The notes under the pieces: generated by a model | Database searches by the model: none | The model's input: the letters and a program-made list of their open reading frames with translations, nothing else | What the model was told of the DNA's origin: nothing | Program-made: the position numbers and the translations under genes | Shown: piece after piece, positions 1 through 64,000 of the stretch | Layout of the letters: the number at the start of each line of letters is the position of its first letter | Numbering within the stretch: the first letter of the stretch is position 1 | Assembly: GCA_000999095.1 (NCBI GenBank) | Contig: LCFP01000002.1 | Span: forward strand, 5,736 to 69,735 | DNA: 64,000 nucleotides | Source: Candidatus Gottesmanbacteria bacterium GW2011_GWA2_43_14 | GTDB lineage: Bacteria > Patescibacteriota > Microgenomatia > 2-02-FULL-39-11 | Direction: 5' to 3'

Positions 1-7
1 AAATAAA

Positions 8-2392
8 GTGGTTTTTCCCTCGAATTTCCTGGCTGCCTTTTATTCTCCATGGGCTACCATGAAGTTTCCACAATATCCGGCGGGTATTCCATATAAACCG
101 ATTGGCGGTAACGATAACGTCAGGATGTTCTATCCGTACAGATCCTTTATCAATGAATCGTTATCTCGAAGACAATTTCCGTTATGGAATCCCTACAATT
201 TTTCCGGGTCACCGCTTTTGGCCGATTTTCAGTCAGCAGTTTTCTATCCGCTGAATATAATTTATTTTTTTCTGCCGCAAATGACCGCCTGGTCATTGCT
301 TGTGGTTATTCAGCCGGTTCTAGGTACTGTCTTTATGTATCTGTATTTGCGCTTGTTTATAAAAGTTAAAGCGTCTCTTTTAATGGGCGCGGTCTCTTTC
401 GGTTTTTCAGGCTTTCTGATCGTCTGGTCAATGGAAAATGCCGTGGTTGGACAGACTGTTTTGTGGTTTCCGCTGATACTTCTTCTGACGGAAAAATTTG
501 CCGTTATAAGCTCAATAAAATATTTTGTCCCGCTGGTCATAACTCTTGCCGTATGTTTAATTGCAGGTCACTTCCAGTGGGCATTTTATATTTTTGCGGT
601 CACCCTGATCTATGGACTTATCAGGATTAACAGTTTAAATAAAACAAAGAAATTCCGCAGGTTATCCCAACTTGTCTTAGCCTATTTTTTCTGTTTTCTG
701 CTTGTCTCCGTTCAACTGTTGCCGTCGATCGAAGCATTTTATCATTCTGCCCGAAGCACTACCTCCATAGAACCCCTGTTAAACGTCTATATATTACCCC
801 TTAAATACCTGGTAAAAGTGCTTGCTCCGGATATCTTCGGCAATCCGGCCAGCGGTAATTATTTCGGTCAGGGTTTTTATAACGAAACTGTTTTATATGC
901 CGGCATAATTCCGGTTGTATTTGCCGCTTTCTCCGTACTCAAGCTCAGAAAAAATAAAATAGTCTCTTTTTTTCTTTGGACAACTTTCATTTCCTTGCTT
1001 TTCGGCATTAAATCGCCATTTTCCGACTGGTTTTACCGCTTGTCTTTGCCTTTGATCACAACCTTTACACCCAGCCGGATATTCTTTGTCACATCAACCG
1101 GTCTTTCAATTTTATCCGCTTTCGGACTATCTTACTGGCTGAATAAAAGGGATAAAACAAGCAGCCGGATTATTTCTCTGACTTCACTGGTTTTTATCGT
1201 GATTCTCTTGTTTTTTGCAGGAATATATTATCTGACCGAAGTGTTTTTAATTAAAAACATGCTGCTGGAATTTTTTTATATCCGTATTAAGCCGAATTCC
1301 CTGATGTCCGTTGCCAAGGCAACTACAAGTCTCAGAAACATAGTTCTGCCTGTATTGATGGTCTTATCTCTTATTCCTTTGACTTATCTTAAATACAGAA
1401 AAATTGCCGGTTTTCTTATTGTCCTGATTTTTTTTACGGGCCAGCTGTATTTTCTGAATAAATATCTAGTTTTGGGGGATCAGGCACTTCTTTACCCGGA
1501 ACATTTCATTTTTTCAGACATTTTGTCCCAACGAAATAAATTTGGCAGGTTTGTCAGTTTCGGCTTGCCTATTGCGGGAAATGTCGCTATGGAAAAAAAG
1601 GCTTATTCACCCGATGGCATTGATCCCGTATTTTCCAGAAGGTACGGACAGTTGATTGAGGCTGCCAAAAACGGTGGCAGATATACAAATGATATCGATA
1701 GGATTGCCGTTGATGTCTCCGGTTATTCCGATAATTATAAAAGTTGGGCTAATGATAAAAATTACCGTTTGTTAAATTTGCTGTCTGTAACCCGTATCTA
1801 TAATTACGAGAATGCATATAAAGATCAAGTCAATTTTTCCGTACTCTTTCCGGAATCCCGGTTCTTGCCTGTCTGGAATCGTGACGGCTGGCAGGCTTAT
1901 GAAAATAAAAATGCTAATCCGAAAGCCTTTCTGGCTGATTCATATTTAGTCGAAGCAGAACCGCAAAAATCATTGGATGAAATTTTCAATCCCGCAAATG
2001 ATTTGGAAGAAATAGTCATTTTGGAAGAAGAACCCGGTATTTCCGGATATGAAGTAGGAAGTGATAATGGGGAAGTTAAATCGGCAACTATTACAGATTA
2101 CCGGGCACAGTCAGTAAAAATTTCTGTTGAAACGGATAAACCGCGCCTGCTGTTTTTGTCCGACAATTATTATCCTGGCTGGGTTGCCCGGATTGACGGA
2201 AACAAAACTAAAATATACCGCGCTGATTTTGCATTCCGGGCTGTTACGGTCCCGCAGGGAAAACACACGGTAACATTCTCCTTTGAACCTGATCTTTTTA
2301 AAATAGGTTCTGTCATTTCTGCAACAACCCTTCTTCTTCTCGTCATGTTATTTATAATGAGAAATAACTTTAAGAAATTATTCGTTACCTAA
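8..2392 (+). CDS. Large polytopic membrane protein, YfhO-like GT-C glycosyltransferase family (putative); possibly 5'-truncated by the window edge
   Basis: 794 aa with many predicted TM helices and a C-terminal TM anchor (IGSVISATTLLLLVMLFIM). Size and architecture are typical of YfhO/GT-C proteins. The frame stays open to the window start and the N-terminus lacks the expected leading TM helices. Confidence 0.45.
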   Translation: MVFPSNFLAAFYSPWATMKFPQYPAGIPYKPIGGNDNVRMFYPYRSFINESLSRRQFPLWNPYNFSGSPLLADFQSAVFYPLNIIYFFLPQMTAWSLLVVIQPVLGTVFMYLYLRLFIKVKASLLMGAVSFGFSGFLIVWSMENAVVGQTVLWFPLILLLTEKFAVISSIKYFVPLVITLAVCLIAGHFQWAFYIFAVTLIYGLIRINSLNKTKKFRRLSQLVLAYFFCFLLVSVQLLPSIEAFYHSARSTTSIEPLLNVYILPLKYLVKVLAPDIFGNPASGNYFGQGFYNETVLYAGIIPVVFAAFSVLKLRKNKIVSFFLWTTFISLLFGIKSPFSDWFYRLSLPLITTFTPSRIFFVTSTGLSILSAFGLSYWLNKRDKTSSRIISLTSLVFIVILLFFAGIYYLTEVFLIKNMLLEFFYIRIKPNSLMSVAKATTSLRNIVLPVLMVLSLIPLTYLKYRKIAGFLIVLIFFTGQLYFLNKYLVLGDQALLYPEHFIFSDILSQRNKFGRFVSFGLPIAGNVAMEKKAYSPDGIDPVFSRRYGQLIEAAKNGGRYTNDIDRIAVDVSGYSDNYKSWANDKNYRLLNLLSVTRIYNYENAYKDQVNFSVLFPESRFLPVWNRDGWQAYENKNANPKAFLADSYLVEAEPQKSLDEIFNPANDLEEIVILEEEPGISGYEVGSDNGEVKSATITDYRAQSVKISVETDKPRLLFLSDNYYPGWVARIDGNKTKIYRADFAFRAVTVPQGKHTVTFSFEPDLFKIGSVISATTLLLLVMLFIMRNNFKKLFVT

Positions 2393-2790
2393 CTTTTTTA
2401 CTGCTTCCCAATAGGAGGAGTATCGTTTTAACTTTTGTACATACCAGTATTCAAATCCCCATAAAATAATATATTCCGCCTTAATTTTTTCTGACGCTCT
2501 TTTGATGTTCTTCTTAAGTTTTTCCGGAATCATGCTGGGAGTGCTTTCATATTTTTTCGGTGCTCCCATGGTTCTGCCTGCAATTCCGTGATTATTACAG
2601 GCTTGCCAAGTTTTTGCAGCTGACTGTTAATTGAGTCGTCCCGGATGCCTTTGGAAAAAGCGCCTTGGGGTGATATTTTCGGCATGCTGACCGATAAATT
2701 TGGCATTGAGTGGACGGGGAATATAACTACGTTCCCTATTTTTTAGTAGAATAAGTAAAGTATCAACCGGTTTTTCAAAATACCCCGGAA

Positions 2791-4134
2791 ATGAATAAAT
2801 TATCAATAAAATCATGGTACCTACTTTTCCCAATCTTGTTATTAGCAGTTTCTCTAAGACTGTTTAATCTGCCAGAAAGGGTCATCTTCGATGCAGACCA
2901 GGAATTTGCCGCCACATTCGCTTATGAAGTTCTAAAGATATTTCCGGTACGACTTATTGGCCAGGGTTTGTCCGTCCAAAGCCTTTTTATGGGGCCTTTA
3001 TATTTTTACTTTCTGGTTCCTTTTTTTGCAATTTCCCGTTTGCATCCTATAGGCGGTTATATAGGTTCAATTGCTTTGGGCCTTATCACTATTTCATTAT
3101 ATTTTTGGGTATTCAAATCCGTTTTTGGTACGAAAGCAGGCCTCATTGCTGCATATCTTCGCACCATCCTGTTTTTTTCCGTTCAAACGGATTTACTGAT
3201 GACTCCAGCTTTTTCAAGCGATCTTGCGGTTGTCCTTACTTGGTATTGTTTTTATAAATACTGGCATGATAAACACTTTTATCTTTTACCCTTAAGCTTT
3301 CTGTTCGGTCTCTATACCAGTTTTCATCCCATATTATTCCCTTTTTATTTTATTTTACCGGTTTTATTTTTGTTAAAAAGACATTTTCCCCCACCGAAAT
3401 ATCTGATCCTGTCTTTTTTATGTTTTTTGCTTCCGCTTTCACCACTTCTGATTTTCGAATACTTCCACAATTTTACGGAAATAAAAGCACTTTTTTTAAT
3501 TAAGAATTCAGGTAGTTCAGAAATAAAAACTGTTTCTATACTGATTGATTACCTGAAAATAATATTTATTTATCCGGTCAGAATGCTCGGCATATCATTA
3601 CCCGATAAAATTGTTTTAGTCCTGGCGTTTATATTTTATTCCCTCAGCAGTATATTTATTGCCCGAAAAATAAGTTTTTGGAAACAATCATTTCACCGGA
3701 TTTTTCCTTTAACGACTTTTATTATTTTTCTGCTGTATTATTTTATTCTCCCTGTTCATGTACCTGATTATTATTTTTCAGCCGTTTTTACCGTTATTTT
3801 TATTTATTTTGCAGGAAATATAAGTATTATGTTAAAAAAAAAGCAATTTATTTCTGCATTTTTCCTGCTTTTATTAATTACTCTTACCAATTTTGTCAGG
3901 CTTCACCAGTCATTCACAAGTCCTTTTCGCGCATCACTCAAAGACAAAGAAACCGTAATCAGAACAATTAGGCGTCTTTCTCCGGATAACAATATGAAAG
4001 TTTACTACGATACTGATCTTGGCTTGCACTTCGGTTTAGGCTATCTGCAGAGATATTACGGCATGGAAGCGAACGGCGGTCCGGGCACACCTGAATACAT
4101 TATAGTTATTCCCTCATCCAGAAGGAAAAATTAA
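2791..4134 (+). CDS. GT-C family membrane glycosyltransferase (ArnT/PMT-like, GT39/GT83-type)
   Basis: 447 aa and strongly hydrophobic. N-terminus MNKLSIKSWYLLFPILLLAVSLRLFNLPERVIFDADQ resembles ArnT/PMT-type lipid-linked sugar transferases. Confidence 0.5.
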   Translation: MNKLSIKSWYLLFPILLLAVSLRLFNLPERVIFDADQEFAATFAYEVLKIFPVRLIGQGLSVQSLFMGPLYFYFLVPFFAISRLHPIGGYIGSIALGLITISLYFWVFKSVFGTKAGLIAAYLRTILFFSVQTDLLMTPAFSSDLAVVLTWYCFYKYWHDKHFYLLPLSFLFGLYTSFHPILFPFYFILPVLFLLKRHFPPPKYLILSFLCFLLPLSPLLIFEYFHNFTEIKALFLIKNSGSSEIKTVSILIDYLKIIFIYPVRMLGISLPDKIVLVLAFIFYSLSSIFIARKISFWKQSFHRIFPLTTFIIFLLYYFILPVHVPDYYFSAVFTVIFIYFAGNISIMLKKKQFISAFFLLLLITLTNFVRLHQSFTSPFRASLKDKETVIRTIRRLSPDNNMKVYYDTDLGLHFGLGYLQRYYGMEANGGPGTPEYIIVIPSSRRKN

Positions 4135-4383
4135 CTATCTTATTCATCGGGAAGTGTAGGATTAGTGGTACTTCATCCTTAGCAATATTTAATACTGCTT
4201 ATTGAATGAAGTTAGAATATTCTATGGTACTAAAACATTCTATAAATGCAGATAATTTTAAATTAGTTATAAAAGCTTGCGCAGAGCATAGAGACAAAAA
4301 AATATTTTGAACTTCCTGGAAGTGCATTCACAAAAGAGAATGCAGTTATAGATTTATAATGCCCTATAGTATAATTCGACTTT

Positions 4384-5349
4384 ATGAATACGGAAAATCC
4401 CAGAGCACGGGGGTTACATCATCTTCAGCCGTCAGATCCTGTAATGGATCAGTGGGAAAAAATCGGTTTAATTGAACCTGATTTGGCACTTGTAAGGCAA
4501 TATGCATCAGAACTTGATGATTTTATTTATTTTTACCATCAAAAATTTAACTCATGGGTACAGAGTTTTGGAGGAAAATCATATTCTGAGATCACCACAA
4601 TTTCTCAGCATATGCTTCTCAAATTGTTGGGGACAACATCAAATGAAGACAGAGAAAAGTTTTCCTCCACAGCCTTTCCCAAATTAGCCCACCTCACCTG
4701 GAGAATTGTTTCAGCGATTGATGATTTTGCTGACAGACAATCTACGAACGCGGCAGATTTAGAAATCCTTACTGACAGCGAAGGAACAAAAGTAGCTGAC
4801 ATGATCAAGGAAATAACCAGAATTCCCAATTCCGACAAAGCCGGTCTTTGGTTTATTAAGCAAACACTTATATATATTGAAAAACATGAAATAGCTGTAT
4901 TAACCTTTGAGGAGGCAAAAGGTGCAAAGGAAAAAACAACAGGTATATTTACTCAGGCTGTAACTTTGGGCGCGTGGCCATTTCTTATGGTTAATTTCCC
5001 CCGACAAATGTCCCGGTTCCCCATTAAAAAATTTGTGCAGCATTCCATATCAGGTTCTCTGATTGCACAATGCCTGGATGATATAGCGGATTTCAGGAAT
5101 GATTTAGGAAATTCTGATTCGAGTTCTTTACTGATTTCGGCCGCAGGAAAAGCCGGAGAAAAAGACATATTAATGGATATGCTAAAGACTGGAATTCCGA
5201 TTACAATTGCAGAATTAATAAAGCGTAAACTGTATACACCAATTATATTTACGGAATATTTTCAATCTCTGTTAAATAAAATGCCTCAAGCGCCTTCCGA
5301 TATGAGATCATATTTTACGTATCAGTTTTTCAACCTTGAAAGTGATTGA
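4384..5349 (+). CDS. Class I isoprenoid-synthase-fold protein (polyprenyl synthetase / squalene-phytoene synthase-like) with two DDxxD motifs
   Basis: AIDDFAD at aa 112-116 and LDDIAD at aa 231-236, about 119 aa apart. This matches FARM/SARM spacing. GSLIAQCLDDIAD resembles the GxxFQxxDDxxD second motif. A TATAAT at 4370-4375 lies only 8 nt before the ATG. Confidence 0.4.
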   Translation: MNTENPRARGLHHLQPSDPVMDQWEKIGLIEPDLALVRQYASELDDFIYFYHQKFNSWVQSFGGKSYSEITTISQHMLLKLLGTTSNEDREKFSSTAFPKLAHLTWRIVSAIDDFADRQSTNAADLEILTDSEGTKVADMIKEITRIPNSDKAGLWFIKQTLIYIEKHEIAVLTFEEAKGAKEKTTGIFTQAVTLGAWPFLMVNFPRQMSRFPIKKFVQHSISGSLIAQCLDDIADFRNDLGNSDSSSLLISAAGKAGEKDILMDMLKTGIPITIAELIKRKLYTPIIFTEYFQSLLNKMPQAPSDMRSYFTYQFFNLESD

Positions 5350-5571
5350 TCCGAGATTAATTTCCAAGACGGTCTTGTAAATTTAGATTCAACACGATGT
5401 GTTCCTCTGTTTCTTATACTAAAGTTTTTTTAACATACGATCGGCTATCTTTTGTAAACCGCCTTGTACCGAATTGTACAGGCTATTGGACGAAGTTCTA
5501 ACATATTATTTATTTTTCAGCTCTCTTTTCGGTGCGAAGTGATTAGCTATGATTTGTGCTCCCGACCTTAA

Positions 5572-6003
5572 CTATATTTTTTTACCACTCACATCACCAA
5601 TCGGCTCGACTATTTTCCAGTAGGAATCCTTTCGGACGACTTTGCCCTTTTGAAACTCCCAAAGATCACAACCTCGCACATTCAAAATATCCCCTGATGT
5701 TGAAGTTCCAGTGAGCGTCCATTCTGATACACCCGTATCTGCATATGCTGACACCCAATGTCTATCGTCTCCGTAGTGAACGTCAGGAATACCTTCGAAT
5801 CGACTGGCAAGAGCTTTACGCACCTGGTCCTTGCCGACGAAGCGTTGTCCCCAGGGTTCAGGGCCCCTTGGAAAATCAAAGGAGCAGTCATCAGAGAAGA
5901 ATTCCATAATCGCATCGAGATCATGATTATTGAATGCTTCAAGAATTTGCTTTAAAGTCCCGACTGTGATGTCCCCATGGTTTATATTTCTTTTAACTGA
6001 CAT
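5572..6003 (-). CDS. SnoaL-like / NTF2-like (ketosteroid isomerase-like) small enzyme
   Basis: 143 aa; the motifs TLKQILEAFNNHDLDAIMEFFSDDC and the WEF...GK...SYW pattern are typical of SnoaL_2/NTF2-fold proteins. Local GC is clearly higher than the flanks. Confidence 0.55.
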   Translation of the reverse strand: MSVKRNINHGDITVGTLKQILEAFNNHDLDAIMEFFSDDCSFDFPRGPEPWGQRFVGKDQVRKALASRFEGIPDVHYGDDRHWVSAYADTGVSEWTLTGTSTSGDILNVRGCDLWEFQKGKVVRKDSYWKIVEPIGDVSGKKI

Positions 6004-6144
6004 TATCTAATTTTAACAGATTTTCCTCCGAGTTGCGGACAGTATTGAGAACTTATATTTTAGCCTGTCAGATAAGCTTATTTAATTATATGTACAGGCT
6101 ACTGGACGATGTTGTAACTTATTTCGCAAAGCAAGTTGGGTCAA

Positions 6145-6618
6145 TTATCTTTTTATTTCTTGCTCTACTTGTAAAACATACGTATCTCCACTGGAAGTTA
6201 TTATTCGTAAGAACCATTTACCATCTTTTGTAAGTATTCCGTCAGCGTTCTCTCCGTTTGTCATATTTAAAACATTAAACGTCGCTTTGATATTTTCAGG
6301 TCCTTTTTGATTATAGAATGTAAAATTTCTTGTTGATTCATCTTTTAATCTTTCTTCGTAAACAATAATTGCACCTTCGTATTCTAAACCTTTTAAATCC
6401 GAATCTTCAACTTTGTTTATTCTCAATGCTTGAGGTAAAGAAGTAAACCCATGAAAACGAAGGTTGGTTTCAAAACCCTGAATAAGTCTGTCTTGCCCGT
6501 AAGTTTCGCCAATGTTTTTAGTTTTTGTTCCATCAATCGGAGATAATCGGTTAAATTTATCAATGCTTTGATATAAATTTGATAAATTATTTTGAATAAT
6601 TGCTGGTCTTATATCCAT
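6145..6618 (-). CDS. Hypothetical protein
   Basis: 157-aa ORF with AT-rich codon usage like the host. No recognisable motif. Confidence 0.35.
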   Translation of the reverse strand: MDIRPAIIQNNLSNLYQSIDKFNRLSPIDGTKTKNIGETYGQDRLIQGFETNLRFHGFTSLPQALRINKVEDSDLKGLEYEGAIIVYEERLKDESTRNFTFYNQKGPENIKATFNVLNMTNGENADGILTKDGKWFLRIITSSGDTYVLQVEQEIKR

Positions 6619-6938
6619 AATTTTGGTCTTTTAAGAATAATCTAATACTTATACTATAATTTGTAAAGCGAAATAAACGAAATAAATTACAGATATAAAT
6701 TGATATAGTAGCGTCTATAAATTTGTACACCTTATTTAACGATATTCAAACCGAAACTTTGGACTATTGGAATAATATTTTCCTTAATTTAAAAGACTAT
6801 ATTTGTACTAGGCTCTGAAGTTAGGATCTCTTTAAAAATACTATTAGAACGAACCACATAATTACATTTCTCCTATATTCAAATATATTAATTGCTTATC
6901 CTATTTAAATAAAATAATATCGAATTAAATATTTATAA

Positions 6939-8147
6939 TTGAAAATGAAAAATGAAATAAATATATGGTCAATAAAGAATAAAAAAAATAAATTTCTTCA
7001 GATCAAATATTTCTTAATATTATTAGCGCTACTTTTGATCGTATTCGCTATCTATTTCCAAATTTTAAATAAAATTAATTTATTAACGATTCAATTTCAA
7101 ACTACTAATCCATCTCCTACTATTAATCCGGAAGAAGTAAAAAAGGTTAAAAAAGAAAAGTACGTTCAAAATATTCTTTCGTCTATGACACTTGAAGAAA
7201 AGATCGGACAGATGATTATGTGGGGTATAAATGAACCTGTATTATCTTCCGAATCAGCATCTATGATAGAAGATACTCATGCAGGAGGAGTGATAATAAT
7301 GATTAATAAAGATCAAGTATTCACACCACAACAGATCAACAAGCTAACTCATCAAATCAAGTATTTAAATAACAAAATACCGCTTTTTATTGCCATTGAT
7401 GGAGAAATCGGAATAATAAAATCTAAAATATCTGGTTTTGAAAATTATAATCAGTTTCCAGAATATATGGATGACAGTAAATTCTGCTCCGAAGTATCTG
7501 ATATATCAAACTTTCTTTATGATAATGGAATTAATGTTAACTTTGGAATTATTGCTGATATTGGTTGGAATCAAGGTTTTATCAAATACCGAACATATGG
7601 AAATACTCCTGAAAGTGTAAGAAACAGAATTACTACAGCAATTGATTGTTCAAATAATAATTTACTTATAACTGTAAAACACTTTCCCGGGCATGGAAGA
7701 ACTGTAGTAGATTCTCATTATACTTCTCCCATTATTGAGACCGACTATGACAAATGGCTAAAAACAGATAAAGTTCCTTTTCAAGAAGCTATAGATAAAA
7801 AAGTGGATCTCGTTATGATGGGACATTTGATTTATAACAAAATCGCTAGTGAACCAGCCAGTTTATCACTGGTTCATAATAATAATGTCCGTCAAATGGG
7901 TTTTGATGGAATTATTATTACTGATGATTTGGGTATGTTAGAAAGTAGTGGAATAGAACCTAAAGAAGTTCTAAATAAGGCAATTAATGCTAAAAATGAT
8001 ATTTTGTTATATGTAAACCATAGGCTTGATGCGAATGAAATAATCAATCAAATCGTTAATGAAGTTGAAATTCATAATATTTCTGTAAATAGAATAAATG
8101 AAAGTGTTCAACAAATATTAAAAAGTAAATATTCAATAATTGATTAA
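6939..8147 (+). CDS. Glycoside hydrolase family 3 N-terminal domain protein (NagZ-like beta-N-acetylhexosaminidase), membrane-anchored
   Basis: EEKIGQMIMWGI and KHFPGHGRTVVDSHYTSP (the GH3 KHFPGHG motif). N-terminal TM segment. Confidence 0.7.
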   Translation: MKMKNEINIWSIKNKKNKFLQIKYFLILLALLLIVFAIYFQILNKINLLTIQFQTTNPSPTINPEEVKKVKKEKYVQNILSSMTLEEKIGQMIMWGINEPVLSSESASMIEDTHAGGVIIMINKDQVFTPQQINKLTHQIKYLNNKIPLFIAIDGEIGIIKSKISGFENYNQFPEYMDDSKFCSEVSDISNFLYDNGINVNFGIIADIGWNQGFIKYRTYGNTPESVRNRITTAIDCSNNNLLITVKHFPGHGRTVVDSHYTSPIIETDYDKWLKTDKVPFQEAIDKKVDLVMMGHLIYNKIASEPASLSLVHNNNVRQMGFDGIIITDDLGMLESSGIEPKEVLNKAINAKNDILLYVNHRLDANEIINQIVNEVEIHNISVNRINESVQQILKSKYSIID

Positions 8148-8267
8148 TTACCTAAATTGTGCTCTTTCAGTCGTTGTTTAAGATTTTCAGAGTATCCGAT
8201 GTAAATCCAAGAAGGGAAATTTATACTTTGTAAAACATAAACGTAGTGAAACTTAAACATAAAAATA

Positions 8268-8306
8268 GGGACGCACCAGCCGGTGCATCCCTCGCTTTAT
8301 TGTTTT
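8268..8306. terminator. Bidirectional intrinsic terminator-like hairpin
   Basis: GGGACGCACC-AGCC-GGTGCATCCC, a 10-bp stem with one mismatch, followed by CGCTTTATTGTTTT on the + strand. An A/T-rich run also precedes it on the other strand. Lies downstream of the GH3 gene. Confidence 0.45.
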
Positions 8307-8703
8307 AAATACAGTTTCATTATTATACGGATTGGATTCCTGACTTCGGACATTTAGTGCCCCAAAGACCGTAATTTCTCCAGTTGTCCACAAAGTTTTG
8401 GATCTTCAATTGTGGTTTCCACAAATCCAGTTTCTCCAGTCTTCAGAATGGTTATCTGTGGGCTAAAATCTTTTGAGCCACTTTTAAGAGGTGTCCGAAG
8501 TCAGGTGACTTTCTCTTTTTTAATAGACCAACACCGGATAGTTTGTTGATATGAAAGGTAACGGTGGGCTGCCGCAGGGATAAGTGTTCCACAATTTCGG
8601 TAACCGTTGCTTACCTTCCGATTTTTTTAAGGTAATCCAAAATGGTCAGCCTGGACGGAATACTGGCTGTTTCCAAACACTGTCGGCATCTCTGGTGAAT
8701 CAT
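8297..8703 (-). pseudogene. Disrupted paralog of the ArsR-family regulator gene at 11086..11385 (frameshifted, with the MITE inserted)
   Basis: The minus strand gives MIHQRCRQCLETASIPSRLTILDYLKKIG (compare CHKCLKNLMEPSRLKIFDYVQKS). After a frameshift it gives RQPTVTFHINKLSGVGLLKKRK (compare RQPTVTFHVNKLAEAGLLQKKK), then the MITE, then NPIRIIMKLYLKQ* (compare EVIIQTKHL). Confidence 0.5.
8339..8506. mobile_element. MITE-like non-autonomous element, 168 bp, with perfect 14-bp terminal inverted repeats (CCTGACTTCGGACA ... TGTCCGAAGTCAGG)
   Basis: Perfect 14-bp TIRs read directly from the sequence. The element interrupts the reading frame of an ArsR-family paralog, and its 168-bp length equals exactly 56 codons. 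No internal ORF. Confidence 0.55.
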
Positions 8704-8748
8704 ATTTATTGGTATCTATCGGAAGAATATTATTTAAACACCAAAAAG

Positions 8749-9672
8749 TCAATTATTATAGCTTATCAGGAGAGCTCCGTCATCGTAAATCATACCCACT
8801 CCCGGAGCGTAGCGTTTGGTTGAAGGCGGAGTTTCTTCAACATAAAGTACATTATTAAAAATTCCTGCGGGAGTGTTATAATTTTGTTCAAATCTGATAT
8901 GGGCAGCCCTGTCCATAGCTATACCTGGAGCTACTTCCTGCTGGTAAGTTTGTCCCACAGTTGGATTAGCCGGCATGACAATTCCCGGTTTATTTGATCC
9001 TTCTCCGGCCCTCCAGGCACCGGAATGACCGACAATTTGCCCGCCGGAATAGATATCAACGTCCTCTCCGTAATAGCAGACCGTACCGTCCGGGGCGGCA
9101 ACAAAGAAATTACGGGAAATTTCAATAAGATTCCCGTTATTGGTTTCATATTCTTCCACTACCCTGGTTGTGATTCCCGCAACGACTTCAGTCTGATTTA
9201 ATACTGAAAATTTTACCGTAAAAGTTCCGTCGGATATGGTATTAACTTTACCTACCGGAAGGGGAAAATAAGGATTGGTTATATTTAATGAGAAAGGTCC
9301 GTTGGTTGGGTCGCAGATCGAAATATCCAGTTCTCCGGTTGCAGGTTGAGTAGGCTGGGTACCGGTTACCGTAGGAAAAGGGCTTGAATTTTTATTGTAA
9401 TTATTCAGCCAGATAACGTAATCAAGACCGTCAACCTTTCCGTTATTGTTGAAATCTCCGGATAGCCTGCCGTCGCTGACTGTTTTGTTATAATTTTTAA
9501 GCCAGATAACATAATCAATTCCATCCACTTTGCAGTCACGGTTTGCGTCCCCCGCAAGCTCCGTAAGGCAGGTTTGGGCCTGAACTTCAGGAACCGGTTT
9601 ATTCAGAAAATAGAAATCTGTTAATAAAATTATTAATGAAAGAAGAATGTAGGCAAATATTTTCCTAAACAT
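8749..9672 (-). CDS. Secreted protein with a dockerin type I repeat pair
   Basis: Signal peptide MFRKIFAYILLSLIILL...AQ. Two dockerin repeats: DANRDCKVDGIDYVIWLKNY and DFNNNGKVDGLDYVIWLNNY. Confidence 0.6.
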   Translation of the reverse strand: MFRKIFAYILLSLIILLTDFYFLNKPVPEVQAQTCLTELAGDANRDCKVDGIDYVIWLKNYNKTVSDGRLSGDFNNNGKVDGLDYVIWLNNYNKNSSPFPTVTGTQPTQPATGELDISICDPTNGPFSLNITNPYFPLPVGKVNTISDGTFTVKFSVLNQTEVVAGITTRVVEEYETNNGNLIEISRNFFVAAPDGTVCYYGEDVDIYSGGQIVGHSGAWRAGEGSNKPGIVMPANPTVGQTYQQEVAPGIAMDRAAHIRFEQNYNTPAGIFNNVLYVEETPPSTKRYAPGVGMIYDDGALLISYNN

Positions 9673-10049
9673 GTTTATAATTCAGTATCACAAATTATTT
9701 TTTTAATTTCAACAAGTTATTTGAAAAAGTAACAAAAGGGGGCGCAAAAGGGCAAAAGGGGACGGTTCTTAAATAGCCTCGTTTTTGATAAAATAGGAGT
9801 ACCGGATTTTAAACGATACTTGGTACTCGCTTTATATATAAATGATAAAGGTAGTTGCTATGTTTTTAAAATAGTCAAGATAAAGCTAATAATGAATCAT
9901 ATAACTTTAATCATTTATTGGTAAAAAAAACTATTGAGATATCTTGTACAAAGATAGCTGTAAAGTCATTATTCGAAGCTAAATATATTAAAACGTAAAT
10001 GAGTGAAATACAGTGAGGTTAATTTATTAGTTTAATATTCGGTTATTAG

Positions 10050-10123
10050 TACCCCGTGCCGGATTCGAACCGGCGATTCTCTGGCTGAAAACCAGATGTC
10101 CTGGGCCGCTAGACGAACGGGGC
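10050..10123 (-). tRNA. tRNA-Glu (anticodon UUC)
   Basis: Reverse complement GCCCCGTTCGTCTAGCGGCCCAGGACATCTGGTTTTCAGCCAGAGAATCGCCGGTTCGAATCCGGCACGGGGTA folds as a cloverleaf with anticodon loop TTTTCAG. CCA is not encoded. Confidence 0.85.
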
Positions 10124-10204
10124 TATATATGGTCATTTTATCACAAATGGAAGTAGTTTACAGCGCAATATTAAAGATTGTGTAAGAAAAGAAGGGTCCT
10201 TACT

Positions 10205-10492
10205 TTACTCCGACGAAATCGATTTTGGGGAAGTCGCTGCGGACAAGAGTCCAGATTTATCCGCCAAATTAGCAGAATATTTGCCGAACTGGCCTCTTTC
10301 ACTTTCGCGGCACAGTTTGCCTTCCCAGTCTCTTATTATGGCTACTATTTTTTCGCCGACTTCATTGTATTTGACCTGCCACGAGGCTGAATCTTTGGTA
10401 TATTTATCGTGGAGATCGATAAATTCTGAAAAAATCTGCTTATTATTGTCGATCATTTTCTGGTAATATTCCTGATGCTTGGTCATTTGCAA
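10205..10492 (-). CDS. Hypothetical small protein
   Basis: 95-aa ORF with protein-like composition. The competing + strand ORFs look spurious. No recognisable motif. Confidence 0.3.
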   Translation of the reverse strand: MQMTKHQEYYQKMIDNNKQIFSEFIDLHDKYTKDSASWQVKYNEVGEKIVAIIRDWEGKLCRESERGQFGKYSANLADKSGLLSAATSPKSISSE

Positions 10493-10522
10493 AAATTATA
10501 AACGAAGTCCGAAAGGAGGACA

Positions 10523-11053
10523 ATGGAAATAATCAGTCAGTTAATTTTGTTTTTGGTGCTGCTTTTTGTCCTTACTCCGGCTGTGTATGCCTCTTTGACC
10601 GTAGCACCATTCATCCCTACAAAAACAGACGACATAGGACGGATAGCCAAATTAGCTAAATTTAAAAAAGGAGACCGCTTTTTGGAACTGGGAGCAGGTT
10701 CCGGCAGAGTAATGCTGGCTCTGGCAAAGCAATACCCGGAAATCACAGTCTCAGGCATAGAAATCCATCCTCTACTGTATCTTTTGATAAAAGCGAAAAT
10801 ACTGGTTCAGGGTCTTAGCCTTCGGGCAGATATCGGACTCGGAACATTGTACCGACGTGATTTTTCCGCTTCCGATGTCATTTATTGTTTTTTGATGCCG
10901 TATCCCATGAAAAAATTAAAGCAAAAATTCGAAAACGAATGTAAAAAAGGAACAAGAATTATCTCCAGGGCTTTCCCGGTTCCTGGCTGGCAACCGGCAG
11001 AAGTTTCATCGGAAGATAAAGAGATGGCGATCTATTTGTATAAGATAAGTTAG
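10523..11053 (+). CDS. Class I SAM-dependent methyltransferase with an N-terminal TM segment
   Basis: Motif I FLELGAGSGRVMLALA. An AAAGGAGGA ribosome-binding site lies upstream. Confidence 0.6.
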   Translation: MEIISQLILFLVLLFVLTPAVYASLTVAPFIPTKTDDIGRIAKLAKFKKGDRFLELGAGSGRVMLALAKQYPEITVSGIEIHPLLYLLIKAKILVQGLSLRADIGLGTLYRRDFSASDVIYCFLMPYPMKKLKQKFENECKKGTRIISRAFPVPGWQPAEVSSEDKEMAIYLYKIS

Positions 11054-11085
11054 CCATAACTTGACATAAACCCAGCCTCAGGATT

Positions 11086-11385
11086 ATGCTTGTGGGTGAC
11101 GATAGATTAAAATCTATATGTATGAATAAATATTGCCATAAATGTCTGAAAAATCTGATGGAACCATCCCGTTTGAAGATTTTCGATTATGTGCAGAAAT
11201 CTACAGACAGAGTAACCCTGGGGACTCTGGTCAACTTTACCAGACTGAGGCAACCGACAGTTACTTTCCATGTCAATAAGTTGGCGGAAGCGGGACTGCT
11301 GCAAAAAAAGAAATTCGGCCGCGAAGTCATTATCCAGACAAAACACCTCCCCGAACGCTGCACCACCTGTCCCATTTTTCACTAA
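11086..11385 (+). CDS. ArsR/SmtB-family HTH transcriptional regulator
   Basis: About 90 aa; an N-terminal CxxC (CHKC) precedes the wHTH LRQPTVTFHVNKLAEAGLL. A degraded paralog lies at 8297..8703. Confidence 0.55.
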   Translation: MLVGDDRLKSICMNKYCHKCLKNLMEPSRLKIFDYVQKSTDRVTLGTLVNFTRLRQPTVTFHVNKLAEAGLLQKKKFGREVIIQTKHLPERCTTCPIFH

Positions 11386-11408
11386 CTGTTCCTGGAAGTA
11401 TCTTATTT

Positions 11409-12284
11409 TTAACGCCGGTAAACAGGCCTCTCATCGCGGCCGAAGAAGGAGAAAACCGGATTATATGGAGAAGAATCTTCTACTGATACAGTCGGTTTAG
11501 GAAAAAGACTGATTGAGCGTAAAGGCTTTAATGTAGGCAAAACAAAAGGAGTGGGAGTCGGTAATGCGCCGTAATAATGAATTTTACTGTCTCCACCTAT
11601 CAGCAGGCCGTATATATGCTGACTGTCATCTGTTGCCTCGGTGCTGCCCCGGGCAGAGTTGAAGTTCCAGACGAAAACAGTTGAATTATCGGAAGTTAAG
11701 TCGTTGAGATAAATTCCGTTCTGCCAGTTTCCCGCGATATCCCTTGCCTGTCGGGAGACACGAATTTGGTCGACGCTTCCTTTAAAGCTGTTTCCGGATA
11801 AAAATGAACTGCTTCCACTCCCGCCGAATATAATTGATGGACCAAGCGGTTTAAGCTGGGTAGCACCGCCCGCGCTAAAGCTGGAAACACCGTTGATGAA
11901 AATCTTAGTGGAAGAAGATGATATGGTAACGGCAAGATGGTGCCAATTCCCGGGGGATAAATTTCCGGTGGTCATCTGTCTCATGGCGTTTACAGCATAG
12001 GAATAAGTTAACTGGAGAGATCCGCCGTTTATGGATATCTGATAGTTAGGTGAAACATTGCCTTCTGCTCCTATTGTTAAAAGATGCTGCAGACCGCTGA
12101 GGCTGTTGGGTTTTATCCAGGTTTCAAAGGCAAATTCCGCAGGAGAGGATAAATCATTGTTTTCAGCCTTAATAAACCCACCATTGAGTTCCAGATAGTT
12201 GCCGCTGGGAGGTGCTGCATTAACCAATCGGGGATGGAATAAAGCTAGCAAAAGAACAGCAGAATAAAACAATATTTTGATCAT
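11409..12284 (-). CDS. Secreted LamG / concanavalin A-like lectin domain protein
   Basis: Signal peptide MIKILFYSAVLLLALF...VNA. Start trimmed to the internal Met at 12284. The segment LELNGGFIKAEN...FAFETWIKPNS...HLLTIG is typical of Laminin_G_3. Confidence 0.55.
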   Translation of the reverse strand: MIKILFYSAVLLLALFHPRLVNAAPPSGNYLELNGGFIKAENNDLSSPAEFAFETWIKPNSLSGLQHLLTIGAEGNVSPNYQISINGGSLQLTYSYAVNAMRQMTTGNLSPGNWHHLAVTISSSSTKIFINGVSSFSAGGATQLKPLGPSIIFGGSGSSSFLSGNSFKGSVDQIRVSRQARDIAGNWQNGIYLNDLTSDNSTVFVWNFNSARGSTEATDDSQHIYGLLIGGDSKIHYYGALPTPTPFVLPTLKPLRSISLFPKPTVSVEDSSPYNPVFSFFGRDERPVYRR

Positions 12285-12350
12285 TTTTCTGGGGGGCAGC
12301 GTATAAGAAGGCAGAAGAACCACCTTACTTTATATAAAACGTCCAACAGC

Positions 12351-12773
12351 ATGTCAAGTCACGGTTTTGGTGGAATATCGGGTATAATAAAAAAAATGGA
12401 ATGGTATCCCGCGACTGATATCAAACGAGAGCTGGGTAAAATCGTCAGGGAATTGGAACTTGACTATATTAAATTAAACAAAATTGTCTGTTACCGTTCC
12501 CACGGATCCACGTCCCGTGCCAGGGCCAGGATTTGGAGCTTTCCCAAGGTCTGGCAAATGGCATTGAAGCTGCCTCCGTATTATATTATAGAAGTTATCA
12601 GTGAACGGTTTGACCGGCTGAACCAGCAGGAAAAAATACGGACGCTGATCCATGAACTTATGCATATCCCGATGAATTTTTCCGGTAGTCTCCTGCCGCA
12701 CCGCACCAGAAGCGGACATCTGGAGAAGAAAGTGGAAAAATTCTACAGGCTTCTGGCTAATAAAAGAATATGA
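12351..12773 (+). CDS. Putative zinc metallopeptidase (HExxH)
   Basis: IRTLIHELMHIP contains an HExxH motif in a small protein, which is SprT/DUF45-like. The family is uncertain. Confidence 0.35.
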   Translation: MSSHGFGGISGIIKKMEWYPATDIKRELGKIVRELELDYIKLNKIVCYRSHGSTSRARARIWSFPKVWQMALKLPPYYIIEVISERFDRLNQQEKIRTLIHELMHIPMNFSGSLLPHRTRSGHLEKKVEKFYRLLANKRI

Positions 12774-13450
12774 TCATGCTCATCCACGGTAATGACAATG
12801 ACTCTTCACGGAAAAAACTGCAGGAAATTATTTCCGGAAGGGATGCGGAAAGTATGTATTTCGATGGAGGTAAACTGGAATTAGCCGATCTGCTGCTTGC
12901 CAATGAAGCAGCCACGCTTTTATCAACAACCAAAACCATTATTATTGAAAACTTCTTTAAAGGCACAAAGCAAAAGGCAAAGGAAGCGATTCTGGACTAC
13001 TCTTTAAAAAATTCCGGTGACAACCTGCTTATTTTTTGGGATGATCATGAAGTCGGCGTCCAGTCAAAAAAGTTTCCGGCCAAACAGAATTTCAAATTCG
13101 ATTTCCCCAAGCTCCTTTTTAAATTTCTCGATGATATAGGCCGTCAGAAGACTTCTGTTATCCTTACTTACTTTCACGAGCTGTTAAAAGAAAAAGAAGT
13201 CTCACTGATTTTTGCCTTGATAATCCGTCAATTCCGTTTTCTGTTAATGACGGCTGACTTAAATCTGAAGGAAGGTTTGCCTTTAGCCTCCTGGCAGGTA
13301 GCGAAATTCCGTCAGCAGGGTAGGGCTTTCTCGCATGATGAACTGATGCAAAATTACCGCGGCCTATTAAATATCGATTACCGGTTGAAAAACGGCCTTA
13401 CTCCGTTGAAGCTAGACCAGCTTATTGACATCTTTCTTATCAATTTATAG
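12770..13450 (+). CDS. holA: DNA polymerase III delta subunit (HolA)-like
   Basis: N-terminus MIMLIHGNDNDSSRKKLQEII resembles HolA. The start overlaps the upstream stop (ATGA). Confidence 0.45.
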   Translation: MIMLIHGNDNDSSRKKLQEIISGRDAESMYFDGGKLELADLLLANEAATLLSTTKTIIIENFFKGTKQKAKEAILDYSLKNSGDNLLIFWDDHEVGVQSKKFPAKQNFKFDFPKLLFKFLDDIGRQKTSVILTYFHELLKEKEVSLIFALIIRQFRFLLMTADLNLKEGLPLASWQVAKFRQQGRAFSHDELMQNYRGLLNIDYRLKNGLTPLKLDQLIDIFLINL

Positions 13451-13496
13451 GATTAATGGTAATATCATATTTTTTCATAAAAGGTAAAAAGGCATA

Positions 13497-14876
13497 TTGA
13501 CAGACATATCAATTGACACTTCAATTTTCCGGGATTACGACATCCGGGGCATCTATCCTGAACAAGTCAATGAACAGACTTTTCTCGTCATTGGCAAGTC
13601 TCTCTCCTCCTTTCTTAAAGTGGATAAAATATCAGTTGGCTTTGACGCCCGCCTGTCATCAGAAAAACTGTCTCAAAGCCTGATATCGGGAATAACCTCG
13701 ATGGGAACGGATGTTGTCACTTTAGGACAGATATCAACGGAAATGAATTATTTTGCATCTGGCAGGTACGGTTTTCCGGCATCTGTCATTGTCAGCGCCT
13801 CACATAACCCTCCGCAATATAACGGTCTGAAAATAGTTAAGAAAGGGGTTGTGCCTTTACACGGGAGTTTTGGTCTGCCCGAAATCAAAGAACTTGCTAT
13901 AATCCAAAAATTTAACAACGCGACGCGAACGGGCAAAGTAATTAGTATGGACATTAGCGATGATTGGTTGGATCATCTGCTTTCTTTTATTGATCCGAAA
14001 AAATTGGCCGGCATGACGGTTGTGGTGGATACGGGAAACGGTATGGGGGGACCGACCTGGGAAAAAATCAACCGCAGATTGCCTTCCATTAAAATTATTC
14101 CGCTTTTTTTTAAACCGGACGGCCATTTCCCCAACCATCTGCCGGATCCTTTAAATCCCGATAATCTGGTCGCTTTGCAGGAAAAAATCAGGGTTACTAA
14201 AGCTGATGCAGGAATTGCCCTGGACGGTGACGCTGACAGACTTTTTACCGTAGATGATAAAGGAGATCTTTTATCCGGAACCTTAACCTGTGCCATGCTT
14301 GCCGAACATCTGCTTCTGACCAGAGGTTCAGGACCGGTTTTATACAGTATCACCACCGGAAAAATAGTGCCTGAAACAGTTAAAAAGCATAAAGGCATAC
14401 CATTCAAAACACGCGTCGGCCATTCTTTTATCAAAACTGAAATGAAAAAAAGGCATGCCCTTTTTGCCGGAGAACATTCGGGCCATTTTTATTTCCGGGA
14501 TAATTATAATGCTGATTCAGCCTCGATAGCCGCGCTTTTATTTTTGGAATTTCTTGCCGTCAAAGGCAAAAAACTGTCGGAATTGCGTAAAACCTATGAA
14601 AGCCATATCAGCTCGAGTGAAATTAATTTTCTGGTTGACGATACGGAAAAATTTCTCAATAATATAAGGAAGCACTTCGCCGGAAAAGAGCTTGATCTGA
14701 TTGACGGTTTGACTTTGGACGAAGGCAGCTGGTGGTTTAACGTGCGTGCTTCCAAGACTGAACCTTTAATCAGATTAAATATGGAAGCAGACAACCCTCT
14801 TCTTTATAAGCAAAAATATAAGGCGATTAATACGGTTATCAGGCAGCTCGGTGGTACTCCCAAAATTGAAACATGA
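13497..14876 (+). CDS. Phosphomannomutase/phosphoglucomutase
   Basis: Active-site SASHNP motif (SVIVSASHNPPQYNG) and metal-binding site GIALDGDADR. Confidence 0.85.
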   Translation: MTDISIDTSIFRDYDIRGIYPEQVNEQTFLVIGKSLSSFLKVDKISVGFDARLSSEKLSQSLISGITSMGTDVVTLGQISTEMNYFASGRYGFPASVIVSASHNPPQYNGLKIVKKGVVPLHGSFGLPEIKELAIIQKFNNATRTGKVISMDISDDWLDHLLSFIDPKKLAGMTVVVDTGNGMGGPTWEKINRRLPSIKIIPLFFKPDGHFPNHLPDPLNPDNLVALQEKIRVTKADAGIALDGDADRLFTVDDKGDLLSGTLTCAMLAEHLLLTRGSGPVLYSITTGKIVPETVKKHKGIPFKTRVGHSFIKTEMKKRHALFAGEHSGHFYFRDNYNADSASIAALLFLEFLAVKGKKLSELRKTYESHISSSEINFLVDDTEKFLNNIRKHFAGKELDLIDGLTLDEGSWWFNVRASKTEPLIRLNMEADNPLLYKQKYKAINTVIRQLGGTPKIET

Positions 14877-15946
14877 AGATAAATCTTGAGAAACCTGAAG
14901 ACATCAGAAAATTGGACGAAAATAATTGTCTTATCTCAATAAAAAATTTCGGACTGCAGTTTAAGTCCGCCTGGACAGAAACGGAAAAATTGTCTTTGCC
15001 CGTTTCCCGGTTCAAACGTGTCCTCTTCTGCGGAATGGGCGGCTCTGCTTATGCCGGCAGGCTTATCAAGGAATTATTTTTGGACGAATCAGCAGTTTCC
15101 TTCGAGGTGATTGACGATTATCGTCTGCCGAAATATGCCGATAGCGAGACTCTGGTTATGGCTGTCAGCTATTCCGGAAATACGGAGGAGACCATAGCCT
15201 GCCTTAAACAGGCTTTTATACGGAAAATACCGGTAATCGGAGTAAGTTCCGGGGGTAGTTTGGCCGAAATTTGCCGGGAGAGTAATCTCCCGTTTTTTGT
15301 TTTTAAAGATACCTTAAATCCGTCAGAACAGCCGAGGCTTGGACAGGGTTATCTGATCGGTGCCCAACTGGCCGTCCTTAACCGTCTAGGTTTGATCACC
15401 ATAAGCCAAGAGGAGGTTTCCCGGATGCTGGCATTTTTGGATTTACAAAATGGACTCTATTCAGAAACATCCGGCATAGCTCAAAATCCTGCCAAGCAAT
15501 TGGCTGCCGGTTTGGAGCGTCACATTCCGGTTATTGTCGCTGCCGAATTTTTAAAAGGGGCCATGCAGGCTATACGCAACCCGATCAATGAAACAGGTAA
15601 GCATTTTGCCGTTTACTTCCCCCTGCCGGAAGCCAACCATCACCTGCTGGAAGGCCTTAAGTTTCCCGAAGGCTTGAAATCCCAGCTAAAATTCATTTTT
15701 GTGGACTCTTCACACTACAGTGATAAAATCAAATTAAGGCTGAAACTGACGGCGGAAGTTGCCGCTAAAAATGATTTGACGTCGGAGATGATTGAACTTA
15801 AATCCGCCAGCCGATTCAGCCAAACAATGGAGCTTTTACAGCTTTTCAGTTTTCTTTCATTTTACCTGGCGGTTGTCCACGGAGTAAATCCTGCGCCTGT
15901 GCCATGGGTTGATTTCTTTAAACAAAAATTACTTACCCGGTCCTGA
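14873..15946 (+). CDS. Bifunctional phosphoglucose/phosphomannose isomerase (SIS domain, archaeal-type PGI/PMI)
   Basis: SIS motif VLFCGMGGSAYAGRL; about 350 aa; 4-nt overlap with the PMM gene. Confidence 0.6.
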   Translation: MKINLEKPEDIRKLDENNCLISIKNFGLQFKSAWTETEKLSLPVSRFKRVLFCGMGGSAYAGRLIKELFLDESAVSFEVIDDYRLPKYADSETLVMAVSYSGNTEETIACLKQAFIRKIPVIGVSSGGSLAEICRESNLPFFVFKDTLNPSEQPRLGQGYLIGAQLAVLNRLGLITISQEEVSRMLAFLDLQNGLYSETSGIAQNPAKQLAAGLERHIPVIVAAEFLKGAMQAIRNPINETGKHFAVYFPLPEANHHLLEGLKFPEGLKSQLKFIFVDSSHYSDKIKLRLKLTAEVAAKNDLTSEMIELKSASRFSQTMELLQLFSFLSFYLAVVHGVNPAPVPWVDFFKQKLLTRS

Positions 15947-15972
15947 ACCGGGAAAGGAAAGGGGGAAATATT

Positions 15973-18312
15973 ATGAGAAAATATAAATACGTCGTCTGGT
16001 TTGACGAGATAGATAAGGAAGATATTCCTGTTGTCGGCGGCAAAGGGGCCAATCTGGGGGAAATGTTTAAAGCTAAAATCCCCGTGCCTTACGGTTTCGT
16101 CGTCACCTCCCAAAGCTATTTCCAGTTTCTCCGAGAAACCAAGCTAGACAGGAAAATTGCTGACCAGCTGAAAAATCTGGATCATCATAATTCCAATCTC
16201 TTAAACTCAATATCCAAAAATATCCGCAATCTGATACTCAGCCAGCCCATACCTGAGGATATTGCCAGGGAAATCATCTTTGCCTATACGGAACTGACCG
16301 GCCGCAGCCAGAAAAAAATGAAACTGCTGGATAAATTGTCGTCGCTTCTCAAAAACCCGTATGTAGCCGTACGCTCGTCAGCCACAGCCGAAGACCTGCC
16401 GGGCGCTTCATTTGCGGGCCAGCAGGATACTTATTTAAATGTCAGCGGAGAGGCAAGCGTCATTAGAAAAGTGCACGAATCATGGGCTTCCCTGTTTACT
16501 TCCCGTGCCATGTTTTACCGGGAGGAGCAGAAGTTTGACCATATGAAAGTCGGGCTGGCTTCGGTTGTCCAGCAGATGGTAGCTTCCGATGCTTCAGGAG
16601 TCATGTTTACAGTTGACCCTGTGACTAATGACAAGAAAAAAATTACCATCGAAGCCATCCTTGGCTTGGGTGAACTTATTGTCCAGGGTTCTGTCACACC
16701 CGATCATTACGAAGTAGATAAGGAAACGATGGAAATTTTAGTGCGGCATGTCGGCGACCAGAAGAAAAAACTGGTTAAAAAAGGCAGTTCAAATGCCGAA
16801 ATCCGGATGACAAAAACGGAAAAAGACCGGCAGAAAATCAGCGATGACCAGGTCAGGGAAATCGCTGCCTTGGGCAAGAAACTAGAAAAGCATTATTATT
16901 TTCCGCAGGATATCGAATGGGCTGTTGATAAGGGGCATGTTTACATTGTGCAGACCCGTCCGATTACCACTTTTTCAGAAAAGGAAAAAACAGCAGTTCC
17001 TGCGGCTGATCTTTCCTCCTTGAACCTGAAATTGCTCCTAAGCGGTGATCCGGCTTCACCGGGCATTAAATCAGGTCCCGTGAAAATTATCCATAAAGCA
17101 TCGGAAATAGAGGATGTTAAAGCGGGGGATGTGCTGGTGACGGTACAAACAAACCCGGATTTTGTACCGGCCATGAAAAAAGCTGTGGCTATAGTGACTG
17201 AAAGGGGCGGCCGGACATCCCATGCAGCCATTGTTTCCCGGGAACTTGGTATTCCTGCTGTAGTCGGAACAGGTAAAGCCACAAAAGTTTTACCGGCGAA
17301 TTCAATAGTCACCGTAGACGGAGCCCAGGGAAAGATATACCAGGGAGCCTTTACAAATGAACTTAAGGCATTGACGGAGAAAGTAAGGCCTTCCAAAAGC
17401 ACTGAAAGATTAAAGACTGCCACCAAGGTTTATGTCAATCTCGCCACACCCAACCGGGTTGAGGAAGTGGCCGCCATGAATGCTGACGGGGTAGGTCTTT
17501 TAAGAGCGGAATTCATGATTGCCGATATCGGCGTCCATCCCAGGAAGTTAATCAAGGACAAACGCCAGCATTTTTTCATTGACAAACTGGGTGGTGACCT
17601 TCTTAAATTCTGCCGGCACTTCAATCCCAGGCCTGTAGTATATAGGGCTACTGATTTCAAAACCAATGAATACCGCAATCTGATCGGCGGCAAAGAGTAC
17701 GAACCGGAGGAGCCGAATCCCATGCTTGGTTATAGGGGTGCATTCCGCTACATGTCCGACCCTGAAGTTTTCAATCTTGAATTGGAAACCATCAAAATGG
17801 TCAGAAACAAGCATGGCTTGAAAAACCTTTGGCTGATGTTGCCTTTTGTCCGGACTGTCAGGGAACTTATAGAAGTCAAAAAAATCATTTCAGCCAGCGG
17901 TCTATCCAGGTCAGCCTCCTTTAAATTGTGGATGATGGTAGAAATTCCGTCCAACGTTATTTTACTGGATAAATTTTGCGAGGCCGGTATTGACGGAGTA
18001 TCAATAGGGTCAAATGATCTGACCATGCTGATTTTGGGTACAGACAGGGATAATACCGAAGTTTCCCCTGAATTTGACGAAAGAAATGAGGCGGTAACCT
18101 GGGCGATAGAGAGGGTTATTACTATCGCTAAAAAATATAAGGTAACAACCTCAATCTGCGGCCAGGCTCCCTCCGATTATCCGGAGCTGGTGGAAAAACT
18201 GGTATCTTTGGGGATCACCTCCATGTCCGTCAATGCCGATGCCCTGGACAAGGTCAGGGAGACGGTGGCCGGAGCGGAAATGAAATTAGCCCAAAAAGTA
18301 GCCAAAAAATAA
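15973..18312 (+). CDS. ppsA: Phosphoenolpyruvate synthase (pyruvate, water dikinase)
   Basis: N-terminal GGKGANLGEM, phosphohistidine domain GGRTSHAAIVSRELGIPAVVG, and a C-terminal PEP-utilising TIM-barrel domain. Confidence 0.9.
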   Translation: MRKYKYVVWFDEIDKEDIPVVGGKGANLGEMFKAKIPVPYGFVVTSQSYFQFLRETKLDRKIADQLKNLDHHNSNLLNSISKNIRNLILSQPIPEDIAREIIFAYTELTGRSQKKMKLLDKLSSLLKNPYVAVRSSATAEDLPGASFAGQQDTYLNVSGEASVIRKVHESWASLFTSRAMFYREEQKFDHMKVGLASVVQQMVASDASGVMFTVDPVTNDKKKITIEAILGLGELIVQGSVTPDHYEVDKETMEILVRHVGDQKKKLVKKGSSNAEIRMTKTEKDRQKISDDQVREIAALGKKLEKHYYFPQDIEWAVDKGHVYIVQTRPITTFSEKEKTAVPAADLSSLNLKLLLSGDPASPGIKSGPVKIIHKASEIEDVKAGDVLVTVQTNPDFVPAMKKAVAIVTERGGRTSHAAIVSRELGIPAVVGTGKATKVLPANSIVTVDGAQGKIYQGAFTNELKALTEKVRPSKSTERLKTATKVYVNLATPNRVEEVAAMNADGVGLLRAEFMIADIGVHPRKLIKDKRQHFFIDKLGGDLLKFCRHFNPRPVVYRATDFKTNEYRNLIGGKEYEPEEPNPMLGYRGAFRYMSDPEVFNLELETIKMVRNKHGLKNLWLMLPFVRTVRELIEVKKIISASGLSRSASFKLWMMVEIPSNVILLDKFCEAGIDGVSIGSNDLTMLILGTDRDNTEVSPEFDERNEAVTWAIERVITIAKKYKVTTSICGQAPSDYPELVEKLVSLGITSMSVNADALDKVRETVAGAEMKLAQKVAKK

Positions 18313-18315
18313 AAA

Positions 18316-19563
18316 ATGGTTCAAATCAAAGCAGTTACAGCACGCCAAATTTTGGACAGCCGGGGTCAGCCGACTGTAGAAACAACCGTCATTTTGGAAA
18401 ACGGTATAAAAGCTACAGCGTCAGTTCCCTCGGGCGCTTCAACCGGCATTCACGAAGCGGTAGAACTTCGGGATAACCGTGCTGAGTCTTTTGGCGGTAA
18501 AAGTGTCAGCCTGGCGGTTGAAAACGTCCGAGGAATACTGAATAAACTGCTGACCGGACTGGACAGTACCGATCAGCAGGGTATTGACCGGAAAATGATC
18601 GAGTTGGACGGTACTCCCAATAAAAAAAACATCGGTGCCAATGCCATCCTTTCAGTTTCGGCAGCAGTCCTTAAAGCTTCCGCTGCAGCCGAAGGAAAAG
18701 AAGTTTACCAAAGAATCAGCGATCTGTATGGCGGAAAAAAAACGGAGCATCAGGTCATACCTTTATTTAATGTCGTAAACGGCGGCTTACATGGGAATAA
18801 CAGGTTATCAATCCAGGAATTCATGGTCATTACTGCTCCCGGACTGTCCTTCAGCCGGGCTTTGGAAACAGGCGCAGCCATCTATCAGACAATGAGAAAA
18901 GATTTGGCACAGCGTCAAATCCCTTTGGCTGTCGGCGACGAAGGCGGCTTTATTCCCGATGCCTCCGATAACAGTCAGGTCATAAGTTACTTGTTGGAAA
19001 TAATCCGTCAGGCGGGCTATAAATACGGCATAGATGTTTTTCTGGGACTGGATTTTGCTTCAAGCACATATTTTAAAGACGGCTACTACAGTTTTACGGC
19101 TGATACCCTTTCTTCTGCCAGGGAATACCTGACTGAAATCGAAAACCTTCAACGCCAATACCGTTTTCATCTATTAGAAGATCCTCTTTCAGAAGATGAT
19201 TGGCAGAACTGGTCTGTTTTAACGGAAAAAATCGGCAGTCAGACAAAAATTGTCGGCGACGATCTGCTGGTTACTAACAGTCAGCGCCTGGAAAAAGCCG
19301 TCAGGGAAAAATCCTGCAATGCTATCCTCATAAAAATCAACCAGATCGGAACAATCAGCGAAACATTAGAAGTCATGCATCTTGCTGATAAACACGGTTT
19401 TTCCAGGATCATATCCCACCGTTCGGGTGAAACCAATGACGATTTAATCGCTGACCTGGCAGTCGGCACAGGCGCCCAATACGTTAAGTTCGGAGCTCCT
19501 GCCCGGGGTGAACGCACAGCAAAATACAACCGTTTGCTGGCTATTTACGATCAATATTCTTAA
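18316..19563 (+). CDS. eno: Enolase
   Basis: MVQIKAVTARQILDSRGQPTVE...SGASTGIHEAVELRD; full length, 415 aa. Confidence 0.95.
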   Translation: MVQIKAVTARQILDSRGQPTVETTVILENGIKATASVPSGASTGIHEAVELRDNRAESFGGKSVSLAVENVRGILNKLLTGLDSTDQQGIDRKMIELDGTPNKKNIGANAILSVSAAVLKASAAAEGKEVYQRISDLYGGKKTEHQVIPLFNVVNGGLHGNNRLSIQEFMVITAPGLSFSRALETGAAIYQTMRKDLAQRQIPLAVGDEGGFIPDASDNSQVISYLLEIIRQAGYKYGIDVFLGLDFASSTYFKDGYYSFTADTLSSAREYLTEIENLQRQYRFHLLEDPLSEDDWQNWSVLTEKIGSQTKIVGDDLLVTNSQRLEKAVREKSCNAILIKINQIGTISETLEVMHLADKHGFSRIISHRSGETNDDLIADLAVGTGAQYVKFGAPARGERTAKYNRLLAIYDQYS

Positions 19564-19661
19564 ATTATTTGACAGATAACCGTAGGTAGAAATTTACCGG
19601 CGGATATATTAGACTGAAGTATTAACCGAAGTTATAAAGTTTCAATTTAAGGAGCTGGAAA

Positions 19662-20762
19662 ATGAAAATAACAGTTTCAGTTATAAAAGCTGATGTCGGG
19701 TCCGTCGGCGGACACAACCGTCCCAGCGAAAAACTTTTAGCTTCACTTCATAACCATCTGAAACAAAATGCCCAAAGACTTCTCAAGGATTTTAAAGTTA
19801 CTTTTACAGGAGATGACGGCTGTCTTTTGATGAGCCATACTAAAGGGGTTGACCATCCAGAAATTCATAAACTGGCCTGGGAAGCTTTTATCGAAGCCAC
19901 CAAAGTGGCCAAAGAACAGGGCTTGTACGGCGCCGGCCAGGATCTTCTGAAAGACGCCTTTTCCGGTAATGTTCGCGGTATGGGTCCGGGTTCCTGTGAA
20001 ATGGAATTTGAGGAAAGACCTTCAGAGCCTTTAGTTCTTTTTGCCTGTGATAAAACCGATCCGGGAGCATTCAATTATCCGATTTTCCGGGGTTTTGCCG
20101 ATCCCTTTCACAACGCCGGACTTCTTTTGGCACCGGATATGGCTGTCGGCTTTGAATTTACCATCATGGATGTCAACTATACCGAAGGCGATAGGGTGAT
20201 TGTCCTGTCAACTCCGGAAAACTATTATGATATGGCCGTTTTATTACGCGATCCGGAACATTATGTCGTTGAATCTGTCAAAGCCAGGTCAACCGGAGAT
20301 GTGGCAGCGGTAGTTTCAACTTCAAGACTCCATAACATTGCCGGAAAATATACCGGAAAAGATGACCCGGTGGCGTTGGTCCGAACTCAGAAGCAGTTCC
20401 CATCAACCGGTGAAATCCTGTCTCCGTATGCTACAGCCCACTACGTGGTCGGAGACAACCGCGGCAGCCATATTGTATCCCTGATGCCCTGTAAGCAAAA
20501 TGCCATTATTTCGTTCTTTGACGGTCCGGCTATCGTGACTGCCATGGGATTCTGTATCCATAACGGCATCTTTACCGAGAGTGTCGATCTCTTCGACCAG
20601 CCGTTCTGGGACATGATCAGAAACAAGGCAGCCGAAAAAACCATGCATATCAGGGACCAGGGCTTTTTCGGTGCAGCCATGGCTCCCATGGAAGAACTGG
20701 AATATACAGGTGTTGTCGAGAGAATTAAACTCTTGGACAAGAAATTTATAATCAGGAAATAA
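19662..20762 (+). CDS. fbp: Fructose-1,6-bisphosphate aldolase/phosphatase (archaeal-type bifunctional class V FBPase)
   Basis: N-terminus MKITVSVIKADVGSVGGH is characteristic of FBP aldolase/phosphatase; about 366 aa. AAGGAG ribosome-binding site at 19648-19653. Confidence 0.8.
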   Translation: MKITVSVIKADVGSVGGHNRPSEKLLASLHNHLKQNAQRLLKDFKVTFTGDDGCLLMSHTKGVDHPEIHKLAWEAFIEATKVAKEQGLYGAGQDLLKDAFSGNVRGMGPGSCEMEFEERPSEPLVLFACDKTDPGAFNYPIFRGFADPFHNAGLLLAPDMAVGFEFTIMDVNYTEGDRVIVLSTPENYYDMAVLLRDPEHYVVESVKARSTGDVAAVVSTSRLHNIAGKYTGKDDPVALVRTQKQFPSTGEILSPYATAHYVVGDNRGSHIVSLMPCKQNAIISFFDGPAIVTAMGFCIHNGIFTESVDLFDQPFWDMIRNKAAEKTMHIRDQGFFGAAMAPMEELEYTGVVERIKLLDKKFIIRK

Positions 20763-20763
20763 T

Positions 20764-22506
20764 TTGACCATTATGGCTGCCCAAGTATATTCCAAAAAAG
20801 ACAAAAAATTTCCCGTTCTCCCCAATCTGGCGGATTATGAAAAACTGCATGCCGAATTCAATTGGTCAGAGGCTTCCAAAGAACTTGACTGGTTTGAAGA
20901 CGGCAAACTGAACGCAGCTTATAATGCCATAGACCGTCATGCCAAAGGGGACAGGAAAGACAAACTGGCCTTAATCTGGGAAGGGGCAAAAGGAGAAAAG
21001 AAGCAATATACTTTTCTCGATCTATTCAAGTTATCCAACAAGTTTGCCAATCTGATTAAAAACAAAGGCGCCCAAAAAGGCGACCGTATCTTTATCTTTC
21101 TGCCCAGAATTCCTTACCTTTACACTGCTTTTTTGGCTATTCTCAAAAACGGATCTGTGGCCGGGCTCCTTTTCAGCGCTTTCCAGGAGCAGGCTCTATT
21201 GGACAGACTTTCGGATTCCGGTGCCAAAATCCTCTTTACCAACAGCGAACTGGCCAAAAGGGTTGAAGGCATCCGTTCAAAACTGCCTGAACTAAAGGAG
21301 ATTTTAATTGTTGATACGCCTGAATTTGAAAACGAATTGGCCGCTCAGCCCGATTCTTTTGAAACGGTTAAAACAGATCCTTCTGACTTTGCTTTCATGC
21401 TTTACACCTCCGGCACGACCGGCAAGCCAAAAGGCGTTGTCCACCACCATTATGCCATCGTTGCCCAGCATGCTACAGCCAAGTATGTGCTGGACATTCA
21501 TGATACGGATATTTACTGGTGCACAGCCGATCCCGGCTGGGTCACCGGCATCGCTTATACAATTTTAGGCAGCTGGAGCTGCGGCGTCACCAGTTTCATA
21601 GACGAAGGCCGCTTTGATCCTTCCAGATGGTTTCAGAAACTGCAGGATTACAAAATCAATATTTGGTATACCGCTCCCACAGCCATCCGCATGATCATGG
21701 CCGAAGGTGAAGATTTGCCCAAAAAATACGACCTTTCCCATCTCAGGCATATTCTCTCTGTCGGAGAACCTTTAAATCCGGAAGCAATCCACTGGTCAAT
21801 CAAAACGATGGGCATGCCTTTCCATGACACCTGGTGGCAGACGGAAACAGGCTGTATCTCGATTGCCAATTATCCGACCATGGATATAAAAATCGGTTCT
21901 ATGGGTAAACCGTTTTTGGGTATGGAAGCCGCAATTGTTGATGATGCGGGTAAACCGGTTGCCAATGATACGGAAGGAAATATTGCCTTAAGACCGGGTT
22001 GGCCCTCGATGATGAAAACCATCTGGCAGAGGCAGGAAAAATACGATTCTTATTTTATCAATAACTGGTATCTTTCGGGCGACCGGGGCTACCGTGACAG
22101 TGACGGTTACTTCTGGTTTATCGGCCGCAGCGATGACGTCATCAAGACTTCCGGCGAAAGGGTCGGTCCTTTTGAAGTTGAATCCGCTCTGGTAGAACAC
22201 CCGGCTGTGGTTGAAGCCGGTGTCATCGGCAAACCTGACCAAGCCAGGGGAGAAGTGATTAAAGCATTTGTCGTTCTGGAAAAAGAATATCTGGACAAAG
22301 TTAAAACGACCGAGGAAGCGCAAAAACTCAAGGATGAATTGTCCCAGTATGTTAAAAAACACCTGGCAGGACATGCATACCCCAGGGAGGTGGAATTCAT
22401 TGATAAACTGCCCAAAACAAGGTCTGGCAAAATCATGAGAAGGATCCTCAAAGCCAAGGAAATGGGTCAGCCTGTGGGAGACACTTCCACCCTCGAGGAA
22501 TATTAA
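20764..22506 (+). CDS. acs: AMP-forming acetyl-CoA synthetase-like acyl-CoA ligase
   Basis: AMP-binding motif YTSGTTGKPKGV and the WWQTETG and GDRGYRDSDGYFWFIGRSDD motifs. Confidence 0.8.
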   Translation: MTIMAAQVYSKKDKKFPVLPNLADYEKLHAEFNWSEASKELDWFEDGKLNAAYNAIDRHAKGDRKDKLALIWEGAKGEKKQYTFLDLFKLSNKFANLIKNKGAQKGDRIFIFLPRIPYLYTAFLAILKNGSVAGLLFSAFQEQALLDRLSDSGAKILFTNSELAKRVEGIRSKLPELKEILIVDTPEFENELAAQPDSFETVKTDPSDFAFMLYTSGTTGKPKGVVHHHYAIVAQHATAKYVLDIHDTDIYWCTADPGWVTGIAYTILGSWSCGVTSFIDEGRFDPSRWFQKLQDYKINIWYTAPTAIRMIMAEGEDLPKKYDLSHLRHILSVGEPLNPEAIHWSIKTMGMPFHDTWWQTETGCISIANYPTMDIKIGSMGKPFLGMEAAIVDDAGKPVANDTEGNIALRPGWPSMMKTIWQRQEKYDSYFINNWYLSGDRGYRDSDGYFWFIGRSDDVIKTSGERVGPFEVESALVEHPAVVEAGVIGKPDQARGEVIKAFVVLEKEYLDKVKTTEEAQKLKDELSQYVKKHLAGHAYPREVEFIDKLPKTRSGKIMRRILKAKEMGQPVGDTSTLEEY

Positions 22507-23192
22507 ATACGGAAAAGGATCACAAATTCCCCTTTTGGATTTTTAAAATATTGTCCGGCCTCTTTTGGCTTGCCTCTCCAAACTTCCTGGTGGATTTTAG
22601 TCATTTCCCGGCAGACAACGATTTCAATTTCTGAAAATAACTCCTCTAAAACTTCCAAAGTTTTGCCCAGACGGTGCGGAGACTCGTAAAAAATAATAGT
22701 CTTTTGCATACTTTTCTCTTTAAAACTTGCGAACCACTTTCTCTTTTTACTAAAAGAAGGGGGAGAGAAGCCTAAAAACAAAAAAGGCACCGGAGGCAGT
22801 CCGGATAAAGTCAGGGCTGTAACAGCAGCTGATGCCCCAGGCAAGCTGTTGATTTCGACACCCGCTTTAATAGCCAGACTGACCAGTTTAAAACCTGGAT
22901 CAGCAATAAGAGGTGTACCTGAATCGCTTACCATTGCTACTGTGAAATTTTTTTTAAGCAAACTGATAATATCAAAAGCAGCAGCTTCTTCGATTTCATC
23001 ATAGAACGGAATCAATTTTGGGACAGTTGATTTTTCGTGTCCGTATTTTTCCCTCAATATTTTCAAAAGCTGTCCTGTCCTTCTGGTATCCTCACAGGCA
23101 ATAAAATCGACTGAAAGTAAAGTATTAATGGCCCGGATGGTGATATCTTCCAGATTACCGATAGGGGTTGCTACGACAAAGAGCGTTCCCAT
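22503..23192 (-). CDS. rsmI: 16S rRNA (cytidine1402-2'-O)-methyltransferase RsmI
   Basis: MGTLFVVATPIGNLEDITIRAINTLLSVDFIACEDTRRT. Start trimmed to the internal ATG at 23192. Confidence 0.8.
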   Translation of the reverse strand: MGTLFVVATPIGNLEDITIRAINTLLSVDFIACEDTRRTGQLLKILREKYGHEKSTVPKLIPFYDEIEEAAAFDIISLLKKNFTVAMVSDSGTPLIADPGFKLVSLAIKAGVEINSLPGASAAVTALTLSGLPPVPFLFLGFSPPSFSKKRKWFASFKEKSMQKTIIFYESPHRLGKTLEVLEELFSEIEIVVCREMTKIHQEVWRGKPKEAGQYFKNPKGEFVILFRI

Positions 23193-23231
23193 ATACTGGT
23201 TATAGCTTCTTTTTTTAAAAGTCGCAAGCAG

Positions 23232-23261
23232 TTGACAGTCATAACCTATTAAAAGTATGAT
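23232..23261 (+). promoter_or_regulatory. Sigma70-like promoter TTGACA-N18-TATGAT for gpmA-gap-pgk
   Basis: TTGACA at 23232-23237 and TATGAT at 23256-23261. The gpmA ATG at 23273 lies only 11 nt after the -10 box, implying a very short or absent leader. Confidence 0.45.
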
Positions 23262-23272
23262 ATTTTCATATA

Positions 23273-23878
23273 ATGAGTAATTTAGCACTAGTCCGCCATG
23301 GTGAATCTGAATGGAATGCCAAAGGTTTATGGACAGGCTGGACTGATATAGGCTTGTCCGAAAAAGGCAGGGATGAAGCAAGAATGGCCGGACGGAAACT
23401 GTCCGGTATCGGATTTCACCACGGCTTTACTTCGGATCTTTCACGTGCCTGGCAAACTTTGGAACTGATCAAGGAAACCCTAAAAATGCAGAATATGCCT
23501 ACATCCCGTCATCCGGAATTTAAGGAAAGGCATTACGGCATTTATACGGGACAGAATAAATGGCAGATTAAAAAGAAAATCGGAGAAAAAAATTTCAGGG
23601 AACTGAGGCGCGGTTGGGATGTGCCCATTCCTGAAGGCGAAACTTTAAAAGATGTCTATGTGCGTGTCGTTAGGGGATTTGAGAATTACCTTCTGCCTGA
23701 AATTGGGAAGAACAGAAATTTAATATTGTCCGCCCACGGCAATTCGATTCGCGCCCTGATAAAACACTTGGAGAACATACCTGATAATCTAATTTCTGAA
23801 GTTGAGGTGGCAACCGGAGAAGTCATTATTTATATCTTGTCGGAATCAGGAAAAGTTATTAACAAGGAAAAAAGATAA
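23273..23878 (+). CDS. gpmA: 2,3-bisphosphoglycerate-dependent phosphoglycerate mutase
   Basis: LVRHGESEWN, a histidine phosphatase RHGE motif. Confidence 0.85.
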   Translation: MSNLALVRHGESEWNAKGLWTGWTDIGLSEKGRDEARMAGRKLSGIGFHHGFTSDLSRAWQTLELIKETLKMQNMPTSRHPEFKERHYGIYTGQNKWQIKKKIGEKNFRELRRGWDVPIPEGETLKDVYVRVVRGFENYLLPEIGKNRNLILSAHGNSIRALIKHLENIPDNLISEVEVATGEVIIYILSESGKVINKEKR

Positions 23879-24918
23879 TGGGAGGTAATAATATGCCTCA
23901 TAAAAAAGTCAGGATCGGTCTTAACGGATTCGGCCGGATCGGCAGGATTGCGTCAAGAATTATTTTGGAGAGGCAGAATCTGGAGCTGTCAGCTATAAAC
24001 AGCCGTTCTGAGGCTGAATCACATGCTTATCTTCTCAAATACGATTCCGTTTACGGTACACTTAGCCGTTCGATCACAGCTCACAATGACAGGATAATTA
24101 TAGACGGGAAAAAAATCTCCGTTTTTAAATTTTCCAGCCCTGATGAAATTCCCTGGTCACAAGCTGAAACTGATATCGTTATTGATGCCAGCGGCAAATT
24201 CAGGACAAGCGAAGTATTATCAGGTCATCTTCGGGGATCCGTCAGACAGGTAATCCTCTCAGCTCCTGCCAAGGACAGCACCAAAACCATTGTTTTAGGA
24301 GTAAATGACAGCTCGTTTAAACCGGATACGGACTTAATTATTTCCAATTCATCCTGTACCACCAATTGCCTGGCATCGATCCTAAAACCTCTTATTTCCG
24401 ATTTGGGCATCAAACGGGCTTTTATGACGACCGTGCATGCGGTGACTGATTCACAAAATCTGCTTGATAATTCTCATCCCAAGGAAGAAAGGCTCAGAAG
24501 GTCGGTATTGGCTTCAATGATTCCCGCTTCGACGGGATCAGCCCGCGATATAGTCAAACTTTTTCCGCAGTTAAAAAATAAAATTATTTGCAAAGCGATC
24601 CGAATTCCCACAGCTACGGTTTCGCTGGTCATTTTAACGGCTGAAACGGTTAAAAATACTGACATAGATGCACTCAGCCGCTTGTTTACCCAAGCTTCCA
24701 ACACTTCTCAGAAGGATTTCTTGGAATTTTCCAGGGAGCCTCTCGTATCCGTTGATTTCAAAGGCAATACGCATTCAGCCATCGTCGACGCTGGTTTAAC
24801 GGAAGTATTGGGAAATAATCAGCTAAACATTTATGCTTGGTACGATAATGAATGGGGGTATGCCAGCCGCCTGGTAGACCTGGCGGAAATGGCTGCCAGC
24901 AAGCGTAATCTTCTGTGA
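23878..24918 (+). CDS. gap: Glyceraldehyde-3-phosphate dehydrogenase
   Basis: VRIGLNGFGRIGR and catalytic SCTTNCLA. Confidence 0.9.
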   Translation: MGGNNMPHKKVRIGLNGFGRIGRIASRIILERQNLELSAINSRSEAESHAYLLKYDSVYGTLSRSITAHNDRIIIDGKKISVFKFSSPDEIPWSQAETDIVIDASGKFRTSEVLSGHLRGSVRQVILSAPAKDSTKTIVLGVNDSSFKPDTDLIISNSSCTTNCLASILKPLISDLGIKRAFMTTVHAVTDSQNLLDNSHPKEERLRRSVLASMIPASTGSARDIVKLFPQLKNKIICKAIRIPTATVSLVILTAETVKNTDIDALSRLFTQASNTSQKDFLEFSREPLVSVDFKGNTHSAIVDAGLTEVLGNNQLNIYAWYDNEWGYASRLVDLAEMAASKRNLL

Positions 24919-26090
24919 ACAAAAAAACGGTCAGTGATTTAACCAGTCTTCGGGGACGGACTGCCTTTGTCACCTGCGATTTCAATATATCCCTGAAAAA
25001 CGGCAAAGCGGTCAATAATACCAGGATTGTAAAGGCTTTGCCTACCATAAATTATCTTCTCTCCCGTGGCTGCCGGGTGGTTCTGGCATCGCATCTCGGA
25101 AGGCCGCAGGGAGTTGATCCCCAATATTCATTAAAACCGGTGGCAGCAGCTTTAACTTCCCTAATAAAAAAGCCTGTCCGGCTTATAAATAATTTTTGGG
25201 ACAAATCAGCTCTTAGAGAAATTGACGAAAACAGGAGCGGAATTACGCTTTTGGAAAATATCCGCTTTTTCCCGGGCGAAAGAGAAAATGACCAGGATTT
25301 TTCCCGTCACTTGTCCCAGATGGCTGATTTCTTTGTCAATGATGCATTCGGCGCCTCCCACCGGGTTTATGCTTCGACAGTCGGCATCACCAATTACCTG
25401 CCTTCTGTAGCCGGACTTTTACTGGATCTTGAAATCCGCATGCTGTCAAAAGCCTTAAATAACCCCGAGAAGCCGTTTGTGATTTTTATCGGCGGAGCCA
25501 AAACACCCGAGAAAATTTCAGTCATTGAAAAACTATTAGATAAAGCCGATACCATTGCTTTGGGAGGAGCCATCGCCAATACTTTTCTGGCCGCCTGGGG
25601 ATTTGGTCTGGGACAATCGATGGTTGATTATGAAATGGTGGAAATGGCCAGGGTTGTATTTTGGAAAGCTACACGCATCCATTCGGCATTGGTTTTACCG
25701 GTAGATGTAATGATCCAGGCAAACGGCGGTAAAGCCCTACCCAGAGTATCCGATTACGATAAAGTGCCCAACGGTTCAGCCATTTACGATATCGGTCCGG
25801 CAACCGTAAATATTTATTGCAAATTACTTAAAGGTGCGGGAACCGTTATCTGGAACGGACCGATGGGATTTTATGAAAATAAGCATTACAAAAAGGGAAC
25901 GGACTCGATTCTTAAGGAAATTACCCGGGCCCGGGCATTTTCCATCGTCGGCGGAGGTGACACTTTATCCTGTCTGGATAAAAAAGATTATTTCGATAAA
26001 ATTTCCCATGTCTCAACCGGCGGCAGTGCCATGCTGGAATTTATGAAAGAAGGTACTTTGCCCGGTATAGAAGTCCTGCTGGACAAATAA
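24915..26090 (+). CDS. pgk: Phosphoglycerate kinase
   Basis: RVVLASHLGRP and a C-terminal GGGDT-like motif (VGGGDTLSCL). Confidence 0.9.
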   Translation: MNKKTVSDLTSLRGRTAFVTCDFNISLKNGKAVNNTRIVKALPTINYLLSRGCRVVLASHLGRPQGVDPQYSLKPVAAALTSLIKKPVRLINNFWDKSALREIDENRSGITLLENIRFFPGERENDQDFSRHLSQMADFFVNDAFGASHRVYASTVGITNYLPSVAGLLLDLEIRMLSKALNNPEKPFVIFIGGAKTPEKISVIEKLLDKADTIALGGAIANTFLAAWGFGLGQSMVDYEMVEMARVVFWKATRIHSALVLPVDVMIQANGGKALPRVSDYDKVPNGSAIYDIGPATVNIYCKLLKGAGTVIWNGPMGFYENKHYKKGTDSILKEITRARAFSIVGGGDTLSCLDKKDYFDKISHVSTGGSAMLEFMKEGTLPGIEVLLDK

Positions 26091-26096
26091 AACAGG

Positions 26097-26720
26097 CTAT
26101 TGATACTTCCGGTAAACAGCCACGACCCGGCCCTGGATTTTGACATGGGTTGTGAAAATGGGAGACATGGCGGCATTGGCAGGTTCGAGTCTGATTCTCT
26201 CTTTTTCAAAAAAGATACGTTTCAGAGTAGCCAGGCCGTTCGGCAGGATTGCCACGACAATATCTCCGTTTTGGGCTTCACTTTGGTGTTGGACAACCAC
26301 AAAATCACCGTCGAGGATGCCTTCATCAATCATTGAGGTACCTTTTACCTGGAGGATATATCCTGGCTTCTTGCCGGAAAGCATGCTGGCAGGGACAGAC
26401 TGGTAATAATTGGGGTCAGTGTGCGGTTCCAGGGGGCTGCCAGCTGCTATGTAGCCGAGTACGGGTAATTCGACCGCAGTTTCATTTTCATTGAATTTAG
26501 CTCTTTGGCTGACTACCTCAATCGAACGTTCATAGCCGGGAGTCCGCTTGATATAGCCTTTTGTTTCCAGTCTGGAGAGATGTTCATGTATAGTCGAAGC
26601 GGCACTCAAGCCCAGGCTCTCGGCGATTTCCATCAGCGTCGGGGCATAGCCATGCCGCTGAATGTACTGCTGGATGAATTCCAAGGTCTGCCGTTCGCGA
26701 TTATAAAGGATGTTTGCCAT
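26097..26720 (-). CDS. lexA: LexA repressor (S24 peptidase)
   Basis: N-terminal wHTH (PTLMEIAESLGLSAASTIHEHLSRLETKGYI) and C-terminal S24 domain with GTSM and DGDFVVV. Confidence 0.9.
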   Translation of the reverse strand: MANILYNRERQTLEFIQQYIQRHGYAPTLMEIAESLGLSAASTIHEHLSRLETKGYIKRTPGYERSIEVVSQRAKFNENETAVELPVLGYIAAGSPLEPHTDPNYYQSVPASMLSGKKPGYILQVKGTSMIDEGILDGDFVVVQHQSEAQNGDIVVAILPNGLATLKRIFFEKERIRLEPANAAMSPIFTTHVKIQGRVVAVYRKYQ

Positions 26721-26944
26721 AAATTAAGCGAAAGAATAAATGCTTAATATCATTTAAACTAAGGTATTAAATCCAGAATAGATTAAAAAAAAGCGAATGT
26801 CAAGATGGACAAACCTGATAAAACTGATGCTTTCTGTAAACACCATAATTACCTATAGGGTGGTTCAACGGATGAATCATAAAATTACAATATAGGGGGG
26901 TCAAAAATTGCGCGGATTTGTGTTAAAATTAAAGATTCCAAAAA

Positions 26945-29050
26945 ATGAATTTTAAACTTAAATCACCTTTCCAGCCTACCGGAGACCAGCCTCGGGCTGT
27001 TAGGAGTCTGACCGATGGCTTGGAAAAAGGACTTAAATCACAAGTACTTTTGGGGGTGACCGGCAGCGGCAAGACCTTCACCATGGCCAAAGTCATAGAA
27101 AAACTCAACAAACCCACTTTGATCATCTCGCACAATAAAACACTGGCTGCTCAGCTTTATCAGGAATTCCATGAATTTTTTCCGGAAAATGCCGTATCCT
27201 ATTTCGTTTCCTATTATGATTTTTATCAGCCCGAAGCTTATATTCCCCGGAGCGATACCTATATTGAAAAGGAAACTGAAATCAATGAAGAAATCGATAA
27301 ACTGCGGCTTTCCGCCACTACCAATCTTTTGACCAGGGCTGATACGATTGTGGTCGCCTCCGTTTCCTGCATCTACAGTTTGGGTAACCCGGAAGAATAC
27401 GGCAAATTCGTCCTCGAATTGGCCTGCGGTGCCGTCATCAGCCGTGAAGCTATTTTTATGCGTCTGGTGGATCTGCAGTATCAGAGAAGTGATTTTGGTT
27501 TCCACAGGTCGACTTTCCGGGTGCGTGGAGAAAATATCGATGTTTTTCTGGCATATGAGCCATATGCCTTAAGAATTAAAAATAACGGGCAGAAAATCAT
27601 CTCGATAAAAAAAATCGATCCTTTAACCGGTAAAGTCCTGGAAGAAAAAGAAAAAGAAGTTATATATCCTGCCAAACATTATCTGTCGGAAACCTTCAGC
27701 CAGGAAGATATTTTCAAGGAAATTCAGCGTGATCTTGAGAAAAGGTGTCAGGAATTTAAAAAAGACGATAAACTTTTGGAGTCCCACAGACTTAACCAGA
27801 AAGTCAATTTTGACCTGGAGATGATCAGGGAAATGGGGTATGTCAACGGTATTGAAAATTATTCCCGTTATTTCGACGGTCGCAAACCGGGTGATCCGCC
27901 ATATACCCTGCTTGATTATTTTAATAAACCTTACGGCCAGGATTGGCTCTTGATCATCGACGAGTCGCATATAAGTGTCCCGCAAATCCGCGGCATGTAT
28001 AACGGCGACCGCAGCCGTAAACAGGTCCTTTGCGATTACGGCTTCCGTCTGCCTTCTGCCCTTGACAACCGACCCCTGCGCTTTGAAGAATTTCTTACTC
28101 GCATCCCCCGGACTGTCTTTATATCCGCGACTCCGGCTGATTGGGAAATCAGACAAGCCTCCGAATCTGCCGGTAAAAAGGGATTGCCCGGTAACGGCAT
28201 CGCAGAACAGTTGATCCGCCCGACAGGTATAACCGATCCCAAAATCCAAATACGGCCAACCAAAGGCCAGATTATCGATCTCGTCAGTGAAATTCTGGAA
28301 CGTAAAAAAAGGAATGAGCGGGTATTGGTAACCACATTGACTAAAAGAATGGCCGAAGACCTGGCAGACTATATTAAAACGGAAAAATACCGTGATTTGG
28401 AAAAGTTTAAAAACATAACTGACGCGGAAGCACCTCTGGCTGCCTATCTTCACAGCGATATCGAAACATTGGAAAGAAGTGATATATTGGATGATTTAAG
28501 AGCCGGAAAATATGACTGCCTGATCGGTATTAATCTCCTGCGGGAGGGGTTGGATCTGCCGGAAGTCTCTTTAGTTGCCATTCTCGATGCCGACAAGGAA
28601 GGTTTTTTGCGGAGCGAAACATCATTGATCCAAACCATGGGTCGGGCTGCCAGGCACATTGAAGGCAGGGTGATCATGTATGCCGACAACATAACCGGAT
28701 CGATGCAGAGGGCTATATCTGAAATTGACCGCAGGCGCCGGATTCAGAAGGAATACAACCAGAAAAATAAAATTACGGCAACACAAATTGTCAAACCCAT
28801 CAGGGCAAAACTAGTCGAGAAAAAAGAGGAAAAAGACAATTTGGAAAATCTCTTTTTGCAAAAGAAAGAAAAACTGGATAAATTTATTTCACTCGATCCG
28901 GACGAATTGACACCGTTTGACCTGAGGAAACTGGCTAACAGGCTCGAACACGAAATGAAAAAAGCTGCCGCGGCTCTGGATTTCGAACTGGCAGCTTCAA
29001 TCCGGGACAAAATAAGGGAGATAAAAACTCGCCTGGGAGAAAAAATATGA
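26945..29050 (+). CDS. uvrB: Excinuclease ABC subunit B
   Basis: [12 protein letters not shown] Walker A, helicase motifs, and a C-terminal UvrB/UvrC interaction region. Confidence 0.95.
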
Positions 29051-31962
29051 ACGGAAAAATTATAGTTAAAGGAGCCCGGGAACACAATTTGAAAAATATC
29101 AGCCTGGAAATCCCTAAAAATAAGCTGATAGTATTTACGGGCGTTTCCGGCAGCGGCAAATCGTCACTGGCATTTGACACGATTTATGCGGAAGGGCAGA
29201 GGCGGTATGTGGAAAGTCTGTCATCCTACGCCCGTCAATTTCTGGGAATAATGGGCAAGCCGGATGTCGATTCAATCGAAGGCCTTTCACCGGCCATATC
29301 AATCGATCAAAAAAGCACTTCCCATAATCCGCGTTCAACCGTCGGCACCATAACGGAAATTTACGACTACCTTAGATTGTTATATGCCAGAACAGGTCAT
29401 CCTCATTGTCCTACCTGCGGCCGTGAAGTCGTCAGGCAGACCATCCAGCAAATTGCCGATAATGCACTTCAATTGGCTAAGAAATTATTAAAGAACAATC
29501 TGAAAAAAAGCGGGGTACGGCTGATGATCCTCTCCCCGGTTGTCAGGGATAGAAAAGGGGAGTTCAGCAAATTATTTGAAAATTTAAAAAGTAAAGGTTA
29601 CCCGGGGTTACGCATTGACCGGACTTTTTATTCCATGGATGAGGATTTTGTACTTCTAAAAACTAATAAGCACACAATCGAGGTCGTTGTCGACCGTATT
29701 ATTGTCAATAAAAACAACCTCAAGAATTCGGAAAGCCTCCTTATCAAAAGACTGACTGAAGCCGTTGAACAATCAGTCATGTTATCGCAGGGGCTGGTTC
29801 TGGTTTCGGAGATTGAGGACGCCTCATTTGATTTTCCGGAAAAACCGAAAAAATGGACGGACCATCTGTTTTCTGAAAAATTTGCCTGCCCCTGGTGTAA
29901 TATTTCCCTAAGTGAGATAGAACCGCGTATTTTTTCCTTTAACTCTCCCCACGGTGCCTGCAGCGAGTGCACGGGTATAGGGCACCTTCTCAAGGTTGAT
30001 CCCGATCTGATCATCAATTCCAATCTGTCGATAAGCGAAGGCGCCATTATACCTTTTTCCAAATTAATACTGGCCGATACCTGGTATGGCCGGATAGTCG
30101 CCAAAGCAGCCGGAGAGATAGGCATAGACCTAAGGAAACCTTTACAACTGGCCGGAACGGATAAAATTCAAAAATTGCTATACGGTACGGGTGACAGATT
30201 GTATGAAGTTTCGGGTGAAAACCGTCACGGCAGGATTGTCTCTATTGCCGAAACTTTCAAAGGCATTATTCCGGAACTGGAGAGGCGTTTCAGTGAAACA
30301 GAATCTGACTACGTCAGAACTGAGATCGGCAAATATCTCCGGCAGGAAGTCTGCCCTGCCTGCCAAGGTAAGCGGCTGAAGCCGGAAGCCCTCTCCGTGA
30401 CAATTAACGGCAAGTCCATAGTCGAGATAACTTCCTTGCCTATCACTAATGCGTTTTCCTGGGTAGAATCACTTTCCGAAAGCCAAAACAGCCGGGAAAA
30501 GGCCATTGCCGATTTGATAGTCCGTGAACTGAAAAACAGGCTGTCTTTTCTGATTTCGGTCGGACTTGATTATCTGACCTTGGAAAGAAGCGCCCAGTCC
30601 CTGGCCGGGGGCGAAGCCCAAAGGATACGCCTGGCTTCACAGATAGGCTCAGGTCTTACCGGCGTTTTGTATGTTTTGGATGAGCCGTCGATCGGCCTTC
30701 ACCAGCGAGACAATTTAAGGCTGATCGCTACTCTGGAACACCTTAAAAATTTGGGCAACACGGTCATTGTCGTAGAACACGATGCGGAAATGATAAGAAA
30801 TGCGGACTGTATCTTTGATTTCGGTCCGGCTGCAGGAGAACACGGTGGAAAGATTATAGCTTCAGGCACGGTCACGGAAATTCAAAACAACACAAAATCC
30901 CTGACCGGCGATTATCTGTCGGGACGCAAAAAAGTCACCCGCAGCCTGAATCTTCTGACGGAAATGCCGGAAAAGAATTCCGAACTCGTCATTACCGGTT
31001 GCCGGGAAAATAACCTTAAAAATATAAATGCGAAATTTCCGCTTAAGAAATTGATTTGCGTCACCGGCGTTTCCGGCAGCGGCAAATCTACCCTGGTCGT
31101 TGACACTTTATATAGGGCGCTTTATAACCACTTTAACCCGTACTCGCGCGAAAAAGGAGGTAAATACGACCGTCTGGACGGTCTGGAACTGGTTAAAAAA
31201 GTCATCCTGATTGACCAGTCGCCGATTGGACGCACACCCCGCAGCAATCCCGCGACCTACACCGGTTGTTTTACTTTCATCAGGGAACTCTTTGCCCAGA
31301 CGCCGGAAGCCAGGGTCAGAGGCTGGCGGCCGGGAAGATTTTCCTTCAATGTCAAAGGCGGCCGCTGCGAAGTATGCGAAGGCGAGGGACAAACCAAAAT
31401 AGAAATGCAATTTATGCCGGACGTTTACATCACCTGCGATGTTTGCCATGGATCCCGTTATAACAATGAAACATTGGAAGTCAGGTATAAAGATAAAAAC
31501 ATCGCCGATGTCCTGAAAATGACGGTTGAGGAAGCTCTCTCATATTTTATCCATATACCCGGGCTTTACGGGAAAATGCAGACTTTGCACCAGGTGGGAC
31601 TCTCCTATATAAGGCTCGGCCAGCCGGCACCGCACCTTTCGGGAGGCGAAGCTCAGAGAGTCAAGCTGGCCAGTGAACTCTCCAAAAAAAGTACCCGCGA
31701 TACCATATATATCCTGGATGAGCCGACGACCGGTCTTCATTTTGCCGACTTGCAGAATCTTTTGAATGTGCTTCATTCCCTGGTCAGCTTGGGAAATACA
31801 GTCATTGTCATTGAACATAATCTGGATATCATCAGGTGGGCTGACTGGATTATTGATTTGGGTCCGGAGGGCGGTGACCGCGGAGGACAAATCCTTATAT
31901 GCGGCCTCCCGAAAACTGTTTCTGAAGCCAAAAACTCCTTTACCGGCCGGTATATCCGTTAA
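29047..31962 (+). CDS. uvrA: Excinuclease ABC subunit A
   Basis: Tandem ABC ATPase with two [20 protein letters not shown] Walker A sites, zinc-finger cysteines and LSGGEAQR signatures. Confidence 0.95.
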
Positions 31963-31968
31963 ATAAGT

Positions 31969-33276
31969 ATGACTAACTTTTCCCTGTCTGATTTAAATAG
32001 GATACCGGAGACAACCGGTGTTTATCTTTTTCAGGATAAAAATCGCCGGATTATATATATAGGCAAAGCCGTCAACCTGAAAAAAAGAGTCCAATCATAC
32101 TTCCGGGCAGATTTCTACGACGCTAAAAAAAAGCGTCTTGTGGAGAATGTCAGTGAAATTTCATTAATCGAGGTGCGCAATGAATTTGAAGCCCTCATTC
32201 TGGAAGCCAAACTCATTAAGCAAAATCAACCTAAATACAACATCTCTTTAAAGGATGACAAACAGTATATCTATCTGATTGTTACAGACGATGAGTATCC
32301 CAGAATTTTACTGGCCAGGAAAATAGACACGCAAGGCGAACTTTTCGGACCCTTTCCCTCAAAAAAGACTGTCAAGGTAATTATCGGCCTGTTGAGATCC
32401 ATTTTTCCCTTCTGCACGCAAAAACCCAAAAGCAAAAGAAGTTGTTTTTACAGCCATCTGGGACTTTGCATACCTTGCCCGGCGGCAATCAGAATAATGC
32501 CGAAAAAAGAAGCTCAGGAGGCAAAAAAACTGTATTTAGGCAATATCCGCCGGATCAAAAAAATACTTAAAGGATCAATCGACCAGGTAAGCAGGGAATT
32601 AACCCAGAAAATGACGGAGTTATCCCGGCAAAACAAGTATGAAGAGGCAGCTGTCATCCGGGATCAGCTGAAAAAGCTGGAGGAAATTACCGAAGTAAAA
32701 TTCCGTCCCGATCAGTATATGGATAACCCTTATTTAGCGGCCAATCTCAAGCAAAAAGAACAGCAGATGCTTGAAGAGTCGTTAAGCCGGGTATTAAACC
32801 GCAAAGTCAAAGCGGAAACGATAGAATGCTATGACATCAGCAATCTGTCCGGCCAACACGCGACCGGCTCGATGGTAACTTTCCACTTGGGTTGGCCTGA
32901 CAAAAAACGCTACCGGCATTTCCGCATCAAAACCATGTCAACTCCTGACGATTACAACATGCTTCATGAGGTTATTGTCCGTCGGTTGAGGCACAGCGAA
33001 TGGCCGTTGCCTGACTTGTTCATAGTAGACGGTGGGGAAAACCAATTAAAGGTATTTTTGCAGGTCTTACAAAAGCTGGAATTGAATATTCCGGCAATTG
33101 CCTTAGCCAAACGCTTTGAAAAAATTTATTATGCCGCTTCTGATGGTATCGGAACACTGGAATTTTCAAGGGATACCCCGGCCTTGCAGTTGGTGCAGCG
33201 GTTGCGGGACGAAGCCCACAGGTTTGCCGGACGCTACCACCGTCTGCTGAGAATTAAATATTTATTAAATGGTTGA
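31969..33276 (+). CDS. uvrC: Excinuclease ABC subunit C (short form lacking a C-terminal HhH region)
   Basis: GIY-YIG motif GVYLFQDKNRRIIYIGKAVNLKKR and C-terminal DEAHRFAGRYHR endonuclease motif. Only 435 aa. Confidence 0.8.
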   Translation: MTNFSLSDLNRIPETTGVYLFQDKNRRIIYIGKAVNLKKRVQSYFRADFYDAKKKRLVENVSEISLIEVRNEFEALILEAKLIKQNQPKYNISLKDDKQYIYLIVTDDEYPRILLARKIDTQGELFGPFPSKKTVKVIIGLLRSIFPFCTQKPKSKRSCFYSHLGLCIPCPAAIRIMPKKEAQEAKKLYLGNIRRIKKILKGSIDQVSRELTQKMTELSRQNKYEEAAVIRDQLKKLEEITEVKFRPDQYMDNPYLAANLKQKEQQMLEESLSRVLNRKVKAETIECYDISNLSGQHATGSMVTFHLGWPDKKRYRHFRIKTMSTPDDYNMLHEVIVRRLRHSEWPLPDLFIVDGGENQLKVFLQVLQKLELNIPAIALAKRFEKIYYAASDGIGTLEFSRDTPALQLVQRLRDEAHRFAGRYHRLLRIKYLLNG

Positions 33277-33312
33277 CATGTGCTACTCTCCAATAGTATT
33301 TAACTCGAAATT

Positions 33313-33711
33313 ATGAAAACAATTATCCGGAAATATTTTGCCGCTGTTTTTTCAATTGCTATTGTCTCGCAACTGAAAACCGGACTGGTGCTGGAAAACG
33401 GCTGGCAAAACACAGCCTCTGCGGCAGCACTTTTAACGGTTATTCTTTTTATCAAACCCCTGATTGACGCCCTTATGCTGCCTTTAAACCTGCTGACATT
33501 GAATCTTACAAACTGGCTTATGTATATTACCTTAATCTTTATCTGGTCGCTGCTTTCCTGGCAGGTTAATTTAACTACATTTAATTTTCAGGGGGCAAAA
33601 ATCGGTCCGATTGCCCTGTCTGCCGCTTTATTGCCGGCCTGGCAGGCAGGCATCCTATCTGCTCTGTTGGTAGTTTTAATTTTAAAATTTTTCGGCTGGC
33701 TGTTTCGGTAA
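33313..33711 (+). CDS. Small 4-TM membrane protein (YvlD/holin-4-like)
   Basis: 132 aa with about four hydrophobic helices. Confidence 0.35.
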   Translation: MKTIIRKYFAAVFSIAIVSQLKTGLVLENGWQNTASAAALLTVILFIKPLIDALMLPLNLLTLNLTNWLMYITLIFIWSLLSWQVNLTTFNFQGAKIGPIALSAALLPAWQAGILSALLVVLILKFFGWLFR

Positions 33712-34701
33712 ATGAAAAATAAATCCTATATTGTCATCGGAGGCGGAACAGGCACTTTTTCAGTCCTTACCGGTCTCAAAAAATACACAGATAATATCGC
33801 CGCTGTTGTTTCCATGGCTGATTCGGGCGGCAGTGCCAAGAAAGAACGTGATGAGTGGGGTTTGCTCCCTTCAAGCGATATCCGTAAATCACTGCTGGCT
33901 CTGGCAGACGTCTCTGCCCAGGACAGCCTTATTCTTCGTAAGCTATTTGAATACCGTTTTGCCAAGGGAATAGGCGTATCGGGCATGACATTCGGAAATC
34001 TTTTTCTGGTGGCCCTGTCGGATATCGTCAAATCACAAACCAAGGGAATTGAAATGGCCAGTGAACTTCTGAGGATTCGCGGTAAAGTATTGCCGGTTTC
34101 TCTGGACAAAGTCGATCTGGTCGCCGAATACGCTGACGGGTCGGTTGTTATCGGTGAGCATGATATTGACGAACCCGTTCATAACGGCCGCATCAAAATT
34201 GAGAAACTATACCTTAAGCCGCAGGCGAAAATTTCTCCGCACACCAAAAATGCGATTGCTGAGGCTGATGTTATTATTATCGGTCCCGGAGGGTTTTACA
34301 CTACTGTCATTGCCAATCTGGTAGTTGACGGAGTTGCCCAGGCAATCAACAACTCCAAAGCGAAAAAAGTATTTATCATGAATCTGATGACGGAATACGG
34401 CCAAACGTTCGGCTTTTCCGCCAGTGATTTCATCAGGGAAATGAACAAATACATCATTGTCAACGGATTGGATTATGTTTTGGTAAATAAGTCGCCGATT
34501 CCGGAAAAAATTCTGAAGAGATATTCCCAATTCCGGGCAACACCCGTTGTCAATGACCTTACGGGTGACTGGCCATTCAGAGTAGTCGGTCTGGATCTGC
34601 TGTCAAAAACAATTGTGCGAAAACAACCCGGCGACACCTTAAGAAGAAGCCTTGTCAGGCATGATCCGGAAGCGATTGCCCGATTCTGTCTCAAAATCTG
34701 A
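33712..34701 (+). CDS. YvcK/CofD-family gluconeogenesis factor-like protein
   Basis: YIVIGGGTGTFSVLTGLKKYTDNIAAVVSMADSGGS, typical of the UPF0052/CofD fold. Confidence 0.8.
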   Translation: MKNKSYIVIGGGTGTFSVLTGLKKYTDNIAAVVSMADSGGSAKKERDEWGLLPSSDIRKSLLALADVSAQDSLILRKLFEYRFAKGIGVSGMTFGNLFLVALSDIVKSQTKGIEMASELLRIRGKVLPVSLDKVDLVAEYADGSVVIGEHDIDEPVHNGRIKIEKLYLKPQAKISPHTKNAIAEADVIIIGPGGFYTTVIANLVVDGVAQAINNSKAKKVFIMNLMTEYGQTFGFSASDFIREMNKYIIVNGLDYVLVNKSPIPEKILKRYSQFRATPVVNDLTGDWPFRVVGLDLLSKTIVRKQPGDTLRRSLVRHDPEAIARFCLKI

Positions 34702-34747
34702 ATCCGTCTGCCGGGAAAAAAGAGCCGTAATAGGGTATAATAGGAAT

Positions 34748-34966
34748 ATGCTTCAAATCCTGGTCATTGTTCAAATCATCATTTCCCTGACTCTTCTGGT
34801 CACTATTCTCATTCAGGCAAAAGGTGTGGGATTGGGAAGGGCATGGGGGGGCGGCGGTGAATTCTATAAAAGCCGGCGCGGTGTGGAAAAAGTAATCTTC
34901 CGCCTGACGATCGTTTTGGTTGCCCTGTTTTTGATATCATCTGTTTTAAACGTCATCTATCTTTAG
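34748..34966 (+). CDS. secG: Preprotein translocase subunit SecG
   Basis: MLQILVIVQIIISLTLLVTILIQAKGVGLGRAWGGGGEF; start trimmed to the internal ATG. Confidence 0.7.
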   Translation: MLQILVIVQIIISLTLLVTILIQAKGVGLGRAWGGGGEFYKSRRGVEKVIFRLTIVLVALFLISSVLNVIYL

Positions 34967-34977
34967 CACTTCAATTC

Positions 34978-36315
34978 ATGCGTAAACACTTGCTGTATTG
35001 GATGTTTTTTATCCAAACGTTTTTAAAACGCCATTCCAAACAAATTATATTTGCCGGAATCAGCGGTTTTCTGGCTACTTTGTTTATCTTTCAAATCTAT
35101 CCGTACCTCTCAATGATGGCAGGCAGGAAACACCAAAGAATCGGCCTCATCGGCAATTACACCGTCAATAACCTGCCTTTGTCCATTCAAAACAAAATCA
35201 GTTTCGGTTTGACCGGAATCCTGCCGGACGGACAGGCTACCGAAGCGGCAGGACTATCCTATTCCGTGGAAAATAACCTGATTTACAAATTTAAAATTAA
35301 GCCGAATTTGAAATGGCATGACGGTAAACAGCTCACCGCCGGGGATGTCAACTACCGCATACAGGGCGCAGAATTGAAAGCCGAGGACAATTATACGCTG
35401 GAAATAAAACTCAAGGATGCTTACGCACCTTTGCCGATTCTCCTAAGCCAGCCCTTATTCCGCGAACGACTTATCGGCTTGGGACTCTACCGGGTTGCCC
35501 GGCTGGTCAAAGCCCAGGGAAGCGACCAGATCAGCGAACTGACTATTATTCCTGACAGCAAGGATTTGCCTTCGGAAACTTACCGCTTTTATTCGACCAA
35601 AAAAGATGCTGTCTTGGCTTTTAAGCTGGGGGAAGTTGATTCACTTCAGGATCTGGATAACGTTCAGGAAGTAAAATCATGGAAAAATCTGGAAGTCAGC
35701 GAAAAAACGCTTTACAACCGTGTAATCACCCTCTTTTATAATTTGGATGTAGCCAAATTCAAAGACAAAGAAATAAGACAGGCGTTTGCTTATGCCATTC
35801 CGCCGTATGATACTTATGAGAAGGCAGCCTCACCGATTTCCCCCCTGTCGTGGGCCTATTCGCAGAAACTGAGACTTTACCAGTATGACCAGGAGACTGC
35901 CGCTAAAATCCTCTCCAAAAGCCCACTAGCCACGTCTTCGTCGGAACTTGTTTTGACTTCACCGGTATCAACCTTAAATCTGGCCCAACATCTGGTTGAT
36001 GCCTGGACCAAAGTCGGCGTCAACGTCAAAATCAGGGTTGACAACGGCATTCCGGAAAAATACGACATGCTGCTGCGAACCATACCCATTCCTCCTGATC
36101 CGGACCAGTATTACCTCTGGCAGTCAACCCAGCAAAATACCAATCTCTCAAATTACTCCAGCGCCAAGATAGACCAGCTGCTGGAAGTAGGGCGCAAAAC
36201 TTTGGATTGGGAGCAGAGGAAAAAAATATATGCGGATTTCCAGTTTTATCTGGTAGACGATGCGCCTGCCATTTTCCTTTATTACCCTAAAAGCTACCAA
36301 ATTGTCAGAAAATAA
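34978..36315 (+). CDS. ABC transporter substrate-binding protein, family 5 (oligopeptide/nickel type), membrane-anchored
   Basis: Size and general SBP_bac_5-like features, with an N-terminal TM segment. Confidence 0.55.
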   Translation: MRKHLLYWMFFIQTFLKRHSKQIIFAGISGFLATLFIFQIYPYLSMMAGRKHQRIGLIGNYTVNNLPLSIQNKISFGLTGILPDGQATEAAGLSYSVENNLIYKFKIKPNLKWHDGKQLTAGDVNYRIQGAELKAEDNYTLEIKLKDAYAPLPILLSQPLFRERLIGLGLYRVARLVKAQGSDQISELTIIPDSKDLPSETYRFYSTKKDAVLAFKLGEVDSLQDLDNVQEVKSWKNLEVSEKTLYNRVITLFYNLDVAKFKDKEIRQAFAYAIPPYDTYEKAASPISPLSWAYSQKLRLYQYDQETAAKILSKSPLATSSSELVLTSPVSTLNLAQHLVDAWTKVGVNVKIRVDNGIPEKYDMLLRTIPIPPDPDQYYLWQSTQQNTNLSNYSSAKIDQLLEVGRKTLDWEQRKKIYADFQFYLVDDAPAIFLYYPKSYQIVRK

Positions 36316-36370
36316 AAAATTAATCGCGGAATTTCACGCTGATATGATAAAATGAGATGAAATACTGTCT

Positions 36371-36459
36371 GCCGCGGTGGCGAAACAGGTATACGCGCAG
36401 GACTTAAAATTCTGTGATCTTAATCGATCGTGTGGGTTCGATTCCCTCCCGCGGCACCA
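36371..36459 (+). tRNA. tRNA-Leu (anticodon UAA), type II with long variable arm, CCA encoded
   Basis: GCCGCGGTGGCGAAACAGGTATACGCGCAGGACTTAAAATTCTG...GGGTTCGATTCCCTCCCGCGGCACCA. Confidence 0.85.
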
Positions 36460-36510
36460 TGTAGGAAAAGTCAAAGAGTTTTAGTTCGCCTCGCCTCGCT
36501 CGGCGGCTAG

Positions 36511-37077
36511 TTGGTATTCAATTTTGGGGGAAGAAAATTTTTTAATCATATGAGTCAAAAAGGATTTATATATATAGTTATCATCATTTTTGTCGTTGCA
36601 ATTGCTGGTACAATTGGATACTTTGCTTTGTTAAAAAAACAAACACCGACTACTGAAACGAACCAACTGCAACAGACAAACACGCCAGTAACGCCCCAAA
36701 TACAGACAACAAAAAATAATCCAACCGCAACACCGCCGCCAGTCACTCCTAAAAGTGTAACTCAAAAAAATGTTGATGATTGCAATTCCATTAGTAATTC
36801 GTCTTTCCGCTCGATTAACCAATACGAGGTTGGACTTGGACCCAATGGTCCAGCGATGGGATATTGGGGCATTCAATTTCAGAAAGGCACAACTCTCTCT
36901 GACTATGGTGAGCCAACATTTCAGTGGGGCCACTCCGATGTTTCCGAAAGCGGTACCTATACCTGCAAGGACAATGTTTTGCAGGTTAAATTTTTTGCCT
37001 ACTCTATTACCGCTTACTACGATGGGAGCAAAAAAATCTTGACCTGGGATGGTGTTGAATATAAGAAAGTTGAATGA
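36511..37077 (+). CDS. Hypothetical membrane-anchored protein with a Thr/Pro-rich linker
   Basis: N-terminal TM segment, a TPxT-rich low-complexity linker and a C-terminal globular part. Preferred over the overlapping minus-strand ORF 36631..37257. Confidence 0.35.
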   Translation: MVFNFGGRKFFNHMSQKGFIYIVIIIFVVAIAGTIGYFALLKKQTPTTETNQLQQTNTPVTPQIQTTKNNPTATPPPVTPKSVTQKNVDDCNSISNSSFRSINQYEVGLGPNGPAMGYWGIQFQKGTTLSDYGEPTFQWGHSDVSESGTYTCKDNVLQVKFFAYSITAYYDGSKKILTWDGVEYKKVE

Positions 37078-37137
37078 CATTTGATAATTTTTCCTAATAG
37101 ATTTTGCCGTCAAAAAAAACTTGAAATTGTCAGCAGT

Positions 37138-37163
37138 GCGGCTCTGCCGCCTTTCCGAATTTT
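37138..37163 (+). terminator. Weak intrinsic terminator candidate
   Basis: GCGGC-TCT-GCCGC hairpin followed by CTTTCCGAATTTT. Confidence 0.3.
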
Positions 37164-37241
37164 CGTGGGGGGGGTATTCCTCGTCTCCGCAGGCGAAATG
37201 CGTTCGGACTAATTCAAGAATACGGTACATGTAAAAATATC

Positions 37242-37270
37242 TTGACACTTTTTTCAACTGAGCTTAAGAT
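37242..37270 (+). promoter_or_regulatory. Sigma70-like promoter TTGACA-N17-TAAGAT upstream of the efflux operon
   Basis: TTGACA at 37242-37247, a 17-nt spacer, TAAGAT at 37265-37270, and the ATG at 37286. Confidence 0.45.
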
Positions 37271-37285
37271 GAACCTATTTCCCAT

Positions 37286-38326
37286 ATGCTTAAATTTCTG
37301 AAAAAAAGATTTAAACTGATCGTTATTTTAGCAGTTATTGCCGCTCTTACACTGTTGTATACCAGCCGCAGCCGGGCCCAGCAAAAAAAAGAAGAAACAG
37401 CCAAAGTCAAAACCGGCAAACTCGAAGAAGTTCTGACCATATCGGGAACAATTGATGCTGAGGAAAAAGCCACCTTGCGTTTCCAGACCTCAGGCAGGCT
37501 TGCCTGGATCGGTGTCAAGGAAGGCGATATGGTGGAAAAATACCAGGGTATTGCCTCACTGGACAAAAGGGATGTGGAAAAGAATCTGAAAAAGAAAATG
37601 CTCTCATACATGAATGAAAGATGGGACTTTGAACAGTCCCATGATGATTATGACATCCGCGGCAGGCCGATAAACGATATCGGCGAACTGACTGTTGAAG
37701 AAAGACGTATCCTGGAAAAAGCCCAATTTGACCTTGACTCAACTGTATTGGATGTTGAAATCCAGAATTTAGCCGTCGAATATGCCAACCTGTGGACTCC
37801 CATTGCCGGTATCGTCACCAAGGTGGCAATACCCTTTGCCGGTATGAACATTACCCCGGCGCTGGCTGAGTTTGAAATCATCAACCCTTCCAGCATTTAT
37901 TTTTCAGCTATTGCCGATGAAACTGAAGTAACCCAACTGAAGGAAAATCTGGCCGGCGCATTGATTCTTGATGCCTTTCCTGACAATAATCTTACGGGTA
38001 TTATCGACAGAATTTCCTTCGTACCCAAAGCCGGAGAAACCGGCACCGTCTATGAAGTCAAATTTAAGTTTAGGAACACGATCGGCAGCAACAATTACCG
38101 GATAGGCATGGCAGGTGACGTCGACTTTATCGTAGGTTCAATCGACAAGGCCGTATTTATACCGACCAAATTTGTTCAGGAGGAAGATTCCAGGACTTTT
38201 GTCTTCGTTAAACGGCAAGGTAAAAATGAAAAAGTTATGATCAAAACCGGCGAGGAAATCAACGGGGATACCGTCATTTTATCGGGCCTTAAAGTTAATG
38301 AAACGGTCGTCCTGCCTGAAAAATGA
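37286..38326 (+). CDS. Efflux transporter periplasmic adaptor (HlyD/MacA-like membrane fusion protein)
   Basis: N-terminal TM segment, coiled-coil region and beta-barrel/lipoyl-like segments; sits in an operon with the ABC ATPase. Confidence 0.75.
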   Translation: MLKFLKKRFKLIVILAVIAALTLLYTSRSRAQQKKEETAKVKTGKLEEVLTISGTIDAEEKATLRFQTSGRLAWIGVKEGDMVEKYQGIASLDKRDVEKNLKKKMLSYMNERWDFEQSHDDYDIRGRPINDIGELTVEERRILEKAQFDLDSTVLDVEIQNLAVEYANLWTPIAGIVTKVAIPFAGMNITPALAEFEIINPSSIYFSAIADETEVTQLKENLAGALILDAFPDNNLTGIIDRISFVPKAGETGTVYEVKFKFRNTIGSNNYRIGMAGDVDFIVGSIDKAVFIPTKFVQEEDSRTFVFVKRQGKNEKVMIKTGEEINGDTVILSGLKVNETVVLPEK

Positions 38327-38988
38327 TAATTCTTGACCATGTCAACAAAATCTACCAGATCGACGGAGAAGAATTTTACGCCCTGCGTGATATCAGTCTG
38401 GAAGTAAAAGAGGGGGAATTCACAGCCATCCTGGGTCCTTCAGGCTGCGGCAAATCAACCCTGATGCACATAATCGGGCTTCTGGATACTCCCACCTCAG
38501 GCAAATTACTGATTAACAAAAAAAACGTGACCAAATTGGATGACAACGAACTTTCCCGACTGCGCAATGAATTTGCCGGGTTTATTTTCCAGCAGTTCAA
38601 TCTCATCAATAAACTGACTGTGCTGGAAAATATCCTCCTGCCGACCATTTATTCCGCAAAAAAGTACACTTATGATCCTAAGACCAGAGCCTTGGAACTG
38701 ATGGACCGTTTCGGTATCATCAACAAACAGAAATCATATCCCAACAAACTGTCAGGCGGACAGCAGCAGCGGGTAGCTATTGCCCGGGCACTTCTGAATG
38801 AGCCTAAAATTATTCTGGCTGATGAACCGACCGGCAATCTTGACTCGAAAACCGGCAGGACTATCCTGGATCTGATCAGGGAATTGAACCAAAAAGAAAG
38901 TATCACCGTAGTTCTAGTCACCCACGATCGGGAAATTGCCGAATCATGCAGGCGTCATATCAGTATGCTGGACGGTAAAATCGTCTGA
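38323..38988 (+). CDS. ABC transporter ATP-binding protein (MacB/LolD-type)
   Basis: Walker [10 protein letters not shown], signature [15 protein letters not shown], Walker [12 protein letters not shown]. Confidence 0.9.
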
Positions 38989-38999
38989 GCCGACATTTT

Positions 39000-40202
39000 A
39001 TGGGCATCCTTCTGTCAATCATCAGGACATCTTTATGGGATTTCAGCCGTAACTTACTTCGGACTTTTCTGACTTCACTGGGGATTCTGATCGGGGTATC
39101 CTCTGTAATTTTGCTGGTGTCGCTGGGGGTCGGACTGAAAAATTATATCGGTGATCAATTTGAAAATCTCGGTAGCAATATCCTGATTGTCATGCCAGGG
39201 CAAATTTTCGGCAACAGCATGTCCCAGGGCGGTAATTTCTCGGGCATTACCTTTACCGAAAAGGATTTCCTGAATATCGCTAAAATCAAAGGCATAAAAG
39301 CTGTCGCTCCCGCATATGTCAAGACAGTTACCGCCGCATTCGAAGGAAAAACCGAGATCGGCAGCTACTACGGCACCACCGCAGATATATTTTCAATGAG
39401 GAATCTGGAAGCGGAGTACGGAGAGGTATTTTTACCGGGCGATGTCAGCAAAAGAAAAAAAATAATGGTTCTGGGACCGAAAATTGCCGAAAAACTGTTC
39501 GGGAATAAGGAAGATGCCGTCGGCAAAACCGTCAAAATTGACGAACAAGGTTTTAGAGTAACGGGAATACTCAGGTCAAAAGGCGGAGGAGGATTCGGCG
39601 GTCCTGATTTTGACTCCTTCCTTTACATTCCCTATAAGTCTTCACCGAAAATAAACCAGGAGAAAAAATTTTCCGTCATCAATTTTCAGGCCGATAAAGA
39701 ATCCGCCATTGAAAAAACCAAAGATTCGGTGACGGCTTTATTGGAGAAAACATACGATGAGGAAGATTTTTCCGTCATCGAACAGTCGCAGATCCAGGAA
39801 ACCGTAACCTCCATTTTCGCAATTTTAAACAGTGTTCTTGTCGCTATCGCCGCAATTTCTTTGGTTGTCGGCGGTATCGGCATTATGAATATCATGTACA
39901 TAACCGTCACCGAAAGAATCCGGGAAATTGGTATCAGAAGGGCTATGGGTGCCACCCGCAATAATATCCTGATGCAGTTTTTATTCGAGGCGGTTTTTCT
40001 GTCGACTATCGGCGGCAGTTTCGGGTTGCTGCTGTCCTATTTGATAGTTCTGATCGGTTCCCGCTTTTTCCCCCTGGCTATAGATGTCATGAGTGTAGCG
40101 GCAGCTTTGACTGTTTCAACATCCATCGGCGTCGTTTTCGGTGTTCTGCCGGCCCGTAAAGCCGCGCTCCTGTCACCTGTGGAAGCTATCCGTTATGAAT
40201 AA
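39000..40202 (+). CDS. ABC transporter permease (FtsX/MacB_PCD type)
   Basis: N-terminal TM segment, large periplasmic domain and C-terminal FtsX 3-TM bundle. Confidence 0.8.
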   Translation: MGILLSIIRTSLWDFSRNLLRTFLTSLGILIGVSSVILLVSLGVGLKNYIGDQFENLGSNILIVMPGQIFGNSMSQGGNFSGITFTEKDFLNIAKIKGIKAVAPAYVKTVTAAFEGKTEIGSYYGTTADIFSMRNLEAEYGEVFLPGDVSKRKKIMVLGPKIAEKLFGNKEDAVGKTVKIDEQGFRVTGILRSKGGGGFGGPDFDSFLYIPYKSSPKINQEKKFSVINFQADKESAIEKTKDSVTALLEKTYDEEDFSVIEQSQIQETVTSIFAILNSVLVAIAAISLVVGGIGIMNIMYITVTERIREIGIRRAMGATRNNILMQFLFEAVFLSTIGGSFGLLLSYLIVLIGSRFFPLAIDVMSVAAALTVSTSIGVVFGVLPARKAALLSPVEAIRYE

Positions 40203-41412
40203 ATTCAAAACCCTTTCAACCATTATCAAAAATTCCGTGGCTGATTTGATCCGCAACAAGCTCAGGTCATTTCTGACCATGCTGGGCATTATCATCGGCA
40301 TAGCTTCAGTCATACTTCTGATTTCATTGGGTTTGGGTTTAAAAATGTATATCCAGGAACAGTTCGAGTCGTTGGGCAGCAATTTAGTCATGATTATGCC
40401 GGGAAAAATGATGTCCGGCGGGGGAGCCGGTTACCAGACCGCCATGATGTCAGGTTTCAAGTTTGAAGAAAAGGACATCCTATCTTTGCAGAAACTGGAT
40501 TCATTAAGTGCCGTCGTGCCGGTTTTCTCCAGGGTTCTGGATATTGCATCGGATGGGGATAACAAAATTTATGAAACAATTATTTCCAATGAGGAAATAT
40601 TTGACATCATGAATATGGAGATCGGCTACGGCCGGCTTTTCCGAAAAAACGATGTTATTAAGCGGAAAAAATTCGCCGTCCTGGGCTTTGGTCCGGCTGA
40701 AAAGCTTTTCAGTTCTCCTGAAGCCGCCCTTAACAAAAATGTAAAAATCGGCGATCAGGCATATAAAGTTATCGGGGTGCTCGAGAAAAAGGGCGGCGGC
40801 GGAGGGGCAATCCCATCAATTGACGACCATGTTTTTATACCCCATACGTCTGCCATCAGCATAAATCCCGGTAAGAAATTCATGGCCATTTATGCCAAGG
40901 CTGAAAATGAAATTGACATTGAAGAAACAAAAAAAGATATCGAGGAAGTGATGCTGAAAAAATATTCGGAAGACGATTTCAGCGTTTCTGACCAGAAGGA
41001 ACTGCTCTCTTCCATTAATTCCATTTTTGACATTATCAGTCTGGTATTGACCGGAATAGCCGCAATTTCCCTGGTGGTCGGCGGCATCGGTATCCTCAAC
41101 ATTATGTATGTCTCCGTCGTCGAAAGGACAAAGGAAATCGGCATCAGGAGGGCATACGGGGCTACCCGGAGAGATATCCTTGTCCTGTTCCTGACTGAGT
41201 CGGCTCTGCTTTCTGTTGCGGGTGGTTTTATCGGCCTTGTGATTGCCCAATTGGGAGTTTTGGCAATCAGACAATTTTTTCCCGCTTATATTGACCTCAA
41301 CAGCATTATCCTGGCCCTGACTGTTTCCTGGTCGGTCGGCCTTATTTTCGGCGTCCTACCGGCAATACAGGCATCCAAACTGACCCCTATCGAAGCCATC
41401 CGCAGGGATTAA
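40195..41412 (+). CDS. ABC transporter permease (FtsX/MacB_PCD type), second copy
   Basis: Paralogous to the preceding gene; start trimmed to the ATG at 40195 (MNKFKTLST...). Confidence 0.8.
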   Translation: MNKFKTLSTIIKNSVADLIRNKLRSFLTMLGIIIGIASVILLISLGLGLKMYIQEQFESLGSNLVMIMPGKMMSGGGAGYQTAMMSGFKFEEKDILSLQKLDSLSAVVPVFSRVLDIASDGDNKIYETIISNEEIFDIMNMEIGYGRLFRKNDVIKRKKFAVLGFGPAEKLFSSPEAALNKNVKIGDQAYKVIGVLEKKGGGGGAIPSIDDHVFIPHTSAISINPGKKFMAIYAKAENEIDIEETKKDIEEVMLKKYSEDDFSVSDQKELLSSINSIFDIISLVLTGIAAISLVVGGIGILNIMYVSVVERTKEIGIRRAYGATRRDILVLFLTESALLSVAGGFIGLVIAQLGVLAIRQFFPAYIDLNSIILALTVSWSVGLIFGVLPAIQASKLTPIEAIRRD

Positions 41413-41680
41413 ACTGTTTCTACCCATCATTTGAAGAAACTGCCGCAGATTGACCAGCTGTTCTTTTCTTAACGTCAGCATGACCGTTGCCAGGCAGTCT
41501 TTCAATCAGACTAAGCAGTGTTCTGATTGAACATAAATTCAGAAAATTATCGGCAAATGCTTCCTTTTTTAGCCATGGCTCCCGGCCAATTTTTTGATGC
41601 CTCTGTGGCAGCATGATTTTCAGAGGTAGATTTCGTTTCCGGAGAATTCTCGGCATGCGCCATATTTTCGGGGCAGGCAA

Positions 41681-41756
41681 TGGTGACCCGGGAGCGAATC
41701 GAACGCTCAACCTTCCCGTTAGAAGCGGGATGCTCTGTCCGTTGAGCTACCGGGCC
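41681..41756 (-). tRNA. tRNA-Arg (anticodon UCU), CCA encoded
   Basis: Reverse complement GGCCCGGTAGCTCAACGGACAGAGCATCCCGCTTCTAACGGGAAGGTTGAGCGTTCGATTCGCTCCCGGGTCACCA. Confidence 0.85.
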
Positions 41757-41763
41757 ATTCCGG

Positions 41764-41835
41764 AGCGGCGGAGGGGATTTGAACCCCTGACCTTCTCCTT
41801 GGAAGGGAGACATTCTACCGCTGAACTACCGCCGC
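41764..41835 (-). tRNA. tRNA-Gly (anticodon UCC)
   Basis: Reverse complement GCGGCGGTAGTTCAGCGGTAGAATGTCTCCCTTCCAAGGAGAAGGTCAGGGGTTCAAATCCCCTCCGCCGCT. Confidence 0.85.
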
Positions 41836-41841
41836 TTAAGG

Positions 41842-41914
41842 TGCCGAGGGTCGGAGTCGAACCGACATCATGTGTTTTTCAGACACACGCCGTGACCACC
41901 TTGGCTACCTCGGC
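41842..41914 (-). tRNA. tRNA-Phe (anticodon GAA)
   Basis: Reverse complement GCCGAGGTAGCCAAGGTGGTCACGGCGTGTGTCTGAAAAACACATGATGTCGGTTCGACTCCGACCCTCGGCA. The D-arm is atypical, hence lower confidence. Confidence 0.75.
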
Positions 41915-41949
41915 TTATAAAATATATCTTATCACAAAACCCCGAAGTG

Positions 41950-42023
41950 TGGACCCGAGAGGTCTCGAACCTCTGACCTTTGCGATGTAAGCGCAACGCT
42001 CTGACCAACTGAGCTACGGGTCC
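41950..42023 (-). tRNA. tRNA-Val (anticodon UAC)
   Basis: Reverse complement GGACCCGTAGCTCAGTTGGTCAGAGCGTTGCGCTTACATCGCAAAGGTCAGAGGTTCGAGACCTCTCGGGTCCA. Confidence 0.85.
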
Positions 42024-42099
42024 AACGAGTGTTTTTAGCTCCAACTATTTTATAGGAATACTTTAACTGGCGCAACCTGATTTGGTACAATAAAAGCAT

Positions 42100-42170
42100 T
42101 GCGGGGTCGTCTAATGGTAGGACAGCAGCCTTTGGAGCTGTTTATCATGGTTCGAATCCATGCCCCGCAG
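42100..42170 (+). tRNA. tRNA-Gln (anticodon UUG)
   Basis: TGCGGGGTCGTCTAATGGTAGGACAGCAGCCTTTGGAGCTGTTTATCATGGTTCGAATCCATGCCCCGCAG, with a U1-A72 pair typical of tRNA-Gln. Confidence 0.8.
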
Positions 42171-42176
42171 CAAAAT

Positions 42177-42794
42177 ATGAATAAAAAAATGAAGATATTA
42201 TTTGTTTTGCTTATCTTATTGGTGTTATTAGGGTATAGATATTATAAAAATGCAATATTAGATGATTACAATTCAAATGAAATGTTAAACCTAACCATTT
42301 CTCAACCCCCATATCCATCAGAACAGCCGCATTTAAATAATTCCAAAACAAAGTACATTTATAATGATCAATATATTACGTTTGAATATCCCCAGGTCTG
42401 GAAAGCAGATTATAACCGGCAAATTGGAAATCCGTATGTTGTTAATGTTGACTTTACTGGTGAATGTAATCCATATCGGGTAGTTTCTTTTTCTTACAAG
42501 AATACTAATCCGAATGACTCAGAAAGTTTCACAGTAGGACAAAAAAACCCACATGGTCCCGGAAACCAAACATCAAAAACGATAAAAATTAACGGTATTA
42601 CCGTTGGTGAAAATATACAACCAGTAGGTGATGGATCAGGTGGATATGAGCCTAAAGTAGTTATTGATCTATTATCTAAATCTAAGAAATTCCATTTCTA
42701 TTTTATTGCTGTAATAGGATATCGGAATTCGTTTGAAGAGACGTATAAAATAGATTTATTACCTATTTTAAATAGTATAGAATTACTGGATTAA
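42177..42794 (+). CDS. Hypothetical secreted/membrane-anchored protein
   Basis: Start trimmed to the ATG after the tRNA-Gln (MNKKMKILFVLLILLVLLG...), which is an N-terminal signal/TM segment. Confidence 0.45.
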   Translation: MNKKMKILFVLLILLVLLGYRYYKNAILDDYNSNEMLNLTISQPPYPSEQPHLNNSKTKYIYNDQYITFEYPQVWKADYNRQIGNPYVVNVDFTGECNPYRVVSFSYKNTNPNDSESFTVGQKNPHGPGNQTSKTIKINGITVGENIQPVGDGSGGYEPKVVIDLLSKSKKFHFYFIAVIGYRNSFEETYKIDLLPILNSIELLD

Positions 42795-42886
42795 AAGAAG
42801 CATTATTTGAATTTGTCTTGAAATAGGTTCTAACTTCGTCCACAGTTCGCAGCAGATTTTGATAAGTAGGTCGGGCACGAAAATTG

Positions 42887-42933
42887 CTCGCCGCGGGTGG
42901 GTTCGCGGCGAGGGCGTCAAAGCCGCCTTTTTT
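42887..42933 (+). terminator. GC-rich hairpin plus T6 intrinsic terminator
   Basis: CTCGCCGCG-GGTGGGTT-CGCGGCGAG (perfect 9-bp stem), then GGCGTCAAAGCCGCC and TTTTTT. Confidence 0.5.
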
Positions 42934-42990
42934 GAAACGGACTGCGAGTTTACGATCCTTTAAAAAGAAGTTCGAGCCGACAGTTGCGGA

Positions 42991-43016
42991 GGCGCGGCGG
43001 GTGGAGGCGCCGCGCC
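42991..43016. repeat. Second GC-rich hairpin with a loop similar to the first
   Basis: GGCGCGGCG-GGTGGAG-GCGCCGCGCC, a perfect 9-bp stem. On the minus strand it sits downstream of gene 43104..44246. Confidence 0.4.
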
Positions 43017-43038
43017 GGAGCGTAATATTTATATAAAT

Positions 43039-43068
43039 GAGGTTCGGCATTTTTTGTAAAGCGACAGC
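43039..43068 (+). repeat. Conserved intergenic motif, copy 1: GAGGTTCGGCATTTTTTGTAAAGCGACAGC
   Basis: 29/30 identical to copy 2 at 44313. It is preceded by TATAAAT. Confidence 0.7.
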
Positions 43069-43103
43069 AAGTTGGAATTAGAAAGATTTTTAAAACTTTC
43101 TTG

Positions 43104-44246
43104 TTACTTTTTCCTTTTTAAAAGGATCACAACAATTACCGCAAATATCAGTACACCGATGAATATAAGTATTGTCGGGGTAATACGAAACGGTGTAGTT
43201 TTTGTTCCGTTTTCCTTATATCCCTGAGTGTCACTCTCATCTGTATTTAAATTTCCGTTATCGTTAAGTTCGGCTTGTGCCAGTTCTGTTTCAATAAGCT
43301 CAGTTTCTTCTTTAAGAACATCAGTATAATTAAATTCAGTTACCTCATATCCATCTCCATTAACAGTATATCTGTCACCCGGACTTAGCGGTAATTTTCC
43401 GTTATCCGGCAGGGTCACCTCTACGCTTCCTTCCATGACATCGAATTTAGTTTCATTTGTTTCTTCTAAGTGAGATACGCCAAACGAAGTTCCCAGGACA
43501 CCGGCAACTGTCAGATAGGTTTCTACTTGAAAAGTTTTTCCCTGCTTCTTTAAATTAAAAAACGTTTCACCAAATACTATCTGCACTCCCTGAAATAACA
43601 TGGTTACCTTGGTGTTTGATTTTATTTTCAGTATTGATCCGTCGGGATATTTAATAATAAATCTTGAGTTTGGACCTGTCTTGATTACATCCCCTTCCCG
43701 AATATTAATAGGTCCGTCAGATGGAATATCTTCATAAGTCTCACCGTTATTGCGTGAAAACTGAGCAGTTCCTTTCACAAGCCCTCCGTCTACACCTTGC
43801 TTAGGAAGAAAATCAGTTTCTATATTCCACGATCCGTCAAAAGCCTCCGGATTATCAACTGTAAAATCAACTCTTAATGTATCGAAGACAGTAGTATAGG
43901 TACCTCTAATTAAATTAAACGAAAGGTCACCTATGATAAATTCCCCGTTTGGACCTCCTGAAAATGTACCTGTAAATTCATCACCACCGTATCCGTTACA
44001 ATTTGAAGTGCACTCTGCCCTACCAGAGACCTGTGAGTATTGTCCTGATGGATCCAAAGCTCCTACATTCCAAAACTCCAGATGATATACCAAAGTAAAA
44101 TTCCACACTTGGACAGTATCTGACGTTGCCGTGACCTTTTGGGGAGGTGGATAAGCATGGACATACCGGATCGGCCAGATGAATACAAAAAATAGTATTA
44201 AGCCGATGATTGTAATAAGGTTTCTCCGGATTTTCATAATCTTCAT
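43104..44246 (-). CDS. Cell-surface protein with N-terminal signal/TM, FecR-like beta domain and C-terminal TM anchor
   Basis: N-terminal MKIMKIRRNLITIIGLILFFVFIW and C-terminal ILIFIGVLIFAVIVVILLKRKK. The segment GDVIKTGPNSRFIIKYPDGSILKIKSNTKV is FecR-domain-like. Confidence 0.4.
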   Translation of the reverse strand: MKIMKIRRNLITIIGLILFFVFIWPIRYVHAYPPPQKVTATSDTVQVWNFTLVYHLEFWNVGALDPSGQYSQVSGRAECTSNCNGYGGDEFTGTFSGGPNGEFIIGDLSFNLIRGTYTTVFDTLRVDFTVDNPEAFDGSWNIETDFLPKQGVDGGLVKGTAQFSRNNGETYEDIPSDGPINIREGDVIKTGPNSRFIIKYPDGSILKIKSNTKVTMLFQGVQIVFGETFFNLKKQGKTFQVETYLTVAGVLGTSFGVSHLEETNETKFDVMEGSVEVTLPDNGKLPLSPGDRYTVNGDGYEVTEFNYTDVLKEETELIETELAQAELNDNGNLNTDESDTQGYKENGTKTTPFRITPTILIFIGVLIFAVIVVILLKRKK

Positions 44247-44312
44247 TATTTATTAAATGGAAGTTTACCAGAAACTATCTAATAATTACAATTTCATCAA
44301 CATTTATAATAG

Positions 44313-44342
44313 CGAGGTTCGGCATTTTTTGTAAAGCAACAG
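44313..44342 (+). repeat. Conserved intergenic motif, copy 2: GAGGTTCGGCATTTTTTGTAAAGCAACAGC
   Basis: Preceded by a perfect TATAAT at 44303-44308. Lies 180 bp upstream of the Tat-lipoprotein gene. Confidence 0.7.
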
Positions 44343-44522
44343 CCAATAAGAAGAAAACGGACATGAGTTCCTGTTTAAGTTCCATCACGAATGCGTTAAA
44401 CGTGGAATTGTCCGCTTCTTTTCAAGGCCAAGGACTTCAGGAGAAGTCTACGGGATATCATGAACCAGGACACATATTTGCCCAATTCTTGATTTGATGC
44501 TATTATTTGCCATTACAAAATT

Positions 44523-45500
44523 ATGACTACCCGGCGTGAATTTTTAAAATTAGCAGCGGCATCAATTTTGGCTGGATGCATTCCTCCAGCTCCACCCAGT
44601 ACAACGCCTTTTGAGATTATACCTACCCCATATCCAGAATTTGTTGACCCGAAACTAATAACTTACGGCCAGCAGTTGGCGGATTGGACTGTTGCCGATA
44701 CGCTGATGGTAAAAAAATTTTCGGAAATTGACCAGGCAGCCCTGCTATTGTCCGGTGAAACCGATCCGGGACAGCTCATGTCATATGTCAATATACCGCT
44801 TGGTTACCTGATAAACAATGAGAGAGATCCGTACCTACGCTTTAATGCCGGAATCCAGACGGATCCTGATGCCAAGTTCAACATGACTACCAAAGCTGGT
44901 GACCCAATTATTGTACCAATTTCCTCAAATGTCACATTTGAATTTGTACTACCCCAAAATTTGGAGAATTCGGGGTTTGCCAAAATTACTATGTTGCGAA
45001 TGGGACTGGAGGTATTGGATTTCCCATACTATTGTGAAATTTATCGCCAACAGTTGGAAGAAACGGGTATACAGATTGATGATCAGAGTGTTTCAGCTCT
45101 GGGAATACCGCCCGACCTGGTCAATTTTTCCATATCCAGGGATATGGACGCTATTCTCCTCGCAACTGGCAAATCTCCTCTTTTACCTTACCTGACAAAA
45201 ATGGGCAGCGATATCCGCGCGTCCGTGACTTATGCCAATTGGCTAACCCAATATGATGCAGATGAAACCGACCTACCTCAAGACCAAACCGAACTTTTAT
45301 CTACTCTTCGCATTATCAAAACATTAATGATAGATAAAGAGCTGATCACAAAAGAAGAATCAGGACTTTATGTATGGACCAATGGTGCCCCTCCCCAAAT
45401 CAATGCTTCTGATTTTGTACAATTGATTGATGAACTGCAACATAGATATCAAGAAAGTAACTTACAGGGTTTTTTCATAAGCGAAAAAACACTTCAATAG
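44523..45500 (+). CDS. Tat-secreted lipoprotein, function unknown
   Basis: Twin-arginine motif TRREFLKLAAASILAGC with a lipobox LAGC. Confidence 0.5.
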   Translation: MTTRREFLKLAAASILAGCIPPAPPSTTPFEIIPTPYPEFVDPKLITYGQQLADWTVADTLMVKKFSEIDQAALLLSGETDPGQLMSYVNIPLGYLINNERDPYLRFNAGIQTDPDAKFNMTTKAGDPIIVPISSNVTFEFVLPQNLENSGFAKITMLRMGLEVLDFPYYCEIYRQQLEETGIQIDDQSVSALGIPPDLVNFSISRDMDAILLATGKSPLLPYLTKMGSDIRASVTYANWLTQYDADETDLPQDQTELLSTLRIIKTLMIDKELITKEESGLYVWTNGAPPQINASDFVQLIDELQHRYQESNLQGFFISEKTLQ

Positions 45501-45528
45501 AGGTTCGAAATTTTTTGTAAACTGACAG
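45500..45528 (+). repeat. Conserved intergenic motif, copy 3 (diverged): GAGGTTCGAAATTTTTTGTAAACTGACAG
   Basis: Overlaps the stop of the upstream gene and ends 15 nt before the ATG at 45544. About 24/29 identical to copies 1 and 2. Confidence 0.55.
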
Positions 45529-45543
45529 TCGGAAAACAGCTTC

Positions 45544-46272
45544 ATGTTCAGTTCTCTAAAGAATTATTTATACAGGCATCTATTCTCAATTGCCCCCGAA
45601 AGTTTACGGCAGATTTATTTCCGGACAAAAGTACTTGTTCCCAAAAAAGTATTAACACAAAAATTTTCAGAAGCTATTGAATTTCTGAAGCATAACGGCC
45701 CCATCAATGATTATTTGGAATTCGGTGTTTTTCGGGGAGATTCCTTAATTTGTATGTATCAGGCGTTAAAACAGCATAAAATTAATCATTCTAGATTATT
45801 CGGATTTGATTCTTTTGAAGGTTTGCCCGAAATTAAAGACAAATATGACAAAAAGTTACCTTGGCAAAAGGGGGAATTTGTCTCCGCCTTGGCAACAACC
45901 AGAGGCAACTTAAATAGAGCACATGTGAATTGGAATCGTGTTTTCCTGATAAAAGGCTATTTCAATAACACTTTGAATAAAAATCTCATAGATAAACACA
46001 ATCTAAAAAGTGCGAGCATCATCATGATTGACTGTGATTTATATTCATCAGCAAGAGAAGCTTTGGATTTTTGCGCTTCAATGATAAATGATCGTACCAT
46101 TATTTTTTTTGATGACTGGGCAGCCGGAGGTGAAAAGCTGGCTTTTAACAAGATGCTCAAAGCCAACCCCGATCTTATAGCTCAGGAATTCGGTTCATAT
46201 GTCCATTCAGAACAAAAAAATCCATATACCGCAAAAATATTCCTGGTGACCAGAAAAAAAAGAAAAAATTAA
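45544..46272 (+). CDS. TylF/MycF-like (macrocin-O-methyltransferase family) SAM-dependent O-methyltransferase
   Basis: LEFGVFRGDS (glycine-rich SAM motif), FGFDSFEGLP, and IDCDLYSS with a FFDDW metal-binding-like motif. Confidence 0.55.
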   Translation: MFSSLKNYLYRHLFSIAPESLRQIYFRTKVLVPKKVLTQKFSEAIEFLKHNGPINDYLEFGVFRGDSLICMYQALKQHKINHSRLFGFDSFEGLPEIKDKYDKKLPWQKGEFVSALATTRGNLNRAHVNWNRVFLIKGYFNNTLNKNLIDKHNLKSASIIMIDCDLYSSAREALDFCASMINDRTIIFFDDWAAGGEKLAFNKMLKANPDLIAQEFGSYVHSEQKNPYTAKIFLVTRKKRKN

Positions 46273-46277
46273 AATTT

Positions 46278-47387
46278 CTATTTTTCAATTTGGTCTTTAA
46301 GGTATTTTTGCACAGCTGACCAGCGGTTTGTTCCTTCTTTAGGCACTAAAATTGCTCCGCCGGCAGAAGAAGAATCTGCCCTAAGGACGTTTTCAGTTGA
46401 GAGATTTATCCTGACAACCCCGAATTCCTTTGCTTTTGTTATGGCCGGTATCAAATATTTAACCGCTTCGCCGTCCAAATCAGTTGATATATTCTTTGAT
46501 AGGTCGCTAAAAAAACGCGGCAGGTTGTCCAGGGATTCGAGACTCAGGATTCTTTTCTTTAAAGCCAACATAACTTCCTGCTGCCGTATTCCCCTGGAGA
46601 TATCTCCGGCTGAAGAACCGTGGCGTGAGCGGACATAAGCCAAAGCGTCCCCTCCCTGCATGCTGACTTTGCCCTTTTCAAAATTGAGATGCTTATAACG
46701 GCAGGGAAACTGCCTCTCCAGTTCAAATCCCGAATATTTTGCGGATACGTCCCCCACTTCTTCTGCCGTCATGCCGCAGGTATCAAGTTCCCGTCCGCGG
46801 ACAGGATACCAGGAGTCGTCCAGAGTTTCAGATACATCCACCTCAATGCCTTTAAGATTGATGCCCACCGTCCTGTCAAATCCGACAAAATCAATACCTG
46901 TATAATAATCAATTTTCAGTCCGGTGATGGTGCCGATAAATTCTTTCATTGCCTGCCGGCCGTTACGACCGTAGGCAGCAAAAGCTCCGTTGATTTTAGT
47001 ACTCTTGCCGTTTCCCAGGGTAACCCATAAATCACGGGGGATGGAAATGAGGGCGATTTTCGCTGTTTCAAAGTCAATATAAACGACCTGCAAGACATCA
47101 GTCAGGTGCCCGCCTTCATGTCCGGCTCCGCCATAGCCCAAAAGCAGCATACCCAGTGATTTATCACCGATGTCCGTACCGTCCTGTTGCTTCTCTGTTG
47201 TTTCAGACAGTACCTGCGGAATATTTTCAACTGTCGTATTTTTCCCGGCCCTGATTTTTTTGAAACTGAAAAGACCTATTACCGCCACAGTCAAGACAAA
47301 AAAACCGGCTAAAAAAAATTTCCGTGGTATTTCGAGCTTTGGCTTGATTTTTTCGGAAAGGCCTAATAAAGGCTTATAGCCAGTCAT
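46278..47387 (-). CDS. LytR-CpsA-Psr (LCP) family cell-envelope glycopolymer transferase
   Basis: N-terminal TM segment; MLLLGYGGAGHEGGHLTDVLQVVYIDFETAKIALISIPRDLWV is the LCP core. Confidence 0.8.
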   Translation of the reverse strand: MTGYKPLLGLSEKIKPKLEIPRKFFLAGFFVLTVAVIGLFSFKKIRAGKNTTVENIPQVLSETTEKQQDGTDIGDKSLGMLLLGYGGAGHEGGHLTDVLQVVYIDFETAKIALISIPRDLWVTLGNGKSTKINGAFAAYGRNGRQAMKEFIGTITGLKIDYYTGIDFVGFDRTVGINLKGIEVDVSETLDDSWYPVRGRELDTCGMTAEEVGDVSAKYSGFELERQFPCRYKHLNFEKGKVSMQGGDALAYVRSRHGSSAGDISRGIRQQEVMLALKKRILSLESLDNLPRFFSDLSKNISTDLDGEAVKYLIPAITKAKEFGVVRINLSTENVLRADSSSAGGAILVPKEGTNRWSAVQKYLKDQIEK

Positions 47388-47437
47388 GATCTTTCGTATT
47401 ATATGAAATTTTCACAATGTCTGCTAATTGGGGACGG

Positions 47438-47731
47438 TTAACGCGATTTGTTATTCCGCCTTTTGACTGCCGCCTTGTGGATCAGCCTGACAATAGGCAG
47501 GTTCGGTTTGATTTTCAAGATAATCAGACAGACTTTTATGCATTTTTCAAAATTTCCGGCCTTATAACTGGCCAACATCTCCGTTTTCATGTCCGCCAGT
47601 GTTTCATTCAATTTCAAATCCTTAAGGCCGGCGACGGCAATTTCCTTTTCATTCTTAAAAAGGAAATTTTCCTCATTTTTGACAAGTGTTAGTTTTATCG
47701 GCTTACCGGAATTTTTTTTCATAGTCGGCAA
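47438..47731 (-). CDS. Hypothetical small protein
   Basis: 97-aa ORF co-oriented with flanking genes; overlaps the 3' end of the upstream gene by about 29 nt. No motif. Confidence 0.3.
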   Translation of the reverse strand: MPTMKKNSGKPIKLTLVKNEENFLFKNEKEIAVAGLKDLKLNETLADMKTEMLASYKAGNFEKCIKVCLIILKIKPNLPIVRLIHKAAVKRRNNKSR

Positions 47732-48485
47732 TGACTGATTTTTTATAACTTAAATCAGCCAAAAGCTGAATTTTGATTTCGCGAAGCACATCGCGGTTGT
47801 CCTTTAAGCCCATTATTAACCTCAGGCGTATTTTATTCCATTCCGATTTTATCAAATCCGAATATTGTTTATTAAGTTCGTTCACCTGGTCATTAATTCT
47901 TTCCAGTTTTGTGATTAACTGCCTGGTCGAAAGCTCCCTATGATCAGGCGCGGTTTCATCAGCTATCCTCTCCAGCCTGCCCAGATCCTGTTGGTTATAT
48001 GCCTGTATGATTTTTTTCATGATTTTTTCCCTGGCCAGTTTAGCTTTTTTGTCCGTTACCAAATCAGGATGATATTGACTTACCAGCTTCCGGTAGAGAA
48101 CTTTTAATTCTTTTCCCGAATCCTGATTCATGGACAAAGAAGAAATGCCCATGCGGCTTTCCGAATCGCTGAAATTGTCAGTTTCAGCATCCTCATTTTG
48201 CTTTTTCATTAATTCCATAATCCGCTCGGCTTCCGTAAAGGTCGCTCCGCTTTTTACCAGTTCTTCGATCTGCTGATACCACTTTATCTTCCGGTCCAAT
48301 AAATCAAGCTCGTAATATAAACTGCCGACCCGTGATAAATACTCATGCTGGGCAGCCATGATCACACTCCGTAATTTTTCGGTTTTTAAAAGCAGGTTTT
48401 CGACTGCTTTTTGTTTGCGCTTTATCGCACCAATAAGCCTTTTTTTATCATCCGTTTTCGCAATAACAGCTAATGGTTTTTCCAT
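47703..48485 (-). CDS. J-domain-containing protein (DnaJ-like co-chaperone fragment architecture)
   Basis: LKVLYRKLVSQYHPDLVTDKKAKLAREKIMKKIIQAYNQQD carries the HPD motif. The N-terminal half is a coiled coil. Confidence 0.45.
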   Translation of the reverse strand: MEKPLAVIAKTDDKKRLIGAIKRKQKAVENLLLKTEKLRSVIMAAQHEYLSRVGSLYYELDLLDRKIKWYQQIEELVKSGATFTEAERIMELMKKQNEDAETDNFSDSESRMGISSLSMNQDSGKELKVLYRKLVSQYHPDLVTDKKAKLAREKIMKKIIQAYNQQDLGRLERIADETAPDHRELSTRQLITKLERINDQVNELNKQYSDLIKSEWNKIRLRLIMGLKDNRDVLREIKIQLLADLSYKKSVIADYEKKFR

Positions 48486-48556
48486 CGGTCTGAAAATTTA
48501 CTTTTAACATAATTCTAACCTAGAGAAAAGGCATAGGATATAATATCTAAAGCTCA

Positions 48557-49669
48557 ATGAAGAATAATCCAGAAAGATTTATGCTGGTCGGACTGTTTCC
48601 GAAAAAATACGGCAATGATGTAATCCTTTCTTATTTGGAAGAATTGGATTCATTGGTAAGGACTTACGGAGGAGAAACTACGGCAGTTTCGGTACAAAAA
48701 GGAGACCATTCCCACAGGGCTACCTATATCGGCAGCGGCAAAGCCAATGAAGTAGCCGATAAAATAGCGGAAAATCAAATCGATACGGTAGTTTTCAACG
48801 ACATTCTCAAAAGCGGACAGCTTTATACTCTGGAAAAGATTTTCCAGAGATCCAATCCGGAGATAAAGGTTTTGGATAAAATCGGCTTGATTCTGCTCAT
48901 TTTTGACAATCAGGCGGATACCGCAGAGGCCAAACTCCAGATAAAACTGGCCAGCCTTCGGCATATGGGACCGCGCACCTACGGCATGGGATATATTTTA
49001 TCCCGCCAGGGAGGGGGCATCGGCACCCGGGGTATCGGGGAAACAAATACCGAAATCATGCAAAGGCACTGGCGGAATGAAATTCGCGCAATCAAAACTA
49101 AACTGACCAAAATAATTAAGGACCGCCAGCTTCAAATTGCCAAAAGAAAAAAAGCTGGTACTGTTTCTGTCTCTCTGGTCGGCTATACCAATGCCGGCAA
49201 GACCAGCCTCTATAATGCCCTGACCGGAAAAAATAAATTGGTCGAAAACAGGCTGTTTGCCACCTTGGACAGCTCAATCGGCAGACTTTATCTGCCTGAA
49301 TTTAAAAACAATCTGATGGTGTCGGACACAATAGGCTTTATTCAAAACCTGCCGCCACAGCTTCTGGAATCATTCAAATCTACGCTTTTGGAGTCCATTC
49401 ATGCTGACCTGATTTTGCATGTCATAGACGTTTCCGATAGATTGTTCAGGGAAAAAATAGAAGTCGTCGAAGAAATTTTGGCTGAACTCGATCTGCAGGA
49501 AAAAAATCAAATCTATATATTCAATAAAGCGGATAAAATCACGGCCGAGATAAAAAATCAGGCGGCTCTTCAGTTCGCCGGCGTTCCGTTTTGCTTTGTT
49601 TCCGCCAAAACAGGTCTGGGTTTGCAGGAATTAAAGGGTAAAATTACCGGGGAAATCAAAAAACTATAA
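48557..49669 (+). CDS. hflX: GTPase HflX
   Basis: HflX N-terminal domain plus G-domain VSLVGYTNAGKTSLYNALTG and DTIGFI. Confidence 0.85.
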   Translation: MKNNPERFMLVGLFPKKYGNDVILSYLEELDSLVRTYGGETTAVSVQKGDHSHRATYIGSGKANEVADKIAENQIDTVVFNDILKSGQLYTLEKIFQRSNPEIKVLDKIGLILLIFDNQADTAEAKLQIKLASLRHMGPRTYGMGYILSRQGGGIGTRGIGETNTEIMQRHWRNEIRAIKTKLTKIIKDRQLQIAKRKKAGTVSVSLVGYTNAGKTSLYNALTGKNKLVENRLFATLDSSIGRLYLPEFKNNLMVSDTIGFIQNLPPQLLESFKSTLLESIHADLILHVIDVSDRLFREKIEVVEEILAELDLQEKNQIYIFNKADKITAEIKNQAALQFAGVPFCFVSAKTGLGLQELKGKITGEIKKL

Positions 49670-49831
49670 TTTCTCATCTGATTTAATGCGTGACGCAAAT
49701 CTTTCCAAAGTCAGATATAAAGTTAATTCTGAGGGCAAATCGTTCTCATCATTAATAATTAGTTCTTTTCGTTTAGACATTGACAAATATTGAAGTGAAA
49801 ATAATTAAATAAAATACTATAAATTATTTTG

Positions 49832-49913
49832 TGCCGAGGAGAGGACTTGAACCTCCACGCCTTGCGGCACAGCCTCCTCAAGACTGCGTGTATACCAATT
49901 TCACCACCTCGGC
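49832..49913 (-). tRNA. tRNA-Leu (anticodon GAG), type II
   Basis: Reverse complement GCCGAGGTGGTGAAATTGGTATACACGCAGTCTTGAGGAGGCTGTGCCGCAAGGCGTGGAGGTTCAAGTCCTCTCCTCGGCA. Confidence 0.8.
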
Positions 49914-49975
49914 ATTGTGTGGTTTACCCTGTTATTTTATCACAGGATTTTAAGAGGAAAAGTATTGTCGCGACG

Positions 49976-50062
49976 TGGTGCCCTGAGAGGGAGTTGAACC
50001 CCCACGCTCGTAAAAGCACACGCTCCTGAAGCGTGCCTGTCTACCAATTCCAGCATCAGGGC
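49976..50062 (-). tRNA. tRNA-Leu (anticodon CAG), type II, CCA encoded
   Basis: Reverse complement GCCCTGATGCTGGAATTGGTAGACAGGCACGCTTCAGGAGCGTGTGCTTTTACGAGCGTGGGGGTTCAACTCCCTCTCAGGGCACCA. Confidence 0.85.
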
Positions 50063-50064
50063 TC

Positions 50065-50139
50065 TGGAGCGGGCGATGGGATTCGCACCCACGGCCTCTT
50101 CCTTGGCAAGGAAGCATTCTACTGCTGAACTACGCCCGC
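50065..50139 (-). tRNA. tRNA-Gly (anticodon GCC), CCA encoded
   Basis: Reverse complement GCGGGCGTAGTTCAGCAGTAGAATGCTTCCTTGCCAAGGAAGAGGCCGTGGGTGCGAATCCCATCGCCCGCTCCA. Only a 2-nt spacer to tRNA-Leu(CAG). Confidence 0.85.
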
Positions 50140-50327
50140 TTTCCGGACTTAGATTATACCAAGTTACTTTCCCGGCCACAATCCGCCTAATATAAACTTC
50201 AGGAATTGAAAAAATCCGAAAAATAAGGCGTTTACTGCGCGGTAGATTGAAGGCCAGATATCTTCCAACACGTGCCAAAGGCGCGCGCTGTATTTTTCAC
50301 TGGACGGTGCTGATTCATCATCCATAC

Positions 50328-50765
50328 TTACTTAAAAATTATGCGGTCGCCTATTTTAATTTCCAACTCCTTAATTATACCAGAATTTACCTCTAGTACT
50401 TTATCAACCGGATTTTGCGGTGTAACGGTCTCTATATTATTGCCGTCAGGCGGTGGTATGTTTTCCGACAAGTCGGTTACCAGGACACCATCAATCCACA
50501 AAAAATCCAGGGGGAACTTCATCTCATTCATCCAGAAGGAATAGGCTTCTTTTTTATCGAAGATAAAAAGCATGCCCGTATCCCTGGACAGACTTTCCCT
50601 GAAAGACAGCCCGCGGTTTCTTTTTGAGGGGGTGTCGGCAACCAGAAGTTTAATAACCCGGCCGTTTATGACTGCCCGGGAGTAAAATCCGGCTTCTTTA
50701 AAAAATTTCAGGTAGACTGTCAGTAAAACTAAAATAACCGGAATTATGAGCAGGTATTTCTTCAT
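50328..50765 (-). CDS. DUF192 (COG1430) family protein with N-terminal TM/signal
   Basis: GMLFIFDKKEAYSFWMNEMKFPLDFLWID matches the DUF192 core; start trimmed to the ATG at 50765. Confidence 0.6.
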   Translation of the reverse strand: MKKYLLIIPVILVLLTVYLKFFKEAGFYSRAVINGRVIKLLVADTPSKRNRGLSFRESLSRDTGMLFIFDKKEAYSFWMNEMKFPLDFLWIDGVLVTDLSENIPPPDGNNIETVTPQNPVDKVLEVNSGIIKELEIKIGDRIIFK

Positions 50766-50777
50766 ATTATTATTATT

Positions 50778-50855
50778 TGGTCGGGGATACCCGACTTGAA
50801 CGGGTGACCTCACGCTCCCAAAGCGTGCGCTCTAAGCCAACTGAGCTAATCCCCG
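50778..50855 (-). tRNA. tRNA-Pro (anticodon UGG), CCA encoded
   Basis: Reverse complement CGGGGATTAGCTCAGTTGGCTTAGAGCGCACGCTTTGGGAGCGTGAGGTCACCCGTTCAAGTCGGGTATCCCCGACCA, with the C1-G72 pair typical of tRNA-Pro. Confidence 0.85.
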
Positions 50856-50937
50856 GAATGCCATTACCTATTCTACTAAATTGAGCTGACGTTGCAAGAT
50901 AAATGATATAACTGTAAAATATATTCCTCTCCCAAAA

Positions 50938-52092
50938 ATGACAATATTATTGAGTGTCTTGCTGTTTATATTTCTACTCAATCCCGGCCGGATATCGGCA
51001 GTTTACGATCCCGTATCTCGCGAAAACAATAAATACGGCATCCACATCATCGATGAAAATGATTTGGAATCGGCGTCTGCCCTGGTCAATTCATCCGGCG
51101 GAGACTGGGGTTATGTCACCATGGTCATGCCGGAAAATGAAAGAAAAGAAATTAAATGGAATGAAACCTTTGACCGGATGAAGCGGTTGCATTTGATTCC
51201 CATCATCCGGCTGGCAACCCGGCTGGAAGGGGATACCTGGAAAAAACCCGAAGCTGACCAGGCTGAAATTTGGTCAGAATTTTTGGATTCCCTGAACTGG
51301 CCTGTGCAAAACCGCTATCTGATACTTTTTAATGAACCGAACCACAGCAAAGAATGGGGAGGCGAACTTGACCCTGAAGGATATGCTGATATTCTGGATA
51401 GTTACAGCCGGTCATTAAAAAACAGGTCAGATGACTTTTTCATTCTTCCTGCAGGACTGGACGCTTCGGCCAACAATTCCCGCCAGACCATGGATGAAAC
51501 TTCATTCCTGGCGGCCATCTTCAATTATAAAAAAGAGATTTTTGATGCAATTGACGGCTGGACTTCACATTCATATCCCAATCCCCATTTCACGGGGGAC
51601 GCCAGCGACAGGGGACGCGGTACAGTAGCCAACTTTGTCTGGGAATTAAATTTATTGAATAAATGGGGAATTACCCGCAACCTGCCTGTTTTCATTACTG
51701 AAACCGGCTGGCCGCACAATGCCGGCGGCGACAATTACCTATATTCGCCGGAAACTATATCTGATTTTATCAACGAAACAGACCGGACCGTCTGGACTGA
51801 CTCCAGGATTGCCGCCATTACTCCGTTTATACTTAATTATCAGTCTTTTCCCTTTGCCAGTTTTTCATGGCAGAAATTGAACTCCGATAAATTCCATATT
51901 CATTTCGATACTTACCGTTCGCTGGTCAAAATCGACGGTAAACCACTTTTATACGTCGAAGAACCGACTCCGCCCGCACCGGTCATTAAAAAAGAATATT
52001 TATCGGAAAATAAAGGCATCCGCTTATCCAGCTGGCAGAAATTAATTTCTCTGGCAGTTTCACCCATACGCCAAATTCTGAAACTGATTTAA
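50938..52092 (+). CDS. Secreted TIM-barrel glycoside hydrolase-like protein (GH5 / clan GH-A-like)
   Basis: Signal peptide; NEPN (candidate acid/base Glu) and ITETGW (candidate nucleophile Glu), spaced as in GH5-type enzymes. Confidence 0.45.
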   Translation: MTILLSVLLFIFLLNPGRISAVYDPVSRENNKYGIHIIDENDLESASALVNSSGGDWGYVTMVMPENERKEIKWNETFDRMKRLHLIPIIRLATRLEGDTWKKPEADQAEIWSEFLDSLNWPVQNRYLILFNEPNHSKEWGGELDPEGYADILDSYSRSLKNRSDDFFILPAGLDASANNSRQTMDETSFLAAIFNYKKEIFDAIDGWTSHSYPNPHFTGDASDRGRGTVANFVWELNLLNKWGITRNLPVFITETGWPHNAGGDNYLYSPETISDFINETDRTVWTDSRIAAITPFILNYQSFPFASFSWQKLNSDKFHIHFDTYRSLVKIDGKPLLYVEEPTPPAPVIKKEYLSENKGIRLSSWQKLISLAVSPIRQILKLI

Positions 52093-52160
52093 ACTCCTGT
52101 TAGGGGATCCTGCTTTAACTTTTCTAAAAATCCCGGATAGGATATAATGACAGACAAGAC

Positions 52161-52233
52161 GGTGACCGTAGCTCAACGGCAGAGCGTCGCCCTGTGGAGG
52201 CGAATGTTGCGGGTTCAAATCCCGTCGGTCACC
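52161..52233 (+). tRNA. tRNA-His (anticodon GUG) with encoded G-1
   Basis: G-GTGACCGTAGCTCAACGGCAGAGCGTCGCCCTGTGGAGGCGAATGTTGCGGGTTCAAATCCCGTCGGTCACC. G-1 pairs with C73. Confidence 0.85.
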
Positions 52234-52325
52234 CAAAAAATGAATTTTTAGGAAGTGAAAACGCATTTTGGATTGATAATACGGGCTATTCGAAATGAAC
52301 TACTTGTTTTCCGAACATAAAAACT

Positions 52326-52898
52326 ATGTCAAACGTTGAAACAAAAAAGGAGTTGTCGAGAGAACAACGTGAAGAACTACTGAAGAGCTTGAAAGCCCGT
52401 TTTGAGAAAAACATGAACCGCCATAAAGGTCTTGAATGGGCTAAAGTACAAGCAAAGCTGGAAGCGAGTACTGAAAAACTGTGGTCACTAAGTGGAATGG
52501 AAAGAACTGGCGGTGAACCGGATGTTATAGGTCTCGATAAAAAGACGGGCGAATACATTTTTTATGATTGTTCAGCGGAAACACCCCGCGGCCGCAGAAA
52601 TGTTTGTTACGACCGTGCAGGGCAGGAGGCAAGGAAAGCATTTAAACCAGAAGATAACGCTATTGATATGGCAGCTACCATGAGCATTGAACTTTTAACG
52701 GAAGAACAATATCGAGGGTTGCAGAAACTTGGAAATTTCGATACTAAAACGTCGAGCTGGTTGAAAACACCAATCAGTATTAGAAACTTAGGCGGCGCGT
52801 TGTTTGCTGATCGCCGCTATGGCAATGTCTTCGTGTATCACAACAGTGCGCCCTCATACTATGCTGCTCGCGCGTTCCGTGGCTCGCTAAGGGTCTAA
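52326..52898 (+). CDS. DUF4256 family protein
   Basis: MSNVETKKELSREQREELLKSLKARFEKNMNRH...GGEPDVIG...FYDCSAE...RRYGNVFVYHNSA matches my recollection of the highly conserved DUF4256 family. Elevated GC. Confidence 0.55.
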   Translation: MSNVETKKELSREQREELLKSLKARFEKNMNRHKGLEWAKVQAKLEASTEKLWSLSGMERTGGEPDVIGLDKKTGEYIFYDCSAETPRGRRNVCYDRAGQEARKAFKPEDNAIDMAATMSIELLTEEQYRGLQKLGNFDTKTSSWLKTPISIRNLGGALFADRRYGNVFVYHNSAPSYYAARAFRGSLRV

Positions 52899-53035
52899 AT
52901 GTGGCGTGTAATCGATTACACAATGATACGAATGAAGTTCTAAAAAAAGCTATGTCCTTCTGCGGTAATGTATTATAATAGGTACGGACATCGTTCGGTA
53001 GGCTACCCGCAAAAAGAACCGGACCTCTTTAAAAA

Positions 53036-54754
53036 ATGCAAAGTTCCAGCCAATACGACAACGGTAACCAACAGGCTCATTCAGATAATAACCAGTCCCA
53101 TAACGGCCAAGGTTATCCTCCTGCCATTGGAGTGCTCGAACCTCAACCACAGGGCGATACTATCCCCATTTCAAAATACACCAAAGCTTTAATCAAAAGC
53201 TGGAAATTTCCTCCCAGTCCGCATAATTCATCAGTTGTAAAAATTTCCGTTTCACAGACGGTTTCCTTTGCCGCTTTTATCTACGAAAAAATGCGCAATG
53301 CCGTCGAGTTCCGGGAAGAACACCTCATCAGGAGGGCAGCCATTGAAAGAATCATCAAAAGACGGATTCTTCTCAATGAAAACGGCCGGGAAATTGCTGA
53401 ACCCCTCATTAAGGAACTTCTCTGGGCCAGGTATTATGAAAATAATACACTCGGTGAAGAAAAAATAGGGGAAATTCAGTCCATAACAGACAAATACTTT
53501 TTCCTGCGGAATGAAATCTCAGCCGGCAGGGGCAGCAAGGAACAGGAAAAGATTTCCGATTTTACCCTGGCGGTCATGTCCTGTGAAATAGAAGAAAGAC
53601 TGTCACCGCCATACCGACTTGAAGCTTTTACCAATTATGTTTTCCAAATCCTCAAGCCTTACGTCAAACCTTTTTCACAGGATGACCGGGAAAAGGACAT
53701 CCAGGTTTACATTGCTGTCGACAGGACATTCGCACACAGTGATGATCCCATGATCCGATACCATCTGCTAAAACTGGTCATTCCGGAAATTAATCAGGTC
53801 AGCTGGCTGTCAGCAGACAAGGTATTGCCTCAATATTATGAGGCTTTTCAAAGGATTGAAAGGGATATGAACCACCCGCTGGGTTTTAAAGTCAGAAATG
53901 CCATAAAAAAACAAATCCCGCCGTTTCTGATACTCAGGGACATATTTGAACAGAATACACCGGTAATTGAAAAGATTCTAAGTGACGACCAACGGTTAAA
54001 ATACAAGGTTGATGAAGCATGCAGAAAAAGATATGACGAGTCGAGTTCGCGCCTTAAAAGAACCGCAGTCCGCAGTTTCATTTATATCCTCCTGACCAAA
54101 GTTGTTTTCGCCCTGCTTCTGGAAATTCCTTATGACTTCTATATTTTGCAGCATGTTTCTTATCTGCCGATTGCCGTTAACGTCATATTCCCGCCAATCC
54201 TCATGACTCTGATAATCTTAACCGTTTCCATACCCGGGGATGACAATACCCGGCGCATTTATCAGCTGATCAAAGGCATAATTGATAATGACCCTGATAC
54301 ACCGGCGGCGGTTGGCAGCGGCATTTTCGTCAGCAAAAGCTCCAAAACCAGAAGTTTTGTTTTTACGACCATATTCACCCTATTTTACGGTATGACCTGG
54401 CTTCTGAGTTTCGGCTCAATAATTTATGTTCTGACTGTGCTGGATTTTTCCGTCGTCAGCCAGGCAATTTTTATCTTTTTCGTTACCCTGGTGACATTTT
54501 TTGCTTTCCGCGTCATTCAAATTACTCAAGAATTCCAGGTTGTTTCCAAAGAAGGCATGCTTTCGACGATCGGCGATTTTTTCTTTTTGCCGATAATACG
54601 GGTCGGCCAATGGCTGTCAGGGGAGGTTTTGCAGCGTTTCAACTTCTTTATCTTTTTCCTTGATTTTATTATCGAAATGCCTTTTAAAGCCATCGTGGAA
54701 GTCTTTGACGAGTGGATCCACTTCATGCGTCTGAAAAAAGAGGAAATATTCTGA
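53036..54754 (+). CDS. Large hypothetical membrane protein: Q/N/H-rich N-terminus, ~330-aa soluble domain, C-terminal multi-TM domain
   Basis: 572 aa. TM helices are clustered in the C-terminal 230 aa. No recognisable catalytic motif. Confidence 0.4.
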   Translation: MQSSSQYDNGNQQAHSDNNQSHNGQGYPPAIGVLEPQPQGDTIPISKYTKALIKSWKFPPSPHNSSVVKISVSQTVSFAAFIYEKMRNAVEFREEHLIRRAAIERIIKRRILLNENGREIAEPLIKELLWARYYENNTLGEEKIGEIQSITDKYFFLRNEISAGRGSKEQEKISDFTLAVMSCEIEERLSPPYRLEAFTNYVFQILKPYVKPFSQDDREKDIQVYIAVDRTFAHSDDPMIRYHLLKLVIPEINQVSWLSADKVLPQYYEAFQRIERDMNHPLGFKVRNAIKKQIPPFLILRDIFEQNTPVIEKILSDDQRLKYKVDEACRKRYDESSSRLKRTAVRSFIYILLTKVVFALLLEIPYDFYILQHVSYLPIAVNVIFPPILMTLIILTVSIPGDDNTRRIYQLIKGIIDNDPDTPAAVGSGIFVSKSSKTRSFVFTTIFTLFYGMTWLLSFGSIIYVLTVLDFSVVSQAIFIFFVTLVTFFAFRVIQITQEFQVVSKEGMLSTIGDFFFLPIIRVGQWLSGEVLQRFNFFIFFLDFIIEMPFKAIVEVFDEWIHFMRLKKEEIF

Positions 54755-54757
54755 GAC

Positions 54758-56554
54758 TCAGGTATAGACTTTCAAAAAAACCTCCTGGGGAATTTCCACT
54801 CTGCCCAGACTTCTCATTTTCTTTTTGCCTTTCTTTTGCGTGTCCAGCAGCTTGTCTTTTCTGGTACGGTCACCCCCGTAGAGTTTGGCGGTGACATCCT
54901 TGCGCATGGCTGAAATGTCAGCCCGGGCGATGACCTTGCCGCCGATTGCCGCCTGTATGGGGATTTGAAACTGGTGTCGGGGGATATGAATTTTCAGCTT
55001 CTCCACAATTTTATTGGCATAAGTAACGGCTTTTTCTCTGACCACAATCTGTGAAAAAGCATCTGCTTTTATCCGGTTAAGCAGTATATCCACCTTGACA
55101 GCATCAACTTTCCGGTGTTCATAATATTCATAGTCCAGGCTGGCATAGCCGTGGCTGACGGACTTCAGCCTGTCGAAAAAATCGATGATCATCTCAGAAA
55201 GAGGAATCAAATATTCCAAATGGGCCTGGTTGCCGACATAGTTTAGATTTATATACTCAGCCCTTTTTTCCTGTGTAAGTTGCATTATTTGCCCCACGTA
55301 TTCTTTCGGGGAATATATATGGCTGTACATGATAGGTTCTTCTATCATCTTAATGAGTGACGGATCAGGGTAGTCGTCAGGTGTCTTGACCGTTTTAATT
55401 TCCCCGTTTTGGAGGCTGATCAGGTATTCGACTGAGGGAGCGGTAGCCACAATGCCAAGGCCGAATTCACGGTTTAATCTTTCTTTGATTATTTCGGCAT
55501 GAAGTAGGCCTAGGAATCCGCAAAGGAAACCTTTGCCTAAAGCCAGTGATGAATGCGGCTTGCTGGTGACGGAACTGTCCGACAACTGCAGTTTTTCCAA
55601 AGATTCGCGCAAAATCATATATTCGTCATTGTCAGTCGGATAAAAAGTCAGAAAAACCATAGGTTTGGGTTTCTTGAAACCGGACAATGGGTCGGATGCT
55701 TCTCCGTACCTGATGATGGTATCACCGACATTAGCCTGACGAATATCCTTAAGCCCTGTGGCGATGTAACCTACTTCTCCGAATGCCAGTTTTCCCGAAG
55801 ACACTTTTTCCGGGTTAAAAATACCGATTTCCAAAGGATGAAAATATGTCTTGGAGGCAGAAAAAGCCAAATCCCGGTAATCACTTTTTTCGTCAATTGA
55901 GACAGCGCCGTCTGTCACCCTGATAAAAACAATAACTCCCATATGAGGATCATATTGTGAGGAAAAGACCAGCGCCCGGAATCCGTCAATGGTCTGTTCC
56001 GGCGGTGGAATTTTTTTGACGACTTCTTCCAAAACCCGTTCCACATTGATACCGGCTTTGGCGCTGATATATAGGATTTCTTCTTTGGCAAAACCGAAAT
56101 TCTCCACCAGTTCATCGGCGACTTCATCCGGGTGAGCTGTTTCCAGATCGATTTTATTGAGTACCGGGATTATTTTAAGCTTTGTCTGTTTGATCACGTT
56201 TAGATGTGCTACGGTTTGGGCCTGGATGCCCGCTGCGGCATCGACAACCAGTATTATGCCTTCGCAGGCAGCCAGCGAACGGGACACTTCATAAGAGAAA
56301 TCAACGTGGCCCGGAGTATCGATAAGGTTAAGAATGTACTCGTTGGCTTCAAATGTATATTTCATCCTGACCGGGGCCAGTTTTATGGTAATGCCACGTT
56401 CGCGTTCAATCGGATTGGAATCCAGGATCTGGTCCATCATTTTCCTTTTTTCGATGGAACCTGTAATCTCCAGAATCCTGTCGGCCAATGTTGATTTGCC
56501 GTGATCGATATGGGCCACAATAGCAAAATTTCTGATGAATTTGGGATCGGTCAT
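54758..56554 (-). CDS. lepA: Elongation factor 4 (LepA)
   Basis: IRNFAIVAHIDHGKSTLADR, DTPGHVDF and NKIDL GTPase motifs; the C-terminal LepA domain extends to VEIPQEVF... Confidence 0.95.
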   Translation of the reverse strand: MTDPKFIRNFAIVAHIDHGKSTLADRILEITGSIEKRKMMDQILDSNPIERERGITIKLAPVRMKYTFEANEYILNLIDTPGHVDFSYEVSRSLAACEGIILVVDAAAGIQAQTVAHLNVIKQTKLKIIPVLNKIDLETAHPDEVADELVENFGFAKEEILYISAKAGINVERVLEEVVKKIPPPEQTIDGFRALVFSSQYDPHMGVIVFIRVTDGAVSIDEKSDYRDLAFSASKTYFHPLEIGIFNPEKVSSGKLAFGEVGYIATGLKDIRQANVGDTIIRYGEASDPLSGFKKPKPMVFLTFYPTDNDEYMILRESLEKLQLSDSSVTSKPHSSLALGKGFLCGFLGLLHAEIIKERLNREFGLGIVATAPSVEYLISLQNGEIKTVKTPDDYPDPSLIKMIEEPIMYSHIYSPKEYVGQIMQLTQEKRAEYINLNYVGNQAHLEYLIPLSEMIIDFFDRLKSVSHGYASLDYEYYEHRKVDAVKVDILLNRIKADAFSQIVVREKAVTYANKIVEKLKIHIPRHQFQIPIQAAIGGKVIARADISAMRKDVTAKLYGGDRTRKDKLLDTQKKGKKKMRSLGRVEIPQEVFLKVYT

Positions 56555-56556
56555 GA

Positions 56557-56907
56557 TTAAAGATTTACCAGGGGAACAAATTCTATGTCAACCTCTTCCC
56601 AGGGGTGGACTTCCTTGATGGCCTCTACAATCTTATCAGCCTGTTTTTTATCACAGGTCATTTCGATTCTGACGACAGGCGCTCGGGTTATCTGGCCGAC
56701 TTCACCCAGATAAGGTTTGGCGCCCTCCTCAGGCTCCCAGTTACCTTCACCATGCGTCAGGAAAGCTACCTGGCTGTACTTGCCGTAAACTCCGGCACCC
56801 AGAGTTGATGATACCCTGATTATCTGTTTAATAACTTCCTCATCATCCGGACAATAGACGTAAAATTTCAGTTTCATATTTGTCAATATTGTGCAATTAT
56901 TATACAC
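56557..56907 (-). CDS. Small CutA/PII-like superfamily protein (tentative)
   Basis: 116 aa; the C-terminal HPWEEVDIEFVPL resembles the CutA HPYEVPE segment. Weak call. Confidence 0.3.
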   Translation of the reverse strand: MYNNCTILTNMKLKFYVYCPDDEEVIKQIIRVSSTLGAGVYGKYSQVAFLTHGEGNWEPEEGAKPYLGEVGQITRAPVVRIEMTCDKKQADKIVEAIKEVHPWEEVDIEFVPLVNL

Positions 56908-56938
56908 TTGACGGCCTCTTACTGAAACAATTCAATAA

Positions 56939-57676
56939 ATGGGACTAATCGAAACAGAGTATCTCGGAGAACATATTCCGAAAACAGGATTGACTGCCGT
57001 AAGGGAATTCTTTTACAGAACAAAAAATCCTTTTGTTGTTATTTCTGATAATGGTATGCTTTTTCCTTCTGATGCCGACCCAAGCCCGGTAATTAGATAT
57101 CCTGCGCTAGATTATTTAAAAACACATTTGGCAACTTCGGCAACCGGTAGGAAATTATTAAAAATTGCCTTTGGACAAACTCGTGGACAATATCAAGATT
57201 TTGTTCCTGATAATCCTATAAAAATTATATTCGGCCACTCCGTATTCAAACAGTTAGAGAGCGACCATCCGGAAGCCCAATTATTGACAGTTGTCCGCGA
57301 CCCTCTTCCCAGAACAGTTTCCCAATATTTCTTTGTATTAAATGATAAAGCAATTACCGGTTACCTTCCCGACTGGGCAATCGGCAACGAAGATGAACTT
57401 CCCCTGTCACAGTTCCTCACAGATCCGGAAACTGCAAATTTCCAAACAAAGTATCTTAACGGTTATATTTCCAAACTGAAATTTATCGGGGTTACGGATA
57501 AATTAGAAAATTTTGTCAGATACTTATTTCCTGATAAAAAAATTGTGTTGGGGCGAAGGAATATTACCAAAAGACCAAAACTTCATATTCCGGATCAAGT
57601 TATTTACGAATTTAAGAAACTGAATAAGCAGGATTATGAATTATATGAATACGCTAAAAATACGTTCAACGCTTAA
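56939..57676 (+). CDS. PAPS-dependent sulfotransferase-like protein
   Basis: IPKTGLT resembles a 5'-PSB motif and VVRDPLPRTVSQYFF resembles the 3'-PB motif RDPxxRxxSxY/F. Confidence 0.5.
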   Translation: MGLIETEYLGEHIPKTGLTAVREFFYRTKNPFVVISDNGMLFPSDADPSPVIRYPALDYLKTHLATSATGRKLLKIAFGQTRGQYQDFVPDNPIKIIFGHSVFKQLESDHPEAQLLTVVRDPLPRTVSQYFFVLNDKAITGYLPDWAIGNEDELPLSQFLTDPETANFQTKYLNGYISKLKFIGVTDKLENFVRYLFPDKKIVLGRRNITKRPKLHIPDQVIYEFKKLNKQDYELYEYAKNTFNA

Positions 57677-57831
57677 AGTCCTTACGGACATCCAACCTTC
57701 CCGACATTTTGGTGATCCCGCTAGTACCTTAAACAGACTGAAGGAATTCTTTAAATTATTCCTTTCTGATGGACTAAACTCCGAGTTTGCTTATGCATTT
57801 GGACTAAAAGATGTATAGCAAAGTACAATAT

Positions 57832-58866
57832 CTATTTCTCTCTTAAGACATAAAAAGTAGCTTTGCCTTTTGCTTTCCTACTAATTAAACCTAACTCTAT
57901 TAATTTTTTAAAATCTAATGCTCTAGTTGCCTTCGCTCGGTCAACTAATTTTGCATAATCCCGGTCAGAGATAAATCCCCTTTCTTTAATAAACTCTAGC
58001 ATCTTTAGGTGATAGGGTTTAAGTTGGGTTTCTGGACTCATTCCAACCTGTGGAAGTAGTTTTTGGACCCTTAGTAGTTCATCGATAATTCCTTCTGTAA
58101 AATATTCTAGCCAAGGAGTGAAATCAATTTTATCTGTTAATTCATAGTAATTGCCAAATTCTCCTACAGTTTGAAAATATTTAGTAACATTTTTATTGTA
58201 ATAATGCTCAAAACTGAAAAGGTTAAAAGTATTTAATCCCATTTCAGCCAAAAGCACTTTTGTAGCAAGGCGGGTTGTTCTTCCGTTTCCATCCATAAAA
58301 GGGTGAATAATTACCATTTGCTTGTGGAATATACCAGCTAAAATAAGAGGATCAATTTCGTTTCGGTTGCTATTTACAAACCCAATTAAATCCTCTATTA
58401 GTTTCTTTACATCTTTTGCATCAGGAGGTAAATATATAACTTTTCTAGTTCTCGGATCGTTTACAACTACTGGTTTCTCTCGCAATTTTCCAGATTCAAA
58501 TTTAGGTAATAATCCTTTAGTAATTTCTTTTTGAATTCTTAATATCAGATTAAGAGATAATTTTACTTGTGCCTTTTCAAGTTTTTCATTTAAATTCTGG
58601 AGTGCTTGATTGTAATTTAAAATCTCCTTCTCGCTATCCCTTATATGAACAGACTTTGATATGAGGATTTTTTTAACCTCGGTTAAAGGAAAAGGATTCC
58701 CTTCGATACTCGTTGAGGCGTATGTTGAAACAGCCCTTGCAGTCTTTTCAAGCTCTATTAAAACAACATTAGGAAACCGCCTATTATTTAGTTCATTTAC
58801 TAAAGCATTAACTCGTTTAATATTTGATAAAAGACGATCTGTAATAGTATATCGAGGTGTTAACAT
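57832..58866 (-). CDS. Fic family protein (AMPylase-type) with C-terminal winged-helix domain
   Basis: Canonical Fic motif HPFMDGNGRTTR. Confidence 0.85.
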   Translation of the reverse strand: MLTPRYTITDRLLSNIKRVNALVNELNNRRFPNVVLIELEKTARAVSTYASTSIEGNPFPLTEVKKILISKSVHIRDSEKEILNYNQALQNLNEKLEKAQVKLSLNLILRIQKEITKGLLPKFESGKLREKPVVVNDPRTRKVIYLPPDAKDVKKLIEDLIGFVNSNRNEIDPLILAGIFHKQMVIIHPFMDGNGRTTRLATKVLLAEMGLNTFNLFSFEHYYNKNVTKYFQTVGEFGNYYELTDKIDFTPWLEYFTEGIIDELLRVQKLLPQVGMSPETQLKPYHLKMLEFIKERGFISDRDYAKLVDRAKATRALDFKKLIELGLISRKAKGKATFYVLREK

Positions 58867-59192
58867 ATAGTCGTATTATAGACGAATAGTAGACGATTCG
58901 CAATGGGTAAAATTTCGATCCTTGTGACCAGCCTCGACTAGTCGTCGAGTCTAGACGGGCCTAGATGAATCATCAAAATAGTTTACTCTGAGCACTTTCG
59001 ATAAACTCAGTGTAAATTTGTCGAAGGGCTCTCTTAAAGTAAGCAAAGCTTGCCTTTTGCTACCGCAAAACGTAAGAGCCTGTCCTGAGCGATCCTGAGC
59101 TTGTCGAAGGATACTTTCACCACAAGGATCATTCGGTAAAAGTATTATATCTGTTTCTCGGCTGATAACACAATTGCCACTTAAGAAATTAT

Positions 59193-59727
59193 CTAGGGAT
59201 GTGAGTTCGGCAGAGGTCTTAAATCTTTAAATTCCAAATTCGGTCTAATCTCTCTAGTTGGTTGTTCACTATTTCTGTTAATCCAAATAGCATTAAAACC
59301 CTGTTCTTTGGCTGGGATAATATCATGAATATAGCTGGCGGCTACATGAAGTACTTCCTCTTTTTTAGTACTAAATCTTTTAAGCATTTCCTGCCAGTGT
59401 CCATGAGCTGGTTTATAAGAGCCAACTTCTTCAGCAGTTACCACCCCATCAAAGTCAATTCCCATTAGTTTAATTGATCTTTTAATAATTTCATTATCAA
59501 TGTTGGAGAGAATTATAAGTTTATAGCCCTTTTGTTTTAACTCAGCTAAAAAGTCATGCGTTTCTGGAAAAGGTTGCCAGTTATAAATGGAATCTGCAAA
59601 CTCAAGAGCATTTTCGTCTGAAATGTAAAAACCTATTTGTTTTAAAAGTTTTTTGGCTGAAAGTTGTAAAACTTCATAATATTTTCTATCTCTTCTATAC
59701 GCTTATATTCTGATGAGTGCATTTTTT
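59193..59727 (-). pseudogene. 5'-truncated HAD-superfamily hydrolase (haloacid dehalogenase-like), lacking motif I and a start codon
   Basis: The open frame AYRRDRKYYEVLQLSAKKLLKQIGFYISDENALEFADSIYNWQPFPETHDFLAELKQKGYKLIILSNIDNEIIKRSIKLMGIDFDGVVTAEEVGSYKPAHGHWQ...HVAASYIHDIIPAKEQGFNAIWINR carries HAD motifs II-IV. It has no DxDGT motif, and no ATG occurs between the upstream stop at ~59728 and M at 59465. Confidence 0.5.
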
Positions 59728-59799
59728 TGCGAGTTAATATTTCAATACAGTCGTGTTACTATTAATGATTATCTGATCCCATATATTTAATCAGTAATT

Positions 59800-61299
59800 A
59801 TGTCAAAAAAATCTTATTGTTATTTGTTTGCAACGGTTATGCTAGGCGTATTCCTGCGGCTTTATCGGTTCCCACAAACGTTAATTTTAGGTACCGATCA
59901 GGGAGGTGCCTATATATTAGCTGATAGAATAATCAACCAGGGTCATATTTTATTGGTAGGTCCTCTAACTAGTCTTTTGCAGGTTAATCTTTTACCGCCT
60001 GCTTTTTATTATATCGTGACTTTTGTTTATCTTCTCTTTAGAAGTGAAATCAGTGTATCTCTTGCCTTTTCATTTGCCGGAATTGTCTCTGTTATTCTTA
60101 TTTATTTTCTAGGTAAAAATATATTCAATGCTAAAAGCGGCTTAATTTCGGCATTAACATATGCCGTTTCTCAATCCATGGTCTGGTACGGCCGTAATAT
60201 GTGGGAGCCCCATCTGGTCCCTTTTTTTGTCATTTTGTCATTATTATTTCTATTTAAAGCCAAAAATCAAACTAAATTAATATTTCTTCACCTATCGTTA
60301 TTCTTTTTTTTCCTCAGTTTTCTTTACGTTTCATCATTACTTTTATTACCTGTTTATTATTTCTGCTTTGCTTATTTTTATAAATCAGTTAAATCGTCAG
60401 TACGCTGGCCGTATATTAAAACTGTATTATTATTTCTTATATACGGCGGTCTTGTTTATCTTCCGGTTATTATTTTCGAGCATACCCGTTCATATCCGTC
60501 CTTAAATTATCTCTTCCAGGTATTGCAAGGTAAAACTGAATATGTTTCTTTTCAAAGTCCAAATTATTTGACTTCGGTAACTACCCATATTTTTCTCTTT
60601 ATAAATTCCATCTTCATCAATGTTAATATTTTCCAGTCACTAATTATATTTATTATATTTATAGGACTTGTTTCTTATATAACTGTAAAAACAAAAAATA
60701 ACCGCTTTAATCTGTTTGTATTATTAATGTTTTTCATCATAGCTTTTTTACTGTCCGGATTATACAGCCAAAAACCTTCAGACTATAGACTGGCCAGTCT
60801 TTATCCGGTATTTTTTTTATTGATTGGTGCCGTTACAAAAGCCGGAAATCGAACTATTTTATTTTTGATTATTTTTATAATAATTGCATTAAATATAAAA
60901 TCAACTCTCGATAGTATAAGAAACCTTAATCTGCAAAATTATCTGCATGCCTACCGTGTTGCAACAGAAATTCTTATCCGGTCTGAGAATCAAAAATTCA
61001 CCATCTATACCGTTAAACCCTTCGATTTTAGCAATTTCCATTCTACCCCATATTGGTGGGCATTGGAGAAACTTACGGGGAAAAGATTAATTACTTTAAA
61101 TGATAGGGGTAACTGGATTAACCAGGATTTAGATTTAAATAGCAGTCTGATTTACTTAATCTGCAGTGATACGGAAAATAAATCTTCATTTCAGGATAAA
61201 TGTTTAGACTATTTTGCTTCAAGCTATCGGTTATCTGACCCGGTAAAATATTTTTCCATTGATAATGCCACCGTCTATGAGTTTCAGGGAATCTATTGA
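59800..61299 (+). CDS. GT-C family membrane glycosyltransferase (PMT/ArnT-like, GT39-type)
   Basis: MSKKSYCYLFATVMLGVFLRLYRFPQTLILGTDQG... and about 12 TM helices; similar class to the gene at 2791..4134. Confidence 0.5.
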   Translation: MSKKSYCYLFATVMLGVFLRLYRFPQTLILGTDQGGAYILADRIINQGHILLVGPLTSLLQVNLLPPAFYYIVTFVYLLFRSEISVSLAFSFAGIVSVILIYFLGKNIFNAKSGLISALTYAVSQSMVWYGRNMWEPHLVPFFVILSLLFLFKAKNQTKLIFLHLSLFFFFLSFLYVSSLLLLPVYYFCFAYFYKSVKSSVRWPYIKTVLLFLIYGGLVYLPVIIFEHTRSYPSLNYLFQVLQGKTEYVSFQSPNYLTSVTTHIFLFINSIFINVNIFQSLIIFIIFIGLVSYITVKTKNNRFNLFVLLMFFIIAFLLSGLYSQKPSDYRLASLYPVFFLLIGAVTKAGNRTILFLIIFIIIALNIKSTLDSIRNLNLQNYLHAYRVATEILIRSENQKFTIYTVKPFDFSNFHSTPYWWALEKLTGKRLITLNDRGNWINQDLDLNSSLIYLICSDTENKSSFQDKCLDYFASSYRLSDPVKYFSIDNATVYEFQGIY

Positions 61300-61559
61300 T
61301 ACGGCGTAGTGAAATTGTTAATTGGAATTCCAGATTAGCTTGCTGTTCTTTGGGAAGATCAGTACCAGTTACGGGTATACCGGATACGGTTTGCTGTTGA
61401 AACTCAAATTTAGCTTGGGATAGATAGCTTCAAGCCCCATCTCCCGCAATTGTCTGTGATGAGAACAGTAATATCTTTGAAGCCTGCAAATACGTCTATC
61501 CCCAGGCTGCAGTTCAGCTATGCCAGAATCATTAACAAGGAGAATATCCGAAGATCACT

Positions 61560-62015
61560 TGATCTTACTGTTAATCAGCAATATTTAGGCTTTATGAGGT
61601 AAATTGAAGAACTTTTTTCCTTCAAAAGATCTCCGGACGATTTTAACCGGAAAGCCAAGAATATCTTGAAAGAATATGAAGGGAATTTTTTATGTATTTC
61701 CATTATGGTTTCAATCTACCGTAACCAGCAACTTCTTCTTGGTTGGAGAGAAGGCAAGCATATTCCAACCACCACCAATCTCATTGAATGTTTTAATTCC
61801 CATCTTCAAGGAAGACTTAAAACCATCTAGGGATTTGAAAGTTTTAAACATGCGGATTTATGGCTTAATGGATACTTCCTAAGACGGAGATTAAAGATAT
61901 TTACCAGTTGTCAGGGTAAATTCAGAAGTTTGAACGGTCACAGCAGCCTGCAAAAAGCGAAAATACCTAATGTTGATATACCGGCCTATTTCGATGAAAA
62001 ACGAGACCGTTTTTG
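61560..62015 (+). pseudogene. IS1595-family (IS1595/ISAs1-like) transposase C-terminal remnant, interrupted by in-frame stops
   Basis: Frame 1 gives LGWREGKHIPTTTNLIECFNSHLQGRLKTI*GFESFKHADLWLNGYFLRRR. This resembles, from memory, the IS1595-type C-terminal HTN.IEGFWS.LKR motif. Internal TAG stop and no intact start. Confidence 0.4.
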
Positions 62016-62029
62016 AACGATGGCTTTTT

Positions 62030-62104
62030 TGGTGAGCGCAGGAGGATTCGAACCTCCAACCGACTCCTTAAGAGGGAGTTGCTCTACCGTTGAGCTATGC
62101 GCCC
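62030..62104 (-). tRNA. tRNA-Lys (anticodon CUU), CCA encoded
   Basis: Reverse complement GGGCGCATAGCTCAACGGTAGAGCAACTCCCTCTTAAGGAGTCGGTTGGAGGTTCGAATCCTCCTGCGCTCACCA. Confidence 0.85.
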
Positions 62105-62179
62105 TGGCGCGCCCAGAGGGAATCGAACCCCCATCATCCCGTCCGAAGCGGGATACTTTATCCGTTAAGCTATGGGCGC
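62105..62179 (-). tRNA. tRNA-Arg (anticodon UCG), CCA encoded, abutting tRNA-Lys with zero spacer
   Basis: Reverse complement GCGCCCATAGCTTAACGGATAAAGTATCCCGCTTCGGACGGGATGATGGGGGTTCGATTCCCTCTGGGCGCGCCA. Confidence 0.85.
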
Positions 62180-62237
62180 ATTCCATGGCTATTATAGCAT
62201 TTTAAGCCTTAAAAAAGAGTTGAGCTATAATATATAA

Positions 62238-63284
62238 ATGGACTGGCGAAACTGGCAAATCCGTGAGGAAATAATCTGGCAGATAAGAAATCATTTCAGA
62301 AGCAAAGGATTCAAGGAAGCGGAAACGCCGCTGATAAGGCCTACTTTGATACCCGAATCTTATCTGGAAGTATTTACCACCAAACTCATGGACCGGAACA
62401 GGCAGGAAAAAGAAATGTATTTAATTACCTCCCCGGAAGCTTCCCTGAAAAAATTACTCTCTGCCGGATTCGGCAATTGTTTTGAAATTACCAAGGTATT
62501 CCGCAATACGGAAACGGATTCGGATACCCACCAACCGGAATTTACCATGCTTGAATGGTACAGGGTAGGGAGCAATTATCTGAAGATTATGTCCGATTGT
62601 GTTGAACTGTTTAATTATTTATGGCGGTCTCTTACGGAAAAAAAACTCGTCACAGCCCCTGCCGACGGAACATTTAAATATGCCGGCAAGTCTATCAATT
62701 TCAAACAACCCTGGTTAAAAATAAGTGTCTCTGAAGCTTTAGAAAAATTTGCCGATATTAATTTCAATGATATCACCCATAAAGACGGCAAAGACAGTCT
62801 GACCAGATTTCCGGCGGCCAAGTTGGCGGCAGTCTGCGTCAAAAAAGGATATAAAGTAACTGCAGATAATTCTTGGGAAGAATTATTCAATCAGGTCTAT
62901 TTAAATGAAATCGAACCACGTCTTAACCTTAAAGTACCGGTAATAATATACGATTTTCCCCAACCAATGGCAGCCTTGGCCAAATTAAAAAAAGAAGATC
63001 ATAGGCTAGCCGAAAGATTTGAACTTTATATCGGCGGGCTGGAACTGGCTGACTGTTACAGTGAACTGACCGATTGGCGGGAACAGCAGACCCGCTTTGA
63101 AGAGGAGACAAAATTACGAAAAAAGGCAGGCAAGACAGACGTCGTCTGGGACAGGGAATTTATTGAGGCATTGAAATCAGGCCTACCGGATTGTGCCGGT
63201 GTGGCTTTAGGAATAGACCGGACCGCCATGCTTTTTGCCGATTGCACCAATATCCGGGATGTCCTCCTGTTTCCATTTGCCTAG
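62238..63284 (+). CDS. epmA: EF-P lysine lysyltransferase (EpmA/PoxA; class II LysRS-like catalytic core)
   Basis: Class II aaRS motifs (FTMLEWY and the GLPDCAGVALGIDR motif 3) without an anticodon-binding domain; 348 aa. Confidence 0.8.
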   Translation: MDWRNWQIREEIIWQIRNHFRSKGFKEAETPLIRPTLIPESYLEVFTTKLMDRNRQEKEMYLITSPEASLKKLLSAGFGNCFEITKVFRNTETDSDTHQPEFTMLEWYRVGSNYLKIMSDCVELFNYLWRSLTEKKLVTAPADGTFKYAGKSINFKQPWLKISVSEALEKFADINFNDITHKDGKDSLTRFPAAKLAAVCVKKGYKVTADNSWEELFNQVYLNEIEPRLNLKVPVIIYDFPQPMAALAKLKKEDHRLAERFELYIGGLELADCYSELTDWREQQTRFEEETKLRKKAGKTDVVWDREFIEALKSGLPDCAGVALGIDRTAMLFADCTNIRDVLLFPFA

Positions 63285-63312
63285 CCATTTTTGTATAATA
63301 CGGTTTACTCTT

Positions 63313-63882
63313 ATGGCAAAAGTCTCAACCAGCGGCTTTCAAAAAGGCATGTTTATTCTCTTCCGCGGAGAAATCACTCAGATTGTCTCATTCCAGCATG
63401 TCAATCCCGGCAAAGGTTCAGCCTTTGTCAGGACTAAACTCAGAAACCTGAAAACAGGCAATGCCATTGAGTTCACTTATAAATCGGGTGAACAGGCTGA
63501 ACAAATTCCCGTTTTTGTCAAGGAATTGCAGTATCTTTATAAAGAAGGCAGCCATTTTGTCTTTATGGACAACCAAAGTTATGAGCAGATTTCCCTGGGT
63601 GACGCCATAATCGGCGATTTCGGCAGATTTATGAAGGAGGGAGAAATTTACCAGGTTTATATGCACAATGAAAACGGCTTGGGATTGAGATTTCCCAAAA
63701 AAGTCAAACTGAAAGTGACTGAAGCGGATGAAGCAGTTAAGGGCAACACCGTTTCCGGTGCTAAAAAAATGGTTGTTGTGGAAACCGGTGCCAAAGTGGC
63801 TGTTCCCCTTTTTATCAAGACAGGAGAAGTCATTTCTGTTGACCCTGAAACAGGTGAGTACGTCGAACGCGTTAATGAATAA
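63313..63882 (+). CDS. efp: Elongation factor P
   Basis: MAKVSTSGFQKGMFILFRGEITQIVSFQHVNPGKGSAFVRTKLRNLKTG; start trimmed to the internal ATG. Confidence 0.9.
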   Translation: MAKVSTSGFQKGMFILFRGEITQIVSFQHVNPGKGSAFVRTKLRNLKTGNAIEFTYKSGEQAEQIPVFVKELQYLYKEGSHFVFMDNQSYEQISLGDAIIGDFGRFMKEGEIYQVYMHNENGLGLRFPKKVKLKVTEADEAVKGNTVSGAKKMVVVETGAKVAVPLFIKTGEVISVDPETGEYVERVNE

Positions 63883-64000
63883 ATTTTCTGCAAATTTGAC
63901 ATCTTTTTCTCTTTGTGGCATCCTCTTTTAGATGAAACTGCTCATTCTCGGCCTTCTATGGGCGCCTACGACTTTTATTCTCCTGACCCTTTCGATGATG

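Follow-up and report, generated by a model that had tools for sequence, protein, structure and literature searches.

Repeats next to a tRNA-Gln gene in a Gottesmanbacteria genome are probable attachment-site relics of a large serine recombinase element family

The attachment sites of characterised large serine recombinases (LSRs) are usually quasi-palindromic, and these enzymes usually target protein-coding or other non-tRNA sites. Tn4451 and Tn5397 are mobilised by LSRs as well (TnpX and TndX) and insert into targets that are similar to the junction formed by their own two ends, a property that would allow insertion beside resident copies and thereby the formation of tandem arrays; they are larger than the elements considered here, carry resistance or conjugation genes, have GA dinucleotide crossover sites and are not linked to tRNA genes. 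To our knowledge, the mobile elements of the CPR (Patescibacteria) have barely been described, and our search of the literature for CPR islands or for LSRs with tRNA targets returned nothing specific. In the attB half-sites of serine integrases, the distal (ZD) motif lies 5 bp nearer the centre than in attP (Rutherford et al. 2013; PMC3783163).

Here we describe three same-strand repeats from a 64-kb stretch of a Candidatus Gottesmanbacteria genome (hereafter the window), which are probably LSR attachment-site relics next to a tRNA-Gln gene, bounding a tandem array of mini-cassettes. The family of elements to which they are related resembles the attP and attB systems of large serine integrases (Listeria A118/LI, Bxb1, phiC31) in that the LSR gene lies directly beside a site of ~50 bp, that the two types of site share a proximal block while the distal motif is 5 bp further out in attP (PMC3783163), and that hybrid junctions have one sharp breakpoint. 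The family differs from these systems in that it targets a tRNA gene at its 3' end, that in autonomous elements the recombinase gene is enclosed by two attP-like junctions in inverted orientation, and that the ORF of the recombinase continues past the junction into the opposite-strand tRNA; moreover, the window holds only relics. Tyrosine-integrase tRNA islands likewise have a tRNA on one border and a repeat in the same orientation on the other, with variable cargo and tandem accretion, and the closest syntenic relative of the window (L068) has such a classical island, next to tRNA-Gly, at the same chromosomal place. In contrast to these islands, however, the repeat described here is a mimic with a 5-nt longer A/T-rich spacer and not a copy of the tRNA 3' end, and the linked enzyme is a serine recombinase.

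Pattern counts and shuffles confirmed that three copies in the same orientation exist, as the original prediction for this DNA had it. The sequence GAGGTTCGNNATTTTTTGTAAA has exactly three exact matches in the window, all on the plus strand (at 43039, 44314 and 45500), against an expected count of 0.06, and three or more matches were obtained in 0 of 100 shuffles; the pattern GGTTCG-N14-18-RACAG picked out the same three sites, and neither pattern nor profile search found a further copy in the 64 kb. The coordinates first given for copies 1 and 3 stand, while copy 2, placed at 44313-44342, belongs at 44314-44343. Copies 1 and 2 indeed differ at only one of 30 positions, and their similarity reaches over 54 nt (43024-43077 versus 44299-44352, 81%), copy 3 being more diverged (61% over 54 nt). 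The neighbourhood described earlier also holds: the first base of copy 3 is the final base of the TAG stop codon of the 325-aa ORF, and 15 nt separate the end of this copy from the ATG at 45544; the distance from the end of copy 2 to the ATG at 44523 is 179 nt, copy 1 is found 35 nt past the stop of the gene at 43104..44246 on the minus strand, and a TATAAT-like word is present upstream of every copy. The features of the region are listed in Table 1.

Table 1. Features of the repeat region in window coordinates, from the tRNA-Gln gene to the first gene past the array.
Feature	Position	Strand	Remarks
tRNA-Gln(ttg)	42100..42171	+	3' end GGTTCGA-N12-CAGCA
ORF, ~205 aa	42177..42794	+	No Pfam match; between tRNA-Gln and repeat relic
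M0, candidate fourth copy	42826..42854	+	GGTTCTA-N17-CAGCA; strongly diverged
LSR remnant	42847..42990	-	Last 48 codons (...TVGSNFFLKDRKLAVRFKKGGFDALAA...); BLASTP and nhmmer
S-like flank		+	Over the LSR remnant
X hairpin	42887-42912	+	Over the LSR remnant
GCGTCAAAGCCGCCTTTTTTGAAAC	42914-42938	+	Over the LSR remnant
Linker GTTCGAGCCGACAGTTG	42970-42986	+	Over the LSR remnant
P2, GC-rich 9-bp hairpin	42987..43022	+	CGGAGGCGCGGCGGGTGGAGGCGCCGCGCCGGAGCG; nearly invariant in all related elements
Copy 1 (M1) and S flank	43024..43087	+	Core 43039-43068; ~19 nt S-type flank (CAGCAAGTTGGAATTAGAAAGA)
FecR-domain membrane protein gene, 380 aa	43104..44246	-	Cassette between M1 and M2
Copy 2 (M2) and S flank	44299..44364	+	Core 44314-44343; ~20 nt different S-type flank (CAGCCAATAAGAAGAAAACGG)
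Tat-signal lipoprotein gene, ORFan, 325 aa	44523..45500	+	Cassette between M2 and M3
Copy 3 (M3)	45494..45536	+	Core 45500-45528; flank after ..CAGTC not S-like
TylF-family methyltransferase gene	45544..46272	+	First gene past the array; missing in L068

A metagenome scan with the motif (M) returned 12 contigs, 10 of which share a far longer GC-rich repeat that ends in the motif, M constituting the last ~32 nt of this repeat in the related CPR contigs. The 32-nt unit, with the same end point, occurs in at least 14 unrelated contigs, beside LSR genes and tRNA-Gln. A profile built from seven units, none of them from the window, was searched against the window with nhmmer and gave four matches: 42970-43087 (1e-25), whose 3' part is copy 1, 44311-44364 (8e-7), 42886-42939 (9e-7) and 45494-45536 (2e-5). 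The copies are thus homologous to a junction that elsewhere is linked to an LSR gene: such a gene lies ~200 nt after M and its flank S (M|S) in L053, L059 and L071-L076, and in L053, L059 and L071-L075, where it is found downstream of M|S-X, its product has Resolvase, Recombinase and Zn_ribbon_recom domains. In L071-L075 the LSR gene is followed by an opposite-strand tRNA-Gln, which is preceded by an inverted X'-S' in L071, L073/L074 and L075 and by its diverged equivalent in L072. Every related locus with enough upstream DNA has a co-oriented tRNA-Gln 0.9-2.6 kb upstream of the motif, the distance in the window being 0.9 kb. Homologues of the recombinase number in the thousands, and many are ~90% identical across Gottesman-, Woese-, Curtiss-, Davies- and Collierbacteria. 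Among species-representative genomes, a set outside which the source genome falls, an 18-base pattern gave 40 single matches, 39 of which are chance matches in unrelated taxa, and the sole representative genome carrying the element has one exact copy. Viral contigs contained no copy of hairpin P2 and the motif only as chance matches inside coding regions, and an excised or circular form was not found.

Comparison of these loci located the junction precisely. Conservation of M ends exactly after CAGCCA, and the same S-X flank, 92-98% identical between loci, follows either M or the CCA of tRNA-Gln; a single break position accommodates tRNA-Gln...CAGCCA|S, M...CAGCCA|S and M...CAGCCA|unrelated flank. 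(Two of the loci, L052 and L054, are ~75% identical over the tRNA-Gln gene and its flank.) The attP-like junction of the family reads ...GTAAACGGCCAGCCA|GTAAGAA.... M and tRNA-Gln share no more than GGTTCGA and CAGC(C)A (7 + 6 nt), the intervening 12 nt of the tRNA being replaced by an unrelated 17 nt containing a T-run and GTAAA, and a direct repeat of a tRNA 3' end, as generated by tyrosine integrases, was rejected on these grounds. The resulting spacing, GGTTCGA-N17-CAGCCA in M versus GGTTCGA-N12-CAGCCA in tRNA-Gln, is offset by +5 nt, also in the window, and corresponds to the geometry expected for a putative attP versus attB half-site, in which GGTTCGA may be the zinc-ribbon-domain motif. 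The same offset recurs at another tRNA: in L076, whose LSR is 57% identical and adjoins tRNA-Glu, the tRNA carries GTTCGAAT-N10-GCACAG| and the equivalent of M carries GTTCGAAT-N15-GCACAG|, with the same flank after both and likewise one shared breakpoint, and GTAAA stands 15 nt before the junction in Gln and Glu types alike. At the level of sequence, M covaries with the target tRNA (Gln versus Glu). Scanning M|S for dyads yielded a best centre with 8.7 of 25 complementary positions versus 6.3 ± 2.1 in shuffles, and only a YCGAC-like word recurs in both arms. Among the options that the original prediction had listed, that of a recombination site is the one supported by comparative evidence, namely LSR linkage, breakpoints, the +5 offset and the profile matches.

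In the window, the tRNA-Gln presumably represents the natural target type (attB-like) of the element family. Since it runs directly into an ORF, and not into S, the tRNA junction is not where the array starts, and this ORF is possibly the cargo of an older insertion. M0, which by reading of the sequence has the spacing and geometry of M and directly precedes the S-like flank, is tentative because it went undetected by the profile search. The LSR remnant adjoins copy 1 and is 54% identical to residues 454-501 of P0134 (BLASTP, E = 3e-13). M1 and M2 (~54 nt each) are attP-like M|S junctions, and their alignment distinguishes two different S variants; the 29/30 identity of M1 and M2 despite these different variants is an observation for which the attachment-site reading gives no explanation. 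M3 can be regarded as an attR-like end because the flank that follows it is not S-like. A mini-derivative without cargo is found at 42855-43068. As to the cassette genes, the sole match of the 325-aa lipoprotein among 5.8 billion proteins is itself, with no Pfam match, and in the absence of a homologue it led to no syntenic relatives; the FecR-domain gene has a strain-hypervariable patch at 43867-43993, for which a DGR-type origin was rejected, as the substitutions are not adenine-specific. Neither the window nor ~15 kb beyond it contains an intact recombinase gene, and present activity is therefore unsupported.

In light of these data, we propose that M makes up one arm of an attachment-site junction that belongs to small integrative elements of CPR/Microgenomates, which would be moved by an LSR and inserted immediately after the 3' end of tRNA-Gln. 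M would imitate the tRNA end by its T-loop-like GGTTCGA and its terminal CAGCCA and, together with the element's other end (S), would form an attP-like junction of ~54 bp. The window would hold a decayed array after tRNA-Gln, in which an LSR relic between M0|S and M1|S is followed by the FecR-domain gene, M2|S, the ORFan lipoprotein gene and M3, and this order would make the three copies recombination-site repeats that delimit single-gene cassettes. We infer that an LSR recombines these sites and that the cassettes came by such recombination. As canonical attP x attB chemistry turns attP into attL and attR, tandem attP-like junctions need another origin.

The arrangement, same-orientation repeats ~1.2 kb apart with one often-ORFan gene per interval, is akin to integron cassette arrays (attC, IntI), although one cassette gene here is in the opposite orientation. 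An integron attC was rejected: GTTCGGC matches the GTTRRRY core at 6/7 positions, but there is no inverse core and no imperfect R''/R' palindrome, and neither an inverted repeat involving the copies nor an integrase (IntI) was found in the window. REP/BIME or MITE repeats are likewise GC-rich hairpins in an AT-rich genome, intergenic after co-oriented genes; the repeats described here differ in their very low copy number, in their fixed association with an LSR and a tRNA and in that parts of them are recombinase coding sequence. A further proposal, which we hold to be doubtful, is that the ~54-nt M|S units could be functional minimal serine-recombinase sites, each tagging a single-gene cassette, and that an LSR elsewhere in the genome captures, stacks and reshuffles cassettes after tRNA-Gln. 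If true, this would amount to a cassette system of the integron kind with a serine and not a tyrosine recombinase at its base, and an exchange of the 6-7-nt tail and the T-loop mimic of the site could redirect its specificity to other tRNAs, as in the tRNA-Glu variant.

The reading favoured by the original prediction, that the motif forms the start of transcripts behind the TATAAT-like words, was not borne out, as the promoter scan called no sigma-70-like promoter on the plus strand at any of copies 1-3, and copy 1 and several of its relatives are directed at the 3' end of a convergently oriented gene. It is also unlikely that the motif constitutes or includes a minus-strand promoter, with TTTACA as -35 and the adjacent A/T-rich word as -10, so that the FecR-domain gene would be transcribed from copy 2 and the GC-rich relic from copy 1, or that it is an outward-facing promoter at the element end. 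TTTACA-N18-TATTAT (10/12 matches) does overlap copy 2 at 44335..44306, ~60 nt upstream of the ATG at 44246, copy 1 can be read as TTTACA-N17-TTTATA, and most related copies have a co-oriented gene 45-250 nt downstream. However, the -10 partner falls outside the conserved motif and is not kept in relatives (TTTGAT, ATGTGT), TTTACA itself is changed to TTTATC in L057, and promoter-like sites show no clear enrichment in the region (14 versus 8.7 ± 2.8 expected). Nor would a promoter account for the exact breakpoints, the imitation of the tRNA, the offset of +5 and the change of target to tRNA-Glu, or fit with the absence of the motif from L068. A promoter of the ECF or sigma-54 type (GGTTCG-N16-GACAG) was rejected: the window and its surroundings contain no sigma factor gene, the motif is confined to a 2.5-kb stretch, and conservation is as high in the spacer as in the 'boxes'.

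The explanation that the copies are neutral remains of a duplication, for instance a local segmental one in this genome, and have no sequence-specific role seems quite unlikely. The missing recombinase gene would fit this explanation, as would the identical copies in all seven near-identical strain contigs, which for this very reason are uninformative on constraint, and the lack of copies in the closest relative. It conflicts with the recurrence of the unit, ending at the same point, in the unrelated LSR-bearing contigs; moreover, M1 and M2 are not simple local copies of each other because their S variants differ, and their homology ends ~20 nt into S, leaving about the size of a minimal att site. 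The context of an island supports the attachment-site reading as well: the region is low in G+C (0.37-0.41), one cassette gene is an ORFan, and the island that L068 has at the same place is a different one, flanked by tRNA-Gly 3'-end repeats. Since the motif is entirely absent there, it is not a vertically conserved regulatory element. For the original prediction, copies unique to this locus and unconserved in relatives would have been a refutation; conservation is indeed lacking in the closest syntenic relative, yet the motif is kept in distant CPR genomes, as mobile DNA.

It is most improbable that M, preceded by hairpins P1-P2-P3, forms the 3' terminus of a structured small RNA that is tRNA-like or ends in CCA, with copies 2 and 3 as fragments of its gene. 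Hairpins P1 and P3 do retain their structure although their stem sequences vary, and they have C(GNA)G triloops and tandem G.A pairs; M has a CCA end as tRNAs do, and there are weak minus-strand matches to sRNA-like Rfam families (the best, tfoR, with 27 bits versus a gathering score of 70), but P3 is missing from copies 2 and 3 and from the window body, parts of the supposed RNA are LSR coding sequence, and the G.U versus A.C evidence on the transcribed strand is contradictory. No Rfam family reached its threshold, whether at the gathering score or, over 42600-45700, at a permissive E-value. The RNA element suggested by the original prediction also failed its structural check, as M with its flanks folds no better than shuffles, with no stable or shared fold on either strand (z -0.4 to +0.7). 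A tRNA or tmRNA remnant was rejected because ARAGORN found neither at the copies and M is unable to form a T-arm or an acceptor stem, and linker LB (GCAAAAAATAG) resembles the pre-tag region of tmRNA by coincidence only: it encodes KIARAKNS of the LSR. A tiny ORF (MRFDIFCKRPAS...) beginning in the motif was discarded as well, there being no start codon in copies 2 and 3 and in L048.

The attachment-site interpretation has several consequences. Such repeats are not to be taken as promoters or riboregulators in annotation. The half-site offset model gains an independent illustration from genomes in the natural att pairs, a tRNA 3' end versus its +5 mimic, and in the natural switch of target from tRNA-Gln to tRNA-Glu, and new integrase and att pairs for genome engineering could come from this LSR family. 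For the organism, the interpretation explains the presence of surface-protein ORFans in a low-GC patch beside a tRNA cluster, and for the CPR it identifies a widespread family of LSR elements with likely attachment sites.

Across the 64 kb of the window, GAGGTTCGNNATTTTTTGTAAA matched three times, on the plus strand in each case, as against 0.06 expected and with three matches reached in none of 100 shuffles, and the looser pattern GGTTCG-N14-18-RACAG returned the identical three sites. The three same-strand copies of the original prediction are thereby confirmed, as are their distances from neighbouring genes and the near-identity of two of them (copies 1 and 2 differ at 1 of 30 positions), except that copy 2 lies one base further right than had been given. 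The likeness of copies 1 and 2 spans 54 nt at 81% (43024-43077 versus 44299-44352), and identical copies occur in seven near-identical strain contigs of this Candidatus Gottesmanbacteria genome, a member of the candidate-phyla bacteria (CPR) from Rifle groundwater. G+C content is 0.37-0.41 around the copies versus about 0.42-0.48 over most of the window, the sole match of the Tat-lipoprotein among 5.8 billion proteins is itself, and genes for an integrase, a sigma factor or a reverse transcriptase were found neither in the window nor ~15 kb beyond it. Other low-G+C stretches (0.28-0.40; 3001-9000 and 57001-62000), with glycosyltransferase (PMT_2), Fic, dockerin-like and unannotated genes, may be further islands.

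Features of the window and of related loci, and parts of the repeat unit in order
Locus	Feature	Position	Strand	Remark
Window	tRNA-Gln(ttg)	42100-42171	+	last member of tRNA cluster
Window	ORF, ~205 aa	after tRNA-Gln(ttg), before GC-rich stretch		
Window	GC-rich intergenic stretch	42855-43038		directly before copy 1
Window	Copy 1	43039-43068	+	
Window	FecR-domain gene	between copies 1 and 2	-	
Window	Copy 2	44314-44343	+	
Window	Tat-lipoprotein ORFan, 325 aa	between copies 2 and 3	+	
Window	Copy 3	45500-45528	+	
Window	TylF-type methyltransferase gene	after copy 3	+	
Window	LCP (LytR) gene	after TylF-type gene	-	
Window	Profile match	42970-43087		E = 1e-25
Window	Profile match	44311-44364		E = 8e-7
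Window	Profile match	42886-42939		E = 9e-7
Window	Profile match	45494-45536		E = 2e-5
Unit	Hairpin P1	1		variable
Unit	Linker LA or LB	2		GTTCGAGCCGACAGTTT or AATCGCGCGCGCAAAAAATAG
Unit	Hairpin P2	3		nearly invariant
Unit	Hairpin P3	4		variable
Unit	CTAATCAAAT	5		
Unit	Motif M	6 (end)		GAGGTTCGACATTTTTTGTAAACGGCCAGCCA
Flank	S	directly after M		GTAAGAATTGGAGAGAGGTCGGG... or variant
Flank	X	after S		12-bp GC hairpin, then GTCAAATCCGCCTTTTTTGAAAC
L068	tRNA-Gly(tcc)	14186-14258		
L068	Repeats of its 3' end	~11225-11270, ~11096-11115		
L051	GIY-YIG gene	+65 after M		
L057	GIY-YIG gene	207-455		
L076	GIY-YIG gene	3221-3511		

Among species-representative genomes there were 40 single matches, 39 by chance and one in a Patescibacteria MAG; a metagenome scan yielded 12 contigs, in 10 of which a conserved GC-rich unit ends with the motif (M), its final ~32 nt (Table). 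A search of other genomes had been proposed, and M does recur in CPR contigs next to genes for large serine recombinases (LSRs). Copy 1 is preceded by LA and P2, and copies 2 and 3 are M alone. A profile built from seven units, all from outside the window, matched it at four places, with none further under E = 0.4, and the window copies are almost certainly homologous to the LSR-linked junction. Across the units of L048, L051-L059 and L071-L075, P1 and P3 keep their shape despite differing stem sequences, with C(GNA)G triloops, tandem G.A/A.G mismatches and compensatory changes, and P2 is nearly invariant in stem and loop alike (42987-43022 in the window).

In all copies conservation ends exactly past ...CAGCCA, followed either by unrelated DNA or by the conserved S-X flank, which also directly follows the CCA end of tRNA-Gln in L052, L054, L071, L073 and L075. 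Since S-X is 92-98% identical between loci, whereas the tRNA-Gln gene and flank are only ~75% identical between L052 and L054, S-X is mobile DNA whose insertion point is a fixed phosphodiester. In each of the four loci, among them the window, whose sequence reaches far enough upstream, a tRNA-Gln in the orientation of M stands 0.9-2.6 kb before it.

The spacer from GGTTCGA to CAGCCA is N12 in the tRNA-Gln 3' end and N17 in M (in the window, GGTTCGA-N12-CAGCA and GGTTCGG-N17-CAGCA). In serine integrases, attB has its distal (zinc-ribbon-domain) motif 5 bp nearer the centre than attP has, and minimal attB is ~10 bp shorter than attP (PMC3783163). L076, from another Gottesmanbacteria genome, has a 57%-identical recombinase and equal architecture beside tRNA-Glu, and the T-loop and tail of tRNA-Glu are copied in its M-equivalent (GTTCGAAT-N15-GCACAG versus GTTCGAAT-N10-GCACAG in the tRNA, each up to the junction); here too the offset is +5, and the Gln-type position of GTAAA, 15 nt before the junction, is kept. 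The strongest evidence for M as an attachment-site P arm, a role that sequence comparison makes probable, is this covariation with the target, and GGTTCGA would be the zinc-ribbon-domain motif. Dyad symmetry at the junction did not exceed chance, which counts against a textbook att site.

An LSR gene (domains Resolvase, Recombinase and Zn_ribbon_recom) lies ~200 nt after M, S and X in L053, L059 and L071-L075. In L071-L075 an opposite-strand tRNA-Gln follows it, preceded by inverted X and S (X'-S') in L071, L073/L074 and L075 and by a diverged equivalent in L072, and a second, inverted unit ending in M lies 2-3 kb off beside unrelated DNA. Such a layout fits a tRNA-integrated element, with attL at the tRNA-S and attR at the M-host junction, in which an extra intact attP-like M-S junction adjoins the recombinase gene. 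In L052 a 1.5-kb derivative has no recombinase and comprises tRNA-Gln, S-X, three small genes and a unit ending in M at the host DNA. There are thousands of recombinase homologues, many of which remain ~90% identical between several of the Microgenomates lineages.

The LSR ORF of L071-L076 runs through X'-S', over the attachment junction and into the opposite-strand tRNA gene, with its stop codon 15-63 nt inside (ORF 318-1844 and tRNA-Gln 1812-1885 in L075; ORF 1631-3148 and tRNA-Glu 3121-3195 in L076), so that the last residues must differ between integrated and excised states. The tail, to ...FKKGGF, is genuine coding sequence, given its conservation between enzymes of 57% identity; LA and LB each duplicate a few recombinase codons (TVGSN, KIARAKNS), and LA, LB and X are conserved because they are recombinase coding sequence. 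In L059 (3268-5742) the element's serine recombinase gene is interrupted by an IS110-family transposase gene (372 aa), GIY-YIG nuclease-domain genes (82-96 aa) adjoin the motif or target tRNA in three loci, and a LAGLIDADG-like ORF precedes tRNA-Gln in L052. In L054 (oriented) a second direct copy of the element end (8460-8557), internally deleted to LB and the 5' part of P2 joined to CTAATCAAAAGACGTTTGACATTTTTTGTAAACGGCCAGCCA, lies 1.5 kb past the first, the two flanking one 395-aa gene as in the window.

Among other functions, a minus-strand promoter at copy 2 (TTTACA-N18-TATTAT, 10/12 matches, suitably positioned for the FecR gene) may have been co-opted secondarily, although its -10 partner lies outside the conserved unit and is not conserved elsewhere. 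A plus-strand promoter or leader, previously suggested from TATAAT-like words, is disfavoured, as no plus-strand site was called at the copies and convergent genes lie opposite both copy 1 and the copies of L058/L059. The RNA-element option, with its secondary-structure check, gave no Rfam match and no stable fold, and a viral origin was rejected for lack of matches. The recombination-site option is instead supported by breakpoints, LSR linkage and tRNA covariation.

Nor is the motif a vertically conserved regulatory site: checked in relatives, it is absent at up to three mismatches from L068, the closest syntenic one (LCP protein 69% identical). The matching place in L068 holds an FHA-domain gene in an island of 2.9 kb, with tRNA-Gly(tcc) and direct repeats of the tRNA 3' end (45 nt and ~20 nt) as its borders. 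This interval is a hot spot for integration, and L068 has the tRNA block Gly-Phe-Val-Gln in inverted orientation relative to the window. The strain contig L042 is 99.7% identical to the window over 13.7 kb, with differences almost all in two dense patches, at 43867-43993 in the FecR-domain gene (21 substitutions and a 3-nt insertion) and at 52466-52618 in a DUF4256 gene (17 substitutions); a DGR signature was ruled out, the substitutions not being adenine-specific. Four other assemblies break at 43862-44046. Synteny with L042 is lost at 41763, inside the tRNA cluster 41681-42171, and to the left of that breakpoint L042 has purine-biosynthesis genes in place of the MacB transporter genes.

On the minus strand, 42847-42990 codes for 48 residues that match the extreme C-terminus of the recombinase at 54% identity (E = 3e-13), which makes the GC-rich stretch ahead of copy 1 a stump left from the 3' end of a recombinase gene. 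To its left we noted by eye a candidate diverged fourth copy, M0 (GGTTCTA-N17-CAGCA, 42826-42854, then an S-like flank), which had no match in the profile search. Copies 1 and 2 are each followed by ~19-20 nt of S, in two different variants, so that each unit measures ~54 nt, as a minimal attP does; copy 3 is followed by unrelated sequence. On the simplest reading these would be mini-elements in a tandem array downstream of tRNA-Gln, namely a cargo-less relic (42855-43068), a FecR-gene cassette and an ORFan cassette, and we lean towards such a cassette-array history. Canonical attP x attB chemistry does not explain the origin of tandem attP-like junctions; they may have arisen by homologous exchange between elements, by relaxed (TnpX-like) target choice or through decay of larger elements. 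Taken together, the sequence comparisons indicate that the motif is a repeated recombination site belonging to a family of serine-recombinase elements that target tRNAs, and that the window copies are probably relics bounding inserted cassettes.
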